Source: Vibrio sp.
Lineage (GTDB): Bacteria; Pseudomonadota; Gammaproteobacteria; Enterobacterales; Vibrionaceae
Direction: 5' to 3'
NCBI RefSeq assembly: GCF_048266485.1
Contig: NZ_JBLWZK010000008.1
Location: 39,763 to 103,762, forward strand
Length of the DNA: 64,000 nucleotides
Below are positions 1 through 64,000 of this stretch, in pieces. The notes under the pieces are model-generated. The model was not told where the DNA came from, did not search any database, and saw only the letters and a program-made list of their open reading frames with translations. Numbering within the stretch: position 1 is the first letter of the stretch; the number at the start of each line of letters is the position of its first letter. The translations under genes and the position numbers were made by a program.

Positions 1-1599
1 TGACCATGCATCATGCTTCATTCGTAGTTGATAAATAAATTGGCGATGTTGATCTTTTTCTTCTAACTCTAGAGCCAATTGATCCGCATTTTTTTGTTCA
101 TCAGTATTGAGATCTAACCAGGTTTGATTGGCGGCTTGAAATAGGGCTTCTTTACCATGAACATCCGCCTGGCATTGCTGAAAGTGCTTTTCTTCCACAG
201 CAATAGTATTAGCAAGATTAACCTTTTCTTGTTGCTCGGCTTGAATAGTCTTATTGAGATCGACTATTTCACGCCCCTTTTGCGCCATTTGTTCAACTTG
301 CAACTGCCATGAATTTAGGTGTTGAGAGATCACCTCATCATTCGCGTGCTTATCTAAATACTCTCGACAAGTCGCCTGCTGTTGTTGGGCTTGTTCTAAA
401 GCAGACTTAACCTGGCTAAGTTCTTGTTGTACGGCATTAAGCTGCTTATTTTCATTTTGATATTGGTTAGTTAAATCAGCAACTTTGCTCTCTTTTTGTT
501 GTATGTCTTGATCCAGCGGCAATACTTGTTCATCAATTAATTTGAATAGACTTCGCTGGGATTTTTTCTGTTGTTCCAATGCAATAGCAGCCTGATCATG
601 ACTTTGTTGTTTCGATTGCTTCTGCTTTTCAAACTCTGAAAATTGCTGCTGTTTGTCATTGAATTGAGTGGTAACCGCATCAAGTTGTTGCTTCGCCTGT
701 TGCCATTGCAGGAAAGGCTGTCTCAATTTTTCAGCCGGTTCGCTTTTCGCGAGTTTATCCAACTGCGGCTGTTCATCTATTTTTTGCTGATTAACTTTCT
801 CTTGTAGTTGATGCGCTTCTTGCACAGCTTGCTGGGCAGTTTGGTACTGTTGCCACCAGTGGTGATGCTCATTCCAGGCTTGTTGTGTTTGCTTGTTTTT
901 CTGTTGCTGTTGTTTAACGTCTTCAAGTTCATTATTCAGTGCTGAAACTTGCTCTAAAGAGAGAAGTTGAACGCCTTTTGCTTGCGATTCCAGTTCCGCT
1001 AACTTTTGTTTGGCATTTGTAAAGTACTCATGCACTTTCTCTGAAATTTGACCGTAGATCTCCGTGCCCGTTAATTCTTCAAGTAGCTCGGCTCGCTCGG
1101 ATTCTTTCGCATTTAAAAAAGCGGCAAATTGGCCCTGAGATAACATCATGGATTTAGTAAAACGAGAAAAATCCAACCCAGTGATTTCCTTTAATAAGGA
1201 ATCTTTTCGTTTCGTTTGACTCGCAAGAACCTTACCACTTACCACTTCAGCCAACTCCACAACCGCTGATTGCAAATTGCCATCTATTTTACCTCTAGAA
1301 CGACGCATGCTCCAAAATGCTCGAAACGCTTTTCCTTTCACCTCAAATTCAACTTCCGCTAAACACTCAGCCGTACCTCGCGTCATAATTTCATTGTTCG
1401 AAGTGGTAATTAGCCCAAGACGTGGTGTTTGGTGATACAGAGCAAGGCACATGGCATCAAGTAATGTAGTTTTACCTGCGCCAGTTGGCCCAGTGATGGC
1501 GAACAAACCATTTTCTACAAAAGGCGATTGAGTGAAGTCGATCTTCCACTCCCCCTTTAATGAATTTAAATTTTGAAAGCGAACCGTTAAGATTTTCAT
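1..1599 (-). CDS. sbcC: SbcC exonuclease ATPase subunit (partial, runs off the left edge)
   Basis: Missing from the ORF track because it is truncated. ATG at 1599 overlaps the sbcD stop (TAATG). Translates MKILTVRFQNLNSLKGEWKIDF...AITGPTGAGKTTLLDAMCLALY (Walker A), then ...SMMLSQGQFAAFL and a Q/E/K-rich coiled coil. Confidence 0.95.
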   Translation of the reverse strand, partial: MKILTVRFQNLNSLKGEWKIDFTQSPFVENGLFAITGPTGAGKTTLLDAMCLALYHQTPRLGLITTSNNEIMTRGTAECLAEVEFEVKGKAFRAFWSMRRSRGKIDGNLQSAVVELAEVVSGKVLASQTKRKDSLLKEITGLDFSRFTKSMMLSQGQFAAFLNAKESERAELLEELTGTEIYGQISEKVHEYFTNAKQKLAELESQAKGVQLLSLEQVSALNNELEDVKQQQQKNKQTQQAWNEHHHWWQQYQTAQQAVQEAHQLQEKVNQQKIDEQPQLDKLAKSEPAEKLRQPFLQWQQAKQQLDAVTTQFNDKQQQFSEFEKQKQSKQQSHDQAAIALEQQKKSQRSLFKLIDEQVLPLDQDIQQKESKVADLTNQYQNENKQLNAVQQELSQVKSALEQAQQQQATCREYLDKHANDEVISQHLNSWQLQVEQMAQKGREIVDLNKTIQAEQQEKVNLANTIAVEEKHFQQCQADVHGKEALFQAANQTWLDLNTDEQKNADQLALELEEKDQHRQFIYQLRMKHDAWS

Positions 1600-2903
1600 T
1601 ACTTCACTTCCTTATCGCTATTACCAGTTTGTTGCTCTAACACATCGGAGACAACTTGCTCAAACTGCTGCATAATTCGTTGTTGCCTAGCCTCTGCCTC
1701 TTCTCCTTCAAAGGATTCAAGGCTCATTCGTTTGTGGAAAACATCTTGCGGGGTAAGCTCTGCCAGAGTTTCATTTTTCACCTGAGTCAGTGATTGAACT
1801 TGTTGCGAGCGACTACGACGCAGTTGCAAGACTTCAACATTAAGGTTTTCTGTCATAGCTTGGATTCTTGACTGTAAATCTGATAAGTAATCATCCACTT
1901 CCACATGAATACACAACCAGACCGTTTGCTCAATATCAACAAATTGCTGCAATTGCGACTCTATACTTTCAAGTGAGCCTTTCAGTGTCATCATAGATTG
2001 AAAAAGCGGAATAGAAAGTGGTTCGATCCGCTTACCATTTTCGTTGAATTCAACTAACACTACTTGTTTATTCGATAACTTTGATTGGCTTTTTTCTGGG
2101 CTTTCAGTTTCAATCGTTTTGGCTTTAATCTCATCAAAACTTAACGGAATAGGCGATCCGCAATAGCGAATAGATTCAGATTTAGCAACAATTTGTGGTC
2201 TGTGTATGTGGCCAAGCGCAATATAATCAACGGTCGGAAAGGCTTTAGCATCAAAGGCTTCAAGTGAGCCGATATAAATATCGCGCACCGATTCAGAAGT
2301 AGCCACACCTAATGCTGTTAAGTGACCCGTTGCGATTATTGGTAGTTTACGTTTGAGTTTCTGTTCTTGCTCACTTTGTATTTCTAACGCCTTATCGTAC
2401 AAGTTCTGATAGTGCTGTTGAATAGCCTCTCCCAACGCTTGTTTTTTTTGGGTACTTGTTTCTCCTGCGACACTTTGCAACACATCTCTTGGTCGGATAA
2501 AAGGAACCGCACACAAAATAGCACCAGCTTTCTTATTACGATCTTCTAACAAAATCACTTGTTCATTAAGGTTTTCAGTCGTATTCGCAATAACATGGGT
2601 ATTTAAGCAAGCAAGCAGATCTTTAGATTCATTCAGCATTGAAACTGAATCATGATTACCACCCAAAACGATTAATGTGGTATCTAGTTGACTCAATTTC
2701 ACAACAAACTGATTGTACATTTCTCGGGCGTAACTTGGTGGCGTACCAGTATCGAAAACATCTCCCGCTATAATAACCGCATCGACTTGTTGTGCTTTAA
2801 CCAACTCTAGTAGCCAATGAATAAAAGCTTGATGTTCATTCTTGCGACTTTTTGTGAAAAAATTTTGACCAAGATGCCAATCTGAAGTGTGGATAATTTT
2901 CAT
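1599..2903 (-). CDS. sbcD: SbcD exonuclease, metallophosphoesterase subunit
   Basis: MKIIHTSDWHLGQ, AGDVFD, GGNHDS, ALGHIH and YCGSP motifs. Start reassigned from 3014 to the ATG at 2903. Confidence 0.95.
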   Translation of the reverse strand: MKIIHTSDWHLGQNFFTKSRKNEHQAFIHWLLELVKAQQVDAVIIAGDVFDTGTPPSYAREMYNQFVVKLSQLDTTLIVLGGNHDSVSMLNESKDLLACLNTHVIANTTENLNEQVILLEDRNKKAGAILCAVPFIRPRDVLQSVAGETSTQKKQALGEAIQQHYQNLYDKALEIQSEQEQKLKRKLPIIATGHLTALGVATSESVRDIYIGSLEAFDAKAFPTVDYIALGHIHRPQIVAKSESIRYCGSPIPLSFDEIKAKTIETESPEKSQSKLSNKQVVLVEFNENGKRIEPLSIPLFQSMMTLKGSLESIESQLQQFVDIEQTVWLCIHVEVDDYLSDLQSRIQAMTENLNVEVLQLRRSRSQQVQSLTQVKNETLAELTPQDVFHKRMSLESFEGEEAEARQQRIMQQFEQVVSDVLEQQTGNSDKEVK

Positions 2904-3014
2904 AAAGTAACGAACAGGCCAATTGAAAAAGATAAAGGAATTGTGCCATAACTGGTTGAAGAAGAAAGCGGAACCTGCATTTAATTGACCTATAAAACGA
3001 AGAATCCCAAGCAT

Positions 3015-3045
3015 AAAAAAAGCTCAGGAAATTTAACCTGAGCTT
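3015..3045 (-). terminator. Intrinsic terminator (minus strand)
   Basis: Stem AAGCTCAGG (3020-3028) / CCTGAGCTT (3037-3045), followed on the minus strand by a 7-T tract. Confidence 0.8.
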
Positions 3046-3195
3046 GTTACAAAAACCATCACAAAAGTAACGGCCAGCTATGCGTAACCACCAATGTGTG
3101 TTCTAGTGTTTAGCTGATCGGCGGCCAAACCAAAAGCTAAACGAACACCTGGTATGCGACTAATTTCGTCGCTTTACCAATACACTGCCTGTTAA
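3015..3195 (-). ncRNA. Candidate structured sRNA or leader RNA (unassigned family)
   Basis: Two nested hairpins (3150-3179 and 3098-3148) precede a strong terminator. No credible ORF. Ends are approximate. Confidence 0.4.
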
Positions 3196-3460
3196 TAGTA
3201 GACAATCCATTAAGATTGCTTTCTATACAACAAACAACATGTATTCAGTAAAAAGAACTAAACAGCTTATTTATCTATAGGTTATCGAGTTTTCCTTAGC
3301 TTTGATAAAAATCCCTATCAAGAATTTACAATCATTTCATGAAAAACTTGTGATGTAAAAACAAGCATTAATTAAAAAATCAATCTCTGTATTTTAAACA
3401 GACCGCAATTCTAGCGTTTCTATTGAAGTATGTCATTAAAAGTGTGAATGACATCGCTAA

Positions 3461-3798
3461 ATCGGAAATATTGCGGCCCCCTACATTATTAGTATCCTTC
3501 TTGAACTTGCTTATATGACGAATAAACAAGCCGCTCACGTATAGGTTTAGCACCGATAACCAAAGAAAGTGAGTGCTATAAAGGTAAAAGAACCATCCAA
3601 GTTGGTCGTTCTCAAGTCAGAACTGTACTCTATTTGGCAATAGTCAGCGATGTAATTCGATTTTTAAAGCTCATTACCTATACCTTTTAGATGCTGGATA
3701 ACCGACAAAAGTCGCTATTATTGCGTATGTTCGTAAGATGGATGTATCTTAAATTCGATACTAATAGATCGCGTCATGTGGGATGAAAATAGAGCTTG
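3461..3798 (+). pseudogene. Decayed IS110-family transposase, C-terminal (Tnp) domain remnant
   Basis: Joining frames gives IGNIAAPYIISILLELAYMTNKQAA / IGLAPITKESECYKGKRTIQVGRSQVRTVLYLA / FKAHYLYLLDAG*PTKVAIIAYVRKM / LNSILIDRVMWDENRA. This matches the IS110 C-terminal pattern, with frameshifts and a stop. Confidence 0.85.
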
Positions 3799-3957
3799 GC
3801 AGGCATTAAAAAAGCCCATCAAATCTAAACAAAATACTGTTTAGAAAATTAGGGCTAAATTAGGTTTTTTAAGGCTGTATTGGGCTTTATTTTCCACACT
3901 ATTGTTTTTATCAACAGTGTCGTGCTTTTGAAAATATCCTCCTTGGATATCCTAAAA

Positions 3958-4995
3958 CTACTTAGTCCAATCTAAGATAACTTTCCCCGAAAGCCCGCCA
4001 CGCATCGTGTCGAAGCCCTCTTGAAAATCATCAACACTGAAATGGTGCGTGATAATTGGAGTTAGATCTAGGCCTGATTGAATCAAGCTTGCCATCTTAT
4101 ACCAAGTTTCGAACATTTCACGGCCGTAGATACCTTTGATCACTAAACCTTTGAAGATAACTTTAGTCCAGTCAATTGCCATATCGGATGGTGGGATACC
4201 AAGAAGCGCTACACGGCCACCGTGATTCATGGATTCAAGCATTGAGTTGAATGCCATTGGAACACCAGACATTTCTAGACCAACATCAAAGCCTTCTGTC
4301 ATGCCTAACTCAGCCATCACGTCTTCAAGTTTTTCTTCCGCAACGTTAACTGCACGAGTTACGCCCATTTTACGTGCTAATTCTAAGCGGTATTCGTTTA
4401 CATCAGTAATCACAACGTGACGCGCACCAACGTGTTTAGCAACTGCCGCCGCCATGATACCAATTGGACCAGCACCTGTGATTAGAACATCTTCACCCAC
4501 TAAATCAAACGATAGCGCGGTGTGCACTGCGTTACCAAATGGGTCAAAGATGGATGCCAAATCATCAGAAATTTCATCTGGGATTTTAAATGCATTAAAG
4601 GCTGGAATCACTAAGTATTCAGAAAACGCACCGGTACGGTTTACGCCCACACCTGTTGTATTACGGCATAAGTGAGTACGACCACCACGGCAGTTACGAC
4701 AGTGACCACAGGTAATATGGCCTTCACCTGAAACACGGTCGCCAAGTTCGAAACCTTTGACTTCTTGGCCGATGTCAACGACTTCACCTACGTATTCGTG
4801 ACCAACAACCATTGGATAAGGAATAGTATTTTGTGACCATTCATCCCAGTTATAGATATGAACATCAGTACCACAAATAGCAGTTTTACGAATTTTGATT
4901 AAGATGTCGTTATGACCCATCTCAGGCATATCAACGTCTGTCATCCAAATGCCCTCTTCAGGCTTTAGCTTAGAGAGTGCTTTAATTTTACCCAT
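3958..4995 (-). CDS. tdh: L-threonine 3-dehydrogenase
   Basis: ICGTDVH, GHEYVG and Zn-binding [10 protein letters not shown]...C motifs. Start at [10 protein letters not shown] (4995). Directly downstream of kbl. Confidence 0.97.
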
Positions 4996-5028
4996 ATTTT
5001 TAATGTCGCCAATAGATCGAACTGTCAT

Positions 5029-6222
5029 TTAGATGATCTCCATTTCTTTACCAACCGCGATGAATGCATCAATTGCGCGATCAAGTTGTTCACGGCTATG
5101 AGCGGCTGACATTTGAGTACGAATACGCGCTTGGCCTTTTGGTACGACGGGGAATGAGAAGCCCACAACGTAAATGCCTTTTTCAAGTGCACGTTCTGCA
5201 AATTCAGCGGCGACTTTCGCATCACCTAACATAATAGGAATAATCGCGTGATCAGCACCCGCCATAGTAAAGCCTGCTTCAGTCATGCGAGTTCGGAAAT
5301 GATCAGCATTTTCCCAAAGCTTAGTACGAAGATCATTGCTTTCAGCCAGTAGGTCAATAACACGAATTGAGGCCGAAACAATCGCAGGAGCTACTGAGTT
5401 TGAGAACAAGTAAGGACGAGAACGTTGACGTAACCAGTCAATCACTTCTTTTTTACCCGCAGTGTAACCGCCTGAAGCGCCACCCATTGCTTTGCCTAAT
5501 GTGCCCGTGATCAAATCAATACGGCCCATTACATTATTGTATTCGTGAGTACCACGGCCATTTTCGCCCATAAAGCCAACGGCGTGAGAATCATCCACCA
5601 TCACTAACGCATTGTATTTATCCGCTAAATCACAGATAGCGGTTAAGTTTGCAACCACACCATCCATTGAGAATACACCGTCTGTCACAATCAGTTTATG
5701 ACGTGCGCCAGCTTCATCTGCGGCGATCAATTGTTGCTCTAGTTCAGCCATATTATTGTTGGCATAGCGGAAGCGTTTCGCTTTACATAAACGAACACCA
5801 TCAATGATAGAGGCGTGGTTTAGAGCATCAGAAATAATCGCATCTTCTGCTCCAAGGATAGTCTCAAATAAACCTGTGTTTGCATCAAAGCAAGAGGTGT
5901 AAAGAATGGTATCTTCCATACCTAAGAAATCAGATAACTTACGCTCAAGCTCTTTATGCGAATCTTGTGTACCACAAATAAAACGAACAGAAGCCATACC
6001 AAAACCGTGCTCATCCATCCCTTGTTTCGCTGCTTCAATAAGCGCAGGGTGATTAGCCAGACCTAAGTAGTTATTGGCACAAAAGTTTAATACTTCTTCA
6101 CCTGTTGAGATTGAAACAGCAGCAGCTTGAGCTGACGTGATCACGCGTTCAGATTTGTATAAACCTTCAGTTTTGACATCATCAATCTGTTGGTTGATTT
6201 GTTGGTAGAATGCAGAAGACAT
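5029..6222 (-). CDS. kbl: 2-amino-3-ketobutyrate CoA ligase (glycine C-acetyltransferase)
   Basis: [22 protein letters not shown] and [14 protein letters not shown] (PLP lysine) motifs. Confidence 0.97.
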
Positions 6223-6325
6223 GGAATATCCTTTTTATTATTGGGATTTTTAGCGTTTAAAAGCTGAAGACTATTTTAGTTCATGGTGAAAGAGACTATT
6301 ATCCCTCCACATGGAAAAACATTAA

Positions 6326-6338
6326 TGAATTAAATTCA
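6326..6338. promoter_or_regulatory. LysR-type T-N11-A box
   Basis: Palindrome TGAATT-A-AATTCA in the divergent kbl/LysR intergenic region. Confidence 0.55.
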
Positions 6339-6354
6339 CAAATGGGCTATTTAG

Positions 6355-7266
6355 ATGTTGAATTCTCGACTTATCGCATTGTTACCGGATCTCGCCACCT
6401 TCATTTTAGTGGTCAATAAAGGCAGCTTTACCGCGGCCGCAAAAGAGTTAGGGGTCACACCTTCCGCTTTAAGTAAATTGATCACCCGTTTAGAAGCCTC
6501 GCTCTCGGTTAAGCTGTTTGAGCGTACTACGCGAACATTACAGATCACACAATCAGGTCAAAAGATTTACCAACAATCGGTCGCTATGGTGAATGCGGCT
6601 CAACAGGCGGTGGATATCTCCAATGCTGAACACGAAGAGCCGGTGGGTACTGTCACCGTCGCCGCACCAAAAGCCTTTTTGAGTATAGTCTTACAACCAA
6701 TCGTGACACCTTTTTTACAGCGTTATCCGAATATTGAATTGAAGTTGAAAGTCTCTGATGGCGATATCGATATGGTAGAACAAGGTATCGATATTATGTT
6801 TCGCTTAACCGATAAGCCGTATGAAAATCTAATTTCTCGAGAACTTGGCAAGGTCAATTTATCACTTTGTGCTAGTCCAGAATATTTAGATCATAAAGGT
6901 CATCCGCAACATCCTACTGAATTAATACAGCATGATTGCTTATACCTTGGAGAAGCTCGTAATGATCATATTTGGAATTTTGTTCAAGGTAATGAAACTC
7001 ATACAATTCCTGTATCAGGGCGATATGCCGTTAACCATTCACAAATGCGTCTTAATGGGGTCAAAGATGGGCTTGGTATTGGTATCTTCCCTGATTTTGT
7101 AATCCGAGAAGCATTGAGTAATGGAGAAGTCATTCAAGTATTAGACGATTGGACGATCAAAGGAAACTATCATGGAGTAATTGCCATGCAATACGCGTCT
7201 AGCAAATACATGCCGACGCGTCTGAAAGTGTTTATCGATTATGCCGTAAAACATTTACCTATTTAA
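6355..7266 (+). CDS. LysR-family regulator, divergent from kbl-tdh
   Basis: GSFTAAAKELGVTPSALSKLITRLE helix-turn-helix and LFERTTR motif. Confidence 0.92.
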   Translation: MLNSRLIALLPDLATFILVVNKGSFTAAAKELGVTPSALSKLITRLEASLSVKLFERTTRTLQITQSGQKIYQQSVAMVNAAQQAVDISNAEHEEPVGTVTVAAPKAFLSIVLQPIVTPFLQRYPNIELKLKVSDGDIDMVEQGIDIMFRLTDKPYENLISRELGKVNLSLCASPEYLDHKGHPQHPTELIQHDCLYLGEARNDHIWNFVQGNETHTIPVSGRYAVNHSQMRLNGVKDGLGIGIFPDFVIREALSNGEVIQVLDDWTIKGNYHGVIAMQYASSKYMPTRLKVFIDYAVKHLPI

Positions 7267-7305
7267 TAGATCATCTTAGTGAAGCATCAAGATTACCCCC
7301 TAAGG

Positions 7306-8052
7306 TTACAACCTCTCAAATTCAGAAATCGCTTGGCGACCACGTTTAGCTAAGAATTCTAAAAACTGTTTCGGTGTGTGCGTAATCACTTGCTCTGCGG
7401 GCATTGCAATACGATCAAGCAATTCACTCACCTTTTCGAATTTACCCAGATCATGAGCAAAATGAGCATCGGAGCCTGTCGTGATATAACCACCCGATTC
7501 TTTTACCGCTAAAGCAATCGCTTCACAACGCTGTTCACTGCCCGCACGACTGCCGCCTTTTAATGAAGAGTTATTCAATTCAATCGCCACATTGTGTTGT
7601 TTGGCACACTCAGCTACCGCTTTAAAATCGAAATCGTATCTCGGGTTTCCTAGGTGACCGAGCGCATCAACGCGGCCACTTTTAATCACATTGATTAACG
7701 TTGTGGTATGAACCTCTTTGGTAGAAGGTGTAAATACCGGCTCATGGAAACTCGCAATGACCCAATCTAAATGCTCATCGGAACTAGGATGAATATCAAC
7801 CTCACCAGATTCATTCATAATGTTGCTTTCCATACCGCGCAAAATGGCCACATCACTTAAAAATCGGGGTAAAATACGTTGGTTATTGAAAAACCAATAA
7901 TGTGGAGCGCCCGGCATAGTTGAAGCATGGTCTGTAGTGCAAAACATTTTCATACCATGCTTATGAGCGCATTCAGCATTCTCAATTAACGTACTATAAG
8001 CATGACCGCTTGCATAAGTGTGAGTATGGGTATCAACCTGTATCTGCATCAT
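7306..8052 (-). CDS. ycdX: PHP-domain phosphatase (YcdX-like)
   Basis: DTHTHT, TDHA, GHLGNP and TGSDAH PHP motifs. Confidence 0.85.
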
Positions 8053-8324
8053 ATTTCTCCTTCTACTGGGTTATATACCATATCATTTTCATGTTGCGGC
8101 TGTATTAAAAATACAATCTAAGTTTCTAAAGAATGTTTAGTGAATCAAAACTCACCATTATCTTATCCCAACCACACCCATTAGATGAGCAGATAATTAG
8201 TACGATTGGTATTAGGTAAGTTTAGTGTCAATTTTATTCTGTAAACTCAAATAATGAATACAAAGAAGTATAAACAGGTGTAATTTATATATATCCAAAC
8301 TTTCAAATCGAAAAGGATATTCTT

Positions 8325-9446
8325 ATGCTTAAGCTCAAACCTGCATCTTTAATCATTATCGCCATTTTTGGTTTATCACAGCTTACCTTTGTACCAACCG
8401 TCTTAGCAAAAGAAAATCTAAGGCAACAAACATCTGCAATTCAAGCCACTCGTTATCAACAAGATGCCGAGATTATTAAGCATACGTTCGAGAGCCAACT
8501 TTACACGCTGAATGCCAACACTGCTGGGCATTACGGGTTAAGGATGTACCGCCAAACGTTAGATCCGAAATACTCTGCAGCAGTTTGGTCAGATATGGCA
8601 AGAGTCGCTAGCACACTTAATGAAATTGCCGCTGAAATACACACGCGTAAGCAAGCCAAAGCTTACGGGCAGAAGAAATTACAGTACTATAAAACAAAGA
8701 AGACTGTTCGCACCCAATTGCGCTACGAAGTGACCAAAGATAAGCCTGAATATCTATTCTTAGGTATCGACCTTCTTGGCGCTATGGCTCGAGCAGATGA
8801 ATATGGTTTAAAGCATAAAGGCGATAAGCATCTACATAACTTAATTCGTCAATTCGACTTTAAACCCTATGCAACTGACCCTGAAATGATCAAAGCATGG
8901 GCGGCTCAATTAGCAAATCAAGTCTATTGGTTGCGCCAGTTAGATGAACAAGATGTGGTTGATGATTTTATTCTTGCTTTCCAAAAAACCTATCCAGATA
9001 ACCAAGATAAACAACTTACCGACCAACAATATACAAATAAAATTTACGGTTTAACTCATATTATTTTTGCCGCTTCGGAGTACTATCAACGCCCTATCGA
9101 CAATAAAGAATTCTCATGGATTTATGATTATTTCGATAAAAACATTGAACAAATATTAGCCCGAACTAAAGAGGATGTGGTGGCCGAGGTAGGTATCAGC
9201 TATCTACTTGCAGGAAAGTTAGATTCTCCAACTCTTGCCGATACACAAGCTACCATTTCTCATGCAATTGACATGAAAAGAGGCATGATTCCATCCACTG
9301 ATGGTGATTTTGAATTAGGAAAAGGTGAACATAGAAATGTATTGGCGATCATGCTATTAGGATGGCAAGGAACCAATGCGGCGCCAACCATTTCAAAGCA
9401 ACCAAATGTATTTAACAATTTACCATATGGTTTGGTTAAAAAGTAG
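8325..9446 (+). CDS. Exported protein, DUF3541-like
   Basis: N-terminal signal peptide. GHYGLRMYRQT, YGLTH and GEHRNVLAIMLL motifs are recalled from the Vibrio DUF3541 family. Confidence 0.65.
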   Translation: MLKLKPASLIIIAIFGLSQLTFVPTVLAKENLRQQTSAIQATRYQQDAEIIKHTFESQLYTLNANTAGHYGLRMYRQTLDPKYSAAVWSDMARVASTLNEIAAEIHTRKQAKAYGQKKLQYYKTKKTVRTQLRYEVTKDKPEYLFLGIDLLGAMARADEYGLKHKGDKHLHNLIRQFDFKPYATDPEMIKAWAAQLANQVYWLRQLDEQDVVDDFILAFQKTYPDNQDKQLTDQQYTNKIYGLTHIIFAASEYYQRPIDNKEFSWIYDYFDKNIEQILARTKEDVVAEVGISYLLAGKLDSPTLADTQATISHAIDMKRGMIPSTDGDFELGKGEHRNVLAIMLLGWQGTNAAPTISKQPNVFNNLPYGLVKK

Positions 9447-9610
9447 CATCGACCAAAGCACTCTCCCACTCAATGTATTGATGAATGGGGATCCCCCTGC
9501 GTAAAATCATTTATCTCTGTTATTGGAAGCGGCCATTGCATCTTTACTACTAGTAAATTTAATCAGCCGAGTTCAATTTAGCTGTATTATGATCTGTTAA
9601 TACTACTGAT

Positions 9611-9928
9611 TTATATAGAAAATATATTTTTCACTAGGAAGAACACCATCATACTAATTAAAGTCGTGGCAATCACATTCTTCATTTTCCAAGCGATAAA
9701 CGCCGCCAGAATAGCCGCAATCAAGTATGGATTATGATAAGAAACCGACAAACGATCATCATGGATAAACACAATCGGAGCCCAAATAGCAGTTAATACT
9801 GCCGGACTAGAATAACTAAGCAAACGCTGCGTATTGCCATTTAACTTTAGTGGTAGCTTAGGAGAAATAAACAAATAGCGACTAAAAAATACTACCGCTG
9901 TCATTGCCAAAATTGAAAGTAGAATCAT
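9611..9928 (-). CDS. azlD: AzlD-family membrane protein
   Basis: Small hydrophobic ORF overlapping azlC by 4 bp. RYLF...P motif. Confidence 0.8.
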   Translation of the reverse strand: MILLSILAMTAVVFFSRYLFISPKLPLKLNGNTQRLLSYSSPAVLTAIWAPIVFIHDDRLSVSYHNPYLIAAILAAFIAWKMKNVIATTLISMMVFFLVKNIFSI

Positions 9929-10662
9929 GCTTCCCCTTCACTATTTTGATGAGAAATTGCTTCATCTTTAACATTACCTTCAACTAAGTAACCCGCCACC
10001 ATCGCGAGCAAACTGGCAATAATAAGACTACCTTCAATTTTCCAATAACTCAGTAAAACGGATACTACCAAGGCAACAATAACCGATGTTAAAACAGACC
10101 AAGTTTTAATTGTTGGAATGACAATCGCAATAAACGTCGCAGCAACTGCAAAATCAAGCCCCCACTGGTCTAAATTCGGAATTCGTTTTCCTGCGACAAT
10201 CCCTATAAAACTAGCAATATTCCAAACTAAGTAGAAGCTAAAACCTGCACCTAATGCGTACCAGCGGTTAAACACTCTTTGAGTTTGATGGCCACAAACC
10301 GCAAACAATTCATCGGTCAGTAAAAAGCCTAATCCTAAACGCCATTTAAGCGGTAAAGGACTCAACTTTTCGCGCATCGACATACTGTAAAGAAAGTGAC
10401 GAGAAGTAATAAACAAGGTCGTCAACAACATTGTCCATAAGCCTACTTGAGCATCAAACATGCCCGTGGCCACGAGTTGTGCAGCTCCGGCAAATAAAAT
10501 CGCCGATAAGGCTTGCGCTTCAAATGGCGTTAAACCGATATCAATCGCATACGAACCAGCTAACAACCCCCAAGGAATGACGGCTAAACTGAGAGGGAAA
10601 ATAGCTAAAGTTCCCCGCCATATCTGTGATACGCGGGAAACATTTGAAGAAGCGTTATTCAT
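9925..10662 (-). CDS. azlC: AzlC-family branched-chain amino acid exporter
   Basis: FAGAAQ, SRHFLYS, LTDELFA and GLDFA motifs. Confidence 0.88.
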   Translation of the reverse strand: MNNASSNVSRVSQIWRGTLAIFPLSLAVIPWGLLAGSYAIDIGLTPFEAQALSAILFAGAAQLVATGMFDAQVGLWTMLLTTLFITSRHFLYSMSMREKLSPLPLKWRLGLGFLLTDELFAVCGHQTQRVFNRWYALGAGFSFYLVWNIASFIGIVAGKRIPNLDQWGLDFAVAATFIAIVIPTIKTWSVLTSVIVALVVSVLLSYWKIEGSLIIASLLAMVAGYLVEGNVKDEAISHQNSEGEA

Positions 10663-10667
10663 AAATA

Positions 10668-11516
10668 TTAAGAATGCTCATTGATATCAATTAAGGTTTC
10701 GAAACGAGGGTTACCTCTTAACATTTCAAAATCAGGCTCATCAGAGGCCAGCTCTCGAAGTGATGCACTTGATTCAATAGCTAAGACAAGATCATTAATC
10801 GCTTGCTCTTCGGCACCGAGTCGAGAATAAGCACAAGCACGTTGGTATAGAGCATGACCGTTATTATCATCCACTTCGAGTACTCGATTACAAATACTCA
10901 AGGCCCAATGGTATTCATTAATTTCCATCGCGGAATCAGCTTTATGAGTTAATGCTTCGAGATCACCTGGGCGAATTTTTAAAATTTCATCATAGGTTTC
11001 AATTTTTTGCTCTGGAGTCTGAGCACTCTGTGCACGAAGCCATAAGTTATGTACTTCATTAATAATTTCAATTTCGCGGTTGTTCTCTGTAATGATTCGT
11101 GTCTTACGTTTTAAATCACGCTCTAAGGCACTAAACTTTTTCTCATAAGACATGGTGATTTCATTAAGACGCTTATCAGCCATTTCTTTGGTGTTGTGCT
11201 TAATCTCTTTCAAAGACTGCCAACCGACTAGTGCTACCAAAGAAGCAACACCAGCAATGATATAGAAAAAGTAAGTCACGGTAATATTGGAATAGTTGAG
11301 AGATTTATCTGCGACAGCCAATTCACGGTCGGTAATTTGTACCGTCAAACGACGCTCTAAATCTTGTTGTTCTGTCCGCAATGATTTTAATTCATCGAGA
11401 ATATAACGCTCCATTAAGGGACGATCGAGCATTTCCGTTTCTGAGTATTTTTTCGCTTCATTTGCTAGCGTCTGAAATGACAATAACGATATTAGTACAA
11501 TCCATAACCATTTCAT
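10668..11516 (-). CDS. Membrane-anchored TPR-repeat protein
   Basis: Signal peptide, one TM segment, a coiled coil, then TPR repeats (ALYQRACAYSRLG). Confidence 0.8.
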   Translation of the reverse strand: MKWLWIVLISLLSFQTLANEAKKYSETEMLDRPLMERYILDELKSLRTEQQDLERRLTVQITDRELAVADKSLNYSNITVTYFFYIIAGVASLVALVGWQSLKEIKHNTKEMADKRLNEITMSYEKKFSALERDLKRKTRIITENNREIEIINEVHNLWLRAQSAQTPEQKIETYDEILKIRPGDLEALTHKADSAMEINEYHWALSICNRVLEVDDNNGHALYQRACAYSRLGAEEQAINDLVLAIESSASLRELASDEPDFEMLRGNPRFETLIDINEHS

Positions 11517-11630
11517 AATTTTGCCTTATTATATTATTGTTTTTCACCAACAAACCTTAACATAATTACAGCGAAGTTATATACCCAAGTAACTTTATCC
11601 CACACTAAAACAAGGGATAGAGCTAAAATT

Positions 11631-12164
11631 CTAATGATCAGTACTTTTTAAACACTGGTCGGCAATCAACTGCAAGAGAAAGGTTTCTCGGTCAATCGAC
11701 ATCCCTTTTTTATCACTTAGTTCAATGGTTTTTAAGTTGTGCTCTATCGCTTGTTGAATGTTAATCCAAACAGGCTTCATACCATTATTAATTTCATGCG
11801 ATTCAAAACATGTATCCCCTAACCTATCATCAACTTCACAGGTATAACAATAAGACAGCATGTGCATCACATTGGCATCACCTTTATACCATGGACGAAA
11901 CTCTTCATAACAACCGAACGCTTCAATATTACGAATATTCTGTGCACCCGTTTCTTCTTGTAGCTCGCGGATCATGCCCTCTACTTTGTCTTCACCAGAA
12001 TCTAATCCTCCACCAGGCAGGCTGTAGTCGTGGTAGCGTTCAGTATAAAGTAGAAGAATACTCTCACCTTTCATGGCAATCGCACGTGTAGCTAAGCGTT
12101 GAATAATCGATTTAGATTCTAACTTTTTCACATCTGGATGTACGGTACTTCGTAGTAATTTCAT
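11631..12164 (-). CDS. NUDIX hydrolase
   Basis: Nudix box GGGLDSGEDKVEGMIRELQEETG. Confidence 0.9.
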   Translation of the reverse strand: MKLLRSTVHPDVKKLESKSIIQRLATRAIAMKGESILLLYTERYHDYSLPGGGLDSGEDKVEGMIRELQEETGAQNIRNIEAFGCYEEFRPWYKGDANVMHMLSYCYTCEVDDRLGDTCFESHEINNGMKPVWINIQQAIEHNLKTIELSDKKGMSIDRETFLLQLIADQCLKSTDH

Positions 12165-12193
12165 TAACTTTTTTCTCTTTAAAAGAGTTCAGA

Positions 12194-12901
12194 TCATTTA
12201 ATATTAAAATCGGCCACAGACTCAATACACATTGCATCATGGCGCCAAAATTCAAACTCACAATCAAGCAACATTCCATCTTGGTTATAACGTATTTTTT
12301 CTACAAGCGTTGCAGGACTCCCCGAAGTGGCACGTAAAGCCTGAGCAATGTCCCCCATTAAAGAAGAAGCGGTAATGCGATATCGAATTGCTTGGTACTC
12401 TTGATGGTAGTGCTGACGATATATTTCAATAAGTGAAGTGCTTAAGTCATGCTCAAGCAGGTTAGGAAATAAATTCGGATGAGCATAAGTCGTCACAAAA
12501 GCTACCGGACGATCATCCAACAAACGTACCCGATCAATACAATAAACATTGCTAAAAGGTTTCAGATTTAATTGTTTCGAAGCTTGCTTATTAGCCAACA
12601 TGGATTTAGCGGTAATCAACTTTGTTTCCGGTTTAAACTTCTGAGCGAATGCCATTTCAGTAAAGCCTACCACTTGATTAGGGTTATAAATCAACGGCTC
12701 TGGTGAAATAAACCAACCACGTCGGTCTTCTCGATACACTTTACCTTCTGCTTCCAATAAAGATAATGCCTCTCTTAAAGTCACCCTAGTCGTATCAAAA
12801 GATTCGGCTAATTGGCGCTCTGATGGTAATTTCTGCTTAGGTAGTAAAAGACCTGACTCTATTTGCTCAACAATAGCATCTTTAATTTTTACATATTGCA
12901 C
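12194..12901 (-). CDS. phnR: GntR/HutC (UTRA) regulator, PhnR-like
   Basis: MQYVKIKDAIVEQIESG...KLPSERQLA...YREDRRGWF...EFWRHDA resembles Vibrio PhnR. Confidence 0.8.
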   Translation of the reverse strand: MQYVKIKDAIVEQIESGLLLPKQKLPSERQLAESFDTTRVTLREALSLLEAEGKVYREDRRGWFISPEPLIYNPNQVVGFTEMAFAQKFKPETKLITAKSMLANKQASKQLNLKPFSNVYCIDRVRLLDDRPVAFVTTYAHPNLFPNLLEHDLSTSLIEIYRQHYHQEYQAIRYRITASSLMGDIAQALRATSGSPATLVEKIRYNQDGMLLDCEFEFWRHDAMCIESVADFNIK

Positions 12902-13214
12902 TGGCTAGCCTATCACCCTATATGTCAAATAATGTTCTTAGTATTTATACAAGTCTTGTATATAAGATAGTAACTTATTTATTTTATACAGGACAGTTTC
13001 AAATTTTTACTCAAACCAAGGCAACCAAGGCTCCATAACGATGAGAAACTAAAAACATTCTGTTCAATAGAGTTGATTCCACAAGTTCTGTAAGTGACTC
13101 AATATGCGTAGAAAGCTTTAAATCCGTTGATACAAATGTTGATTGTCACCTAACTCTATTAGTGTCGTTGTATACAAATAACACCTTCCTTATAGTGCCT
13201 TAAAAATAACAATA

Positions 13215-13234
13215 GGGGCTGAAAAACAGCCCCC
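13215..13234 (-). terminator. Terminator downstream of the NCS2 permease
   Basis: GGGGCTG-AAAAA-CAGCCCC hairpin followed by a T-rich tail on the minus strand. Confidence 0.65.
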
Positions 13235-13288
13235 ATATAATGCACCATGAAGAAATATAACAGGATAGTATTATTAAAAATGGATAGA

Positions 13289-14596
13289 TTAATGTCCTGC
13301 CACAATCTTAAAATAATAAATCATTGCGATTGCAATAAGGTACACGGACCAATGATCTTCTTTAAAACGTCCCGTAATTAATTTCAAAAATGCGTATACA
13401 ACTAATGCAGCAGCGATACCATTACCAGAATTAAAACTAAAAATCGTCATAGCAATGCAGACAAAAGCAGGTAAATACTCCGTAATATCTTCATAATTAA
13501 TTTTACGCAATGACGTCATCATTGAAAAACCTATATATACAAGAACCGGAGCAGTGGCAACCGTCGGAATCATTGTAGCGAGTGGTGATAAAAATAGCGT
13601 TAGTAAAAATAATGCTGCTGTCACTATACCAGTAAAGCCCGTTTTCCCTCCAGCTTCAACACCCGCAGAGCTTTCTAAATATGTAGTTAATACTGGACAT
13701 GAAAATAATGCCCCAAAAGTGGTCGCGGTCGAGTCCACATGAAAGTTTTTTTCGATACCAGGCAAATTACCTTTATCATCTAAATAACCAGCTTGTGCGC
13801 CTACTCCTAATAATGTTCCCAAGGTAGAGAAGAAATCTGGAATAAAAAACGCTAATAAAAATGGAATGTATTTAACATCTAATGCGCCCAAAATATCCAA
13901 TTGAAAAGCCATATCACCAATATTTTGTGGCATAGCTATAACTGATTTTGGAAGCTGTGTAATTCCTAGAGGGATGCTAATTACTGTTGTAATTAAAATA
14001 GCTAATATAATTCCACCACGAATTTGACGGGTAGTAAAAAAGAGCACAAGAAAAAAACCTATAAAACCAACAATGGCGGGCGTTGAAGTTAAATCACCAA
14101 AATTCAATACATTTTTACTCGCATTAGCAACAATAATGCCTGCTTGTTTCAGCCCAAGAAGCGCAATGAATAAGCCTATACCGACACCTACGGATATTTT
14201 AATTCCATGTGGAATCACTCGAACAATAAAGTCCCTCACCCCTAAAAAAGAAACCAACATAAAAAGTACACCGCTGATAAAGACAATACCTGATGCAATC
14301 TCTAAAGGAACCCCGCCACCAACGAGAGTAAATGAGAATATAGCCACACTCCCCAAACCTGGTCCTAAGACAAAAGGTCTATTTGTATATAGTGCCATAG
14401 CTATGGTCGTAATAACGGTCATCAAGACAGTTACTGTCATTGCTTCTGCAAATGGCAAGCCAGCTTTACTTAGCATTCCAGGTACAACCGCAACTATATA
14501 GGCCATCGTAGCAAAGATTGTAAATCCCGCTATTATTTCCGTTTTAAAGTTTGTTTTATATTTTTCAAATTCAAAAAACGCTTTTATCTTTTCCAT
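13289..14596 (-). CDS. NCS2/AzgA-type nucleobase permease
   Basis: TMAYIV, PGLG, FFSTLGT, TYLESSAGVEAGGKTG and SFNSGNGI motifs typical of AzgA/GhxP purine permeases. Confidence 0.9.
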   Translation of the reverse strand: MEKIKAFFEFEKYKTNFKTEIIAGFTIFATMAYIVAVVPGMLSKAGLPFAEAMTVTVLMTVITTIAMALYTNRPFVLGPGLGSVAIFSFTLVGGGVPLEIASGIVFISGVLFMLVSFLGVRDFIVRVIPHGIKISVGVGIGLFIALLGLKQAGIIVANASKNVLNFGDLTSTPAIVGFIGFFLVLFFTTRQIRGGIILAILITTVISIPLGITQLPKSVIAMPQNIGDMAFQLDILGALDVKYIPFLLAFFIPDFFSTLGTLLGVGAQAGYLDDKGNLPGIEKNFHVDSTATTFGALFSCPVLTTYLESSAGVEAGGKTGFTGIVTAALFLLTLFLSPLATMIPTVATAPVLVYIGFSMMTSLRKINYEDITEYLPAFVCIAMTIFSFNSGNGIAAALVVYAFLKLITGRFKEDHWSVYLIAIAMIYYFKIVAGH

Positions 14597-14626
14597 TGAA
14601 TTATATTCCTATTCCATCAAGAATTA

Positions 14627-15721
14627 TTAGTTTCTATATTTAATTTGTTGTGCTTCCGGTCTAGAGTGGCAAAAGCTCAATTGTTTATAATATTCATCAA
14701 ACTGCAGCCCCCACTTATCTATCCATTCCTCTTTTTGTTTTTTAGGTAACCAACTAGATTTCAAACTATTGATAATAAAAGTTTTCAAACTCATGACATC
14801 GAAACCTAAATCTTCCACCATGGTACGATAACAATTAACACTGTTAGTATTATGCATATGCCAATCGTCAGTACATGGCACGATATTTAAACCAGCCTGA
14901 GCCATGGCTCGGATAGGATGGTTGTTTTTCCATTCGTTAAAATCTGGCCATTTATTTAAAAAATAAGTGTTTGATGGTACAACTGTAAATGGAATTTGAG
15001 ATTGAGCGTACTGGCGTGTTAGTTCTTTATTTTCAATAATGCTATAGCCATGATCGACTCGGTCAATACCAATCAATTCAATACCTGATTCAACATTTCT
15101 CCAATGTAAACCAAACTCCGAACAGTGAGCCGTTAATTTATAACCATGTTGTTTTGCTAAACGATATGCTTTCCAAAATTGCTCAACGGGGGCGTCATGT
15201 TCTTTATAATCAATACCGATACCAATTACATAAGGGTGTGGGTGAAGCAGCATAGTTTCGACCATTTCAACTGCAACTTCTGGGGTTTTCTCTCGATTAA
15301 TTGATGGTATCAAACGAATGACAATACCCCATTTTTCATAAGCATCATCAATCGCTTGTACTAAGGAGTTATTCACACATTGATATTGAAGCGACGTATC
15401 ACTAGGGTTCCAAAATGTTTCAATATACAAAACACCACATGTGTGGGCATCTTCTGCAACTTCCAATAAAACACGATAATAATCTTCAGGCTGCTTCATT
15501 AATTGATACAAATACGTCAATGCTGCAATTCCACCTTTCGTAGACCCCGTTTCACTTTGGTATTCACGGTAATAAGTCTTTGCCTCATTTTCAGTCAAAG
15601 GTTGGTGATATTTTTGAGCTAAATCCAACATAGTTGCCATTCTTACACCACCAAGGAGGTGATAATGAAGATCAGCTTTAGGGATATGATGTATAAATTC
15701 GGTTAATGTGAGTTTCTTCAT
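14627..15721 (-). CDS. Adenosine/adenine-deaminase-like amidohydrolase
   Basis: PKADLHYHL (HxH), TAHCSE, RVDHG and CTDD metal and catalytic motifs. Confidence 0.85.
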   Translation of the reverse strand: MKKLTLTEFIHHIPKADLHYHLLGGVRMATMLDLAQKYHQPLTENEAKTYYREYQSETGSTKGGIAALTYLYQLMKQPEDYYRVLLEVAEDAHTCGVLYIETFWNPSDTSLQYQCVNNSLVQAIDDAYEKWGIVIRLIPSINREKTPEVAVEMVETMLLHPHPYVIGIGIDYKEHDAPVEQFWKAYRLAKQHGYKLTAHCSEFGLHWRNVESGIELIGIDRVDHGYSIIENKELTRQYAQSQIPFTVVPSNTYFLNKWPDFNEWKNNHPIRAMAQAGLNIVPCTDDWHMHNTNSVNCYRTMVEDLGFDVMSLKTFIINSLKSSWLPKKQKEEWIDKWGLQFDEYYKQLSFCHSRPEAQQIKYRN

Positions 15722-15784
15722 TACATTTGCACCAATAAAAGCAATCGATTGCTTAAGTGTGCAATGTATACGAACTTATGAGAA

Positions 15785-15820
15785 ATGCCTTTATTGATAT
15801 GGCAATGCCATTTCGGCATT
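15785..15820. promoter_or_regulatory. Paired LysR binding sites upstream of the deaminase
   Basis: Perfect AATGCC-N5-GGCATT at 15804-15820 plus a degenerate ATGCC...GAT copy at 15785-15799. Both fit T-N11-A. Confidence 0.6.
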
Positions 15821-15865
15821 ATTTAATAAACTTAGTGCCTAAACAGTATGAGGAAAATGATCTAT

Positions 15866-16771
15866 TTAACTTAAAGACCAACCTTCTTGAACTTGTTTTG
15901 TTAGTTGTTTCCAAAATGTTTCCCCCTGATCGCTGAGTCGACTTTGATTTCGATAAACTCTCATTTGGTACGGCACACACCACTTCTCAGTATTAAAAGA
16001 GAATAATTGACCATTTTTAAGCTCATCAATAATCAAATTACTAGGCAACCAAGCGAGTCCTTTCCCTCTCATCGCCATATCCTTGTGCAATTGACACATC
16101 GATGATTCAAAACAGGTTTTAAAAGAGAATCCAAAATCAGTACCTACATGGCTCTCAATCAAACGAGCACTATAGCTCTCTGATGAGTAACGTAATAATG
16201 GTAACGTACTTTCTAAAAATGGATTGAATATAGGGTGTCCTGCTTTATCAACAGCTGACACTAATAGAAAGTGTCCTTTCCCAACTGGGATATTTTGAAA
16301 TGGGGGTTGTAAGAGCTCCATAACATCAAATGCAAATAAAATATCGCTTTGTCCATCTATCAAAGATTGACTTGCTTGATCAACTCTAAGTACATCAACA
16401 CTATATGGTAACTCATAACCAACATGGACTTGTTCTACTAAGTTCATTAATGATGGAGAAGCTAAAGAGTGTGGTGTGGCAACTTTTAATGGCGTAAAAA
16501 GTTGTTGTTCCATACCTTTTAACTGGGTTAGACCATGCTCAAGTTGTTGGACTAAATTTCTCGCAGTAGTCCTAAATTGCTTACCGGCAGGAGTTAAACT
16601 TATAGGGTGTGTTGTTCTATCAATAAGCTGTAATCCAACAGCTTCCTCCAGTGCTTTAATATGTCGCCCAAAAGCGGGTTGAGTGATAAACCTAGCTTCA
16701 GCAGCTCTCGAAAAATTTTTCATTTCACTAAGAACTATAAAGTCTTCTAGCCATTTAGTATCAATACTCAT
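15866..16771 (-). CDS. LysR-family regulator (HypT/QseD-like)
   Basis: MSIDTKWLEDFIVL...NFSRAAEARFITQPAFGRHIKALE. Start reassigned to 16771, which has an RBS (GGAAGAG). Confidence 0.9.
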   Translation of the reverse strand: MSIDTKWLEDFIVLSEMKNFSRAAEARFITQPAFGRHIKALEEAVGLQLIDRTTHPISLTPAGKQFRTTARNLVQQLEHGLTQLKGMEQQLFTPLKVATPHSLASPSLMNLVEQVHVGYELPYSVDVLRVDQASQSLIDGQSDILFAFDVMELLQPPFQNIPVGKGHFLLVSAVDKAGHPIFNPFLESTLPLLRYSSESYSARLIESHVGTDFGFSFKTCFESSMCQLHKDMAMRGKGLAWLPSNLIIDELKNGQLFSFNTEKWCVPYQMRVYRNQSRLSDQGETFWKQLTKQVQEGWSLS

Positions 16772-16789
16772 TAACTCTTCCATAAATAA

Positions 16790-16820
16790 AAAACGCCCAG
16801 CACATAAAGCACTAGGCGTA
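16790..16820 (-). terminator. Intrinsic terminator after yqaE and the MITE
   Basis: Minus strand ACGCCTAGTGC-TTTAT-GTGCTGGGCGT followed by a T tract. Confidence 0.7.
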
Positions 16821-16825
16821 GTATA

Positions 16826-16988
16826 TACACCCAAGTCATTTCAAGGTGCGAGTTTCAGCAAGAGCAAAACAAGCTTTCATACCGAGTCTGATCGATTTGA
16901 AAGCTGCTTACATCCCTTCGTCAATCATCCTTGCCTAAAGCCTTGGGTGATAACTCTGAATTCTGCATCTTGAAATCACTTGAGTATA
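16826..16988. mobile_element. MITE-like element of about 163 bp with ERIC-type TATA(C) ends
   Basis: 24-bp terminal inverted repeats TACACCCAAGTCATTTCAAGGTGC / GCATCTTGAAATCACTTGAGTATA (20/24 match). Non-coding and intergenic. Confidence 0.8.
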
Positions 16989-17011
16989 GTATCATCTGTT
17001 CTTCTTTACTG

Positions 17012-17173
17012 TTATTTAGTCACAAGCCATAAAGCATGAATCATCGCTGGGAAGAAGAACAAGAAACACAATATTACGTTAATCAGTAGATCTTTACCTA
17101 CACCACACTTCAAAAATACAGCCACAGGTGGAAGTAATACCGCTAAAATAATTGCAACTAATTTATTATCCAT
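17012..17173 (-). CDS. yqaE: YqaE/Pmp3-family small membrane protein
   Basis: MDNKLVAIILAVLLPPVAVF...INVILCFL...HALW. Start at 17173. Confidence 0.88.
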   Translation of the reverse strand: MDNKLVAIILAVLLPPVAVFLKCGVGKDLLINVILCFLFFFPAMIHALWLVTK

Positions 17174-17280
17174 GTTCCATCTCCAAAATATCAATAATTA
17201 TTTATTATCAGATAGTTAAGTAAAGTTATCTAGTAAAATCAACTAAATTAGAAAACTTTTATTGTTTCCAAACCAAGCTC

Positions 17281-17679
17281 TTAAATAATTGACCAACTAT
17301 GTGTCATCGTAACACTCGCCCCAAGCATTAAACAAACCGAACAATATTTCTCTAGTGATTCCGACACGGCTTTTTCTATTAGTGCTTCATCTAATTGTTC
17401 ACCAGTTAATTCAAAGTGAATGTTAATCTCGGTAAATACTTTTGGTGCAGTTTCTCGACGCTCACCAGTCAGCTTAGCAACACAAGTTTTAATTTTTTGT
17501 CCTGCACTTTTTAGACTATCAACCACATCAACTGAGCTGCAACCCCCCGCCGCCATTAATACCATCTCCATTGGACTTGGTGCTGTTTTTCCGCTATTAC
17601 CATCCATCACAACAGAATGACCAGACTGTGACTCACCGATAAACTGAAAACCATCAACCCATTTTACTTGTGCTTGCAT
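17281..17679 (-). CDS. OsmC/YhfA-family protein
   Basis: PSPMEMVLMAAGGCSSVDVV and KYCSV motifs. Confidence 0.88.
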   Translation of the reverse strand: MQAQVKWVDGFQFIGESQSGHSVVMDGNSGKTAPSPMEMVLMAAGGCSSVDVVDSLKSAGQKIKTCVAKLTGERRETAPKVFTEINIHFELTGEQLDEALIEKAVSESLEKYCSVCLMLGASVTMTHSWSII

Positions 17680-17699
17680 ATTGTTTCCTTTTAATAACT

Positions 17700-18098
17700 T
17701 TAGTATTTCTTAACGATCGTTTGGCCAATTGGTGCCAATGAAATAACCGCTAATTTAATGTGTTGAATGCCAAAAGGAATACCGATAATTGTCACAAAAC
17801 AAGCTAATGCTGATGCTAAATGCCCTAGTGCCAACCAAATACCAGCAAAAACAAACCACACAACATTACCAAGCATTCCTAAAAAGCCGGTACCAATATC
17901 TTCTTTAAAGGTTAGTTCATTTCGCTTAATGGCTTCTTTGCCAAACGGAAAAAAGGTAAAAGTTCCAATAATAAAGCACGATTTAGCCCAAGGAATGCAG
18001 ATAATCGTTAAAATACAAATCAGACCCGCTAACCACCAAAACAACCCCATGAATACGCCACCCAATAGAAACCATAAAATATTACCAATCGTGCGCAT
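17700..18098 (-). CDS. yccF: YccF-domain inner membrane protein
   Basis: MRTIGNILWFLLGG, repeated as LGNVVWFVFAG. IIGIPFG motif. Start at 18098. Confidence 0.85.
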   Translation of the reverse strand: MRTIGNILWFLLGGVFMGLFWWLAGLICILTIICIPWAKSCFIIGTFTFFPFGKEAIKRNELTFKEDIGTGFLGMLGNVVWFVFAGIWLALGHLASALACFVTIIGIPFGIQHIKLAVISLAPIGQTIVKKY

Positions 18099-18207
18099 GT
18101 AAACCTCGTTATTTATACGTTGAAGCGAGAATTCTATCGGCTCGCTTAACACATCATTTTAAATTAATACCAAACCCTATAAGAAAGTGATCTAAATATT
18201 AAATTCA

Positions 18208-19575
18208 TTAACCAGTCAGAACGTTATCTTCTGGGTATTTCAATAAAGTTGGCTTTGGTTTTGCTAACATATACGCCAAAGTCAAAGGGCCGATACGGCC
18301 AATAATCATGATCACTACCATGATATATTTGCCAGACTCTGATAACTCTGCGGTTAATCCGGCCGAAACCCCTACTGTTGCAAATGCTGAAATAGTTTCA
18401 AACATCACTTTATCAAAACTGGCTTTTTCAGTAAGCATCAATAGAAACATAGATCCCGTTAATATAATACCGCTGACTACAATAATCGCTAATGCACGAG
18501 TCACTTTAGGCCAACTGACCGTTCTACGGAATAAAACCGCATGTTGATTTTGCTTTAAAAATGCCCAAGTTGCGACAATGGCAACCACGAACGTAGACAC
18601 TTTAATGCCACCCCCCGTTGATGCAGAACCAGCACCAATTAGCATTAAAATAATCATAATAAGCAAAGCTGGCTCAGTTAATTGTGAAATATCAATACTA
18701 TTAAAGCCAGCAGTACGTGCAGTTGCTGATTGAAAAAAAGCGGCTAGCCATTGTCCACCTTCAGTTAAATTTCCCATTGTTGCAGGGTTATTGCGCTCCA
18801 ACAACCAAAACATAATGGTGCCAAATAGTAATAAAATAGGCGTCGCCGTTAACATGATTTTGGTATGTAGATTAAAACCACGAAATCCACGACGCCAATT
18901 AGCACTGACATCAGTAATAACGGTAAAACCAATACCACCAATGATAAATAAACCGGCAAGAGGAAAGGTAATCGCTGGATCTGCTACATACCCCATAATA
19001 CTGTCAGAAAATAGAGAGAAACCGGCATTATTAAACGCTGAAACCGAATGGAACAAGGAATAATACAGCCCTTTATTCCAACCCATCTCAGGTACCCAAG
19101 TAAAGGATAGAATCACCATACCAATGAGTTCTGCCATACAAGCGAAGATAATAATCTTCATGACCAATTTCTTCAGATTAACATGCTTACTTTGACCTAA
19201 AGCTTCTTTCGCTACCGCTTGCTGTTTTAAGCTCAAACGGACACCAAAGATGTAAAGAAGAACTGCCGATAACGTCATTTGACCGAGACCACCGATTTGC
19301 ATCAGTAGCAGCAATAATATTTGCCCCTCGATAGTAAAGTGTTGCCCGGTATCAACCACACCTAAACCAGTCACACTAATCGCAGACGTTGCAGTAAAGA
19401 GCGCATCAGTAAATGACAAACCAGACACAGAAAAAACAGGGAGAGTCAGTAATACTGCCGCAGGCATTAAGATAGAAAGAAAGCTACCTAGTATAATTTT
19501 AGGTTCAGACCAGCCTTTTTTCTCACCATCTTGTTTAATGGTAAAGACTGAACCTTTCACTTCTAATAACTTCAT
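18208..19575 (-). CDS. ktrB: KtrB K+ uptake membrane subunit
   Basis: Four selectivity-filter segments: TATSAISVTGL, SAFNNAGF, ARTAGF and SAFATVG. Confidence 0.93.
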   Translation of the reverse strand: MKLLEVKGSVFTIKQDGEKKGWSEPKIILGSFLSILMPAAVLLTLPVFSVSGLSFTDALFTATSAISVTGLGVVDTGQHFTIEGQILLLLLMQIGGLGQMTLSAVLLYIFGVRLSLKQQAVAKEALGQSKHVNLKKLVMKIIIFACMAELIGMVILSFTWVPEMGWNKGLYYSLFHSVSAFNNAGFSLFSDSIMGYVADPAITFPLAGLFIIGGIGFTVITDVSANWRRGFRGFNLHTKIMLTATPILLLFGTIMFWLLERNNPATMGNLTEGGQWLAAFFQSATARTAGFNSIDISQLTEPALLIMIILMLIGAGSASTGGGIKVSTFVVAIVATWAFLKQNQHAVLFRRTVSWPKVTRALAIIVVSGIILTGSMFLLMLTEKASFDKVMFETISAFATVGVSAGLTAELSESGKYIMVVIMIIGRIGPLTLAYMLAKPKPTLLKYPEDNVLTG

Positions 19576-19585
19576 AGATAGCCTA

Positions 19586-20248
19586 TTACATCGATTTCAT
19601 TTTATGAGTCATGATATCTTGCGGCCCGACAATGAATAAAATATCGCCCATTTCAAGGTTTGTATCATATTCTGGTGAATCAATAATTTCAGGCCCACGT
19701 TTAATCGCAAGCACCTTCATATCAGGATCTTTACACAAGGATAAATCTCTCAATTTTTTCCCCATATTTTTAAGTGCAATAACGATTTCAGTGATAGCCA
19801 AGCCACTACCGATATCATGGAAATCAAATACTCGACGATCTAGCATTTGACGAGCAACTCGAATCCCCATGTCTCTTTCAGGTAAAATTACATGATCAGC
19901 ACCAATTTTCTGTACGATTTTAGCGTGAAATTTATCGTTAGCCTTAACCCAAACATTTTTTGCTCCTAACTCTTTAACTACTAGAGTCGTTAAAATACTG
20001 GCATTCACATCTGAACCAATCGCCACCATTACCATGTCATATTCTTCAAGCTTTAACTCTTGCGCTGTTTCTTCATTGGTACAATTTGCCACGATCGCAT
20101 TGGTAGTAATAGAAGAGACACTTTTCACTTTTTCTTCATTGATGTCGATTGCAAGTACCTCTGCGCCTGCATCACATAACTCTTCACATACTGAACGCCC
20201 AAAACGTCCTAATCCAATAACTGCAAACTGTTTAATTGAAGATTTCAT
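19586..20248 (-). CDS. ktrA: KtrA RCK-domain subunit
   Basis: FAVIGLGRFG Rossmann motif and PERDMG. Adjacent to ktrB. Confidence 0.93.
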   Translation of the reverse strand: MKSSIKQFAVIGLGRFGRSVCEELCDAGAEVLAIDINEEKVKSVSSITTNAIVANCTNEETAQELKLEEYDMVMVAIGSDVNASILTTLVVKELGAKNVWVKANDKFHAKIVQKIGADHVILPERDMGIRVARQMLDRRVFDFHDIGSGLAITEIVIALKNMGKKLRDLSLCKDPDMKVLAIKRGPEIIDSPEYDTNLEMGDILFIVGPQDIMTHKMKSM

Positions 20249-20551
20249 ATTTTGATATAGCCTTTCAAATTAATGAACATTAAGAAATAATGAAAAAAGA
20301 TCGATAAACCCTATCAACTCTTTCTTTTAACGCCAACTCGTTATTAATCAAAAATGTAAACCTCGCTTAAGCTAGCTTCATTTTTAACACTCATGGCTAA
20401 ATGTTTGTATTTTCTATCATAAAAAATCGAACCAATACGTAATCTGCCCTAAGAAAAAGAATTATTGATCTAGTTAATGATAAGAGTAGGAATAAACTAA
20501 GATATTTGTTAGCTTAACGCCCAATTAATCATCGTTTCACAGGTAATCACT

Positions 20552-21691
20552 TTGAAAGCATTTTTTGATAATATTTATAATTTTCTCACAGAATACTCTT
20601 ATAATTGGGCGACTGATTTAATTGCTATCGGTATTCTCAGTTTCATCATTTGGTTAATATGGCGCTTTGTTTGTTCTCGCCTAATCAGTATTACTGACCA
20701 TACTGCTTTACAGTGGGATGATGTTATCATTCATTCCTTACAAGCGCCTATTAGCACATTGATCTGGTGCTGGCCGATGCTGATAGGTATTGGCGTTTTA
20801 CTCGAAGATTTATTAGATCGTTCGATAACTTGGATCTACACAGTTCAAATCCTAATGGGAATTGCTTTGGTTGTCTGGACTTTATTTAGACTCGTCAGCA
20901 ATGTTGAATTAGTGGTTTTACGAAATAACAAACGAGATGAAACGACCGTTCAGGCTTTATCGAAAGTAGTCAGATTGATTATCTTTGTGATCGGTACAAT
21001 GACGGTAATGCAAACTTTAGGGTTAAGTCTTTCTGGTTTGCTGACCTTTGGCGGCGTCGGTGGTTTAGTTGTTGGTTTGGCAGCCAAAGATCTCCTTTCA
21101 AACTTCTTTGGTGGAATGATGGTCTACCTTGATCGCCCTTTTAAAGTCGGAGATTGGGTCCGCTCACCAGATAGAAACATAGAAGGTACTGTCGAAAAAA
21201 TCGGTTGGCGCATGACGATTATCAGAACGTTTGATAAGCGTCCATTATATGTACCCAATGCAATTTTTAGTAATATCGTAGTCGAAAATCCATCACGAAT
21301 GCACAATCGACAAATCAACGAAATTATTGGCTTACGCTACCAAGATGCCCATAAAGTCGACGCGATCATTAAAGACGTCCGCGAAATGGTCACCAATCAC
21401 CCTGATATTGACTCTCGCCAAACCATTATTGTTAACTTCAATACCTTTAGTCAATCGTCATTGAATTTCTTTATCTACGCGTTCACTAAAACCGTCGCCT
21501 GGGTACGCTTTCATGAAGTCAAACAGGATGTTTTATTGCAAGTATTAACCATTGTGCATAAACACGGTGCTGATGTAGCATTTCCAACCCAAACACTGCA
21601 TATACATTCAGTTTCGCCAGAACCAGATGAAATACAGAACAAAGAAAAATCAACTCATGAGAAAGCTAAGTTTTCCATCAAAATGAAATAG
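20552..21691 (+). CDS. MscS-family mechanosensitive channel (YnaI-like)
   Basis: GGVGGLVVGLAAKDLLSNFFGG, DRPFKVGDW and VAFPTQ motifs. Confidence 0.92.
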   Translation: MKAFFDNIYNFLTEYSYNWATDLIAIGILSFIIWLIWRFVCSRLISITDHTALQWDDVIIHSLQAPISTLIWCWPMLIGIGVLLEDLLDRSITWIYTVQILMGIALVVWTLFRLVSNVELVVLRNNKRDETTVQALSKVVRLIIFVIGTMTVMQTLGLSLSGLLTFGGVGGLVVGLAAKDLLSNFFGGMMVYLDRPFKVGDWVRSPDRNIEGTVEKIGWRMTIIRTFDKRPLYVPNAIFSNIVVENPSRMHNRQINEIIGLRYQDAHKVDAIIKDVREMVTNHPDIDSRQTIIVNFNTFSQSSLNFFIYAFTKTVAWVRFHEVKQDVLLQVLTIVHKHGADVAFPTQTLHIHSVSPEPDEIQNKEKSTHEKAKFSIKMK

Positions 21692-21816
21692 TATCAGATA
21701 CACAAAAAAGCATTTCTGTCCCTTCTCTCTTTTATAAGCAAAGATGTAGGAAGAAATGCTTTTTACGTTAACTCTAGTGTTTACTCAACTTTTACACTTA
21801 CTTAATACAGAAACGA

Positions 21817-23217
21817 TTAGCACCAAAACTTCTGCTTAATCAGATTATCCAGCACCTGATTGACCGCTTGCTCTGTCATATCTACGATCTGGTCAATATC
21901 ACTTTTGGTTGCTATTAAAGGTGGCGCAAATCCTAAAATATCTCCATGTGGCATGGCACGAGCAATTAAGCCTCGTTCTAAGCACGCTGCCGCCACTTGT
22001 GGCCCGACTTTTAAGCTAGGATCAAATTGGGTGCGATGGTCTTTATCTGACGAAAACTCAAGCCCATGTAACAAGCCTACTCCACGGGTATCACCAACCA
22101 TGGGATGATCGACAAATTTCGCATGCATTTTCTGTTGTAAATATTCCCCGACGACTCGGCTATTCTCCACCAGTCCTTCACGTTCAATAATATCAAGATT
22201 ACATAACGCCGCCGCAGCGCCCATCGGATGTCCTGAGTAGGTATAACCATGACCAATTGCACCCCATTGATCAGTACCATCTTCCAAAACCGACCACACT
22301 TTATCGCCAATAATCACGCCTGATAGAGGCAAATACGCAGAAGTTAACCCTTTTGCGACCGTCATAAGATCTGGTTTCATTTGATACAAATCTGAACCAA
22401 AGTTCACCCCTAATCGACCAAAGCCGCACACCACTTCATCAGCAATCAGTAATATGTCGTATTTATCGAGCACCTTACGAATTGCCGGCCAATATCCACT
22501 TGGAGGTGGCACAATGCCACCCGTTCCGAGTACTGGTTCTGCAATCATTGCTGCGACGGTATCGGGATCTTCTTTTAAAATTTGTGCTTCCAGATGGTCA
22601 GCACAGAGTTGAGAGAATTCTTCTTCACTCATTTTATCCACTTCACGGCGATAATAATAAGGCGACATTGTGTGCTTAATCCGTTCAAGTGGTAGATCAA
22701 AATGCGCATGGAAAATCGGTAAGCCCGTCATGGAGCCAGATGCAATACTAGAACCATGATAGCCACGCTCACGCGAGATGATTTTTTTCTTCTCTGGCTT
22801 TCCTCGAGCATTGTTGTAATACCACACCAGTTTGAGCTGAGTTTCATTGGCATCACTGCCAGATAGACCGTAGTAGACTTTGCTCATGCCATCTGGAGCC
22901 CACTTTAAAATTCGATCAGAAAGCTCAATTAATGCCTCATTAGTATGGCCCACATAAGTATGGTAGTAGGCCAGTTTCTTTGCTTGTTCATAAATAGCAT
23001 CGGCCATTTCTTCGCGCCCATAACCAATGTTGACGCAATATAAACCGGCAAAACCATCAAGAAGTTCAATGCCTTCCGAATCGGTAATTTTCAACCCTTT
23101 CGCGCCAGTAATAATACGACCTGGCAACTCACCTGCGGCGTACTGCTTCAAATGAGTCGAAGAGTGAAAAATGCTCTCGCGGTCGGTTTTTAAAAGTTGC
23201 TCTGTTGATTTAGTCAT
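21817..23217 (-). CDS. doeD: Class III aminotransferase, DoeD-like (diaminobutyrate transaminase)
   Basis: DGFAGLYCVN, RERGYHG, ADEVVCGFGR, TVAKGLTSAY and HGYTYSGHP motifs, plus doe cluster context. Start at 23217 has an RBS. Confidence 0.82.
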   Translation of the reverse strand: MTKSTEQLLKTDRESIFHSSTHLKQYAAGELPGRIITGAKGLKITDSEGIELLDGFAGLYCVNIGYGREEMADAIYEQAKKLAYYHTYVGHTNEALIELSDRILKWAPDGMSKVYYGLSGSDANETQLKLVWYYNNARGKPEKKKIISRERGYHGSSIASGSMTGLPIFHAHFDLPLERIKHTMSPYYYRREVDKMSEEEFSQLCADHLEAQILKEDPDTVAAMIAEPVLGTGGIVPPPSGYWPAIRKVLDKYDILLIADEVVCGFGRLGVNFGSDLYQMKPDLMTVAKGLTSAYLPLSGVIIGDKVWSVLEDGTDQWGAIGHGYTYSGHPMGAAAALCNLDIIEREGLVENSRVVGEYLQQKMHAKFVDHPMVGDTRGVGLLHGLEFSSDKDHRTQFDPSLKVGPQVAAACLERGLIARAMPHGDILGFAPPLIATKSDIDQIVDMTEQAVNQVLDNLIKQKFWC

Positions 23218-23253
23218 ATCTTTTCTCCTTCCATTCATCGATTCACTTGGGTA

Positions 23254-23397
23254 TATACCCAAAGTAATTGGAGTTGCAGTGAGGCGACAAGTGAATGAGA
23301 CCCCATGAGCATAGCTAGCCTATGGCTTTCTTAATAAAAGATAGCGGGGCGAATGAACGCCGTTAACCAAGCTTCAGCTTCAAGTACGACAGGTATA
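23254..23397. repeat. ERIC element (about 144 bp, with an internal insertion)
   Basis: TATACCCAAAGTAATTGGAGTTGCAG...CCCCATGAGCATAG...GGGGCGAATGAACG...CAGCTTCAAGTACGACAGGTATA follows the ERIC consensus and has TATA ends. Confidence 0.88.
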
Positions 23398-24966
23398 TTA
23401 AGAGCCACTCGCCGTTGGTAGTTGCCCTAAGCAGCAGTATTTAATCTCACTGAATTCATCAAAGCCGTGGCAGCTTCCTTCTCGCCCGAGACCCGATTGT
23501 TTAACGCCGCCAAATGGTATTGGCCCACCGGTCATCTTGACGGAATTAACACTCACCATGCCAAATTCTAACCCTCGCATGCAGCGCCAAATATCATGAA
23601 TATCGTGGCCATAGACATAAGCCGCTAAGCCATATTCGGTATCGTTGCTCATTTCAATCACTTGCTCTACATCGTCATAAGGGATCACACCTGCAACAGG
23701 ACAAAAGTTCTCTTCGCGATACACCGCCATATCCGGAGTCACATCCGCAAGCAAGGTAGGCGGGAAAAAGTTCACTCCTGATAAATGGCCTTGATACTGG
23801 GAAACTAAACGCGCCCCTTTATCGATGGCATCACCGACTAAACGTGCAGCATTTTGGGCAGCATTCGCCGAAATAAGCGGCCCCAGTGTGACTTTCGGAT
23901 CAAGCCCATTGCCCACCACCATGTCATTCATTGCCTTGGCAAACTTATCCAAAAACGTTTCATAGTGACGACGGGGCACAAAGATACGATTAGCCGCTAA
24001 ACAATCTTGTCCTGAGGTTTGAAACTTAGCATCGATAGCAGCATGAACCGCCTGATCCATATCCATATCATCCAACACAATAAATGGCGCATTACCGCCC
24101 AATTCCATACTGCATTTTTTTACTGTATCTGCTGCTTGCTTTAGCAATAATTTGCCTACTGGTGTTGAACCAGTAAACGACAACGCTTTAATCACAGGAG
24201 ACGCACACAAGGTTTTTGAAATCATCGCCGCCTCACCTGTCACGACATTAAAGACGCCAGCAGGAAAGCCACAACGATCGGCCAGTTCCGCTAAAGCAAG
24301 CGCTGAAAATGGCGTATCACTAGCAGGCTTAATCACCACAGTGCAACCAATGGCTAATGCCGCGGCCGCTTTGCGTGTGATCATCGCATTAGGGAAATTC
24401 CAAGGGGTAATTAAAGCCGCCACGCCAATCGGCTCACGCAGCGTAGAAAGTTGCGCATTGTTGATGTGACTGGGAATAGTATGCCCGTAACTACGACGCG
24501 CTTCTTCAGCAAACCAACGAATAAAGGACGCGCCATATTCCACTTCACCTACTGCTTCAGCAAGCGTTTTACCCTGTTCAACCACCATTAAATACGCCAA
24601 ATCTTGCTTGGCTTCTAAAATGGCGTAATACCAATTCATTAGAAAATCCGCTCGCTGATCGGCACTTAATTTTCGCCATGGTTGAAAAGCTTCATCTGCA
24701 GCTTCAATTGCTTGTTCTATTTGTAGCTCGCTCAACATACTGATATAGCCAATAGTTTGGTTATTGGCAGGATTTTCAACCGCATGAAAACTATCACCAC
24801 ATTGCCATTTTCCACTAATGTAAGCGTGATTTCTGACTAGACGAACATCATCCAGTAACGTCATCATTTCATGCGAAGCTTTATGCTCATTGTTATTAAC
24901 ATAATGAACAGACTGGTGGTTATTTGACTCATTGGTGGAATAAATATCTCGATCAGAAAATCCCAT
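23398..24966 (-). CDS. doeC: NAD(P)-dependent SSADH-like aldehyde dehydrogenase, DoeC-like
   Basis: ITPWNFP, SFTGSTPVG, MELGGNAPF, SGQDCLA and EENFCP motifs, plus context. Start at 24966 has RBS GGGAGG. Confidence 0.82.
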   Translation of the reverse strand: MGFSDRDIYSTNESNNHQSVHYVNNNEHKASHEMMTLLDDVRLVRNHAYISGKWQCGDSFHAVENPANNQTIGYISMLSELQIEQAIEAADEAFQPWRKLSADQRADFLMNWYYAILEAKQDLAYLMVVEQGKTLAEAVGEVEYGASFIRWFAEEARRSYGHTIPSHINNAQLSTLREPIGVAALITPWNFPNAMITRKAAAALAIGCTVVIKPASDTPFSALALAELADRCGFPAGVFNVVTGEAAMISKTLCASPVIKALSFTGSTPVGKLLLKQAADTVKKCSMELGGNAPFIVLDDMDMDQAVHAAIDAKFQTSGQDCLAANRIFVPRRHYETFLDKFAKAMNDMVVGNGLDPKVTLGPLISANAAQNAARLVGDAIDKGARLVSQYQGHLSGVNFFPPTLLADVTPDMAVYREENFCPVAGVIPYDDVEQVIEMSNDTEYGLAAYVYGHDIHDIWRCMRGLEFGMVSVNSVKMTGGPIPFGGVKQSGLGREGSCHGFDEFSEIKYCCLGQLPTASGS

Positions 24967-25137
24967 AATGCCCTCCCGTCCTATCAAAGTATGAGTATAA
25001 GAATTAGCTCATAGTTAAAAGATAAGGAAAACCGAGTAATTATGTTTTTGAAGAAAAGAGATTAAGGTATGTTTTTTTCTGTTGAGTCACCAGAATTCAG
25101 GGATTTTTTCTGGTGACGTTAACTGACTATCATTATT

Positions 25138-25608
25138 TCAATAATGGCTTTCTACTGACGTGGCATTTTGCTTGATAGTTTTTGTTACGATGTAGGTAAA
25201 ATAACGATCAATTCCAAGGTCGGAATCAAGCCATAAATCCATTAAACGTTGGTATTGATCAATATCTTGTGCCTGTACCTTGATAATGTAATCAACCCCA
25301 CCACCAGTGGCATAGCAATCCGTAACTTCTGGAGTTTCACACATTAACGATTCAAACCGTTTAAACGCTCTCGAATGATGTTCTTTTAGAGAAACCTCTA
25401 CCAAAACCGACGTGCGCTTTAAAATTTGATTGATGTTTACTCTAGCACCATAACCTTCAATGATGCCGGCTTTTTCAAGCTTTTTAACTCGCTCCCAACA
25501 TGGGCTAACAGATAAATGAATTTCATCCGCTAATTGCGATTTAGTAATACGTCCATTTTCCTGCAAAATTTGCAGTATTTTCATATCATATTGATCAAGC
25601 TGCATCAT
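25138..25608 (-). CDS. doeX: Lrp/AsnC regulator, DoeX-like
   Basis: LDQYDMKILQILQENGRIT...LSVSPCWERVKKLE helix-turn-helix. Lies between doeA and doeC. Confidence 0.8.
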   Translation of the reverse strand: MMQLDQYDMKILQILQENGRITKSQLADEIHLSVSPCWERVKKLEKAGIIEGYGARVNINQILKRTSVLVEVSLKEHHSRAFKRFESLMCETPEVTDCYATGGGVDYIIKVQAQDIDQYQRLMDLWLDSDLGIDRYFTYIVTKTIKQNATSVESHY

Positions 25609-25652
25609 ACCTCCAGCCTATTAAATCCTGTCATCCTTAGTGATTGAAAACT

Positions 25653-26840
25653 CTAATGCTTAATAAACAAGTGGCGTGGATAATCACACAAAGCTTGAGC
25701 GCCAAGTGATGTAATCACAATACTTTCGGTTGTTTCCAATCCCCAACTATCAAACCAAAGACCAGGCATCAAATGGAACGTCATGCCTTCTTGCAATACC
25801 GTGTCATCACTACTGCGTAAGCTCATGGTTCTCTCCCCCCAATCCGGCGGATAACTCAAACCAATCGGATAACCACAACGAGCCCCAGCTCTATCAAAAC
25901 CAGCTTTATCTAAAATGGTTTGCAATACATTAGCTACATCAGCGCAAGTATTCCCGGGCTTCGCGATATCCATCGCGGCCTCTAAGGCAATGGTTAACGC
26001 TTCATCGGCGCGTTTAAATTCATCGTCTGGCTCACCTAAAAATATCGTTCTAGATAATGGGCAATGATAACGACGATGTACTCCCGCCATTTCAATAAAG
26101 GTACCTTCACCCTTATTAAAGGGCTGATCATCCCATGTTAGGTGTGGCGCTGAAGCATCTGCACCAGAAGGTAGCATCGGTACAATCGAAGCATAGTCAC
26201 CAAAGTACCCTTCATAACCTAATACAGCCTGACGATTAATCTCCGCAACCAAGTGATGCTTTGGTAATCCTGGCTCAATCATGTCAAAGGCGACTCTGTG
26301 CATGTTTTCAACGATTCTTGCAGCGTGATACATATACAATAGTTCTTGCTCCGATTTCACCGCCCTACACCAATTGACTAAACCCGTTGCATCTAATAAC
26401 TGTGCATTCGGTAAACTATCTCTCAACCACTCGAATGCCGTAGCACTAAAATAGTAATTATCCTTTTCAACGCCAATACGCCCACGGTCCCATAATTTAG
26501 GTGTAAGAACAGCTTTAACCAAATATTCCATCGGGTGTAAATGAGGATTCATTACATAGTAGTCGGGATAATAAAAGACGTTCTCAGCTGCCATATAGAC
26601 AGTTCTAAATGCTCCATTAGCATCTAAATAGCGACCAAACCAAATTGGCTCACCGCTAGTCGATACCACAACACATTGAGGGACATAGAAAGACCAACCA
26701 TCATATCCAGTTAACCATGCCATATTGGAAGGATCATGAATGATTAATAAGTCCAGTTCATTTTCTTCCATTGATTGACGGACTTTAAGTAAGCGTTGCT
26801 GATATTCTTCCAACGAAAACTTAAATACAACTCGTTGCAT
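25653..26840 (-). CDS. doeA: Ectoine hydrolase DoeA/EutD (M24 fold)
   Basis: DPSNMAWLTGYDGWSFY, SAPHLTW, RYHCPLSRT and YPPDWGERTMS motifs. Start at 26840 has RBS AGAGGA. Confidence 0.88.
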   Translation of the reverse strand: MQRVVFKFSLEEYQQRLLKVRQSMEENELDLLIIHDPSNMAWLTGYDGWSFYVPQCVVVSTSGEPIWFGRYLDANGAFRTVYMAAENVFYYPDYYVMNPHLHPMEYLVKAVLTPKLWDRGRIGVEKDNYYFSATAFEWLRDSLPNAQLLDATGLVNWCRAVKSEQELLYMYHAARIVENMHRVAFDMIEPGLPKHHLVAEINRQAVLGYEGYFGDYASIVPMLPSGADASAPHLTWDDQPFNKGEGTFIEMAGVHRRYHCPLSRTIFLGEPDDEFKRADEALTIALEAAMDIAKPGNTCADVANVLQTILDKAGFDRAGARCGYPIGLSYPPDWGERTMSLRSSDDTVLQEGMTFHLMPGLWFDSWGLETTESIVITSLGAQALCDYPRHLFIKH

Positions 26841-27183
26841 ATCCATTCCTCTTTGATAAATGCAGCATCTAATTTGCAATTAAAAAAACCGCAATCCCAT
26901 CATTTAACATCAGAGATCGATTACATTAATACCAATCCAAATAAGTCGTTATTCGAAGCTTACATAGTGAGAGTTAAGCAACTATCGAGCCATTTTTGAA
27001 ACGGATATTAAAAGCGATTATTGATGGCTAATAGCTTAACTTTAGGTTTTGGAATTAAGCCTGATGACAACTTATTTCGATTGGCCTATCCCTGCCTGAT
27101 GCAAGTTAAAAAAGGTTGAATAATAAAACCGTCATAATTTCAGTATGGTTCAGAGAATGGGATTTGCCTAAAAAATGTATTTC

Positions 27184-27216
27184 AAAAAAAAACAGACACG
27201 CGATGTATCTGTTTTT
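27184..27216 (-). terminator. Terminator after the siderophore receptor
   Basis: Minus strand AAAAACAGATACATCGCGTGTCTGTTTTTTTTT. Confidence 0.7.
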
Positions 27217-27258
27217 AGGTAAGTTTCTATCAATTTTTATAATGCTGAAATTTGAAAA

Positions 27259-29481
27259 TTAGTACTTAACCTGATAACTCAGCATATAAGTTCGGCCTTG
27301 ACCTTTGTAATCAAATACCGATGCTGGTGCCGAATTACCGTAATATATTTGAGCACGTTGTCCCCAAACCGTGGTGTAATCTTCATTGAGTAAGTTCTGA
27401 ATGCCAAACCCTAAGCTGCCTACTGGTAATTTAACCGACGTGGTTAAATCAACTGTCGTGTAACCATCCAGTTCATTATCAGAATCATCACTTAAATCAA
27501 ACATAGTGTTACTTTGTAAACGTAAAGCGTAAATATCATCATACCAACCGACCCAAGCTCCCATTTTTGATGCACTTGATGTCGTGACCGCAGATTTTAC
27601 CCAATCACCATTAGCATCTTTTTCTTCACTACGGACAACATGACCTAGACCACCTATTTGTAGATTAGAAGTTAACCAATAATTAAGCTCCGCTTCTAAG
27701 CCATATACACGTTTATCGAAATCAGAAACTAATACCGCAAGAGTACTTTTATCGTAAGAGGTCACTTTGTCTGATAATGATATATAAGCAGCGCTCTGAA
27801 TACTTAATTCACCCACTTGGTTTCGCATACCTACTTCGAAACTGTTGGTTTTCATTCCCTCTAACTTACTTTCAGACACATTAACACTATCGATTAGGTT
27901 CATGTGGCCATTTGCATCAGTTTGATAATTACCATTCCCGTAATATTTAGCAGGATCGGCTAAGTCAAAACCTTGCGAGAAGTTAGCCCATACTTGATTA
28001 CGGTTATTAATGTGGTAAAGAGTACCTAAATTAAATAATCCCACCGCGTAATCTGTGCTACCACCCTCAATAGTATCTGCAGAAATTGCACCACCTAAAG
28101 CAATCGTAGATTGAGCGTTGGCGCTAACAAAGTCATCAATTTTATTATTAATATATTGATAACGATAGCCGCCCTGCACTGTCCAATCATCGGTAATATT
28201 GTACTCGCCTTGTATAAAGCCTGCGACAGAGGCAACTTCAGTCCCTGGGTATCTGCCAATGGTGGCGTAGGTTTTATTAACTAAACCACCTGTTGCATAA
28301 CTTGTTGCTTGGTCAAACATATCTTGACTACTATCTAAAGTATCGATGTAGCCATCAAGGCCATAGGAAAGGTTAAAGCGACCAAAGTCTTTTAATAATG
28401 CCATACGCAGACTAACTACTTCTGTATCCTGCTCTGACGCAGCCATATATGTACCGTAAATAAAAGGAATAAATGACAAACTTTCTTTACGGTAGGAAGC
28501 TTGAATCATTAGTTGTTGGTTTAAAAAGTCTGAATTTAAGTAATTCACATTCACCATATAACGTTCTGTGCCACCTTGGCGATCCGATTCATAACCTTTA
28601 CTACGAACATTCAGTTGGCTTTCATCTCTTAAGCCAGCAAAGTATGTTCCAAAGTCGATACCATAAGGGCTATCTTGTTGACTATCATAATATTGTGCGA
28701 GAATAGATAAGCTTTGGCTATCAGTTAAATTCAATTCACCAGTTGCCATCAAATCTAAAACGGTATTGTATTGTAAAGAGCCTTGCGTAATATCTGGTAC
28801 AATGATGTTGCCATTGGCATCGTATTTAGCACCTGTTTCATGATAAACAGCAGAAAGTCGACCACGAACCTTCTCATTACCTCCACTGATCGATTGGGCA
28901 ATTTTTCCATCATAATCTTCACCGTTATTAAAACTGCTACCACCACCAACATAAGTTTCAGCGTGTAAGCCTTCATCGCGCGCTTTTTTAGTAACAATAT
29001 TAATTACGCCGCCAGTTGCCCCTGCACCATAAACAGAAGTTGCACCTGAAAGCACTTCAATTCGTTCAATATTAAATGGGTCGATAGAATCAAATTGGCG
29101 ACTAATCGAACGAGATGAATTTAGCGATACACCATCAATCATTACCAAGGCAGAGCGGCCACGTAAGTTTTGTGAAGTATTCGTTCTTCCTTGGCTACCA
29201 ATATCTAATGAGGGGATAGTTGCAGCTAAAATGTCCCCTAAACTTTTACCACTACGCGCTTCTTCCTCGATGCGCTCTTGATCTACATACCAAACCGTAC
29301 CTGGAATATCACTAATACTTTTAGGTGCAGTACTTGCCACCACTACTACGGTATCTAATGATGTACTTTTTTCTTCGGCCTGAACGGAAAAGCTTGAAAC
29401 ACCTGCAACCGCTAATGCCAAGCTAACTGGTGCTAATTTTTTTGGTGGCAAGTTGAGTCCTTTTAACATGTTGATTTCCAT
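27259..29481 (-). CDS. iutA: TonB-dependent ferric siderophore receptor, IutA-like
   Basis: Signal peptide, DTVVVVAS TonB box, and LNSSRSISRQFDSIDPFNIERIEVLSGATSVYGAGATGGVINIVTK plug motif like IutA. Confidence 0.85.
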   Translation of the reverse strand: MEINMLKGLNLPPKKLAPVSLALAVAGVSSFSVQAEEKSTSLDTVVVVASTAPKSISDIPGTVWYVDQERIEEEARSGKSLGDILAATIPSLDIGSQGRTNTSQNLRGRSALVMIDGVSLNSSRSISRQFDSIDPFNIERIEVLSGATSVYGAGATGGVINIVTKKARDEGLHAETYVGGGSSFNNGEDYDGKIAQSISGGNEKVRGRLSAVYHETGAKYDANGNIIVPDITQGSLQYNTVLDLMATGELNLTDSQSLSILAQYYDSQQDSPYGIDFGTYFAGLRDESQLNVRSKGYESDRQGGTERYMVNVNYLNSDFLNQQLMIQASYRKESLSFIPFIYGTYMAASEQDTEVVSLRMALLKDFGRFNLSYGLDGYIDTLDSSQDMFDQATSYATGGLVNKTYATIGRYPGTEVASVAGFIQGEYNITDDWTVQGGYRYQYINNKIDDFVSANAQSTIALGGAISADTIEGGSTDYAVGLFNLGTLYHINNRNQVWANFSQGFDLADPAKYYGNGNYQTDANGHMNLIDSVNVSESKLEGMKTNSFEVGMRNQVGELSIQSAAYISLSDKVTSYDKSTLAVLVSDFDKRVYGLEAELNYWLTSNLQIGGLGHVVRSEEKDANGDWVKSAVTTSSASKMGAWVGWYDDIYALRLQSNTMFDLSDDSDNELDGYTTVDLTTSVKLPVGSLGFGIQNLLNEDYTTVWGQRAQIYYGNSAPASVFDYKGQGRTYMLSYQVKY

Positions 29482-29596
29482 TTAACTTCATCTCTCTATA
29501 CTGTTTTTATTAAAAAATGCCCATTCATTCTTCTTAGCGATTAACGCTATTGATAATCCACTATCGTAATAGAAACCCACTACTGATAATCGAAAT

Positions 29597-29635
29597 ACCA
29601 ATGATAATTATTACTATATCTGATAATAATTATCC
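29597..29635. promoter_or_regulatory. Tandem Fur boxes upstream of iutA
   Basis: TGATAATTATTACTA (29602-29616) and TGATAATAATTATCC (29621-29635) match the 7-1-7 consensus TGATAATNATTATCA. Confidence 0.8.
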
Positions 29636-29747
29636 CGTTATATTGGCTCTATGACCAACTTCATACAATGTTGTAGCTATCGATTATTCAAGCTACAAAT
29701 TTAGGTTGAATTTAAATGCTCAACCTTATTATTCCTACTATTTAACT

Positions 29748-31763
29748 TTACTTTCTTAACAAATAGATAAAGTAGCCACCACCAATCAGTGATGCCAGCA
29801 GCCCTGCAGGTACTTGCCAAGGAAACCAAATATTGCGACCTAACCAGTCCGCTAATAACATGATGTTACTGCCTATCGCGCAGGACAAGAGCATTTGATG
29901 TCGTGCGCTATATTGTCCCATTGATTTAGCCATATGCGGTGCCAATAAACCGACAAAACTCAGGGGCCCCACCACAATCACAGCCAACGCAGTAAGCATC
30001 GATGCAAACAACATTAAACATTGTCGAACTCGATAGGTATTCAGCCCTAAAGCACTCGCGGTAATATTGCCTAGCGCCATCAAATCTAGCCAGCGGTGAC
30101 AAGTAAATAATCCAGCCGCTAACAATACCGTGCCAACGATCAAAAGTAAGGAATCTGACCACGCCACTAAATAAGTTGAACCGGATAACCAAGCTAATAA
30201 GGCTTTCACTTGCTCGTTACCAGAGGCTAATGAAATTCGAATCAATGAATCTAATAAGGCGCTTAATGCCACACCTGTCAATAACATTTTCACTGGCGAA
30301 AGTTGGCTCTTACGGCTAAACCACCACACCATAAACATGATGAATAAGGCTCCACCAGTGCCAAGCAGTAACTGCTCAAAACGCGTCACCGAACCAAACA
30401 ACAACACGCCCAGCACTAAAGCAAAAGCAGCACCAGAACTGATACCAATCACTTCCGGGCTCGACATTGGGTTGCCCGTAATTCGTTGAATAATGCTACC
30501 CGCTAATGCCAATGCAGAACCGGCAAAAATCGCCACCAGTACTCTTGGCATTCTTAAATCTAAAACGCTATGTGCAAAGCTCAGTTGCCAGCCGAATTGG
30601 CTTTGTCCTAAAAACAAAGACATCAAAGTAAACGCCACTAACACCAATACTGAAATCACAAATACTGGTAGGAAGGTTTGTTCAGAAAATTGTGGATCAG
30701 AGCCTGGCTGAAACTTTTGCGAACTCGACCAGGTTTGTTTATTCAATAGCCACAGTAAACACGGCGCGCCAATCAAAGCCGTGACTGAACCTGTTGGTAA
30801 TAACTCCCCTGCCACTCCCGCAAAAGGCATGACTAATAGATCAGTTAAAAGCAACAAAACCGCGCCCATTAACGTACTGAGCAATAATTGAGAAATCAGT
30901 CGTCTGGCCCCTAATAATTTGGCAAGACTTGGGGCAACCAAACCAATAAAACTGATAATACCCACTTCACTGACAATACTTGAGGTGACAAACACCGCAA
31001 TCACCAAAGCAGCGATCCGCAATAACCCCACTTTGACGCCAATCGATGAGGCAACATCTTCACCGAGCTGCAAAATAGACAATGGACGCTGAATCACTAG
31101 CAGGAGCAATAATGCAATCGCAATTTGTGGCAATAAATGCGCGACACCACTCCAATCATTTTGATCTAATGCTCCGGCTCCCCAAATAAACAAGCCAGTT
31201 AATTGCTGTTCATTAAATAGGATCAACACCATGTTGAGTGAGCCTAAGAATAATGTCACCACCATGCCTGCTAACACCATTTGTAGTGGTGCAAAGCCTT
31301 TGTGGGCGGTCAGTAAAAACACTAAACCTGTCGCTATTAATCCACCGATAAAAGCGAGCGTTTTCGGTGTCAGCCAAAACAAACCACTCAACTCGGAATG
31401 CCAAGCCGATAAAGGAAGTAATAATGCAATCGCAACCCCTAACTGAGCCCCCGAAGCCACACCTAGCGTGGTTGGTGAAGCCAATGGATTCCTTAATACG
31501 GTTTGCATTACGGAGCCAGCAAGCGCCAATCCTGCGCCACACAACAACGCCATCATCAAACGTGGAAAATAACTGTAATGCAAGATAACTTGCTGATAGC
31601 TTTCTTGATCAGGAGAGAATAAAGCTTGAACCAACTGATCAATAGGTAATGAATACGGCATACTAGCTTTAATCAATAGGTTTAATAACCCAATGATCAG
31701 CGCAACGAAGACACCATATTTCATCACACCAAATTTAAAAGGAGTCGGGAGCGCAGCGTCCAT
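29748..31763 (-). CDS. fhuB: FhuB hydroxamate ABC permease (duplicated FecCD domains)
   Basis: 671 aa with two FecCD halves (LRNPLASPTTLGV and ITGNPMSSPEVIG). Confidence 0.92.
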   Translation of the reverse strand: MDAALPTPFKFGVMKYGVFVALIIGLLNLLIKASMPYSLPIDQLVQALFSPDQESYQQVILHYSYFPRLMMALLCGAGLALAGSVMQTVLRNPLASPTTLGVASGAQLGVAIALLLPLSAWHSELSGLFWLTPKTLAFIGGLIATGLVFLLTAHKGFAPLQMVLAGMVVTLFLGSLNMVLILFNEQQLTGLFIWGAGALDQNDWSGVAHLLPQIAIALLLLLVIQRPLSILQLGEDVASSIGVKVGLLRIAALVIAVFVTSSIVSEVGIISFIGLVAPSLAKLLGARRLISQLLLSTLMGAVLLLLTDLLVMPFAGVAGELLPTGSVTALIGAPCLLWLLNKQTWSSSQKFQPGSDPQFSEQTFLPVFVISVLVLVAFTLMSLFLGQSQFGWQLSFAHSVLDLRMPRVLVAIFAGSALALAGSIIQRITGNPMSSPEVIGISSGAAFALVLGVLLFGSVTRFEQLLLGTGGALFIMFMVWWFSRKSQLSPVKMLLTGVALSALLDSLIRISLASGNEQVKALLAWLSGSTYLVAWSDSLLLIVGTVLLAAGLFTCHRWLDLMALGNITASALGLNTYRVRQCLMLFASMLTALAVIVVGPLSFVGLLAPHMAKSMGQYSARHQMLLSCAIGSNIMLLADWLGRNIWFPWQVPAGLLASLIGGGYFIYLLRK

Positions 31764-32702
31764 CTACTTTGCCTTAACCTGTGATTCTATAGTGTTGGTT
31801 TGCGTTAAGGCTCGAGTAACTTCATCACTGAACTTTTGCGCAGCTAACAGTCCGCCAAACGTCCATACCGGTGGTAACTCATGGGCACGCTGCTCACGTA
31901 CAAACTTCATGACTTTCCAAATAGGATTACTATTGAGCAGTTTTCTTTCATCACCGGTTAATGGTCCATAATAGAAAACTTCAGAGTCTTGAAATGGCGC
32001 TAATTGTTGAACGGTAGCTGAGCTAAACCCCCAGCTATTGCCTTGCTGTTGCCAAGCATTGGTTAATCCCATCAACTGAATCGTTTCTCCAGATAAAGAA
32101 GCATTACCATGGATGCGGATATGTTGCTCACCGATAAAACGGATCAATAACAAGGGAGAAATAGTTGTTTGAGAATCTTTTTCGAACTGTTCAATGCGCT
32201 GTTTGTTAGCTTGGATCTTTTCATCAAAATCAGCAATCACTTGCTCTGCTTGCTCACTACGATGTAACACTTTACCGAGATTACGAACTTGAGATTTGGC
32301 ATTTTCTATCGGTTGATGTGAATCAGTATAAATACTTAACACCATGGTTGGCGCAATGGCATTCAACTTTTGATAAGCTGGACTCATCGCATTACTCATC
32401 AAAATAAGATCTGGCTTCATTTGTGCGAGCAGCTCTAGGTTTGGCTCTCTTCTTGAACCAACACTGACAACACTTTCCGGTAATTGTGGTGAGACAACCC
32501 AAGCTTGGTAACCCTTAACATCCGCAATACCTACTGGAGTCACACCGAGCGCTAACAAATGTTCCGTCAACACCCAATCCAATGCCACAACTTTTTGTGG
32601 GATGGAATTAAATGTAACTACCCCCATCTCATGCTTAAAGCTTTCAGCGTGAGAACTAAACGATGCCCACAGCATTAAGAATGAGACTAACCAGCTTTTC
32701 AT
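31764..32702 (-). CDS. fhuD: FhuD periplasmic siderophore-binding protein
   Basis: VVALDW, VGSRREPNLELL and VWTFGG motifs. Confidence 0.9.
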   Translation of the reverse strand: MKSWLVSFLMLWASFSSHAESFKHEMGVVTFNSIPQKVVALDWVLTEHLLALGVTPVGIADVKGYQAWVVSPQLPESVVSVGSRREPNLELLAQMKPDLILMSNAMSPAYQKLNAIAPTMVLSIYTDSHQPIENAKSQVRNLGKVLHRSEQAEQVIADFDEKIQANKQRIEQFEKDSQTTISPLLLIRFIGEQHIRIHGNASLSGETIQLMGLTNAWQQQGNSWGFSSATVQQLAPFQDSEVFYYGPLTGDERKLLNSNPIWKVMKFVREQRAHELPPVWTFGGLLAAQKFSDEVTRALTQTNTIESQVKAK

Positions 32703-32744
32703 ACAAACTTCCTTTTAAATACATCTATATATGATGAGTACCAA

Positions 32745-33512
32745 TTAACGGATATAGCTGATCGCATGACCAGATTCAGGATGAACAAATAAATCGAGTG
32801 GGATGCCGTAAATTTGATGCAGAACATCTTGCTGCATTAACTCATCAGGCGCGCCACTGGCTAACACTTTTCCTGAATGTAACGCCACCATATGATCACT
32901 GAATCTTGCCGCCATATTGATGTCATGCAGCACCATGATCACGGTTAACCCTAATTCCTGGTTTAACTCTCTCACCAAGGCTAATAATTCATATTGGTGA
33001 GCAACATCTAATGCCGAAGTAGGTTCATCTAATAAAATACATTCGCTTTTTTGTGCCAGTAACATCGCCATCCAAGCACGCTGTCTTTCGCCACCAGAAA
33101 GCGTCGCCACAAAACGATCTTGCATATGGGTGAGCTCCACTTGCTCAATGGCCTGATCGATATATTCTTCATCTTGGGAGGTGTAGCGGCCGAACAACCC
33201 TTTCCACGGATAACGACCAAAGCGTACTAACTCGCGAACTTTGACCCCATCAGTCAACGGGGGATGTTGCGGTAAATAAGCAACTTTAAGTGCAAATTCC
33301 TTGGCCGATAATTCAGATAATGGTTCTTCATCTAATAAAATACGGCCTTGGCTGGCTTGCTGTTGCCTTGCTAACATCTTAATCAACGTGGATTTCCCAC
33401 TACCATTATGACCAAGCAAACTGGTGATCTTGCCCTTTTCAAAGCTTAAAGACATCGGACTTAAAATGGTTTTATTTTGAGTCTCAAACGTAACATCCTG
33501 TAATCGAAACAT
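32745..33512 (-). CDS. fhuC: FhuC ABC ATPase
   Basis: GHNGSGKST, LSGGERQR, LLDEPT and VLHDIN motifs. Start at 33512 has RBS AAGGA. Confidence 0.93.
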   Translation of the reverse strand: MFRLQDVTFETQNKTILSPMSLSFEKGKITSLLGHNGSGKSTLIKMLARQQQASQGRILLDEEPLSELSAKEFALKVAYLPQHPPLTDGVKVRELVRFGRYPWKGLFGRYTSQDEEYIDQAIEQVELTHMQDRFVATLSGGERQRAWMAMLLAQKSECILLDEPTSALDVAHQYELLALVRELNQELGLTVIMVLHDINMAARFSDHMVALHSGKVLASGAPDELMQQDVLHQIYGIPLDLFVHPESGHAISYIR

Positions 33513-33549
33513 ATCCTTAAGCTCACTAAGCAAATCAAACTACACAAAT

Positions 33550-33568
33550 AGTAATGATTATCATAACC
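33550..33568. promoter_or_regulatory. Fur box upstream of fhuC
   Basis: Reverse complement GGTTATGATAATCATTACT is 15/19 to GATAATGATAATCATTATC. Confidence 0.8.
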
Positions 33569-33662
33569 AGTATCAATAACGTTTTAAATTTATATACAAT
33601 TCAATGGCACTTTTTTTGATATTTTCTGAATCAGAATTTATCCTTTTCTGTAGTCTAAATAG

Positions 33663-35411
33663 CTAGATAAGTAGCGGGTTGGCGATAGGATCGGCTAATT
33701 CTGGTAATGGCCTTTCACTGCTATCTCCTAATCCAATTTTAAAACGTACTTTATTAAGACAAATCTTATCTATATGGGTAGTCAATAGATCTAAAGCTTT
33801 AAAACGTTCGCTCAATTCCGGATGTTGAGCTTGGTAGTCCTGCAAAGTACTTTTTAGTAATCGGTAAAATTCCGGCTCACTCACTCCACCAGCTTCAAGC
33901 ATTGGAGAAACAAAACGCAGCACCGTCACAAAATGTCCAGTAAGTAAATCATGGATAAGATAATGAGCCGGCAAACGAACAAGGTTGGCTTGAATATCAT
34001 GATCAAGTGTTGAAAGCTCAGGATAATCTTGCTCGATTAATCGCAAGTCACCGTGAAAATCTTTAATCAAACAGCCAACTGGGAAGTGGTTTTGTAAAAT
34101 CAAAGTGACGTTTTGTCCATGCGCTACGATTCCCACACCATATTTAGCCATTAAATGATAAATAGGCACCACAACATGAGTAAACATCGCTTTCAACCAA
34201 TCTTGAGGAGTTCGATTTGATAAGTGAATTAACGCTTCAATGCACGGCTCACCACTTAAATCTTTTTGCATTAGGGTTGCCATTGAAAGAGGTCTTTGGT
34301 GTTCACTCAGTAAGCTTTCTGCACGTTCTCGCCAAATACAACCCAGCATTTCTTGATAACGATATGGCCCGTCGATTTTAGATTGATAAGGATGAGGGCA
34401 ATACACCCCACCAATTTCTTGTTGAACTCGCAGGCCAAGCTCATTTAAAACCACATCTTGTTTTGCAATATCCGCCAACCAAGTTGAGATACGTGCACCA
34501 TGCGCAATATATTTGCCAGGAATCCCTCGATAGCAAGAGGTATTTAAGATCGTTAATGCGGTTTTGATGTCTACATCCACACTCGGTATTTCTGCCGTTA
34601 ATGTTCTAATCGATTGCTGGGCCAACCACTTCACTGTCGTTGTACCGAGATCGATCAATTTATTTTCAACGAAATACTGTAAAAATTGGCTTTGAAGATA
34701 ACGCTGCAACTGCCATGGATGTACAAGAATAATATCAAACTGATCTAACCCATCTGACGGCAATTTATCGAGTAGCAAATGCCATTCTTGCTCGGTGACA
34801 AAAGAAGCAAATAAATCCTGAATATCTAAGCCAACTTTAAACCCAGACACAGAAATCGATTTATCCACCGCCAAGAAATGTAGTGCAAATGCTTGACCTG
34901 ATTCAGGAGAATAACGCTCAAGATCGTGCTCCCCCCACCCTAAACGGCCTTTATTGGCGATTAATTTAGGATGAGCATTTAAATATTTTTGTCTCGTGAT
35001 TTCATCACACTGGACAATATCAAAAGCGGTAAGCCCTTGTTGGACTTCCAAGCTACGCAACTCACTTCTTAGCGTCTGCTGAACCTCTTCAAAAAAGCCA
35101 GCTAAATTCATATCAGAAATATTGAGTACAGGTTGTAAATCGATCAATAAATCATTTAATAAAGGGACTTCACCATGACTCGATTGAATGGAAGCATTAT
35201 CAATGTTGAGCATGCCCCATACCGTTTCTTGTGCTTCAAATCTCCATTGATGATCCCCGAAATCGAGTACATAACTTTCCTTGCTCGATGTTTGAGTATT
35301 AGGTGCTTGAGCGCTCAATGGTGCACATTCAATTAACTGCTCAAAATGAATTTCACTTAATGTTTTACCAATCAAATTACGGTTTGCTTGTTCCCAAAAT
35401 TTATATGACAT
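33663..35411 (-). CDS. iucC: NIS synthetase type C, IucC-like
   Basis: AHPKLIANKGRLGW, VHPWQ, QQSIRTL, AHGQN, KDFHGD and RLPAHYLIHDLLTGHF motifs. Confidence 0.88.
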   Translation of the reverse strand: MSYKFWEQANRNLIGKTLSEIHFEQLIECAPLSAQAPNTQTSSKESYVLDFGDHQWRFEAQETVWGMLNIDNASIQSSHGEVPLLNDLLIDLQPVLNISDMNLAGFFEEVQQTLRSELRSLEVQQGLTAFDIVQCDEITRQKYLNAHPKLIANKGRLGWGEHDLERYSPESGQAFALHFLAVDKSISVSGFKVGLDIQDLFASFVTEQEWHLLLDKLPSDGLDQFDIILVHPWQLQRYLQSQFLQYFVENKLIDLGTTTVKWLAQQSIRTLTAEIPSVDVDIKTALTILNTSCYRGIPGKYIAHGARISTWLADIAKQDVVLNELGLRVQQEIGGVYCPHPYQSKIDGPYRYQEMLGCIWRERAESLLSEHQRPLSMATLMQKDLSGEPCIEALIHLSNRTPQDWLKAMFTHVVVPIYHLMAKYGVGIVAHGQNVTLILQNHFPVGCLIKDFHGDLRLIEQDYPELSTLDHDIQANLVRLPAHYLIHDLLTGHFVTVLRFVSPMLEAGGVSEPEFYRLLKSTLQDYQAQHPELSERFKALDLLTTHIDKICLNKVRFKIGLGDSSERPLPELADPIANPLLI

Positions 35412-35540
35412 GCAGCCTCCTACCCCCCAATAACCACAAATAAGTCATTGATATTTATTCGTATGACAAACTTATGTAGCACGAAATAATCACCAAAAAT
35501 CCCCCTTAATGTATTGACATCCACACCAAAGATCAACAAT

Positions 35541-35565
35541 CATAATGATAATTATTTGCATTATC
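35541..35565. promoter_or_regulatory. Overlapping Fur boxes in the divergent iucC / MFS promoter
   Basis: CATAATGATAATTATTTGC and GATAATTATTTGCATTATC, each 15/19 to consensus. Confidence 0.8.
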
Positions 35566-35582
35566 ATTTAGGTTTGTGTTTT

Positions 35583-36758
35583 ATGTGGTTATTTGGATCA
35601 CTATTTACTTTAGGAATTAATCAGACATTACTGATCGCACTCCTACCACAAATAGCCGTGCTTTTTAACGTCGATGCACAAAGCCATCAATTAGGACTGA
35701 TCGCAATAGCGATTAATGTCAATTTAATTAGTTATTGGGTGGGTTCAGGGATATGGGGAAAGTATCTTAATCGTATAAGTTTGACACAAGCCTATTGGAT
35801 CGCAGGGATTGGATATATAACATGTCATATTCTTTTCATTGCCGCCCTGTTTCACTTATCAAGTCCGCAACTTTGGTTAGCCGCATTAAGTCGATTTGGA
35901 CTTGGTTTATTCAGCAGTGCATTTATGCCAATAGGACAAACCTATCTCACTCACAAGCGACCTGCCGAATTAAATAACATATCAAAACTCAGTGGTATCG
36001 CCACGCTTGGTCGATTACTCGGCCCGACTTTGGTTTTTTTACCTTTAGGGTTATCCAATATTCTGTTACTCACACTACTCCCTATCGGCGTGAGTTTATT
36101 GTTCATAAAATGGTTAGCTAAAAACGATTTAAACCTGACTTTCATCCCCAATCATACCAAAGCGGTTTCTTCAATAAAGCTAGCTCAGGCATATAAATTG
36201 ACCTTTTTGACTGCATGTTTAACTACCATGCTGGTCGCTATATACCAATTAATGCTAGTGCCTTATTTAAGTAAGTTAGGATTAAACTCCCAGCAAATAT
36301 CCAACTACCTTGCGGGTATGATGTTGGCAATTAGCAGTTTAATGACCATCAATCAAATGTGGCTCACCCCTAAATTATTAGCTCGACCAACATTGATTTG
36401 GCACTTCATCAGTTGGCCTCTTGCTTTTTGTGGCTACATTCTCGCCACTTTTGAACATAGTTTGATAACGTTAATTATATTTAGCACAGCATTGACCATT
36501 GCGTTATCAAATCTACCAGCCTGGTATTCCAAGCAACTTTTATTTGTTAATCGAGACACTCCCCATACCAGTCAACTCAGCGGCCTCTTAGCGCAATCTC
36601 ATTCTAGCGGGCACCTGATTGGCACTGCATTGGCATCTTTAGCAGTCTACTTAAATATCAACGCTGAATATCTGCTGATCATGTTTATTTCAATATTAGT
36701 GCTTAGTGCGGTGTTGCTTAAACGTCAACACCTCACCCAAGCCTCAATCGTAAATTAA
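35583..36758 (+). CDS. MFS transporter, probable siderophore exporter (ShiF-like position)
   Basis: About 12 hydrophobic segments, SRFGLGLF and GRLLGP motifs. Start moved from the TTG at 35514 to the ATG at 35583 because the upstream part is occupied by Fur boxes. Confidence 0.75.
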   Translation: MWLFGSLFTLGINQTLLIALLPQIAVLFNVDAQSHQLGLIAIAINVNLISYWVGSGIWGKYLNRISLTQAYWIAGIGYITCHILFIAALFHLSSPQLWLAALSRFGLGLFSSAFMPIGQTYLTHKRPAELNNISKLSGIATLGRLLGPTLVFLPLGLSNILLLTLLPIGVSLLFIKWLAKNDLNLTFIPNHTKAVSSIKLAQAYKLTFLTACLTTMLVAIYQLMLVPYLSKLGLNSQQISNYLAGMMLAISSLMTINQMWLTPKLLARPTLIWHFISWPLAFCGYILATFEHSLITLIIFSTALTIALSNLPAWYSKQLLFVNRDTPHTSQLSGLLAQSHSSGHLIGTALASLAVYLNINAEYLLIMFISILVLSAVLLKRQHLTQASIVN

Positions 36759-36804
36759 CCCGTCCAATTTATGGACCGTCACTGCTTCATATAAAGGAAA
36801 ACAT

Positions 36805-39594
36805 ATGTCTATCTACCCATTAGCTATTCCAGATAGCACAGTACAACACACCTCAAGTTTAGGATTACAAAGCTTTTTCAATAGTTTTTTGATGGAAACA
36901 AAAGGTTGTCGAGTCGTTCAGCAACACCTTTATATTTCACTTGGTGAACAACAATTAGCCTTACCATTAAGCTATGTATCGGCACTAGGGCGTCATCGTT
37001 ATCAAGGCGATATCTACTTAATTAACCATGCAGAAACTCACGACGATCACCAAGTAGATTCGAGTATAAATAATGCGAATAAAATCAATTTTTCACGTGC
37101 CGTATCGTTATTAGTCTCTTACTACTACCCTCATATAGATTCTAAAACGCATGATCGTTTCTTTAACCGAGTCGGAGAGTCAACACGCTATATTAATCGT
37201 GCAATGTTAGCACTAGAGCAACGCTCTCAGCTCGATCTTTCGGCAGATTGTTTCATTCAATCAGAACAATCTTTAGTTGGTGGACATAGCATGCACCCAG
37301 CACCGAAAAGCAGCGAACCTTTAACGGAAGAACAGCAATATGCGTACCTTCCGGAATACGCTCAAAGTTTTGCCATTGAATGGTTCGCCATCCACCCTAA
37401 TTACATCGCCTCACAAACAGAAGCATCGCAGCTTCTCCATACCTTTAAAGCGCTATTACAAAGCAATTTATCTTTAGATGGAAAAACAACCCATCATATA
37501 CCATCGCTAATTCAACAAGGTTGGCTTGCACTACCTATGCATCCATTACAAGCCAAAGAGTGGCGAGAAAACATTAAAAAGTACGACCTATCTGAATATG
37601 TTGTTGATTGTCAACTCTGCACGCATGGCTGGACTGCTACTTCATCCACTAGAGCGATTTATCACCCTCAATTGGCTTGGATGCTCAAAGTCTCTCTGCC
37701 GGTTAAGTTAACCAATTCTTTACGCCTACTTAGTGAAAAAGAAGCCAAACGAGGTGTTCAGTTTAGTCAGATATTACAGACTGCTGTGGGTCAAGAGATG
37801 CAACAAAGAATGCCTAACACTGAATTTATCCAAGAGCCAATTTGGGCTTCAGTAAAAGACTCAAATGGTCAGTGTCTAGACTTACCTTTAGTTTGCTTAA
37901 GAGAAAACGTCTTTTACCACTTTCAAGATTCCCTCACCACTCAACCCAATACTCATCTTCTTGCCACTGCGAATCAAAATATCAATGGTGAAAGTCAAAT
38001 AGGACAATGGGTCAAAAGCTACGCACAAGAAAATCAACTGCCATTATCGGTAGCAGCGCGTCAATGGCTAAATCAATTTATGAACAACGTTATTCACCCA
38101 CTATGTATTGCTCGTAGTGATTACGGCATCATTTTTTTAGCACACCAACAAAACATCCTGTTAGATATTGATAATAACCTACCAATCGGTATGAAATATC
38201 GAGACTGCCAAGGGATTGGATTAACGGATGTTGCCCTTCAAAAATTTTCCGAGCTTTTCGATAACCAAGAGCCCGAATATTTTGTGTCACAAGATAAAGT
38301 TGATCCCTACCTTTCTTATTATTTGGTTGGCAATACATTACTCAATACCATTGCAACCATCTGTGCAGATACGCAAATAAAGGAGCATGAACTATGGTCT
38401 AGTTGCCAACACACATTTTCTCAATGGCGTCAAGCTCGACCGATAGACTCCGGTTTCTATGATTACTTACTCAAATCACCAACACTAAGATGGAAGCGTA
38501 ATTTTTTCTGTTTCTTATCTAACTTTAACGAATCAACTTTACTGGACCCTAGTCAGATTTATTGCGAAATTGAAAATCCATTTTATGACGCTCAACCAAA
38601 AGAGAGACTATATAAACCTTTACCTTCCAATTCCCATCAACCACGTAGTATTTGTATTGAGTCATTACAAACTCTGACTGAACAAGATCATTCACATCAA
38701 CGGTTCGCAATATATGAGTTGGGAGTATTACAAGGCGAATTCGATTTAATCTTGTCTCAAGGTGAGATCTATATCGATACCAAATTAACCGAGCCGATGT
38801 TGTGGTGGAGCGCAACAGAGCACGCGTTTTATACGAGTCATAAAGCCGAGCTACATTGTGGACATTGGCCTGACTTTGTTCTCCCTCACCTAACAGATGA
38901 AAAGCTATTACATAAAACCTTTCTACAAGTAGCTCCAATATGGCACCAACCAGCACAAATCACAGAGTCAAAACAAAGACAAACCGCGCCCAACGGCATT
39001 TCACATCCTATCCGTCCGCCTAAACCCGTGGGTACTGTCTATCAACGCTATTGTTACCACCTAAAGCGTACAGTGTCGTTTCGAATGATCGAAATTCACC
39101 GCGATTTAGACATTTTCCACCGTTGGCATAATCACCCATTAACGTCGCCAATTTGGGAACTAGAAGGTAGCTTAGGGATGCATTCACAATACTTGCAAAA
39201 ATTAGAACAAGACCCACATCAATTTGCCGTTATTGGAGAATTCGATGGGGTCGCTTTTGGATATTTTGAAGTGTACTGGGCAGCCGAAGATCGTCTAGGG
39301 CCTTATTACGAATTTCAAGACTATGACCGAGGTGTACACATCTTAGTTGGTAATTTTGACTACCGAGGGGGCACCTACTTTGATGCGTGGGGCAAGTCGA
39401 TTCTACATTATTGCTTCTTAGTTGAACCGCAAACCATGAGCACAGTAGGTGAGCCAAACGCGAAAAACTATCGAGTCGTCAAAATCACGGAACGAATTGG
39501 CATGAAAAAACAGTTCGAATTTGATTTTCCACATAAGCGTGCTGCATTGCTGCAATGTCAACGTCAAGATTTTTTTGAAAACGTCATTTTTTAA
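36805..39594 (+). CDS. Fused NIS synthetase type A (IucA-like) and hydroxylysine acyltransferase (IucB-like)
   Basis: N-terminal about 590 aa: GGHSMHPAPKS, PMHPLQ, TSSTRA, VKLTNSLRLL, AHQQN, RDCQG, ending IYCEIENPF. C-terminal part: PIRPPKP...FEVYWAAEDRLG...DRGVHILVG...EPN...EFDFPHKRA. One open frame of 929 aa. Confidence 0.9.
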   Translation: MSIYPLAIPDSTVQHTSSLGLQSFFNSFLMETKGCRVVQQHLYISLGEQQLALPLSYVSALGRHRYQGDIYLINHAETHDDHQVDSSINNANKINFSRAVSLLVSYYYPHIDSKTHDRFFNRVGESTRYINRAMLALEQRSQLDLSADCFIQSEQSLVGGHSMHPAPKSSEPLTEEQQYAYLPEYAQSFAIEWFAIHPNYIASQTEASQLLHTFKALLQSNLSLDGKTTHHIPSLIQQGWLALPMHPLQAKEWRENIKKYDLSEYVVDCQLCTHGWTATSSTRAIYHPQLAWMLKVSLPVKLTNSLRLLSEKEAKRGVQFSQILQTAVGQEMQQRMPNTEFIQEPIWASVKDSNGQCLDLPLVCLRENVFYHFQDSLTTQPNTHLLATANQNINGESQIGQWVKSYAQENQLPLSVAARQWLNQFMNNVIHPLCIARSDYGIIFLAHQQNILLDIDNNLPIGMKYRDCQGIGLTDVALQKFSELFDNQEPEYFVSQDKVDPYLSYYLVGNTLLNTIATICADTQIKEHELWSSCQHTFSQWRQARPIDSGFYDYLLKSPTLRWKRNFFCFLSNFNESTLLDPSQIYCEIENPFYDAQPKERLYKPLPSNSHQPRSICIESLQTLTEQDHSHQRFAIYELGVLQGEFDLILSQGEIYIDTKLTEPMLWWSATEHAFYTSHKAELHCGHWPDFVLPHLTDEKLLHKTFLQVAPIWHQPAQITESKQRQTAPNGISHPIRPPKPVGTVYQRYCYHLKRTVSFRMIEIHRDLDIFHRWHNHPLTSPIWELEGSLGMHSQYLQKLEQDPHQFAVIGEFDGVAFGYFEVYWAAEDRLGPYYEFQDYDRGVHILVGNFDYRGGTYFDAWGKSILHYCFLVEPQTMSTVGEPNAKNYRVVKITERIGMKKQFEFDFPHKRAALLQCQRQDFFENVIF

Positions 39595-39825
39595 TTTCGC
39601 CACTGTCAGTGATGCTAAACACATCATCACTGACATTGCTTATACCAATCAAATTAATTAGATGATCAGAGATTACGTAGGAAAAAGCCTTGAGAACAAG
39701 GCATAAATTTTCGATAAGTAGTTACTCTACAATCAAAATTTATAACGCAGTTATCGATGCTTTTCACAAGTAAGAATGATTAGATGATTAATGAGATTGG
39801 TATTAATACCTGTAGGGAACACATC

Positions 39826-41145
39826 ATGAATAATCCACAAGATTTTGATTGCCTTGGAATTGGACTTGGCCCATTTAATTTAAGCATTGCAGCATTAATT
39901 GAAGAGTCAAAAACACAACTGCAAACGCGATTCTTAGAAAGAAAGCCTTTATTCAGTTGGCACCCAGGCTTATTACTCAGCGATGCAAAAATGCAGACTT
40001 CGTTTTTAAAAGACCTAGTCAGTGCCGTCGACCCCACAAGCCCATACAGCTTTTTAAATTACTTGGTAAAACAGCATAAATTCTATCCATTTTGTGCCTC
40101 TGGTCAGTCAGTCATTTCACGATTAGAGTTCTCGGACTACCTTGCTTGGACTGCCCATCAATTACCCAACACCCAGTTTGACTGTAACATTCAACACGTC
40201 GATTACGTCGACAATCAGTTTATTGTTCATTCAGAAACAGAGCGTTACACCAGCAAAGATTTAATCATAGGAACCGGCATGCAACCGCATATACCTGAAT
40301 GTATCCGTGAGTTGGTATCCGATCACTGTTTTCATGCAAGTGAATTGGCTTTACGCGCGCCGGACTTAACAGGAAAACGAGTTGCAATCATAGGAGGAGG
40401 ACAAACTGGCGCAGATATATTTCAGCACACCTTTGATCAACAATTCGGTAGACCTGAGAATATTGATTGGATTTCTCGACGCCCGAATATCGAACAATTA
40501 GACGAAGGTTGCTTTACTGATCAATATTTCATGCCCGATTACGTCAATCAGTTTTACCACCTAGACCAAAAGAATAAACATCGTGAAGTTTCCCACCAGA
40601 AACTAGCAAGTGACGGTGTCACGTCAAGTTGTTTAAATGGATTATATCAACGTCTCTATCACGACAAATATGTATTACGAAACCCTAAATGGTGGTCAAT
40701 CAAACCTCATCAGAGCTTAATATCAGGTCAATATAGAAATGGAGAATATCAATTAGACATTCAGCATGGTCTGACCCAGAAAATCCAAACGGTAAAAGCA
40801 GATATTGTCATTCTCTGTACTGGTTTTACCCATGACCTCCCGGCATGTTTAGATCATTTAAAACCACTGATGATCACCGACCCACGCAACCGACTCATAC
40901 TCAGTAGCGACTACTGTTTGCAATGGAAAGGAATGCAGAACAATCGTATTTACATTGTAAATTCTGGTACCGATAACCACGGCATTGCCGAGCCTCAACT
41001 TAGCTTAGCTGCATGGCGAGCTGCTAAAATCGTCAATAGCCTATGCCAAAATAACATTTATGAACTTGATGAAGAGCAAAATATTCTCGATTGGGGTTTG
41101 GATATTGAACCACAGCATAACTTTGCCAATGTAATCTCTATGTAA
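39826..41145 (+). CDS. iucD: Lysine N6-hydroxylase, IucD-like
   Basis: GIGLGPFNLSIAAL, FSWHPG, MQTSFLKDLV and IGGGQTGADIF motifs. Start at 39826 has RBS AGGGA. Confidence 0.88.
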   Translation: MNNPQDFDCLGIGLGPFNLSIAALIEESKTQLQTRFLERKPLFSWHPGLLLSDAKMQTSFLKDLVSAVDPTSPYSFLNYLVKQHKFYPFCASGQSVISRLEFSDYLAWTAHQLPNTQFDCNIQHVDYVDNQFIVHSETERYTSKDLIIGTGMQPHIPECIRELVSDHCFHASELALRAPDLTGKRVAIIGGGQTGADIFQHTFDQQFGRPENIDWISRRPNIEQLDEGCFTDQYFMPDYVNQFYHLDQKNKHREVSHQKLASDGVTSSCLNGLYQRLYHDKYVLRNPKWWSIKPHQSLISGQYRNGEYQLDIQHGLTQKIQTVKADIVILCTGFTHDLPACLDHLKPLMITDPRNRLILSSDYCLQWKGMQNNRIYIVNSGTDNHGIAEPQLSLAAWRAAKIVNSLCQNNIYELDEEQNILDWGLDIEPQHNFANVISM

Positions 41146-41152
41146 CTGAAAT

Positions 41153-41186
41153 AAATAAAGATCTAGTCTAATCTAGATCTTTATTT
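41153..41186 (+). terminator. Terminator after iucD
   Basis: 14-bp stem AAATAAAGATCTAG / CTAGATCTTTATTT followed by Ts. Confidence 0.7.
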
Positions 41187-41446
41187 TTGAATCATTAGTT
41201 TAATCAAAACCATTAACTTCCCCCCTTCATTTAGCTGAATTAAATCTTGCTAATACTCAAGTCACTTCAAGATGGAGTTTCAGCAATAATATAATGTTCA
41301 TAAATCAACCTATTTCAGAGGCTTTTTATGATTACCGCCACACTTTATAGATCCAGAATGTGACGGTGCTAGCAACTCCTCTCCACAATAAAAAACCACC
41401 ATTTGTCTTACAATATACTAAAAATGGTGAATCAAGGAGAGAGTCT

Positions 41447-41917
41447 ATGTTAAATGCAGAATCTATTGTTAAAGATGCAATAGACGTCGTAACCCCATCT
41501 ATTGAAAAGCTTTTTGAAAGAACAAATCGAAAAGAGCTTCATATCGTAGTAATGAATCCTGAGTTAAAGCCTTGGGAAAGTTCATTTGAAAATGCCATTT
41601 TGTATGAGAAATCATTAGGCAAACCAGAAACTTGGACGATTCCTTTTGAGCAACTTGCTCGCCAAAAAGCCAAACAAGCATGGCGAAACTCTGTGGCAAA
41701 TATTAATGCTCAAACTCAACACCCCGCTTCAATTAGAGAAGGCGACATTTTGTTCTATGGCTCATTTGTTTACGGCAATATTGTTGTGGCATGTAGTGGC
41801 GTAGAGCAATGGTATGACATGCTAATTAGTGGTTGGATTGCGGTGGCAATTGAACAGATCACTATGAGTGAATATCAGAACAATAAAATTTCTAACCCTA
41901 CACAACCTGTAAGATAA
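41447..41917 (+). CDS. Uncharacterised 156-aa protein with GlcG/HbpS-like motif order
   Basis: RBS AAGGAG before the ATG at 41447. HIVVMN...ARQKAKQAW...GSFVYGNIVVACSG...DMLIS parallels the GlcG/DUF336 pattern (by eye only). Confidence 0.55.
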   Translation: MLNAESIVKDAIDVVTPSIEKLFERTNRKELHIVVMNPELKPWESSFENAILYEKSLGKPETWTIPFEQLARQKAKQAWRNSVANINAQTQHPASIREGDILFYGSFVYGNIVVACSGVEQWYDMLISGWIAVAIEQITMSEYQNNKISNPTQPVR

Positions 41918-41930
41918 GGAAAAGACTGCC

Positions 41931-42863
41931 ATGAATAATTTATTAAAAAAATTGCTTGTTACAGCTGGAATTCTTTTGTCAACCACCGCGGTTGCCGCAG
42001 ACTATCCAACCAAAAACATTCGCCTTATTGTTCCATTTGGTGCCGGTGGTGGCACGGATGCAGTTGGTCGAACACTGGCTAACTCTGCGAAAGATGTTTT
42101 AGGGCAAAACATTACTGTAATGAATCGTACTGGTGGTGCGGGTGCAGTTGGTATGAGTTTTGGTGCACAACAACGCCCAGACGGCTATACCCTAACCGTA
42201 GTCACTCGTGAAATTTCCTCTTTACCTCAAATGGGGTTGATGCAACACGATGCGAGTGATTTTAAATTAATCCGTATGGTAAACCTTGATCCTGCAGTCG
42301 TGCTTGTGTCAAAAGATAGCCCATACAACACCATTAATGACCTTATTGCAGAAGCAAAGAAAGAACCAGGTTCACTAAAATTTGCATCAACAGCAGCTCC
42401 CAACTTTTACTTAATGGCGCTTGAGAAAAAAGAAGGCATCAAACTGAATGCGATTCCATACAACGGTGCTTCAGAAGCGATTCCTGCGGTACTAGGTAAG
42501 CACACTGATGTGACTATGGTAACGCCAGGAGAAGCGATTGCTCAATTGCGTTCAGGCCAACTAAAAGCATTGGGCGTAATGTCTGCAGAGCGCATTGATT
42601 ACCTTCCTGAAGTACCTACTTTAAAAGAGCAAGGTGTCGATGTAGTAACAGGTACATGGCGTGGTATTGGTGCACCGAAAGGTACACCTGATGAAGTAAT
42701 TGAAACTCTAGGTAAAGCGTTTGACCAAGCAATGGCGAGCGATGAGTTCAAAGGATTCATGACAAAAGGGGCGATGACTATTCATAACCTCAATGCTGAA
42801 GAGTTCACTCAGTTTGTTGCTGAAGATACTAAAGCATTAGGCGCACTCATTAACGACAAATAG
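41931..42863 (+). CDS. tctC: Tripartite tricarboxylate transporter substrate-binding protein
   Basis: YPTKNIRLIVPFGAGGGTD, GGAGAVG...DGYTL, PYNGASEA and WRGIGAPKGTP motifs. Confidence 0.9.
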   Translation: MNNLLKKLLVTAGILLSTTAVAADYPTKNIRLIVPFGAGGGTDAVGRTLANSAKDVLGQNITVMNRTGGAGAVGMSFGAQQRPDGYTLTVVTREISSLPQMGLMQHDASDFKLIRMVNLDPAVVLVSKDSPYNTINDLIAEAKKEPGSLKFASTAAPNFYLMALEKKEGIKLNAIPYNGASEAIPAVLGKHTDVTMVTPGEAIAQLRSGQLKALGVMSAERIDYLPEVPTLKEQGVDVVTGTWRGIGAPKGTPDEVIETLGKAFDQAMASDEFKGFMTKGAMTIHNLNAEEFTQFVAEDTKALGALINDK

Positions 42864-42871
42864 TAACAACA

Positions 42872-42899
42872 AAAAATGGGGCCTACAGGCTCCATTTTT
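42872..42899. terminator. Intercistronic hairpin between tctC and tctB
   Basis: AAAAATGGGGCC-TACA-GGCTCCATTTTT. Confidence 0.6.
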
Positions 42900-42932
42900 G
42901 CTCAATTAACTAATTAAGTTGTAGAGTTTATT

Positions 42933-43376
42933 ATGAAAGATCGAAACCTTACCTTCCCCTTTTTAATGATCTTGATGAGTATTGGCGCATTAATTGTGAT
43001 CAGCCAATTTGATAAGCCCATGTTCCAGGATGCTAGCGTTGACGCAAAATTCTTTCCTCGAGTGATTGCGTTCGGCATTATTATTCTATCTTGTGTATTG
43101 ATGCTTCAAAGTATTATACAAAGAACAAAACAGACACTACCTCCAATTTTCTCCAAACTGTCTTTATTTGGAGTTGGATTTCTCATTCTGTATGCCTCAT
43201 TAATTTATTTCATTGGCTATTTAGCCGCTTCACTTATTGCCTTTACTAGTTATTTAATCTTCCTAAAAATCAAAAAACCTATGTATTACGTTTTTTCGAC
43301 GATTTTTGTCTTCTTTGTTTATTACTTATTCAGCGAAGTCTTTTTTATTTCTTTGCCACAAGGCGTATTTTTCTAA
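42933..43376 (+). CDS. tctB: TctB small membrane subunit
   Basis: Four TM segments, FFPR motif, C-terminal LPQG. Confidence 0.85.
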   Translation: MKDRNLTFPFLMILMSIGALIVISQFDKPMFQDASVDAKFFPRVIAFGIIILSCVLMLQSIIQRTKQTLPPIFSKLSLFGVGFLILYASLIYFIGYLAASLIAFTSYLIFLKIKKPMYYVFSTIFVFFVYYLFSEVFFISLPQGVFF

Positions 43377-43385
43377 GAGGCGGTT

Positions 43386-44870
43386 ATGTTAGAGCATTTA
43401 TTGAACGGCTTAGCTGTCACATTCAGTTTTGAAGTTCTGCCTGTCCTGATTTTTGGAGTATTGGGCGGCATTATCTTAGGTGCACTACCCGGCTTAACCG
43501 CCACTATGGGGGTTGCAATTCTTTTACCTTTTACTTTTGGTATGGAGCCTACCGCCGCGTTAGTGATGCTCATTGGTGTCTATATCGGTGGCATTTATGG
43601 CGGTTCCATTGCGGCTATTTTGCTTAAAACACCTGGCACTCCCGCATCTGCTGCCAGTGTACTGGATGGATATACCATGTCTTCCAATGGACAAGCCGCA
43701 CGTGCATTAAGTATTTCTGCCATTGCTTCTTTTGTTGGTGGATTGATCAGTACCATAGTGCTGATTGCCATCTCCCCTCTTTTGGCGAAGTTTGCTTTAA
43801 AATTTAACGCTCCTGAGTATTTTGCTTTGGCGTTATTTGGTTTAACGATTATTGCCAGTGTGTCTTCACAAAACATTCTCAAAGGCTTATTAGCAGGCGG
43901 AATTGGCTTATTGATTTCCACTGTCGGTTTAGATCCAATCAGTAGTGTTCCACGATTTACCTTTGGCGTGATGGATTTATACAGCGGTGTGAATGTAATT
44001 CCAGTGCTAATTGGTTTATTTGCTCTATCTGAAGCGCTAAATCAAATCGAAAAAATCTTGTCTGAAAAACAAATCAAACCACCTAAGTTTGATCGTAAAT
44101 TACTCAGTCAGAAAGATTTAAAAGAAATGATGCCGACGGCAGTGAAAAGCGGATTAATGGGAACAACCATAGGTTCAGTACCAGGTGCCGGTGCTGATAT
44201 TTCTGCCTTTGTTTGTTACAACGAAGCAAAACGATCTTCAAAGAATCCTGATGAGTTTGGTAAAGGATCGGTGAAAGGCTTAGCGGCGGCTGAAGCCGGT
44301 AACAATGGTGTAACTGGCGGTTCATTAGTGCCACTGCTTACTTTAGGTGTTCCTGGCGATGCGGTAGCGGCAGTACTTCTTGGTGCATTAATCATTCAAG
44401 GTTTAACCCCTGGTCCATTACTATTTGCTCAAAGCCCGGAAGTGGTTTACGGCGTGTTCAGTTCAATGCTGGTGGCTAACATAGTGATGTTGATTGTCGG
44501 CCTACTTGGCATTCGCTTTTTCTGTCGCATTATTGAAGTACCTAAGATTTTAATGATCCCGATTATTATCTTCTTATCAATTGTCGGCGCGTATGCCATC
44601 AACAACTCAATGTTTGATATTGGTATCGCAATTGGCTTCGGTGCTTTAGGCTTTATTCTCGGTAAATTAGATATTCCATCTTCACCGATTTTACTGGCTA
44701 TCATCTTGGGACCAATGGCGGAAACCAACTTGCGCAAGTCATTGTTAATGTATGATAACTCTTGGTCTTTCCTATACGATAGACCGATTGCCTTAGCCTT
44801 TATTGTATTGGCTGTTTTATCGGTTTACTCTACAATGAAAATGAAAAAGCGCGCGAATAAAGACGCTTAA
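43386..44870 (+). CDS. tctA: TctA large membrane subunit
   Basis: GALPGLTATMG, YGGSIAAILLKTPGTP, AAEAGNNG and LTLGVPG motifs. Confidence 0.93.
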   Translation: MLEHLLNGLAVTFSFEVLPVLIFGVLGGIILGALPGLTATMGVAILLPFTFGMEPTAALVMLIGVYIGGIYGGSIAAILLKTPGTPASAASVLDGYTMSSNGQAARALSISAIASFVGGLISTIVLIAISPLLAKFALKFNAPEYFALALFGLTIIASVSSQNILKGLLAGGIGLLISTVGLDPISSVPRFTFGVMDLYSGVNVIPVLIGLFALSEALNQIEKILSEKQIKPPKFDRKLLSQKDLKEMMPTAVKSGLMGTTIGSVPGAGADISAFVCYNEAKRSSKNPDEFGKGSVKGLAAAEAGNNGVTGGSLVPLLTLGVPGDAVAAVLLGALIIQGLTPGPLLFAQSPEVVYGVFSSMLVANIVMLIVGLLGIRFFCRIIEVPKILMIPIIIFLSIVGAYAINNSMFDIGIAIGFGALGFILGKLDIPSSPILLAIILGPMAETNLRKSLLMYDNSWSFLYDRPIALAFIVLAVLSVYSTMKMKKRANKDA

Positions 44871-44892
44871 TTTTCTCAATTTCAATCATAAA

Positions 44893-44932
44893 TAAAAAGT
44901 GCCGACATCTTAATCAAAGTGTCGGCACTTTT
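44893..44932. repeat. 40-bp hairpin / bidirectional terminator, copy 1 (left of the nar block)
   Basis: TAAAAAGTGCCGACATCTTAATCAAAGTGTCGGCACTTTT, 37/40 identical to 58701-58740. Confidence 0.9.
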
Positions 44933-44956
44933 ATCAATATCCCTATGAGCAATTGG

Positions 44957-45607
44957 TTAACAAATATTTTCTTCGTGAACCCACACTGCCATTTCAACAC
45001 GTGAACGTAAATTCAATTTTTTTAGCAAACTTTTGACATGGACCTTCACCGTTCCTTCTGCAATATCAAGTTTACGAGCTATCATCTTATTCGTCATACC
45101 TGTCGCAACTAACTTTAACGTTTGGAATTCCCGCTTAGTTAAACTATCAATCCCGCGTTGTACTTTCTTATTACGTAATCCTTCCATTAAAATAGGTGCC
45201 ATTTCAGGGCTTAATACCATCTGACCATGACAAGCTTGCTCAATCGCTTTTAATAACTCTTCCGGTTCCATATCTTTGAGTAAATATCCATCAGCACCAA
45301 GTTTAATCGCATTAGTCAAATCCCCTTTATAATTCGATACCGTAAACACTATAACTCGGCTTGATAAATGACAATTACGCAATTCTCGCAACGTTTCAAG
45401 ACCATTCATCTCCGGCATATTAAGATCCAAAAGAATAAGATCTGGATCGTATTTTTCAGCTAGCTCAATACCATCTACACCACTATGAGCCATTGCTACC
45501 ACTTGCATATGACTACTCATTTCAATTAAATGCTTGACCCCACCACAAAGCATTGGATGATCATCGATTAATAATATGGTTGATTTATCAGTGTGTTGTA
45601 TTTCCAT
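44957..45607 (-). CDS. narL: NarL response regulator
   Basis: [16 protein letters not shown] and GADGYLLKD receiver motifs plus LuxR-type HTH ([14 protein letters not shown]). Start at 45607. Confidence 0.9.
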
Positions 45608-45620
45608 AGCAATACCTTTT

Positions 45621-47450
45621 TTATTGAGGCGAGAATTCAATATTAATACGAGTTCCCATTCCTAGTTCTGATTCAATATTAAACTTACCAGGTAACGACT
45701 TTGCTCTATCTCTCATAATAGTAATGCCATAATGATTTTTAGGTTCGGTGATTCTGCTCATACCACAACCATTATCAATCACGGATATAGATACTTTTTG
45801 ATTCGTAGGATCGTATTTAGCATCGATATCAACGGAGCTGGCATGGGCATGTTTATAAATATTGGATAAAGCTTCTCGAATAATATGAACAATATGCACA
45901 GCTTGATGAGCAGAAATACTATTGGCAGGTGCATCAAAATTTAGCTGAATGATTAAACCAAGTTTCTCATTAAATTCTTCAATGGTATTTTCAAGAGCTG
46001 GCAATAACCCAGGTTCCATCACTTTTAACCTGAACGTAGTGAGTAAATGCCTAAGTTGACTATAGGCGGTGTCCACTTCTTGGCGCATTTCTGCGACTAA
46101 GGTTTTTTGATCATCCGAAAATTGTGCATTTTGCATTTGCAAACAACTTAAGCGTATTTTCATACAAGACAGAGATTGTGCGATAGAATCATGTAGCTCG
46201 CGAGCAATGGTTGCCCTTTCATTTGCGAGCAACACTTCACTATTGAGATGTTCTTGATATTTAGAGGCTAACGAACGCGTGATTTGCTTGCTTAAAGTAT
46301 CAATCAATTGCAATTCATCATCCGAAGCTTGTTGCTCTACGAAGAAATCAATTTTAAGGCGACCGTAACTGCGTAATCCATCTTCTAATTCCCACGCCTT
46401 CACTGAACCTACAACATCGGACACATCAGACATCGTATAAAAACAAGTATCACAGTGATTGTCTAAACAGCTTTCTGGTCGCTGATATTGTGCAGTGGTG
46501 ACAACTTGTTGATTCGCCGATTTATGATAATCAGCAATTTCTAAGGTAATATTTTTGTAGCCTGTAATCTCTTTCAACTCAAAAATAATAGGAGAAAATA
46601 ATGCACAGTAGCGTTCATTTTTATCTAGAATCAAAGCACCACTGGAACGATTTAGAAAATCGAGTAACCGATTCTTATACGTCAAACTCTGGGTTTTGAT
46701 TGTCACTAAAGATTCTAAGTTGGCATACATGCCTTCAAGTTTATCCGCCATGCTGTTAAACATGGTTCCCAATTGATGTAGTTCATCTTTTTTATTGGTC
46801 GCAGGAAAACGAGATTGTAAGTGACCATTTTTCAAATGAAATGACATAGTTAATAGCTGACGCCAAGGATGAAAAATACGACGCCGTAAATGAACAATAT
46901 TCACCAGTAACAGGATTATAAGAAGAAAAATAAAAAGGGTTTGTAAGGATTTTAAAATCCATAGACGGTGTTCTGTTTCTTTATCAATCAAATGCACTAA
47001 TTGATCTAATTGAGAGACATATTGAGTGATCTCACCTCTTGCTTCATCAGGAATCTTCGCAGTTAATAGGCTTGGCTTTACCACTTCAAGCCAATAGACA
47101 TGCACATTTTTATACTCGTCTGAAAAACCGCGCTCTTGTAAATAATCTTCCAAAAATTGGGAATGACGACTTTTATCAATTGCGGTTAAAACGTCATCTT
47201 TTTTTTGATTAAGAGGGAGTAATGAAAGCAATTCAAAACTTTGCATCCGCATATAGCCAATTCGGTTTATGGCATGAGCGTTCCCTTGAATACTGTTTGC
47301 AAACCAGGCTGACACCGACATTCCGACAATGGCACATAGCGAAATCACCAACATAGAGACAGAAATTTTACTGACTAAAGAAAAAGGATTCCAAAAGAAA
47401 GTCATTGGGCTTCGTTTTAATTTTGATTTCTGCAAATTAACTTGTGTCAT
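45621..47450 (-). CDS. narX: NarX nitrate sensor kinase
   Basis: P-box [16 protein letters not shown]-box [29 protein letters not shown] and DNGCG. The start codon is uncertain (47450-47498). Confidence 0.88.
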
Positions 47451-47618
47451 AACAGTCATTTTGAAAAGAATGAGTCGATATTTTATGCTTTTCCCCATAG
47501 AACCATATAACCATTTGTGGGTATCACTTAATATCCACGTATCAATATTATCGATGACACAATCAAGAGAAAAATCATAAGCAATTAATATTAAGACAAA
47601 TAAAAGTAAATCGATAAC

Positions 47619-47684
47619 TACCTATATTGTCCATGCAACCTCTTTTCAATACTAAAAAATGCACATCCACTTGATATGTGTCAA
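47619..47684 (+). promoter_or_regulatory. narK promoter: NarL heptamer and FNR site
   Basis: TACCTAT at 47619-47625 and TTGAT-ATGT-GTCAA at 47671-47684. Confidence 0.7.
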
Positions 47685-47745
47685 AAAGCCCTCTCAAAAA
47701 TAGGTCAAAGCTAATCGAAGTTTTCTCCCAACTAAGGACTTTGAA

Positions 47746-49140
47746 ATGGAATCGACCATTCATAATAATAAAAATATCAGCAAGGTTTTAACCCATTGGG
47801 TTCCTGAAGATCCAATATTTTGGCAGCAAGAAGGACAACATATTGCTCGGAAGAACTTATGGATTTCCATTCCTTGTTTGTTATTGTCGTTTTGCGTTTG
47901 GATGATATTTAGTACGGTTTCGGTCAATCTAAATAAAGTGGGGTTTAGTTTCACCACAGATCAATTGTTTTTATTGACTGCATTACCTTCGGCATCTGGT
48001 GCGATCATGCGCATCCCCTATTCATTTATGGTTCCGATTGTGGGAGGACGTCGTTGGACAGCTTTCACTACGGCCTTTCTTGCAATACCTTGTATTTGGT
48101 TGGCCCTTGCCGTCCAAAATCCCAATACTCCTTATTCCGTATTTGTTTTAATTTCCCTGCTGTGTGGCTTTGCTGGTGGTAATTTTGCTTCAAGCATGTC
48201 CAACATTAGCTTTTTCTTCCCTAAACATAAGCAAGGTGGGGCGCTTGGCCTGAATGGTGGCTTGGGTAATCTTGGTGTCAGTGTGTTGCAATTATTAGCC
48301 CCACTTGCCGTATCTATGGGGATCTTTAGCTTCTTTATTTCTGGTTCTCAACAGCCAGACGGAAGCATGTTGTGGCTCGCGAATGCGCCATTGATTTGGG
48401 TCCCTTTTATTATTATTGCGACGTTGGCAGCTTGGTTTGGGATGAATGATCTCGCGACAGCCAAAGCATCAATATCGGATCAATTACCGGTATTAAAACG
48501 CCCTCACATGTGGATATTAAGTTTCTTATATTTATCCACTTTTGGCTCGTTTATTGGATTTTCAGCCGGCTTTGCAATGTTAACCAATACACAATTCCCA
48601 ACGGTAGATATCATTCATATCGCCTTTATTGGCCCTTTATTAGGCGCATTAATGAGACCAGTTGGTGGCGCGCTATCGGATAAATTTGGCGGGATCAGAG
48701 TTACCACCATTAACTTTATTTTAATGGCAATCTTTACCGCTTCGATATTCTATTTCTTACCTGGAGAAATCTCAGAAAACGGTAATTTCGAATTATTCTT
48801 TATCGGGTTTATGATGTTATTCGCAACCGCAGGTCTGGGCAGTGGCTCAACATTCCAAATGATTGCTGTGGTATTCCGACAATTAACGGTAGAAAGAATG
48901 CTGCGTGAAAATGGTGGTGATGAAGAAAAAGCACAAGCACGGGCCATCAAAGACTCCGCTGCCGCTCTGGGATTTATCTCAGCAATAGGCGCCATTGGTG
49001 GCTTCTTTATCCCAAAAGCTTTTGGAACGTCTTTAGCATTAACTGGCTCGCCACTGGGTGCTATGAAGGTTTTCTTAGGCTTTTACATCGTATGCATCAT
49101 TTTGACATGGGCGGTATACGGACGTTATGAAAAGAAATAA
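47746..49140 (+). CDS. narK: NarK nitrate/nitrite transporter
   Basis: WVPEDPIFW, GFAGGNFASSMSNISFFFPK and GLGSGSTFQMI nitrate-signature motifs. Confidence 0.95.
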   Translation: MESTIHNNKNISKVLTHWVPEDPIFWQQEGQHIARKNLWISIPCLLLSFCVWMIFSTVSVNLNKVGFSFTTDQLFLLTALPSASGAIMRIPYSFMVPIVGGRRWTAFTTAFLAIPCIWLALAVQNPNTPYSVFVLISLLCGFAGGNFASSMSNISFFFPKHKQGGALGLNGGLGNLGVSVLQLLAPLAVSMGIFSFFISGSQQPDGSMLWLANAPLIWVPFIIIATLAAWFGMNDLATAKASISDQLPVLKRPHMWILSFLYLSTFGSFIGFSAGFAMLTNTQFPTVDIIHIAFIGPLLGALMRPVGGALSDKFGGIRVTTINFILMAIFTASIFYFLPGEISENGNFELFFIGFMMLFATAGLGSGSTFQMIAVVFRQLTVERMLRENGGDEEKAQARAIKDSAAALGFISAIGAIGGFFIPKAFGTSLALTGSPLGAMKVFLGFYIVCIILTWAVYGRYEKK

Positions 49141-49752
49141 TTAAGATCGAATCGATTAATAGGTTTTAAAAAATACCAGCTGTAAAGGCTACTAATAATT
49201 ATCTAAAGATATAAATAAATGTCAGGGGTTAATAAATGATTATAATTATATCTAATTAATATGTCTGAGATTGGAGGCAATACTTTGTCTTATTTCGACA
49301 CTCATCAACTAGACGTTAAAAATTGGCATTGCTCTCTTAATCTGTGCTCAGATTTCCAGAGCAATCGTATTCAAGGATTGTTTAAAAGTAAGAGTGAATA
49401 TGTTGCCATTTGGTATAGCTATAAACTTACTATCTAAGCAATCAATTCTTTTGTAGACGTTAAATTTGTTGAATTAACAAATCCTACCTATAAAAAATGA
49501 GAAAGAATATAAAAGTTTTTTAATCGTCAAGCTTCCTATAAATTACTTGCATAAAATTCCATAATTTTCGCTATTGACCCTGAAGAAAATAGCAACCACA
49601 GTGGCACATTTAAATGTGCTCTATGCAAAGATCAGGTCTTTCAACTGGTACGAAAATCGAAATTCGGCGGGCCACATTTCTTCGCTGATTGACCGCATCG
49701 AGACTCTTTGTAAAGAAGGTATACAAATCCCCCCAAAATTGGGAGGGTTAGA

Positions 49753-50270
49753 TTGAACAAATTAGTAACAATTAGGAGAGCATCTGCGCACGATGCTGAG
49801 ACATTAGGTGTGATTGGTCCCGCTGCTTATGCCACGACATACCATTACCTATCGAGTGACAGTATTACTCTGATCCATCAACTTGATACTTTTAGTAAAT
49901 CCGTATTTTTAGTACTGTTACAGCGAGATGACTCAAGGGTATGGGCTGCCGAAAAATCGAGGAAAATTATTGGTTTTCTAACAATGTTAATAAGTTCGGA
50001 AAATCCCACTACGTATGATACTAACGGTGCAGAAATTTCGAGGATTTACCTACTTCCAGGTAGCAAAAAATGGAAATTGAGTAAATGCTGCACAAGAATA
50101 TGCGAGTAAACTTAAGCTGACGAGGTGGCTTGATGTAATGGAGTCAGCAACAGTAGCAAGGAATGCGTATTATAAATGGGGTTTTCAGAGATAGGGCTTA
50201 AGACTTTCCTCCTCAAGTCAAAGCAGATTTATCAAAAATGCTTTTCCTGAGCATAAAACTCAATCCTAAA
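49753..50270 (+). pseudogene. Frameshifted GNAT acetyltransferase
   Basis: RBS GGAGGG plus TTG. Reads ...AEISRIYLLPG, then loses frame. EYASKLKLTRWLDVMESATVARNAYYKWGF follows in another frame. The end is approximate. Confidence 0.75.
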
Positions 50271-50522
50271 GGTAACAGAGCATTTCTGTGTATTAGGTAA
50301 TTATGGAACTACGAAGATTCGTATATGGCGATAAAATTGCGTTGACCCATTGACTTGCGGCTAGTTGATATTATTCAGTACAAAAAACGGCCATAATGTA
50401 CAATGATTTTCAATATCCAAACCGCCAAATTATTAAGTAACAATATGATAGTAAAAAATTTATAATCACAAGTGACGTTTCCAGAGATGTGTACATTAAA
50501 ATTAATACAGGGTAATGAGCCA

Positions 50523-51404
50523 ATGAATATTAACAACGAACTTGTTTATGAGCTTATATCTGCCCAGTTTCCGCAGTGGTCTAATTTACCCATCCGTCCC
50601 GTAGAAATGAGTGGATGGGATAATCGTACTTTTCATTTAGGTGGCGATATGCTCGTGCGCTTACCAAGTGCTGCGCATTACGCCTGTCAAGTCGAGAAAG
50701 AACAGGAATGGCTGCCAAAACTCGCGCCGTTCCTATCCCAAAAGATACCCACCCCGTTAGGCCTGGGGAAACCGACTGAACGTTATCCTTGGAAATGGTC
50801 TGTTTACCGTTGGATAAAAGGGAAAACTGTCGTTGCTTCTACTGAAATCGACCTTACTGTACTCGCTGAAGATTTAGCTAATTTTCTTATCAATTTTCAG
50901 GCTATAGACCTAAAAGGTGGGCCAGCTCCGGGGGCTCAAAACTTTTATCGTGGTGGTTCTATTGCTGTATACGATTCAGAAACCCGGCAGGCAATCAGTG
51001 CATTAAATGGAAAAATCGATTCGAATCTGGTTACTGAAATATGGAAGTCCGGCAGCTCTCAAACCTGGCAGAAAGAACCGGTTTGGGTTCATGGAGATAT
51101 CAGTGCGGGTAACCTGTTAATCAATAATGGTAGACTGGATGCTGTTATTGATTTTGGCCAGTTATGCATAGGTGACCCAGCATGTGATTTCGTCATTGCT
51201 TGGACATTATTTGATGCTGATAGCAGGCAGGTATTCCATGATATCCTTTTGCCTGATGCGCAGACCTGGGCAAGGGCGCGCGCCTGGGCGTTATGGAAGT
51301 CTTTGATAGTCATGCTTAACACAAACCAAACTAATGCGGTCGAGGCAAAGCAGGCACATCGAACATTCGAGAATATTCTTGCGGAGTATAGTTTAAACCA
51401 CTAA
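50523..51404 (+). CDS. Aminoglycoside phosphotransferase / choline-kinase-like family protein
   Basis: SGWDNRTFHLG, LVRLP, HGDISAGNLL (Brenner motif), VIDFG and GDPACD motifs. Start at 50523. Confidence 0.88.
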   Translation: MNINNELVYELISAQFPQWSNLPIRPVEMSGWDNRTFHLGGDMLVRLPSAAHYACQVEKEQEWLPKLAPFLSQKIPTPLGLGKPTERYPWKWSVYRWIKGKTVVASTEIDLTVLAEDLANFLINFQAIDLKGGPAPGAQNFYRGGSIAVYDSETRQAISALNGKIDSNLVTEIWKSGSSQTWQKEPVWVHGDISAGNLLINNGRLDAVIDFGQLCIGDPACDFVIAWTLFDADSRQVFHDILLPDAQTWARARAWALWKSLIVMLNTNQTNAVEAKQAHRTFENILAEYSLNH

Positions 51405-51626
51405 CAGTTAAAATAAGGCATGCGCCTAAAAGGATTATTTAATGAACAATCAAAAAGAAATAATGACATATTATATTGCCGAGTCTAAAGATAATTATTT
51501 TGTGCATGGCAGCCCTCCGATAGAGACGATTGAAGTTGTGGATTATGATATTTATCAAAAAATTTTCCAATCCCTTGATTATTTAGATAGCGAAGACGCA
51601 TAGCGTCTCCATAGATAATCCAGCCG

Positions 51627-51828
51627 TACACCTCTCTACCCCTCAATAGTCTACTTATCTCCACACTGATAACAACACTGGCAACAATAAAAATAAACCA
51701 TATTAAAACAACAGCTTAAATAAAAAAACCCAGTACCTAGTTGGAGGTATTTGTCTTTTTACCCTTGCGTAAGGACAAAGTGCTTCTTGATCAAAATCAA
51801 TATTCCTATTCTTTATCCTACCTATTCT
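51627..51828 (+). promoter_or_regulatory. narG promoter: NarL heptamers, IHF site, FNR box and -10
   Basis: TACCCCT at 51637-51643, IHF-like AAACAACAGCTTA at 51706-51718, 7-2-7 TACCTAG-TT-GGAGGTA at 51734-51749, perfect FNR TTGAT-CAAA-ATCAA at 51787-51800, and -10 TATTCT at 51823-51828. Confidence 0.85.
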
Positions 51829-51898
51829 GCTCGTGATAACCAATGTCAATATAAATACATATAACTACAGGTGAAAAACCTGATGAGGAGATCTCCGG

Positions 51899-54800
51899 AT
51901 GAGCAAATTTCTTGACCGGTTTCGTTACTTTAAGCAGCTCGGTGAAACCTTTTCAAATGATCATGGCCAAACATTAAAGACCAATCGCGATTGGGAAAAT
52001 AGCTATCGTAGTCGTTGGCAACATGACAAAATTGTTCGATCCACTCACGGCGTTAACTGTACCGGCTCTTGTAGCTGGAAAATTTATGTCAAAAATGGCC
52101 TAGTAACTTGGGAAACTCAACAAACCGATTATCCAAGAACTCGTCCAGATCTTCCAAACCACGAACCTCGTGGCTGTCCTCGTGGCGCAAGCTACTCTTG
52201 GTACCTTTACAGTGCCAACCGTGTAAAATACCCAATGATCCGTAAACGTTTGTTGAAACTATGGCAAGAAGCCAAACAACAACATAACGATCCAGTTGAT
52301 GCTTGGAAATCCATCACTTCAGATCCCGCAAAAATGCAGCAATACAAAAAAGCGCGTGGTCGTGGTGGATTTGTTCGCGCAAACTGGGCAGAAGTGAATG
52401 AGTTAATTGCTGCGGCAAACGTTCACACAGCCAAAGAACATGGTCCAGACCGTATCGCTGGTTTCTCACCAATCCCAGCTATGTCTATGGTGTCATATGC
52501 TTCTGGTGCTCGTTACTTATCGCTTATCGGTGGTACATGTTTAAGCTTCTACGATTGGTATTGTGATTTACCACCTGCCTCTCCAATGACTTGGGGCGAG
52601 CAAACGGATGTGCCCGAATCTGCAGATTGGTACAATTCTTCATACATCATTGCTTGGGGTTCAAACGTTCCACAAACACGTACGCCTGATGCCCACTTCT
52701 TCACCGAAGTTCGTTATAAAGGGACAAAAACTGTTGCGGTAACCCCTGATTACGCTGAAGTAGCCAAATTATGTGACCATTGGTTAAATCCAAAGCAAGG
52801 TACTGACAGCGCGATGGCATTGGCAATGGGTCATGTTTTATTAACTGAATTCCACACGAAACGCCAAGTGGAATACTTCAAGAACTACACTCAACAATAT
52901 ACAGATATGCCAATGTTGGTTGAGTTAGAAAAACGCGAAGACGGTACTTTTGTTCCTGGACGCCAATTACGCGCATCTGATTTGGTCGATAACCTTGGTC
53001 AAGATAACAATCCTGAATGGAAAACCATTGCCATTGATGACGCAACGGGCGAACTGATTGCACCACAAGGCTCAATTGGTTACCGCTGGGGTGAAGATGG
53101 CAAATGGAACCTTGAGCAAAAAGATGGCAAAACCGATCAAGAAAGAAACCTACGTTTAAGCTTGGTGGATTCTTGTGATGAAGTGGTTAATGTTGGCTTC
53201 CCTTACTTTGGTGGCCTACCAAGTGAGCACTTTAAAAATGTGGAACTTAATGATGTTATTCAACATAAACTGCCTGCTAAGCGCCTAACTAATGCGCAAG
53301 GCAATGACATTTTAGTCACCAGTGTTTACGACCTCACCATGGCAAACTATGGTGTTGATCGTGGCTTAAATGATGAAAATTGTGCAACAACCTACAGTGA
53401 AGTAAAAGCCTATTCTCCGGCTTGGGCTGAGCAAGTTACTGGCGTTAAACAAGAAGAAATCATCAAAATTGCACGTGAGTTTGGTGAAAATGCTGAAAAA
53501 ACTCGTGGCCGCTCTATGGTCATCGTTGGTGCAGGCCTGAACCACTGGTTCCACATGGATATGTCTTACCGAGGCATCATCAACATGTTGGTATTTTGTG
53601 GTTGTGTTGGTCAAAGTGGTGGCGGTTGGTCACATTATGTCGGTCAGGAAAAACTGCGTCCACAAACTGGCTGGCAACCTCTTGCCTTTGGTCTAGATTG
53701 GCAAAAACCGCCTCGTCATATGAATGGTACGTCTTTCTTCTACAACCATTCAAGTCAATGGCGTTATGAGACAGTGAACTCAAATGATCTTCTTTCTCCA
53801 TTAGCAGATAAATCTCGCTACAGCGAAAGTTTGCTTGATATGAATGTAAAAGCAGAACGTTTAGGCTGGTTACCGTCTTCTCCACAATTCGACATTAACC
53901 CTCTGACCGTGGCAAAAAAAGCAGAAGCAGAAGGCTTAAGTGCTGAAGATTACATGGTGAAAAACTTAAAAGATGGCAGTATCAAGTTCGCCTCTGAGCA
54001 GCCTGAAGATCACTACCCTCGTAACTTATTTATCTGGCGTTCCAACCTATTAGGTTCTTCCGGTAAAGGCCATGAATACATGCTGAAGTACTTATTAGGT
54101 ACTGAGAATGGCGTTCAAGGTAAAGATCTTGGTGAGCAAGGCAAAGTAAAACCAGAAGAAATTGAATGGAAAGATACCGGCACTGAAGGCAAGTTAGATC
54201 TTGTTGTAACGCTTGATTTCCGTATGTCGAGCACGTGCTTATTCTCTGACATCGTTCTGCCTACTGCGACTTGGTATGAAAAAGATGACATGAATACATC
54301 AGACATGCATCCATTCATTCACCCTCTTTCAGCCGCTGTTGATCCGGCTTGGGAAGCAAAAAGTGACTGGGAAATCTACAAAGGCATTGCGAAGAAATTC
54401 TCAGAAGTCTGTGTGGGCCATCTCGGTGTTGAAACCGATCTTGTTTCATTGCCAATCCAACATGATTCAAATGCTGAAATTGCTCAGCCATTTGATGTGC
54501 GAGATTGGAAAAAAGGCGAATGTGACCTTATCCCAGGTAAAACAGCGCCACACCTAAAAACCGTGGTTCGTGATTATCCAAATACTTATGAACGCTTCAC
54601 CTCCCTTGGTCCAATTTTGGATGAGCAAGGTAATGGCGGTAAAGGTATTAATTGGGAAACTCAAGTTGAAGTCGATTTCCTAAAAGAGCTGAACTACACC
54701 AAAACAAAAGGGGCAGCTGAAGGACGTCCATTAATTGAAAGCGCGATTGATGCCGCTGAAGTTATCTTATCTCTCGCACCTGAAACTAATGGTCAAGTGG

Positions 54801-55675
54801 CGGTGAAAGCTTGGAGCGCATTAAGTGAGAAAACCGGTATTGACCACACTCACCTTGCAACCAATAAAGAAGACGAAAAAATTCGCTTCCGTGATATTCA
54901 AGCACAACCACGTAAGATCATTTCAAGCCCGACTTGGTCTGGTTTAGAGGATGAACATGTATCTTATAACGCATGTTATACCAACGTACATGAGCTGATC
55001 CCATGGCGTACGCTATCAGGCCGTCAACAGTTGTATCAAGATCACCAATGGATGCGTGATTTCGGTGAAAGCTTAGTCGCTTATCGCCCGCCAGTTGATA
55101 CTCGTTCAGTACAAAGCGAAATCAATAGAAAGAGTAATGGCAACCCTGAAAAAGCGTTGAATTTCATTACTCCACACCAAAAATGGGGCATTCACTCAAC
55201 GTACAGTGAAAACCTATTGATGCTGACGCTTTCTCGCGGTGGTCCGATTGTTTGGATGAGTGAAGATGATGCGAAACAGCTTGGTATTGAAGATAACGAT
55301 TGGATCGAAGCCTTTAATAGCAATGGCGCATTGACTGCTCGTGCTGTTGTTAGCCAACGTGTTCCAGAAGGTATGGTGATGATGTATCACGCCCAAGAAC
55401 GTTTAGTGAATATTCCTGGTTCGGAAATCACACAACAACGTGGCGGTATCCATAACTCCGTGACTCGTATTACACCAAAACCGACGCATATGATTGGTGG
55501 TTACGCTCAGCAATCTTACGGATTTAACTATTACGGAACGGTGGGTTCTAACCGTGATGAGTTCGTTGTGGTTCGTAAGATGAAAGACGTGAAATGGCTA
55601 GATGACGAAAATAACGACTATGGCCAAGAAAAAGCCATTGCTCAAGCTTCAACAAAAACTGGACAGGAGAAATAA
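51899..55675 (+). CDS. narG: Respiratory nitrate reductase alpha subunit
   Basis: MSKFLDRFRYF, STHGVNCTGSCSW...PRGCPRG and TPHQKWGIHSTY motifs. Confidence 0.99.
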   Translation: MSKFLDRFRYFKQLGETFSNDHGQTLKTNRDWENSYRSRWQHDKIVRSTHGVNCTGSCSWKIYVKNGLVTWETQQTDYPRTRPDLPNHEPRGCPRGASYSWYLYSANRVKYPMIRKRLLKLWQEAKQQHNDPVDAWKSITSDPAKMQQYKKARGRGGFVRANWAEVNELIAAANVHTAKEHGPDRIAGFSPIPAMSMVSYASGARYLSLIGGTCLSFYDWYCDLPPASPMTWGEQTDVPESADWYNSSYIIAWGSNVPQTRTPDAHFFTEVRYKGTKTVAVTPDYAEVAKLCDHWLNPKQGTDSAMALAMGHVLLTEFHTKRQVEYFKNYTQQYTDMPMLVELEKREDGTFVPGRQLRASDLVDNLGQDNNPEWKTIAIDDATGELIAPQGSIGYRWGEDGKWNLEQKDGKTDQERNLRLSLVDSCDEVVNVGFPYFGGLPSEHFKNVELNDVIQHKLPAKRLTNAQGNDILVTSVYDLTMANYGVDRGLNDENCATTYSEVKAYSPAWAEQVTGVKQEEIIKIAREFGENAEKTRGRSMVIVGAGLNHWFHMDMSYRGIINMLVFCGCVGQSGGGWSHYVGQEKLRPQTGWQPLAFGLDWQKPPRHMNGTSFFYNHSSQWRYETVNSNDLLSPLADKSRYSESLLDMNVKAERLGWLPSSPQFDINPLTVAKKAEAEGLSAEDYMVKNLKDGSIKFASEQPEDHYPRNLFIWRSNLLGSSGKGHEYMLKYLLGTENGVQGKDLGEQGKVKPEEIEWKDTGTEGKLDLVVTLDFRMSSTCLFSDIVLPTATWYEKDDMNTSDMHPFIHPLSAAVDPAWEAKSDWEIYKGIAKKFSEVCVGHLGVETDLVSLPIQHDSNAEIAQPFDVRDWKKGECDLIPGKTAPHLKTVVRDYPNTYERFTSLGPILDEQGNGGKGINWETQVEVDFLKELNYTKTKGAAEGRPLIESAIDAAEVILSLAPETNGQVAVKAWSALSEKTGIDHTHLATNKEDEKIRFRDIQAQPRKIISSPTWSGLEDEHVSYNACYTNVHELIPWRTLSGRQQLYQDHQWMRDFGESLVAYRPPVDTRSVQSEINRKSNGNPEKALNFITPHQKWGIHSTYSENLLMLTLSRGGPIVWMSEDDAKQLGIEDNDWIEAFNSNGALTARAVVSQRVPEGMVMMYHAQERLVNIPGSEITQQRGGIHNSVTRITPKPTHMIGGYAQQSYGFNYYGTVGSNRDEFVVVRKMKDVKWLDDENNDYGQEKAIAQASTKTGQEK

Positions 55676-55677
55676 GC

Positions 55678-57273
55678 ATGAAAATCCGTTCTCAAGTCGG
55701 CATGGTGCTTAACCTAGACAAATGTATTGGCTGTCACACCTGTTCAGTCACTTGTAAAAATGTATGGACCAGCCGTGAAGGTATGGAATACGCCTGGTTC
55801 AACAACGTCGAGAGTAAACCTGGTGTGGGTTACCCGGCAAACTGGGAAGACCAAGACCAATGGAAAGGTGGCTGGATCCGTAAAATCAATGGAAAGTTAG
55901 AACCAAGAATGGGCAGCAAGGTTGGCGTATTGTCAAAACTATTCAATAACCCAGATATGCCATCGATTGATGATTATTACGAACCGTTTACTTTCGATTA
56001 TGAGCATCTACAAAATGCCAAAGAAAGCAAACATCAGCCTATTGCTCGTCCACGTTCGTTGATCACTGGCCAACGTATGGACAAAATTGAAAATGGTCCA
56101 AACTGGGAAGAAATTCTTGGTGGTGAGTATTCAAAACGTTCCAAAGATTACAACTTAAACACATTTGGTTTCGAGCAAAAACAAAAAGAAATGGTCGGTG
56201 AATTCGAAAACACCTTCATGATGTATTTGCCTCGTCTGTGCGAGCACTGTTTAAACCCAGCCTGTGTGGCAACTTGTCCTAGTGGCTCAATCTACAAGCG
56301 TGAAGAAGACGGCATTGTCTTGATCGACCAAGATAAATGTCGTGGCTGGCGGATGTGTTTAACTGGTTGTCCATATAAGAAAATCTACTTCAACTGGAAA
56401 TCAGGAAAATCTGAAAAATGTCTTTTCTGTTACCCACGAATTGAAGCTGGTCAACCAACGGTATGTTCCGAAACTTGTGTTGGTCGTATCCGTTATTTGG
56501 GTGTGATGCTTTATGACGCCGACAAAATTGAACAAGCAGCATCAACCGAAAACGTCACCGATCTTTACCAAGAACAGTTGAATGTTTTCCTCGATCCTAA
56601 TGACCCTGAAGTGATTAAAGAGGCACAGGCTCAAGGGATCCCGATGAGCACAATAGAAGCAGCGCAAAAATCACCAGTCTATAAAATGGCAGTTGATTGG
56701 AAATTGGCACTACCGCTTCACCCAGAATATCGCACCCTTCCTATGGTGTGGTATGTGCCACCACTATCACCAATTCAATCAGTAACGGATGCAGGCGTAC
56801 TGGATGGTGATGGCGTGTTGCCTGAAATTGAACGTTTACGTATTCCCGTAAAATACTTAGCAAATTTATTAACGGCAGGTGACGAAAAGCCGGTACTGAA
56901 CGCGTTAAAACGTATGCTTGCAATGCGTCATTATAAACGCTCAGAAACCGTTGATGGTGTGATTGATACATCTGCACTAGAAGAAACAGGCCTCACTGAA
57001 GCACAAGCGAAAGAAATGTATCGCTACCTAGCCATTGCCAACTACGAAGATCGATTTGTGATCCCAGCAAGTCATCGTGAAATGGCAAAAGAGTCTTTCC
57101 CTGATTCTTTTGATAACAAAGGTGCTTTTGCTGAGAAAAGTAGTTGTGGCTTTAGCTTTGGTGACGGATGTCATGGGGGCGGAAGCGACAATAAATTCAA
57201 CCTATTTGATAGTAAACGTATTGATGCCATTAACATCGAGCCTCAAACATCAAACAAAAATGGAGTGGAATAA
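55678..57273 (+). CDS. narH: Nitrate reductase beta subunit
   Basis: CIGCHTCSVTC, CEHCLNPAC, CRGWRMCLTGCP and CLFCYPR Fe-S motifs. Confidence 0.99.
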   Translation: MKIRSQVGMVLNLDKCIGCHTCSVTCKNVWTSREGMEYAWFNNVESKPGVGYPANWEDQDQWKGGWIRKINGKLEPRMGSKVGVLSKLFNNPDMPSIDDYYEPFTFDYEHLQNAKESKHQPIARPRSLITGQRMDKIENGPNWEEILGGEYSKRSKDYNLNTFGFEQKQKEMVGEFENTFMMYLPRLCEHCLNPACVATCPSGSIYKREEDGIVLIDQDKCRGWRMCLTGCPYKKIYFNWKSGKSEKCLFCYPRIEAGQPTVCSETCVGRIRYLGVMLYDADKIEQAASTENVTDLYQEQLNVFLDPNDPEVIKEAQAQGIPMSTIEAAQKSPVYKMAVDWKLALPLHPEYRTLPMVWYVPPLSPIQSVTDAGVLDGDGVLPEIERLRIPVKYLANLLTAGDEKPVLNALKRMLAMRHYKRSETVDGVIDTSALEETGLTEAQAKEMYRYLAIANYEDRFVIPASHREMAKESFPDSFDNKGAFAEKSSCGFSFGDGCHGGGSDNKFNLFDSKRIDAINIEPQTSNKNGVE

Positions 57274-58010
57274 TGGAAAATCTAAAAATTATTTCATTAT
57301 TACTTGAATATCCAGATCATGAGATCTGGTTACACAGAGACGAGTTGATGAAAGACATTTCAGAAATGCTGTTTCTTAGCCCTGCTCAAATGAGTCGTTT
57401 ATATACCTTCATTGAAGAACTAACAGAGCAAGATTTATTAGATGCTCAATCTAACTATATCGAATTATTCGACCGAGGCCGTTCACTATCATTGTTATTG
57501 TTTGAACACGTACATGGTGAATCAAGAGATCGTGGTCAAGCCATGATCGACTTGATGGAACAATACAAAACGGTAGGCTTACAAATCGAAAGCATCGAAT
57601 TACCTGATTATTTACCGGTTTATCTTGAGTATTTATCGACACAAACTCGTGAAGAAGCCACCCAAGGATTGGCCGATATTGCCCCCATCTTGGCCCTACT
57701 TGGTGCTCGTTTAAAAAAACGCGGCAGTAAATACCAACATTTATTTACGTTACTACTTGAATTATCAGGTACAAAAGTACGCCCGAAACATTTAAATAAT
57801 AATGTAGAAAAAGAAGATCGTGATGATACACCAGAAGCTTTAGATGCCGTTTGGGAAGAGGAACAAATCAAATTCTTAGGTGAAGAAGGCTGTGCTTCTG
57901 CTGAGCAAAACATGCATCAAAAGCGTTTTTCCGACAGTGTACAACCCCAATATATCAGCTTAGATTCATTGCCATTAAGCTCTAACTCAGCCACTGGAGG
58001 ACAATTATGA
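57273..58010 (+). CDS. narJ: Nitrate reductase chaperone
   Basis: [26 protein letters not shown] and ELPDYLP motifs. Confidence 0.97.
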
Positions 58011-58696
58011 GTTTTCTAAATACCTTCTTTTTTGACGTGTATCCTTATATTGCCAGTGCTGTATTTTTCATTGGTAGTTGGATCCGTTATGACTACGCAC
58101 AATACACATGGCGTGCAGGTTCAAGCCAAATGCTCACTAGCCGTGATGATAAGCGTTATATGCGTATTGCTTCCAATTTATTCCACGTAGGCATCTTGGG
58201 AATTTTTGCTGGTCACTTTGTCGGTATGCTAACCCCGCATTGGATGTATGCGCCATTTATCACCATTGCCGCGAAACAAAAACTGGCTATGATTGCTGGT
58301 GGGGCTTGTGGTTTGATGACGGTGACCGGTGGCGCGATGCTACTTAAACGTCGCTTGACTAACTCACGCGTTCGCGCAACATCTAGCTTTGCTGATATCG
58401 GCATTCTAACGCTATTGGTGATCCAAGCAACCCTCGGTGTTCTAACTATTCCATTCTCTGCACAACATATGGATGGCAGTGAAATGATGAAATTAGTTGG
58501 CTGGGCACAATCAGTAATGACGTTTGGTGCCGATTCTTCTGCTCACTTAGATGGGGTTGCTATAATATTTCGAGTTCATATAGTGTTAGGTATGACTCTG
58601 TTCTTGTTATTCCCATTCTGTCGTTTAGTCCATATTTGGAGTGTACCGGTAGAATACCTCACCCGTAAATATCAGCTTGTTCGTCAACGCCGATAA
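58007..58696 (+). CDS. narI: Nitrate reductase gamma subunit (cytochrome b)
   Basis: [19 protein letters not shown]...GHF, HIVLG and [10 protein letters not shown] motifs. Confidence 0.97.
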
Positions 58697-58700
58697 TCAG

Positions 58701-58740
58701 TAAAAAGTGCCGAAATCTTAATCAAGGTTTCGGCACTTTT
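58701..58740. repeat. 40-bp hairpin / bidirectional terminator, copy 2 (right of the nar block)
   Basis: TAAAAAGTGCCGAAATCTTAATCAAGGTTTCGGCACTTTT. Confidence 0.9.
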
Positions 58741-58770
58741 CTTTGAATAACGATCAGCAGCCTTTTGGCT

Positions 58771-59949
58771 CTACTTGCCCATCACCTTTTTATGTACAAG
58801 CCCAGCGATTAAACCCCAAAGTGTCGCTCCGATACCGAACAAGGTAATCCCCGACAAAGTCACTAAAAACGTATATAGCGATGACTCACGTAAACCTTCA
58901 TCTGAAAACGCACTTTGCATGCACATTAATAGCGTTCCAAGTAACGCAAGGCCAGCCAGAATATTTGAAACCTCCTTTGGTAGAGCAAGGAAAATAGTTA
59001 CCACTGCGGTAGCCCATAAACCAGCAATGACATAAAACACGCCCGCCCACATGGCTGAACGGTAACGCTGCGTTCTATCTTCATCTACCTCTTCATTCAT
59101 ACAAATCGCGGCTGAAATCGCGGCAAGGTTTAAACTAAAACCACCAAACGGAGCAAGAAGCATATTAAAAATGCCAGTGCCAATAAACACAGGCTTGCCA
59201 GGTACTTGATATTGATAACTGCGTATCATGGCAAAGCCGGGTAAGTTCTGCGACAGCATGGTAATAATGTAAAGCGGTACGCTTAGGTTAAGCATCGCCA
59301 TCAAATCAAAATCAGGCGTGACCCATACGGGTTTCGCGATATCTAACGAAATACTTTGCCCATCAAATGCACCAGAAAAAATAGCAATCGCCACACCGAC
59401 AATGAGCAATAACATCATGGCATAGCGAGGTAAATAACGTTTCGCGACAAAAAAGGTCACCACCATTAACCCAAATGTTGCAGGGCTAGTCATCACAGGC
59501 GTAAACGCTTTAAGACAAAATGGTATCAAAATAGCTGCCAACATAGCGGTTGCGAGTTGAGATGGGATCTTTTCAATCAAGCGACTAAGGGGAGATATTA
59601 AACCTGTAAGCACAATCAAAAAGCCTGAAATGATAAAAGCACCAATCACTTCAGGTAGAGCGTATTGCCCTACTACCGCCACCAACATTGCCGCACCGGG
59701 GGTTGACCACGACATCAATACCGGCATCTTATAATACCAAGAATAAGCAATCGAGCTTACCCCTACCATTAACCCTAAAACCAATAACCAACTGGCAATT
59801 TCTAAAGGGTTTGCTCCGGCTGCGGTAGCGGCTTGTATGATAATAACAATTGAGCTGGTATAACCGATTAACACTGCAGTAAAACCTGCAGAAATATGGC
59901 TAATATTCCCCCACGACTTTAAGTGATCTAACTTTACATCATCCATCAT
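58771..59949 (-). CDS. BenE/YdcO-family transporter
   Basis: SWSTPGAA, TMLSQNLPG and NLAAISAAIC motifs. The start is approximate. Confidence 0.88.
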   Translation of the reverse strand: MMDDVKLDHLKSWGNISHISAGFTAVLIGYTSSIVIIIQAATAAGANPLEIASWLLVLGLMVGVSSIAYSWYYKMPVLMSWSTPGAAMLVAVVGQYALPEVIGAFIISGFLIVLTGLISPLSRLIEKIPSQLATAMLAAILIPFCLKAFTPVMTSPATFGLMVVTFFVAKRYLPRYAMMLLLIVGVAIAIFSGAFDGQSISLDIAKPVWVTPDFDLMAMLNLSVPLYIITMLSQNLPGFAMIRSYQYQVPGKPVFIGTGIFNMLLAPFGGFSLNLAAISAAICMNEEVDEDRTQRYRSAMWAGVFYVIAGLWATAVVTIFLALPKEVSNILAGLALLGTLLMCMQSAFSDEGLRESSLYTFLVTLSGITLFGIGATLWGLIAGLVHKKVMGK

Positions 59950-60057
59950 TTGCGCCGACTCTTCCTTGTATCCGTGACTCAATTCAAGCCATCATATCCA
60001 AATCTATCTAATCAAGTCACTCTATCTAGCCACTCTACCTAACCAGCAAACAAAGCA

Positions 60058-60939
60058 TTAAAGCTGAATACATTTAAGCTGAGCAATTAACTCTTGGGTA
60101 GCCTTACCCTGTGGATGTTGAGTTGACCAAATAAGATCGATTCCTTGCTTCCATGGCTGAGACTCGAAAGACAACTCTAGTCGCTTTAATTGATTCGAAG
60201 AAACAAAATCGTTGACTACTTGAGCCGGTAATGAAGCCCAACCTAGCCCTTGTTGTAACATAGGTATAGTCGAATGTGCACTTTCTGTACGCCATACTTG
60301 ATCAGACACGCGCCATCTTGGCGTATCTTGATTGTATCGACCAGTGATTAAAAACTGACGGTAGTTCTCTAGCATTTGCCATGTCAGTTTTTCTTCCTTG
60401 GCCAGAGGGTGATCGACACCAGTTACACACCAAAACTCCAAAGAGCCCAACCCATAGACTTCAATTTCTCCGGGATACATCAATTCTAACTGCTGTAAAA
60501 CGGCCAGTTGCGCTCGACCATCACGAATGAATTCTAACACCTCGCTCTCATTCACATGCAAAATTTCTATTTCGACTAATGGATATTGTTGCTCAAAATG
60601 ACACAGAGCTTCAGCCACCGCTTGTGTCATCGCCATTGATTCCACCACCAGCGTGATCTTTTCTTCAACACCCATTTGATAAGCATCAGCTGCCGATAAA
60701 AATATCCCACATTCGTTCAATATTCGCTTAGCGCGTAGTAATAATGCTTCTCCGTGTGACGTCAATTTTGGCGAGCGAGTGGAGCGATCAAACAAACTTA
60801 AATTTAAGTCATCTTCAAGGTTAGCAATTGCGGTACTGATTACTGATTGCGCTTTGCCTAAATGCCGTGCGGCAGCTGAAAATGATCCTTGTTCCGCAGC
60901 GACAACAAATGCTTGTAATTGGTCTATTGAAAATCGCAT
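60058..60939 (-). CDS. LysR regulator divergent from the PACE exporter (AceR-like arrangement)
   Basis: GSFSAAARHLGKAQSVISTAIANLE helix-turn-helix. Confidence 0.9.
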   Translation of the reverse strand: MRFSIDQLQAFVVAAEQGSFSAAARHLGKAQSVISTAIANLEDDLNLSLFDRSTRSPKLTSHGEALLLRAKRILNECGIFLSAADAYQMGVEEKITLVVESMAMTQAVAEALCHFEQQYPLVEIEILHVNESEVLEFIRDGRAQLAVLQQLELMYPGEIEVYGLGSLEFWCVTGVDHPLAKEEKLTWQMLENYRQFLITGRYNQDTPRWRVSDQVWRTESAHSTIPMLQQGLGWASLPAQVVNDFVSSNQLKRLELSFESQPWKQGIDLIWSTQHPQGKATQELIAQLKCIQL

Positions 60940-60973
60940 CTTTTATTCCTGCCCAATTTATTTAGATCTTGAC

Positions 60974-60992
60974 CTATCTAAAAAAACGATAG
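60974..60992. promoter_or_regulatory. LysR box
   Basis: CTATC-N9-GATAG palindrome between the LysR and PACE genes. Confidence 0.65.
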
Positions 60993-61073
60993 TTATTAAC
61001 TAGAATATATCTTATTTAGTATTAATAATAGCAACTGTTTTATGGTTAGATTAGCAATTTAGTTGAGGAAAAA

Positions 61074-61511
61074 ATGCGTACAACCTTTGATAGACTAAGA
61101 CACACTATCTGCTTTGAATTAATTGGTCTGGTGATTTTGACCTTAGGTGTGGCAAAACTGATTAATATGGATATGACTAAGATAGGTATTTTGGCGGTTG
61201 CGTTTTCAATCATCGCAACGGTATGGAATTACTTCTACAACATTTTATTTGATAAAGCGATGCTAAAGCGTACCGGACAACTGAATAAAACGGTCGCAAT
61301 ACGAGTGTTTCACGCAGGGTTATTTGAGCTAGGATTACTGGTGATCACACTACCTATTATGGCGTGGTGGTTAGAAATAAGCTTGGTAGAGGCATTAATT
61401 TTAGATCTAGGAATGGCGTTATTTTATCTTATTTACGCTTTCATTTATAACTTGGCTTACGACCGAATTTTCCCGATTCCGCAAACCAAGCAAGTAAGAT
61501 CTAACGCTTAA
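61074..61511 (+). CDS. PACE-family (AceI-like) efflux protein
   Basis: MRTTFDRLRHTICFELIG...WNYFYNILFD and RVFHAGLFELG...FIYNLAYD: two BTP repeats. Confidence 0.88.
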   Translation: MRTTFDRLRHTICFELIGLVILTLGVAKLINMDMTKIGILAVAFSIIATVWNYFYNILFDKAMLKRTGQLNKTVAIRVFHAGLFELGLLVITLPIMAWWLEISLVEALILDLGMALFYLIYAFIYNLAYDRIFPIPQTKQVRSNA

Positions 61512-62275
61512 GCAGTAAAAAAGCTCCAAATAAGGTTTAACGCAATAAAGGTTAATGCAAATTTCAGCACAACATGGAAGTGCTGATTTGATACTTTATC
61601 CAGTACCTTCTTACCTACAAACGTACCGAAAAAGCCAACGAGGATCATCAGCCCTATCACGCCAATCCATTGCTGATAGGCAAAACCCAACATACCAAAA
61701 ATAACCGCCTTAATAATATGTTGAATCGACATAAAACAAGACATCGTTGCGCCGAGTTCACGACGATCGGGCAGAATATTCTTAATCGTTGCAATCAGAA
61801 ATGGCCCCGTTGCGCCAACAAACATGGTCAAGAAAGCGGTAAAAGCTCCGATACCAAGCAGCCCTTTTTTCCCTTGTAAACTCAACTTGATAGGCACCCA
61901 ACTGCTGATCAAAATGAACACGGCCAAAATAAGTTCTAAGTACTTGGTAGGCAAGTTTAAAGCAAGATTCCCCCCAATCACTGCCCCGACAACACTACCA
62001 ACAAAAAACCATCCTAAATATTGCTTTTGAATATAGCGTCGCATCAGCACCGCACGCCCCGCATTCGAACCGAGTTGCACAATGGCGTGAACCGGAATCA
62101 CCGCCGCCGCTGGCATCATAGTGATCATAAATGCAATTAACGTCGCCCCACCGCCTACTCCAATAATAACATTGAACATAGACGTCATACCGCTTAAACC
62201 GATTAAGGAAAAAAACTGTACCGTGCTAAGGTCATCGGGTTTTAAATGAAGAATTAAATCAGTAAAGACTTGCAT
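61508..62275 (-). CDS. TauE/SafE-family membrane protein
   Basis: GVGGG, PVHAIVQLGSNAGR and VGATGPF motifs. Confidence 0.82.
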   Translation of the reverse strand: MQVFTDLILHLKPDDLSTVQFFSLIGLSGMTSMFNVIIGVGGGATLIAFMITMMPAAAVIPVHAIVQLGSNAGRAVLMRRYIQKQYLGWFFVGSVVGAVIGGNLALNLPTKYLELILAVFILISSWVPIKLSLQGKKGLLGIGAFTAFLTMFVGATGPFLIATIKNILPDRRELGATMSCFMSIQHIIKAVIFGMLGFAYQQWIGVIGLMILVGFFGTFVGKKVLDKVSNQHFHVVLKFALTFIALNLIWSFFTA

Positions 62276-62401
62276 AAAATGAATTCAGGAAAAGGAACAA
62301 ACTCCAATTATATACCTAAGTCATCGTCAAATGCGATTTGGATGTGGGTGTTAATTTTTCAGTTTTGTAAAATAAACAACAGCTGAAGCAGCTTGCAGCA
62401 T

Positions 62402-62420
62402 TTGTAGCAAGTTACTACAA
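62402..62420. promoter_or_regulatory. Palindromic operator of the toxin-antitoxin operon
   Basis: TTGTAG-N7-CTACAA, 35-55 bp upstream of the antitoxin start. Confidence 0.55.
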
Positions 62421-62455
62421 TAAGCCTATATATAAACCAAATAAGGAAACACCAC

Positions 62456-62677
62456 ATGGCGACTACAAGCGTACGTATTGACCAAGAACTTGTCGATAAA
62501 GCGGCTATCATGGCTAAAGCACTAAACCGCACTACACCAAAACAAATTGAACATTGGGCTAAAATTGGTGAAATGATGGAAGATAACCCTGACTTACCTT
62601 ACGAATTTGTAAAACAAGCCATTATCGCAAAAGCAGAGAAAGAAGCGGGTAAGTTAGAGGCTTATACTTTTGACTAA
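62456..62677 (+). CDS. ParD-like antitoxin (RHH-type N-terminus)
   Basis: MATTSVRID...AKALNRTTPKQIEHWAKIGEMMEDNPDLPYEFV. Overlaps the toxin by 8 bp. Confidence 0.82.
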   Translation: MATTSVRIDQELVDKAAIMAKALNRTTPKQIEHWAKIGEMMEDNPDLPYEFVKQAIIAKAEKEAGKLEAYTFD

Positions 62678-62960
62678 AATCACCAACATTCTTCAAACTC
62701 CAGCGTTTAAAAAAGCGGTCAAAAAGCTACATAAAAACCAAAAAGTGGACTTAGATAATGCCATTCGTGAGCTTCTTAAAGATCCCTATTTAGGCGAACA
62801 GAAAAAAGGTGACCTATCATTTCTGCGAGTATATAAATTCAAGATGGTTAAACAATTAACTTTACTCGGTTATAACTATGAAGATGGCACGGTAACTCTT
62901 GAACTCATGGCACTAGGGGCTCATGAAAACTTTTATCGCGATGTCAAAAAGGGTTATTAA
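62670..62960 (+). CDS. RelE/ParE-family toxin
   Basis: QTPAFKKAVKKLH...GEQKKGDL..LRVYKFKM...GAHENFY. Confidence 0.85.
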   Translation: MTKITNILQTPAFKKAVKKLHKNQKVDLDNAIRELLKDPYLGEQKKGDLSFLRVYKFKMVKQLTLLGYNYEDGTVTLELMALGAHENFYRDVKKGY

Positions 62961-63004
62961 TTCGAGGATGTAATGAGATAAACGACAACCTCACCTAGTC
63001 TGTA

Positions 63005-63601
63005 CTAACTCATCCCCACATAACCTTCCATACTCCCGATAGAATCAATCCAACGCTCGATATTTGGGTAACTGGCTAACTCAAAACCACCTTCATGGGC
63101 GACATGGGTGTAGGAATACAACGCAATATCAGCGATCGAGATGCTATTCCCAACCAAGAAAGCAGATTGCGATAATTGTTGCTCCATGATTTTCAGGGCT
63201 TTGTGACCGCCAGATTGCAATGATTGGTATTCTTCAAGCCGGTGCTCTGGCATGCCTTGGTATTTTTGTATAAACCGCGCAACAGCGATATAAGGTTCAT
63301 GCGAATATTGCTCAAAGAAAAGCCACTCATAAACTTTGGCTTTCTGGTATCTATCGGTTGGTAAGTACCGTGTCCCTTCAGCAAAGTAGCTTAATATGGC
63401 GTTAGATTCACACAACACCTGACCATTATCAAAAACGATGGTTGGAATTTTTCCATTTGGGTTGAGTGACAAAAACTCGCTTGTTTGAGTTTCTTTATTG
63501 AGGATATCAACATACTGCCAATCGTGTTGAATATTTAAAAATGACAATAATAGTTTTACTTTCAAGCAGTTTCCCGACTGCAAATCGCCATATACGAGCA
63601 T
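63005..63601 (-). CDS. Glutathione S-transferase family protein
   Basis: SGNCLKVK, NPNGKIP, ESNAIL and SIADIALYSY motifs. Confidence 0.92.
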   Translation of the reverse strand: MLVYGDLQSGNCLKVKLLLSFLNIQHDWQYVDILNKETQTSEFLSLNPNGKIPTIVFDNGQVLCESNAILSYFAEGTRYLPTDRYQKAKVYEWLFFEQYSHEPYIAVARFIQKYQGMPEHRLEEYQSLQSGGHKALKIMEQQLSQSAFLVGNSISIADIALYSYTHVAHEGGFELASYPNIERWIDSIGSMEGYVGMS

Positions 63602-63625
63602 TCCATTCTCCGTATGTATTAAAAT

Positions 63626-64000
63626 TTAAACCAACGGTTTCTCCATATAGAAAAACCGATCATCTTCTTTTACCACAACAAAGCCACTACGCTGATATAA
63701 ATGAAACGCAGGGCTAATCTTAAACACTCTCAATTTCACTTTTTTAATATCAGATTGCAACGTTAATCGTTCTATTTCTTTCAAAACCGCTGAACCTACC
63801 CCTTTTTTTTGGTAGGAAGAACTGACTTGTAGATCTCTTAAATAACAACTGTCAGCTTCAAAAGCTAAGCGAAATGTTCCAATAATTTGACCTTCTTCGA
63901 CTATGTCCCAATTATCTAAACTTTTAACTTGATCGACTATCTGCTGTTGCTGCCATTCAACGCCATACTTCTCGTAATACGGCGACATGTTTTGATAAGT
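63626..64000 (-). CDS. GNAT acetyltransferase (partial, start lies beyond the right edge)
   Basis: YQKKGVGSA (motif A) and AFHLYQRSGF. The frame stays open to 64000 (...TYQNMSPYY). Confidence 0.85.
   Translation of the reverse strand, partial: TYQNMSPYYEKYGVEWQQQQIVDQVKSLDNWDIVEEGQIIGTFRLAFEADSCYLRDLQVSSSYQKKGVGSAVLKEIERLTLQSDIKKVKLRVFKISPAFHLYQRSGFVVVKEDDRFFYMEKPLV

Follow-up and report, generated by a model that had tools for sequence, protein, structure and literature searches.

[quoted passage not shown] DfoC, BibC and PubC, from the desferrioxamine, bisucaberin and putrebactin pathways respectively, also combine an Acetyltransf_8 GNAT and a NIS synthetase in one chain, however the domains are in the opposite order, the synthetase is of type C, and the GNAT is short and does not have the N-terminal subdomain of IucB and SidF; the substrates of these proteins are diamines. 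PMC10700112, citing Carmichael, Zhou & Butler 2019, reports a fused IucA/IucB homologue in the woodybactin cluster of Shewanella woodyi MS32; the cluster is MIBiG BGC0002469 (PMC13607003), and a Francisella IucA-acetyltransferase fusion is noted in PMC7407949. Shorter fusions of ~710-830 aa, including that of Francisella, place IucA_IucC and FhuF before Acetyltransf_8, as does the protein described here, to which they are 25-35% identical; their GNAT follows ~40-70 residues past the synthetase, and the IucB N-terminal subdomain is therefore largely missing.

The window is the whole 64,000-nucleotide stretch of DNA from a marine Vibrio sp. that was analysed; its fused gene is a single ATG-started ORF that, by ORF listing and translation, runs without an internal stop and is preceded by an AAGGA Shine-Dalgarno sequence 7 nt upstream of the ATG (Table 1). 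The encoded protein contains IucA_IucC (PF04183, aa 150-374, E 4e-42) and FhuF-like (PF06276, aa 420-576, E 2e-21) domains, both above the gathering score, followed by Acetyltransf_8 (PF13523, aa 764-908, E 2.5e-47) with the full profile covered. An initial annotation had proposed that a type-A, IucA-like NIS synthetase and an IucB-type acyltransferase are naturally fused in one 929-aa polypeptide; the fusion is confirmed as genuine, as is its order, the reverse of DfoC, where the GNAT occupies residues 26-185 and the type-C synthetase 210-757 (PDB 5o7o). The novelty implied in the same annotation does not stand, since the architecture has been reported for the woodybactin cluster and for Francisella and is common in databases. 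Swoo_0585 (WP_012323229.1, 925 aa), most likely the reported woodybactin fusion, has the domain order and length of the window protein, aligns with it colinearly in a single alignment at 35% identity over aa 19-928 (98% of the length), and its gene is likewise followed directly by an IucD-like one. The window protein is 99% identical to a protein from Vibrio sp. E150_018, annotated only as 'GNAT family N-acetyltransferase', and 86% identical to that of V. algivorus.

Table 1. Coordinates of the fused gene, its parts and neighbouring features in the window.
Feature	Position	Strand	Basis
TonB-dependent siderophore receptor, RhtA/IutA type	27259..29481	-	Pfam Plug + TonB_dep_Rec
ABC importer	29748..33533	-	Pfam FecCD (two stretches), Peripla_BP_2, ABC_tran
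Fused double FecCD permease of ABC importer	29748-31763	-	two Pfam FecCD stretches
Periplasmic binding protein of ABC importer	31764-32702	-	Pfam Peripla_BP_2
ATPase of ABC importer	32745-33533	-	Pfam ABC_tran
Two overlapping Fur-box-like 19-mers upstream of ABC importer genes	33550..33574		4 mismatches each
IucC-like type-C NIS synthetase, divergent	33663..35411	-	Pfam IucA_IucC + FhuF; IucC 6cn7 E 7e-134, full length
MFS transporter, probable siderophore exporter	35514..36758	+	Pfam MFS_1
Two overlapping Fur-box-like sites, divergent iucC / MFS-iucAB promoter region	35541..35565		consensus matches only
Fused iucA-iucB gene, 929 aa	36805..39594 (stop codon included)	+	single ORF; Pfam IucA_IucC + FhuF + Acetyltransf_8
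IucA-like type-A NIS synthetase half, aa 1-594	36805..38586	+	IucA 5jm7 match, fold, invariant residues
Short variable connector, aa ~595-613	38587..38643	+	IucA end, model strand start, spacing in 63 fusions
N-terminal subdomain of IucB-type acyltransferase, aa ~614-735	38644..39009	+	model, SidF superposition
Catalytic GNAT (Acetyltransf_8), IucB type, aa 736-929	39010..39591	+	Pfam E 2.5e-47
Hairpin directly 3' of fused-gene stop codon	39604..39636	+	dG -16.3 kcal/mol, z -4.8
IucD-like flavin N-hydroxylase	39784..41145	+	Pfam Lys_Orn_oxgnase E 8e-102

The synthetase half is of type A, as the initial annotation stated: among solved structures it matches IucA best (5jm7; E 3e-74, with aa 15-594 aligned to chain residues 10-572), far ahead of IucC (E 3e-11) and AcsD (E 7e-9), and the AlphaFold model superimposes on IucA with a target-normalised Foldseek TM of 0.90, compared to ~0.7 for IucC and DesD. 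Aerobactin IucA from Enterobacter mori is 34% identical end to end; it stops four residues past the aligned NPFY, and the IYCEIENPF motif at which the NIS half had been said to end (near 38590) lies at aa 585-593, nt 38557-38583. Twelve residues (H161, H164, S281, R283, K295, T303, N304, R307, H447, Q449, N450 and D467) are invariant in 63 fusions and align with the AcsD motifs GHxxHP, TxSxR, K, TNxxR, HxQN and RD, as well as with IucA; from the AcsD literature we take these to be ligand residues of the nucleotide/Mg2+ (ATP/Mg) site. The predicted activity of this half would be ATP-dependent condensation at a prochiral carboxyl of citrate.

The acyltransferase half is colinear with stand-alone, 316-aa IucB, including the N-terminal subdomain, and the GNAT domain matches residues 84-314 of E. 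mori IucB at 39% identity. The region between synthetase and GNAT was first described as a divergent linker of ~130 aa, which is not upheld: by IucB colinearity and structural modeling it is a folded, poorly conserved N-terminal subdomain of the type seen in IucB/SidF transacylases, predicted to comprise five β-strands with helices at a pLDDT of ~87-95. The model of the C-terminal 339 aa superimposes on both domains of SidF from Aspergillus fumigatus (PDB 7qf6; query-normalised TM 0.77 over 420 columns, 24% identity), an N5-hydroxyornithine transacylase with the same two-subdomain build; SidF, however, is a eukaryotic protein that stands alone, with no fused synthetase, and its CoA substrate is anhydromevalonyl-CoA. 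Other PDB relatives of the GNAT domain are BH2621, the DfoC GNAT, Rv1347c and NcdE. Mean identity to the window protein across the fusions is highest in the GNAT (57%) and is 25% in the N-terminal subdomain, similar to the 31% of the IucA N-terminus; dN/dS of the subdomain against V. algivorus is 0.12. Like the synthetase, the acyltransferase half has invariant residues of its own. The true connector is short, as the first strand of the acyltransferase half starts at aa 601-606 in the model and the spacing from invariant N591 to the counterpart of aa 614 is 16-37 residues in the 63 fusions. The full-length AlphaFold model (pLDDT 91, pTM 0.92) packs both halves together with no disordered linker.

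Two readings would deny the existence of a single bifunctional chain. The first, that a sequencing or assembly error has erased a stop codon or frameshift between separate iucA and iucB genes, is of negligible probability; a single in-frame stop does separate the two genes in many Enterobacterales and the V. maritimus loci L017 and L018 shift frame near aa 689, however the contigs of four independent runs span 38300-39200 with no indel. They differ by substitutions only, and the one substitution checked by hand is C>T at 38672 (Thr to Ile). The same uninterrupted ORF is present in the loci of 19 GTDB species and in over 60 protein clusters, with identities down to 27%; fused status in the species loci was scored by walking the open frame, since a single in-frame stop does not interrupt a tblastn HSP and an HSP over both halves is thus insufficient for a count. 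Values of dN/dS are 0.12-0.14 across the junction and IucA parts, and the 0.12 indicates purifying selection on the junction codons. The second reading, in which the ORF is continuous but gives rise to two chains through internal translation initiation or proteolysis at the connector, draws on the variable, Pro-, Ser- and Gln-rich composition of aa ~595-613 and on split relatives, which couple iucB translation to iucA via a Shine-Dalgarno sequence within the last iucA codons. It is considered very improbable, although less so than an artefact: all seven in-frame ATG, GTG and TTG codons within aa 560-780 lack a preceding SD-like motif, no junction Met is conserved among the 63 fusions, and the two halves are packed in the model.

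The fused form is broadly distributed, with all three Pfam domains present at 98% query coverage in 62 clusters (90% identity) from Vibrio, Agarivorans, Alteromonas, Salinivibrio, Ferrimonas, Moritella, Psychromonas, Shewanella and Paraliomyxa. Among the best 150 representatives at 50% identity, ~45-50 are 710-1004 aa long and match both halves; the IucA_IucC-FhuF-Acetyltransf_8 order is seen in eight of ten scanned. An unbootstrapped NJ tree of the synthetase domains, which carries no support values, features a main fused clade of 59 members that includes the window protein, Swoo_0585 and other Shewanella proteins and spans several families of marine Gammaproteobacteria; outside this clade fused and split forms interleave, which suggests repeated gain or loss. 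Walking the open frame shows split iucA/iucB in Pantoea, Cedecea, Enterobacter sp., Buttiauxella, Kushneria and others. The sequence at this point in many Enterobacterales reads ...CAGGAGGGC TGA ATG..., with iucB in frame with iucA, an abutment shared by no fewer than 14 species loci. Loss of the iucA stop codon, in an ancestor where that stop and the iucB ATG were adjacent and in frame, is the most likely origin of the fusion; because TGA and ATG adjoin in the same frame, one point mutation would be enough. Alternatively, the fusion may have neither a kinetic role nor channelling and be a near-neutral stop loss between translationally coupled genes, kept because it is harmless and fixes stoichiometry. 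This is a serious contender, rated somewhat short of an even chance, given how small the required change is, the interleaving of forms outside the main clade, and split systems, such as aerobactin in E. coli, that function well; the breadth of the main clade, in which the connector stays short, and the confidently predicted fixed inter-domain arrangement speak against it, the latter hinting at a functional interface between the halves.

The surrounding cluster contains an aerobactin-type set, namely homologues of IucA, IucB, IucC and IucD together with a TonB-dependent receptor. Compared to the single iucABCD-iutA operon, the cluster has a fused A and B, a divergent iucC on the opposite strand, interspersed MFS and ABC genes, and a receptor gene 6 kb distant on the other strand. 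IucC 6cn7 is the best solved relative of the IucC-like protein. Of the 18 other fused loci, 15 likewise carry an IucC-like gene close to the fused one; L009, L019/L041 and L043 do not. The MFS frame opens at 35514 with TTGACA, which is more like a -35 hexamer than a start codon; the in-frame ATG at 35583 is probably the true start. Of the two sites in the divergent promoter region, 35547-35565 has three mismatches to the Fur-box consensus GATAATGATAATCATTATC and is the best match in the window, while 35541-35559 has four; both overlap promoter-like hexamers of both strands. Consensus matches are also located upstream of the receptor gene, and from these candidate boxes the cluster may be under Fur control. 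The hairpin past the fused gene is kept in V. algivorus, where one pair shows a compensatory change; no U-run follows it downstream.

It is probable, with good confidence, that the ORF is a bifunctional enzyme of an aerobactin-type NIS pathway; the substrates, acyl donor, product and regulation are inferred. The IucB-type half (aa ~600-929) would use acyl-CoA to acylate an N-hydroxy amine, most likely N6-hydroxylysine, supplied by the neighbouring IucD-like hydroxylase, and the IucA-type half would adenylate a prochiral citrate carboxyl and join citrate to the acylated product. Addition of a second arm by the separate IucC-like enzyme would follow, and the resulting citrate dihydroxamate would be either aerobactin or an analogue with other acyl groups; the product may be exported by the MFS protein and re-imported through the RhtA/IutA-like receptor and the ABC system. 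As a single chain, the enzyme would guarantee 1:1 stoichiometry and proximity for two consecutive steps, and channelling of acylated hydroxylysine between the halves is plausible. Substrate and acyl specificity may differ from those of aerobactin, since identity is only ~32-43%.

The N-hydroxy amine could instead be a diamine (1,3-diaminopropane, putrescine or cadaverine) drawn from primary metabolism, which would yield a schizokinen-, rhizobactin- or arthrobactin-type siderophore; this is regarded as unlikely. Vibrios produce 1,3-diaminopropane for norspermidine, and the best NCBIfam model for the receptor is RhtA, the rhizobactin 1021 receptor, however the score of 818 bits is under the cut-off of 1100. 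Schizokinen has been predicted for a homologous archaeal cluster (PMC7407949). The top solved relatives of the hydroxylase are the diamine hydroxylases DesB, FbsI and DfoA, but assignment of the substrate from this ranking was discarded, as authentic IucD ranks them in essentially the same order. By sequence identity the hydroxylase is closer to authentic IucD, at 43% (375 bits) to E. mori IucD and 41-42% to annotated IucD from E. coli and Klebsiella plasmids, compared to 30% for the Sinorhizobium meliloti plasmid homologue. Between 21817 and 44870, Pfam or NCBIfam scans detected no decarboxylase among the 13 ORFs that are 120 aa or longer; the sole class-III aminotransferase (21817-23262) lies ~4 kb past the receptor gene, beside an aldehyde dehydrogenase and a peptidase.

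The acyl groups of the lysine-based product favoured here may be longer than acetyl. Woodybactins, the products of the one characterised relative, are reportedly fatty-acylated, and a putative altered, possibly fatty-acyl, chain preference of the acyltransferase half is plausible; we know of no validated sequence code for acyl-CoA donor specificity, whether acetyl or long-chain. Gene order and transporters differ between the window and the S. woodyi system. No IucC-like gene occurs in two related Shewanella loci, L019 of S. hanedai and L041 of S. nanhaiensis (the protein of the latter shares a 90% cluster with Swoo_0585), in keeping with 'asymmetric', one-armed citrate siderophores. The window has such a gene and thus falls outside the woodybactin type, defined by the absence of a type-C (IucC) synthetase from the cluster; with IucC-like genes in the window and in most other fused loci, a two-armed product is predicted. 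A search for acyl-CoA ligase or decarboxylase tailoring genes beside the fused genes of Psychromonas, Agarivorans and Shewanella loci returned only unrelated genes. A tentative and rather doubtful extension is that the IucC-containing fused subclade (the Vibrio algivorus/rumoiensis group, Agarivorans, Alteromonas, Salinivibrio, Moritella and Psychromonas) makes undescribed two-armed, fatty-acylated, ochrobactin-like analogues of aerobactin, with a fixed IucB-IucA interface handing the hydrophobic acyl-hydroxylysine straight to the synthetase. Amphiphilic citrate siderophores are known from marine Vibrio isolates with no biosynthetic cluster assigned in Vibrionaceae (PMC5812596); if true, the fatty-acylated product would supply their missing genetics.

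Although the fusion is real and conserved, many marine bacteria share it and it was already reported for Shewanella woodyi; the gene is ordinary but under-annotated. The practical value of the finding is modest and current understanding is not overturned. Fusions of ~900 aa annotated only as 'GNAT family N-acetyltransferase' hide a complete NIS synthetase, and genome mining may therefore miss or mis-score the cluster. The fused clade forms a coherent set of marine siderophore clusters, of which the Shewanella woodybactins are the only chemically characterised products; together, the fused, split and one-stop-from-fusion forms provide a natural system for studying channelling by fused consecutive NIS enzymes.

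The IucA-IucB protein is encoded by a single ATG-started ORF of 929 codons without an internal stop, as ORF listing and translation confirm for the coordinates given in the initial annotation; a Shine-Dalgarno AAGGA lies 7 nt 5' of the ATG, and three Pfam domains, all scoring far above their gathering cut-offs, are found in the product. The reported lack of an evident internal RBS also holds; none of the seven in-frame ATG, GTG or TTG codons at aa 560-780 has an SD-like motif upstream, and alignments of 25 or 63 fusions show no conserved Met as a second start.

Features of the siderophore locus, of the fused protein and of the reference aerobactin operon (nt positions in the window unless stated)
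Feature	Position	Strand	Remark
TonB-dependent receptor	27259-29481	-	RhtA is its top NCBIfam model (818 bits, under the cut-off)
Fused double FecCD permease	29748-31763	-	
Periplasmic binding protein	31764-32702	-	
ABC ATPase	32745-33533	-	
IucC-like type-C synthetase	33663-35411	-	6cn7, E 7e-134
MFS transporter	35514/35583-36758	+	
IucA-IucB fusion	36805-39594	+	
IucD-like hydroxylase	39784-41145	+	43% identical to E. mori IucD
IucA_IucC	aa 150-374 of fusion		Pfam
FhuF-like C-terminal domain of NIS synthetases	aa 420-576 of fusion		Pfam
Acetyltransf_8 (IucB/MbtK GNAT)	aa 764-908 of fusion		Pfam
Enterobacter mori L056 operon genes	9974-11716, 11713-12663, 12660-14402, 14399-15724, 15751-17940 of L056		

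For the synthetase half the closest enzyme is IucA (5jm7, E 3e-74; IucC 3e-11, AcsD 7e-9), and the fusion model superposes on IucA with a TM of 0.90. Residues H161, H164, S281, R283, K295, T303, N304, R307, H447, Q449, N450 and D467 are invariant in 63 fusions and align with the AcsD and IucA motifs GHxxHP, TxSxR, K, TNxxR, HxQN and RD; in the AcsD literature these positions bind ATP, Mg2+ and citrate. Conservation is highest in the GNAT half (57% mean identity), which has invariant residues of its own; both halves look catalytically competent.

The two halves had been described as joined by a divergent linker of about 130 aa. When compared to the stand-alone enzymes of the canonical aerobactin operon of E. 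mori (L056), residues 10-576 of IucA (580 aa) align with fusion aa 17-594 at 34% identity, and residues 84-314 of IucB (316 aa) with aa 697-927 at 39%, bearing out the assignment as a type-A synthetase and an IucB-type acyltransferase. By position, the first ~83 residues of IucB are left to pair with aa ~614-696; as the fusion is colinear with IucA and IucB, the "linker" is IucB's own N-terminal part. Its conservation is indeed low, with a mean identity of 25% to the window protein, similar to the 31% of the IucA half's N-terminal domain. This N-subdomain is predicted to be folded: the AlphaFold2 model of the fusion (63-sequence alignment; mean pLDDT 91, pTM 0.92) has strands and helices across residues 601-735 at pLDDT about 87-95, with disorder at residues 1-13 only. 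When aa 591-929 are modelled on their own (pLDDT 94.6), the model superposes on both domains of SidF (7qf6; TM 0.77, 420 columns), a two-domain hydroxyornithine transacylase, whereas single-domain GNATs cover only the last ~175-205 residues of the model. The true connector is short and variable, with 16-37 residues from the invariant N591 to the equivalent of aa 614.

The fusion is real and conserved, and several independent lines agree. Four independent public runs yield contigs that span 38300-39200 without indels; the C>T found there at 38672 changes Thr to Ile. The junction segment (aa 595-735) has a dN/dS of 0.12 against V. algivorus, equal to that of the synthetase half. Among 5.8 billion proteins searched, 62 clusters (90% identity) have all three domains at ~98% query coverage, with identity down to 27%; these include Vibrio sp. 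E150_018 (99% identical to the window protein), V. algivorus (86%) and V. rumoiensis (81%), along with Agarivorans, Alteromonas, Paraneptunicella, Salinivibrio, Ferrimonas, Flocculibacter, Moritella, Psychromonas and the myxobacterium Paraliomyxa. With one GTDB genome per species, an open-frame walk finds the uninterrupted fused ORF in 19 loci (L001-L016, L019, L041, L043); this walk was used for counting, as tblastn HSP counts are inflated by reading through a lone in-frame stop. Two Vibrio maritimus loci (L017, L018) have a frame change near query aa 689, either pseudogenisation or sequencing error; other V. maritimus fused proteins (P0022, P0025) are intact. Alteromonas sp. a30 carries two paralogous fused genes on a single contig, separated by ~90 kb: L010 has ABC genes and an IucC-like gene in its vicinity, and L009 has no IucC within 10 kb.

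The fusion gene sits within a compact siderophore locus; in Vibrio, Agarivorans, Salinivibrio, Alteromonas, Moritella and Psychromonas, the majority of fused loci likewise have a divergent iucC and an iucD after the fusion. The best Fur-box consensus match in the 64-kb window (35547-35565, three mismatches, overlapped by a four-mismatch site) falls in the promoter region between the divergent iucC and MFS genes, where it overlaps promoter-like hexamers of both strands; the ABC genes are preceded by further four-mismatch sites (33550-33574), and the receptor gene by weaker matches. The TTG start of the MFS ORF at 35514 is probably wrong, as TTGACA at 35514-35519 resembles a -35 element and is followed by Fur-box-like sites (35541-35565) and an in-frame ATG at 35583. 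The MFS gene ends 47 nt upstream of the synthetase gene; a different natural fusion, P0203 (972 aa), joins an N-terminal MFS transporter to an IucA-type synthetase (MFS_1, IucA_IucC, FhuF). The fusion-iucD spacer (39595-39784) is unusually long at 190 nt, with a strong hairpin directly after the fusion stop (39604-39636; dG -16.3, z -4.8, no U-run). V. algivorus (L001 12797-12835) keeps this hairpin, one base pair differing by a compensatory change. Further on is another, short GC hairpin (39687-39702); these may be an mRNA-stability or attenuation element inside the operon.

The best solved relatives of the IucD-like hydroxylase are diamine hydroxylases; this ranking was rejected as a guide to substrate, as true IucD ranks essentially alike. 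On plasmid records, annotated IucD shares 41-42% identity with the hydroxylase, and a Sinorhizobium meliloti homologue shares 30%. Family scans of 13 ORFs of at least 120 aa (21817-44870) found no decarboxylase, and the sole aminotransferase (21817-23262) lies ~4 kb past the receptor among unrelated catabolic genes; lysine is therefore the best guess for the substrate. The genes at 21817-26879 (class-III aminotransferase, succinate-semialdehyde-type aldehyde dehydrogenase, AsnC/Lrp regulator, M24 peptidase) resemble a unit for amine or GABA-type catabolism, with no evidence found for siderophore-pathway membership. Directly 3' of iucD (41360-44870) is a TctCBA tripartite tricarboxylate transporter, with a 185-aa ORF (41360-41917) lacking any Pfam or NCBIfam match, and on the opposite strand a LuxR-type response regulator and histidine kinase (44957-47498); this arrangement is common to V. 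algivorus only, so TctCBA may be next to genes for a citrate-based siderophore by chance. Two further genes are unrelated to the fusion: one for an APH-family phosphotransferase (50472-51404) and one for the alpha subunit of a NarG-like respiratory nitrate reductase (51899-55675).

The domain order is the reverse of that in DfoC (PDB 5o7o), where the GNAT (residues 26-185) precedes a type-C synthetase (210-757), as noted initially; the novelty this implied is not borne out, as the type-A-first arrangement is already on record and common in databases. According to PMC10700112, Carmichael et al. (2019) showed that the woodybactin cluster of Shewanella woodyi MS32 has its IucA and IucB homologues fused; PMC13607003 gives this cluster as MIBiG BGC0002469, and a Francisella IucA-homologue/acetyltransferase fusion served as a Rosetta-stone argument (PMC7407949). 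Swoo_0585 of S. woodyi, found by exact-sequence look-up (WP_012323229.1, 925 aa), is most likely the fused gene cited there for the woodybactin cluster; it aligns colinearly with the window protein across aa 19-928 at 35% identity. In an exhaustive HMMER search of 1.84 billion representatives, ~45-50 of the 150 top-ranking clusters (50% identity) match both halves and have lengths of 710-1004 aa, 8 of 10 scanned cluster representatives having the order IucA_IucC-FhuF-Acetyltransf_8; among these is a shorter class (~710-830 aa) in which most of the IucB N-subdomain is absent.

When the synthetase domains are placed in an NJ tree, without support values, 59 fused proteins fall into one clade, among them the window protein and those of Shewanella, Moritella and Psychromonas; eight further fusions are scattered among split genes, which suggests that fusion arose more than once. 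In at least 14 species loci from Pantoea, Cedecea, Buttiauxella, Dryocola, Enterobacter sp. and Citrobacter sp., the iucB ATG directly follows the iucA stop without a change of frame (...CAGGAGGGC TGA ATG...), with the SD within the last iucA codons. Many Enterobacterales have this arrangement (L022-L030, L032, L036, L040, L079; e.g. L024 11690-11695), and in them a point mutation or a readthrough event would be enough for fusion; a single substitution in the iucA stop codon would give a fused protein with almost no linker.

The fusion is most likely a bifunctional enzyme, in which the IucB half would acylate N6-hydroxylysine, the IucA half would condense the acylated product with citrate, and IucC would add the second arm afterwards; fusion would impose 1:1 stoichiometry and proximity, and true channelling between the halves is plausible. 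A real difference from the Shewanella system lies in IucC: the related loci of S. hanedai (L019) and S. nanhaiensis (L041) lack it, which matches one-armed "asymmetric" siderophores, whereas the window has IucC and a two-armed product would be expected. Shewanella (woodybactin) products carry fatty acyl chains, making a shift to long acyl chains plausible for the window enzyme. Homologues are named only "GNAT family N-acetyltransferase" in databases; the fusion is under-annotated, and belongs to a known, already reported architecture rather than to a new kind of enzyme.

Follow-up and report, generated by a model that had tools for sequence, protein, structure and literature searches.

We consider that the two near-identical 40-bp hairpins bracketing the nitrate respiration (nar) block of this Vibrio sp. 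are probably descent-related copies of a single two-way terminator, at the edge of which the block was inserted, and that they represent neither att sites nor dispersed repeats. Within the window (i.e. the whole 64-kb stretch of DNA that was analysed), the left copy (hpA, 44893-44932, TAAAAAGTGCCGACATCTTAATCAAAGTGTCGGCACTTTT) is found between the convergent genes tctA and narL, and the right copy (hpB, 58701-58740, TAAAAAGTGCCGAAATCTTAATCAAGGTTTCGGCACTTTT) between the convergent genes narI and benE. The inserted segment (44933-58700; 13,768 bp) comprises narL-narX, narK, an accessory stretch and narGHJI, and is missing from the empty sites of relatives (as delimited by blastn in the locus L122 and by a contig joint in the run X11). 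In the proposed starting state a lone terminator would have separated the convergent tctA and benE (as it does in nar-less relatives), after which, in an ancestor of the Vibrio-like lineage, a block of narXL, narK and narGHJI would have been inserted at the terminator edge. The terminator would thereby have been left on both sides of the block, with the consequence that the tctA/narL and narI/benE pairs would each own one; hpB would be the resident copy and hpA the new one, with selection for stem pairing maintaining both. The case would be one of tidy, fairly ordinary gene gain in a marine Vibrio-like bacterium, rather than a novel mobile element or family of repeats.

The left flank of the block is formed by tctC (41931-42863), tctB (42933-43376) and tctA (43386-44870), all encoded on the plus strand and assigned through Pfam TctA/B/C matches on their syntenic counterparts in L122 and L135; the hairpin sits at the module's 3' end, and loci without tct have no hairpin. 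The block itself begins with two genes on the minus strand, the response regulator narL (44957-45607; 216 aa from ATG; NCBIfam NarL, 1.3e-94; 100% identical to P0241) and the sensor kinase narX (45621-47498; NCBIfam NarX, 7.4e-179), and continues on the plus strand with a narK/narU nitrate/nitrite transporter (47746-49140), the accessory stretch (49141-51898) and narG (51899-55675), narH (55678-57273), narJ (57273-58010) and narI (58007-58696), the last four being supported by Pfam matches on syntenic genes (an exact look-up of NarI returned no match). The accessory stretch, which carries an APH-family kinase (about 50523-51404) and an ORF remnant (49753-50109; possibly acetyltransferase-like, with no family match), is strain-variable: it is absent from strain Y (joint 49172 to 51629) and from the L129 lineage, and has low depth in the metagenome X1. 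On the right, benE (58771-59949, minus strand; benzoate/H+ symporter family; NCBIfam benE, 1.8e-103; homologs found) is convergent with narI, and the LysR-family regulator upstream of it (60058-60939, minus strand) belongs to the conserved right flank.

Direct reading of the letters bears out the original prediction that hpA and hpB are direct repeats identical at 37 of 40 positions. They differ at unit positions 14 (C/A), 26 (A/G) and 29 (G/T), of which 14 pairs with 29 (C-G in hpA, A-T in hpB), giving the compensatory change that had been claimed, while the third difference does add a stem pair (G26 with C17, paired in hpB only). The distances to the nar stop codons were likewise correctly given (24 nt between hpA and the narL stop at 44957-44959; 4 nt between the narI stop at 58694-58696 and hpB), and as the hairpins are also found 22 nt from the tctA stop (hpA) and 30 nt from the benE stop (hpB), each of them has the placement of a bidirectional terminator between convergent genes. 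Strong folding is computed for each of them on either strand (-21.5 to -25.8 kcal/mol, z -6.3 to -8.9), and they share a layout of A-run, GC-rich stem and T-run, in which the stem is followed by T4-5 on each strand, thus presenting a stable GC-rich stem-loop and a U-run whichever strand is read. We predict that both act as two-way Rho-independent terminators; an Rfam search of the whole window matched no family. Bidirectional Rho-independent terminators between convergent genes, together with their compensatory evolution, have been described in Bacillus cereus (PMC5381666). The hairpins reported here resemble them in layout (A-run/GC stem/T-run on both strands, just past convergent stops) and in their compensated stem changes (14/29 C-G/A-T and 11/32 C-G/T-A, with an unpaired intermediate seen), and differ from them in that two copies, 13.8 kb apart, bracket an acquired block, and in that the terminator is predicted from sequence.

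Across the 64-kb window, the X1 metagenome (which holds a strain 99.5% identical), a metagenome collection and the fetched loci, the hairpin does not show the distribution of a dispersed repeat. The window contains no third copy, as had been noted: a 39-mer search (up to 3 mismatches) returned exactly hpA and hpB, with 0 hits in 100 shuffles, and the stem core AAAGTGCCGA is found in these two and nowhere else. A single copy is present in X1 (inside an unbroken 4-kb contig), the hairpin occurs among all fetched loci at orthologous sites only, and a loop-aware scan of the metagenome collection gave one chance match, in a GC-rich response-regulator coding sequence. The earlier suggestion of a small REP-like family thus fails, as no extra copy appears in any of these data. 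A wider version of it would make the hairpins members of a dispersed family (REP-like or MITE-like), or else terminators of independent origin that converged in sequence. It could draw on the many unrelated phyla in which the stem (AAAAGTGCCGA...TCGGCACTTTT) turns up again through chance or convergence (at least 120 loci for a stem-only pattern across genome contigs). We nevertheless find it scarcely credible, given that the loop is common to none of the stem matches listed, and that the loop together with the 37/40 positions is confined to the window copies and their orthologous sites. Like REP/BIME elements and integron attC sites, the hairpins are short, imperfectly palindromic and placed shortly after the ends of genes; unlike REP/BIME they number only two and have no RAYT, and the 40-mer, read directly, has no GTTRRRY cores of the attC type, nor was an integron integrase found. 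An uptake sequence of the Haemophilus/Neisseria style was also considered and dropped, because there are only two copies.

The original prediction had proposed that nar-less relatives be searched for a junction in which a single hairpin separates tctA from benE, and precisely this arrangement is present in two of them. In L122 (a nar-less MAG locus) the blastn homology ends at 44932 and resumes at 58702, the two alignments overlapping exactly on the hairpin; in organism C (run X11), where the nar depth is about 0, 44897 is directly followed by 58702 on a contig of depth 75, so that 13,804 bases are skipped. At each of the three diagnostic positions the single hairpin of either relative matches hpB, and that of organism C equals hpB over the 29 readable nt, while hpA differs from it at three sites. 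hpB is the ortholog of the single hairpin of nar-less relatives, and the hpA states C14, A26 and G29 are derived (hpA itself is identical in L135 and L136). Among assemblies, GCA_947503015.1 belongs to the nar-less relatives; GCA_053544035.1, a complete assembly of the species studied here, is 99.4% identical to the window. The spacer of L122 and the end of narI have the string ATAAYCAGT in common; this match is most likely due to chance, because the narI 3' end aligns codon by codon with that of L127.

In the relatives, the slot between benE and the terminator of a siderophore Lys/Orn oxygenase gene (‘Hairpin2’, 41153-41186, unrelated to hpA and hpB, marking the conserved left edge) is empty, or holds a YCII gene, an M20 peptidase, tctCBA, or tctCBA plus nar, i.e. 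a varied gene content between the same conserved flanks and no mobility genes, as in a hot-spot islet. Islets devoid of mobility genes that are swapped between conserved flanks are known as minimal mobile elements or hot spots in Neisseria (PMC3787668, PMC1797815). The present slot resembles them in its alternative cargo and its want of mobility genes, and is unlike them in the duplicated terminator that flanks the nar block and in that a route through transformation and flank homology is here only suggested. To our knowledge, islets of the Neisseria type have not been described as flanked by a duplicated terminator.

The same distribution bears on the direction of change, which we infer, from distribution rather than from a rooted tree, to have been a gain and not a loss. 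Were the two-hairpin nar state the older one, and had the nar-less relatives lost nar by recombination between the 40-bp repeats, the single-hairpin junction of L122 and X11 would be the exact product of such a deletion; moreover, nar is old in the clade, since that of L125-127 is about 87.5% identical to the nar of the window and the flanking genes diverge equally between these species. We regard this history as rather unlikely: four loci (L121, L123, L140, L141) have the slot without nar, without tct and without the hairpin, the lone hairpin is of the hpB type in L122 as in X11, and an excision or empty-site joint was sought in four runs holding same-species strains and seen in none. Furthermore, all other nar-bearing Vibrio lineages examined (L133, L128, L125-127, L137-139) carry nar at different loci that lack this hairpin, their narL and narI being followed by unrelated hairpins and different genes. 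For this last reason the idea that hpA was narL's own imported terminator was also rejected (unrelated terminators follow narL in L133 and L128).

Genomic islands that move by an integrase carry a tyrosine or serine recombinase gene at the border, often use a tRNA target, and have direct repeats at both ends, of which one is present at the empty site, while transposons and insertion sequences carry a transposase and terminal inverted repeats and make short target duplications of 2-14 bp. The nar block is like the former in that each border bears a direct repeat of tens of bp and the empty site a single copy. This classic signature would favour hpA and hpB being attL and attR, the island having been moved by a recombinase of the site-specific kind that is encoded elsewhere or has since been lost. 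We judge this very improbable, as the repeat coincides with a terminator palindrome and neither integrase, excisionase nor tRNA target is found in the window or at the syntenic loci. The remark that the window holds no integrase was correct, and it extends to transposases and tRNAs there and, by precomputed Pfam matches, to recombinase genes at L121-123 and L135. The block is also unlike a transposon, having no transposase and a repeat of 40 bp, and no terminal inverted repeats or IS remnants were found at the insert ends (44933/58700).

A later transfer of the block also speaks against att sites. In strain Y, on a 13.7-kb contig of runs X28/X29, the block recurs at 96% identity in a genome that is otherwise unrelated, and it retains the two hairpins as well as stubs of tctA and benE. 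It has therefore moved again as a larger unit, with breakpoints (44653 and 58875) that lie 240 nt and 135 nt beyond the hairpins. The earlier proposal is supported: the single-hairpin empty sites favour insertion of the block at a terminator hairpin. The hairpins may themselves be recombination sites, but in this later transfer they were not the breakpoints. The tctA/benE stubs of strain Y suggest that the block was exchanged, following DNA uptake, by homologous recombination within its flanks, and stubs of this kind could act as homology arms for the spread of the block; in the plasmid database only distant nar homologs (72-75% identity) were found.

The dominant strain of X1 (99.5% identical) lacks 58700-60046, a gap that begins at the left edge of hpB, and its narI stop plus 3 nt is joined straight to a point 11 nt before the lysR stop. 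This strain, and the equality of hpB with the hairpin of organism C at the three sites where hpA departs, would fit a history in which nar replaced benE (giving an X1-like tctA-hpA-nar-lysR order) and hpB with benE was later regained from a nar-less relative, hpA and hpB then being orthologs that owe nothing to local duplication. Such a course appears distinctly improbable to us. It requires a replacement followed by re-insertion at exactly the same junction, whereas the lysR-benE adjacency, found in the five syntenic relatives carrying lysR, is ancestral, and other nar-positive strains, as well as strain Y (96%), already hold hpB with a benE stub. In addition, both window copies start with T followed by A5, a leading T that is missing at the empty sites (which start with C or A, then A5-6).

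Returning to insertion at the edge of a resident terminator, our preferred route to the duplication is recombination or template switching at the hairpin while the nar DNA was being joined; one example would be a circular nar molecule bearing a hairpin copy and integrating by a single crossover. Against the insertion account, we know of no mechanism that yields a target duplication of 40 bp. All three differences lie in hpA and none in hpB, and the copies could accordingly stem from different lineages. Alternatively, the 40-bp repeat might be a true target-site duplication, produced by a hairpin-directed insertion independent of any recombinase, in which the palindrome would extrude, nicks would fall on opposite strands at the stem base, foreign DNA would be joined and fill-in would duplicate the terminator. 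We hold this route to be unlikely; were it to apply widely, any terminator between convergent genes would be a landing pad that renews itself and gives each incoming block terminators on both sides. The locus would offer a clean, dated example of nitrate respiration being added to a Vibrio-like genome without a mobility gene, and would illustrate how duplication of an intrinsic terminator can keep both junctions of a new block insulated. Should terminator duplication recur at other insertions, a hairpin-linked insertion route would be indicated.

The hairpin is better conserved than the tctA-side spacer, with 0-2 changes in 40 between species whose genomes are about 87% identical, and the changes that it does show tend to preserve the stem. 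Paired cells amount to 95.6% overall, as against 33-54% when the partners are slid, although the covariation signal is statistically weak (with six sequences, values as high as those observed arise in 27 of 500 shuffles). Positions 11/32 have changed from C-G to T-A in another strain, and two further one-sided changes keep the pairing (G.U or C-G). At positions 14/29 the series runs from A-T, through A.G (in hpA of strain Y, the 96% relative, with A at 14), to C-G (in hpA of the window), so that a stepwise compensatory change in a predicted terminator stem is captured across three living lineages.

The nar block is bracketed by two 40-bp hairpins, hpA (44893-44932) and hpB (58701-58740), and a reading of both bore out the original prediction that they are near-identical direct repeats (37/40 identical, with differences at unit positions 14, 26 and 29). 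From left to right the locus comprises tctC, tctB and tctA (+), hpA, narL and narX (-), narK, an accessory stretch, narGHJI (+), hpB, benE (-) and a LysR-family regulator (-); by this gene order and these strands, tctA/narL and narI/benE converge around the hairpins, which sit 4-30 nt past the four stop codons of the two gene pairs. On both strands the hairpins fold as an A-run, a 13-17-bp GC-rich stem and a T-run (-21.5 to -25.8 kcal/mol on either strand; z -6.3 to -8.9), and their position and shape are those of a putative two-way intrinsic terminator. Since pairing follows the rule i+j=43, the claimed compensatory change is recovered at positions 14/29 (C-G in hpA, A-T in hpB), as is the claimed additional stem pair (G26 with C17, in hpB only). 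The palindrome at hpB runs beyond the 40-mer (58691-58752; 29-nt arms, 79% complementary), with CGATAATCAG, which holds the narI stop, being largely complementary to CTTTGAATAACG on the benE side, and through these extended arms the possible stem is longer at hpB than at hpA.

The rival reading, that the hairpins are members of a dispersed REP-like family, fails on copy number in the window, metagenomes and loci searched. A search of the window tolerating 3 mismatches matched only hpA and hpB (0 in 100 shuffles), as predicted, and the stem core was not found elsewhere in the window. In the X1 metagenome, which contains a 99.5% strain, the hpA 48-mer matched a single contig (an unbroken 4,082-nt tctA-narL contig), which argues for a single copy, since a repeated 31-mer would break the contig; a loop-aware pattern run over the metagenome collection gave one match, by chance, in GC-rich coding sequence. 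Across the 136 loci searched, the stem at its correct spacing of 16 nt occurred only at the orthologous sites of L122, L135 and L136 and in three unrelated organisms. The bare stem is present in many phyla, never with the hairpin's loop among the matches listed, and is probably simply a good terminator stem. No Rfam family was matched anywhere in the window. We also rejected the hairpins as REP elements and as integron attC sites, and the block as a transposon insertion and as an integrase-borne island; the window contains no integrase, as predicted, and transposase and tRNA were likewise not found there.

Insertion of the block is favoured by nar-less relatives, in which, as anticipated for an empty site, tctA and benE are joined at one hairpin. 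Three species-level relatives (~87% DNA identity) were reached via BenE. Locus L122 (GCA_947503015.1) reads lysR-benE-[one hairpin]-tctA-tctB-tctC without nar; its tct-side blastn alignment to the window stops at 44932, its benE-side alignment begins at 58702, and the two overlap exactly on the hairpin. Independently, a depth-75 contig of organism C (run X11) runs straight from 44897 into 58702, leaving out 13,804 bases, and nar has about zero depth there. The hairpin of organism C (CAAAAAGTGCCGAAATCTTAATCAAGGTTT) is of the hpB type and that of L122 is hpB with one loop change (27/30 positions of the spacer to benE also being conserved); because the single hairpin of the nar-less relatives is of this type, hpB would be the resident copy and hpA the extra one. 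As far as comparison of these loci reaches, one terminator has become two, flanking an acquired block, both copies appear to keep terminator features on both strands, and their stems change in ways that preserve pairing. Each is predicted to terminate the two transcription units converging at its junction, and the insertion would thereby leave four units insulated, which would explain the persistence of both copies. That this lineage gained nar is the simpler polarity, a reading drawn from how nar is distributed rather than from a rooted tree.

That narL brought hpA along as its own terminator was considered and rejected, since the other Vibrio lineages that carry nar have it at other loci, without this hairpin. 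In L129-L134 (NarL 89%) an unrelated terminator follows narL, and then a sugar ABC transporter; in L125-127 (NarI 96%, DNA 87.5%) a different hairpin follows narI, and then a SEC-C gene; and in L137-139 nar adjoins defence islands. In V. algicola the block is degraded by IS elements: L128 (CP045700.1, 7711-10654) retains narI and narJ fragments plus narL, the rest having decayed, and these remnants are split by DDE transposase genes and adjoined by a Mu-like phage tail region. The host is Vibrio-like; its BenE shares 80% identity with that of V. gangliei, and its NarL 88-89% with those of V. algicola and other Vibrio; the window is 99.4% identical to GCA_053544035.1.

In the relatives, the slot is bounded by the benE stop and by another, conserved terminator, that of a siderophore Lys/Orn oxygenase gene (41153-41186), and its cargo is nothing in L123 and V. 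gangliei (L141), a YCII gene in L140 and an M20 peptidase in L121. In the comparison of L121, L122, L123, L140 and L141 the slot (window 41187-58770) was also seen to hold a 156-aa ORF with tctCBA, or tctCBA with nar. Both tct and the GTGCCGA hairpin are absent from the slot in L121, L123, L140 and L141, and because loci without tct also lack the hairpin, the latter is probably part of the tct module, at its 3' end. None of the cargoes seen among relatives includes mobility genes, and the slot is a likely hot spot for such cargo. Neisseria 'minimal mobile elements' are integrase-free islets swapped at hot spots between conserved genes (PMC3787668, PMC1797815), and the present locus behaves alike, without an integrase. 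The structure itself would be an ordinary two-way intrinsic terminator; what seems unusual is a complete terminator standing as a 40-bp direct repeat at both borders. We know of no named class for such an arrangement, and none was found in the literature searched.

Recombination at the hairpin would be the preferred route of duplication: the resident terminator may have crossed over once with a circular nar molecule that bore a copy of it, or a template switch during replication may have led to the hairpin being copied twice. Exactly the same product would result if the extruded palindrome were broken at its base in a staggered way and then filled in, a route that we consider unlikely. The 20-nt flanks of the two copies are alike at 11/20 (44873-44892 / 58681-58700) and 10/20 (44933-44952 / 58741-58760) positions, above random window pairs (joint p about 0.0003-0.003). 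An initial duplication of 60-80 bp that has since decayed is therefore possible; part of this signal is due to chance, because what lies to the left of hpB is narI's own coding sequence.

The block has also moved beyond this site. In strain Y (runs X28 and X29; nar block 96.2% identical to the window's) one 13,742-nt contig spans 44653-49172 and 51629-58875. This span opens with the final 218 nt of tctA, takes in hpA, the whole nar block minus its APH stretch and hpB, and closes with the final 105 nt of benE. The sequence past both match ends is GC-richer and unrelated to the window, and depth is zero over the rest of tctCBA, benE and lysR. As strain Y shares nothing at >=80% identity with window 1-20000 (organism C being collinear at ~90% and X1 at over 99%), a window-like nar locus, hairpins and stubs included, was transferred recently into an unrelated genome or replicon, and the tctA and benE stubs prove the direction of the transfer. 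The block ends outside the hairpins, so these were not the breakpoints in this event. The dominant X1 strain lacks hpB and benE together with the benE promoter (58700-60046): 3 nt past the narI stop, its sequence continues without microhomology 11 nt before the lysR stop, and the left end of the gap falls at the base of hpB; we read this gap as a later deletion, and consider it highly improbable that the X1 form is the older state, to which hpB and benE returned. There is no sign of excision, as the joint 44932 to 58741 was not seen in four runs with same-species strains, in which depths were low.

Compensatory evolution of terminators has been documented (PMC5381666). With A-T as the outgroup state at 14/29 (from hpB and the empty sites), the strain Y hpA carries A at 14 and G at 29, an unpaired A.G, and the shortest path would lead from A-T through A.G (kept in Y) to C-G (window, L135, L136), suggesting a compensatory change caught half-way. 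The hpB of a second X29 strain carries C11T with G32A (C-G to T-A), A15G (A-T to G.T) and T16C (T.G to C-G); run sequences were Logan assemblies, and the variants of both strains were rebuilt from listed differences. Against the i+j=43 structure, 95.6% of cells in the six distinct versions were paired (33-54% with partners slid), with both partners altered in two pairs, and a single partner altered, pairing being kept, in two others. Because 27/500 shuffles matched or beat these values, the pairing statistics would on their own lend weak support to selection for pairing. Between species whose coding DNA is ~13% apart, only 0-2 of the hairpin's 40 positions differ, whereas the tctA-side spacer is barely alignable. 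Length changes comprise T4 to T3 at 44929 (hpA of one strain, run X12) and, in hpB of the 96% strains (X28, X29), +AA in the A-run after 58701 and a 1-nt loop loss at 58724; the A/T runs and loop thus seem to accept indels, and the stem does not.

Within the nar block itself, the 2.8-kb accessory stretch between narK and narG (49141-51898) is a second site of variation. It contains an APH-family kinase gene (about 50523-51404), a small ORF and, at 49753-50109, what may be an acetyltransferase-like ORF remnant (no family match). Strain Y lacks the stretch (49172 is joined to 51629 through 62 other letters), as does a V. casei-like lineage (460-bp spacer), and its depth is low in X1.
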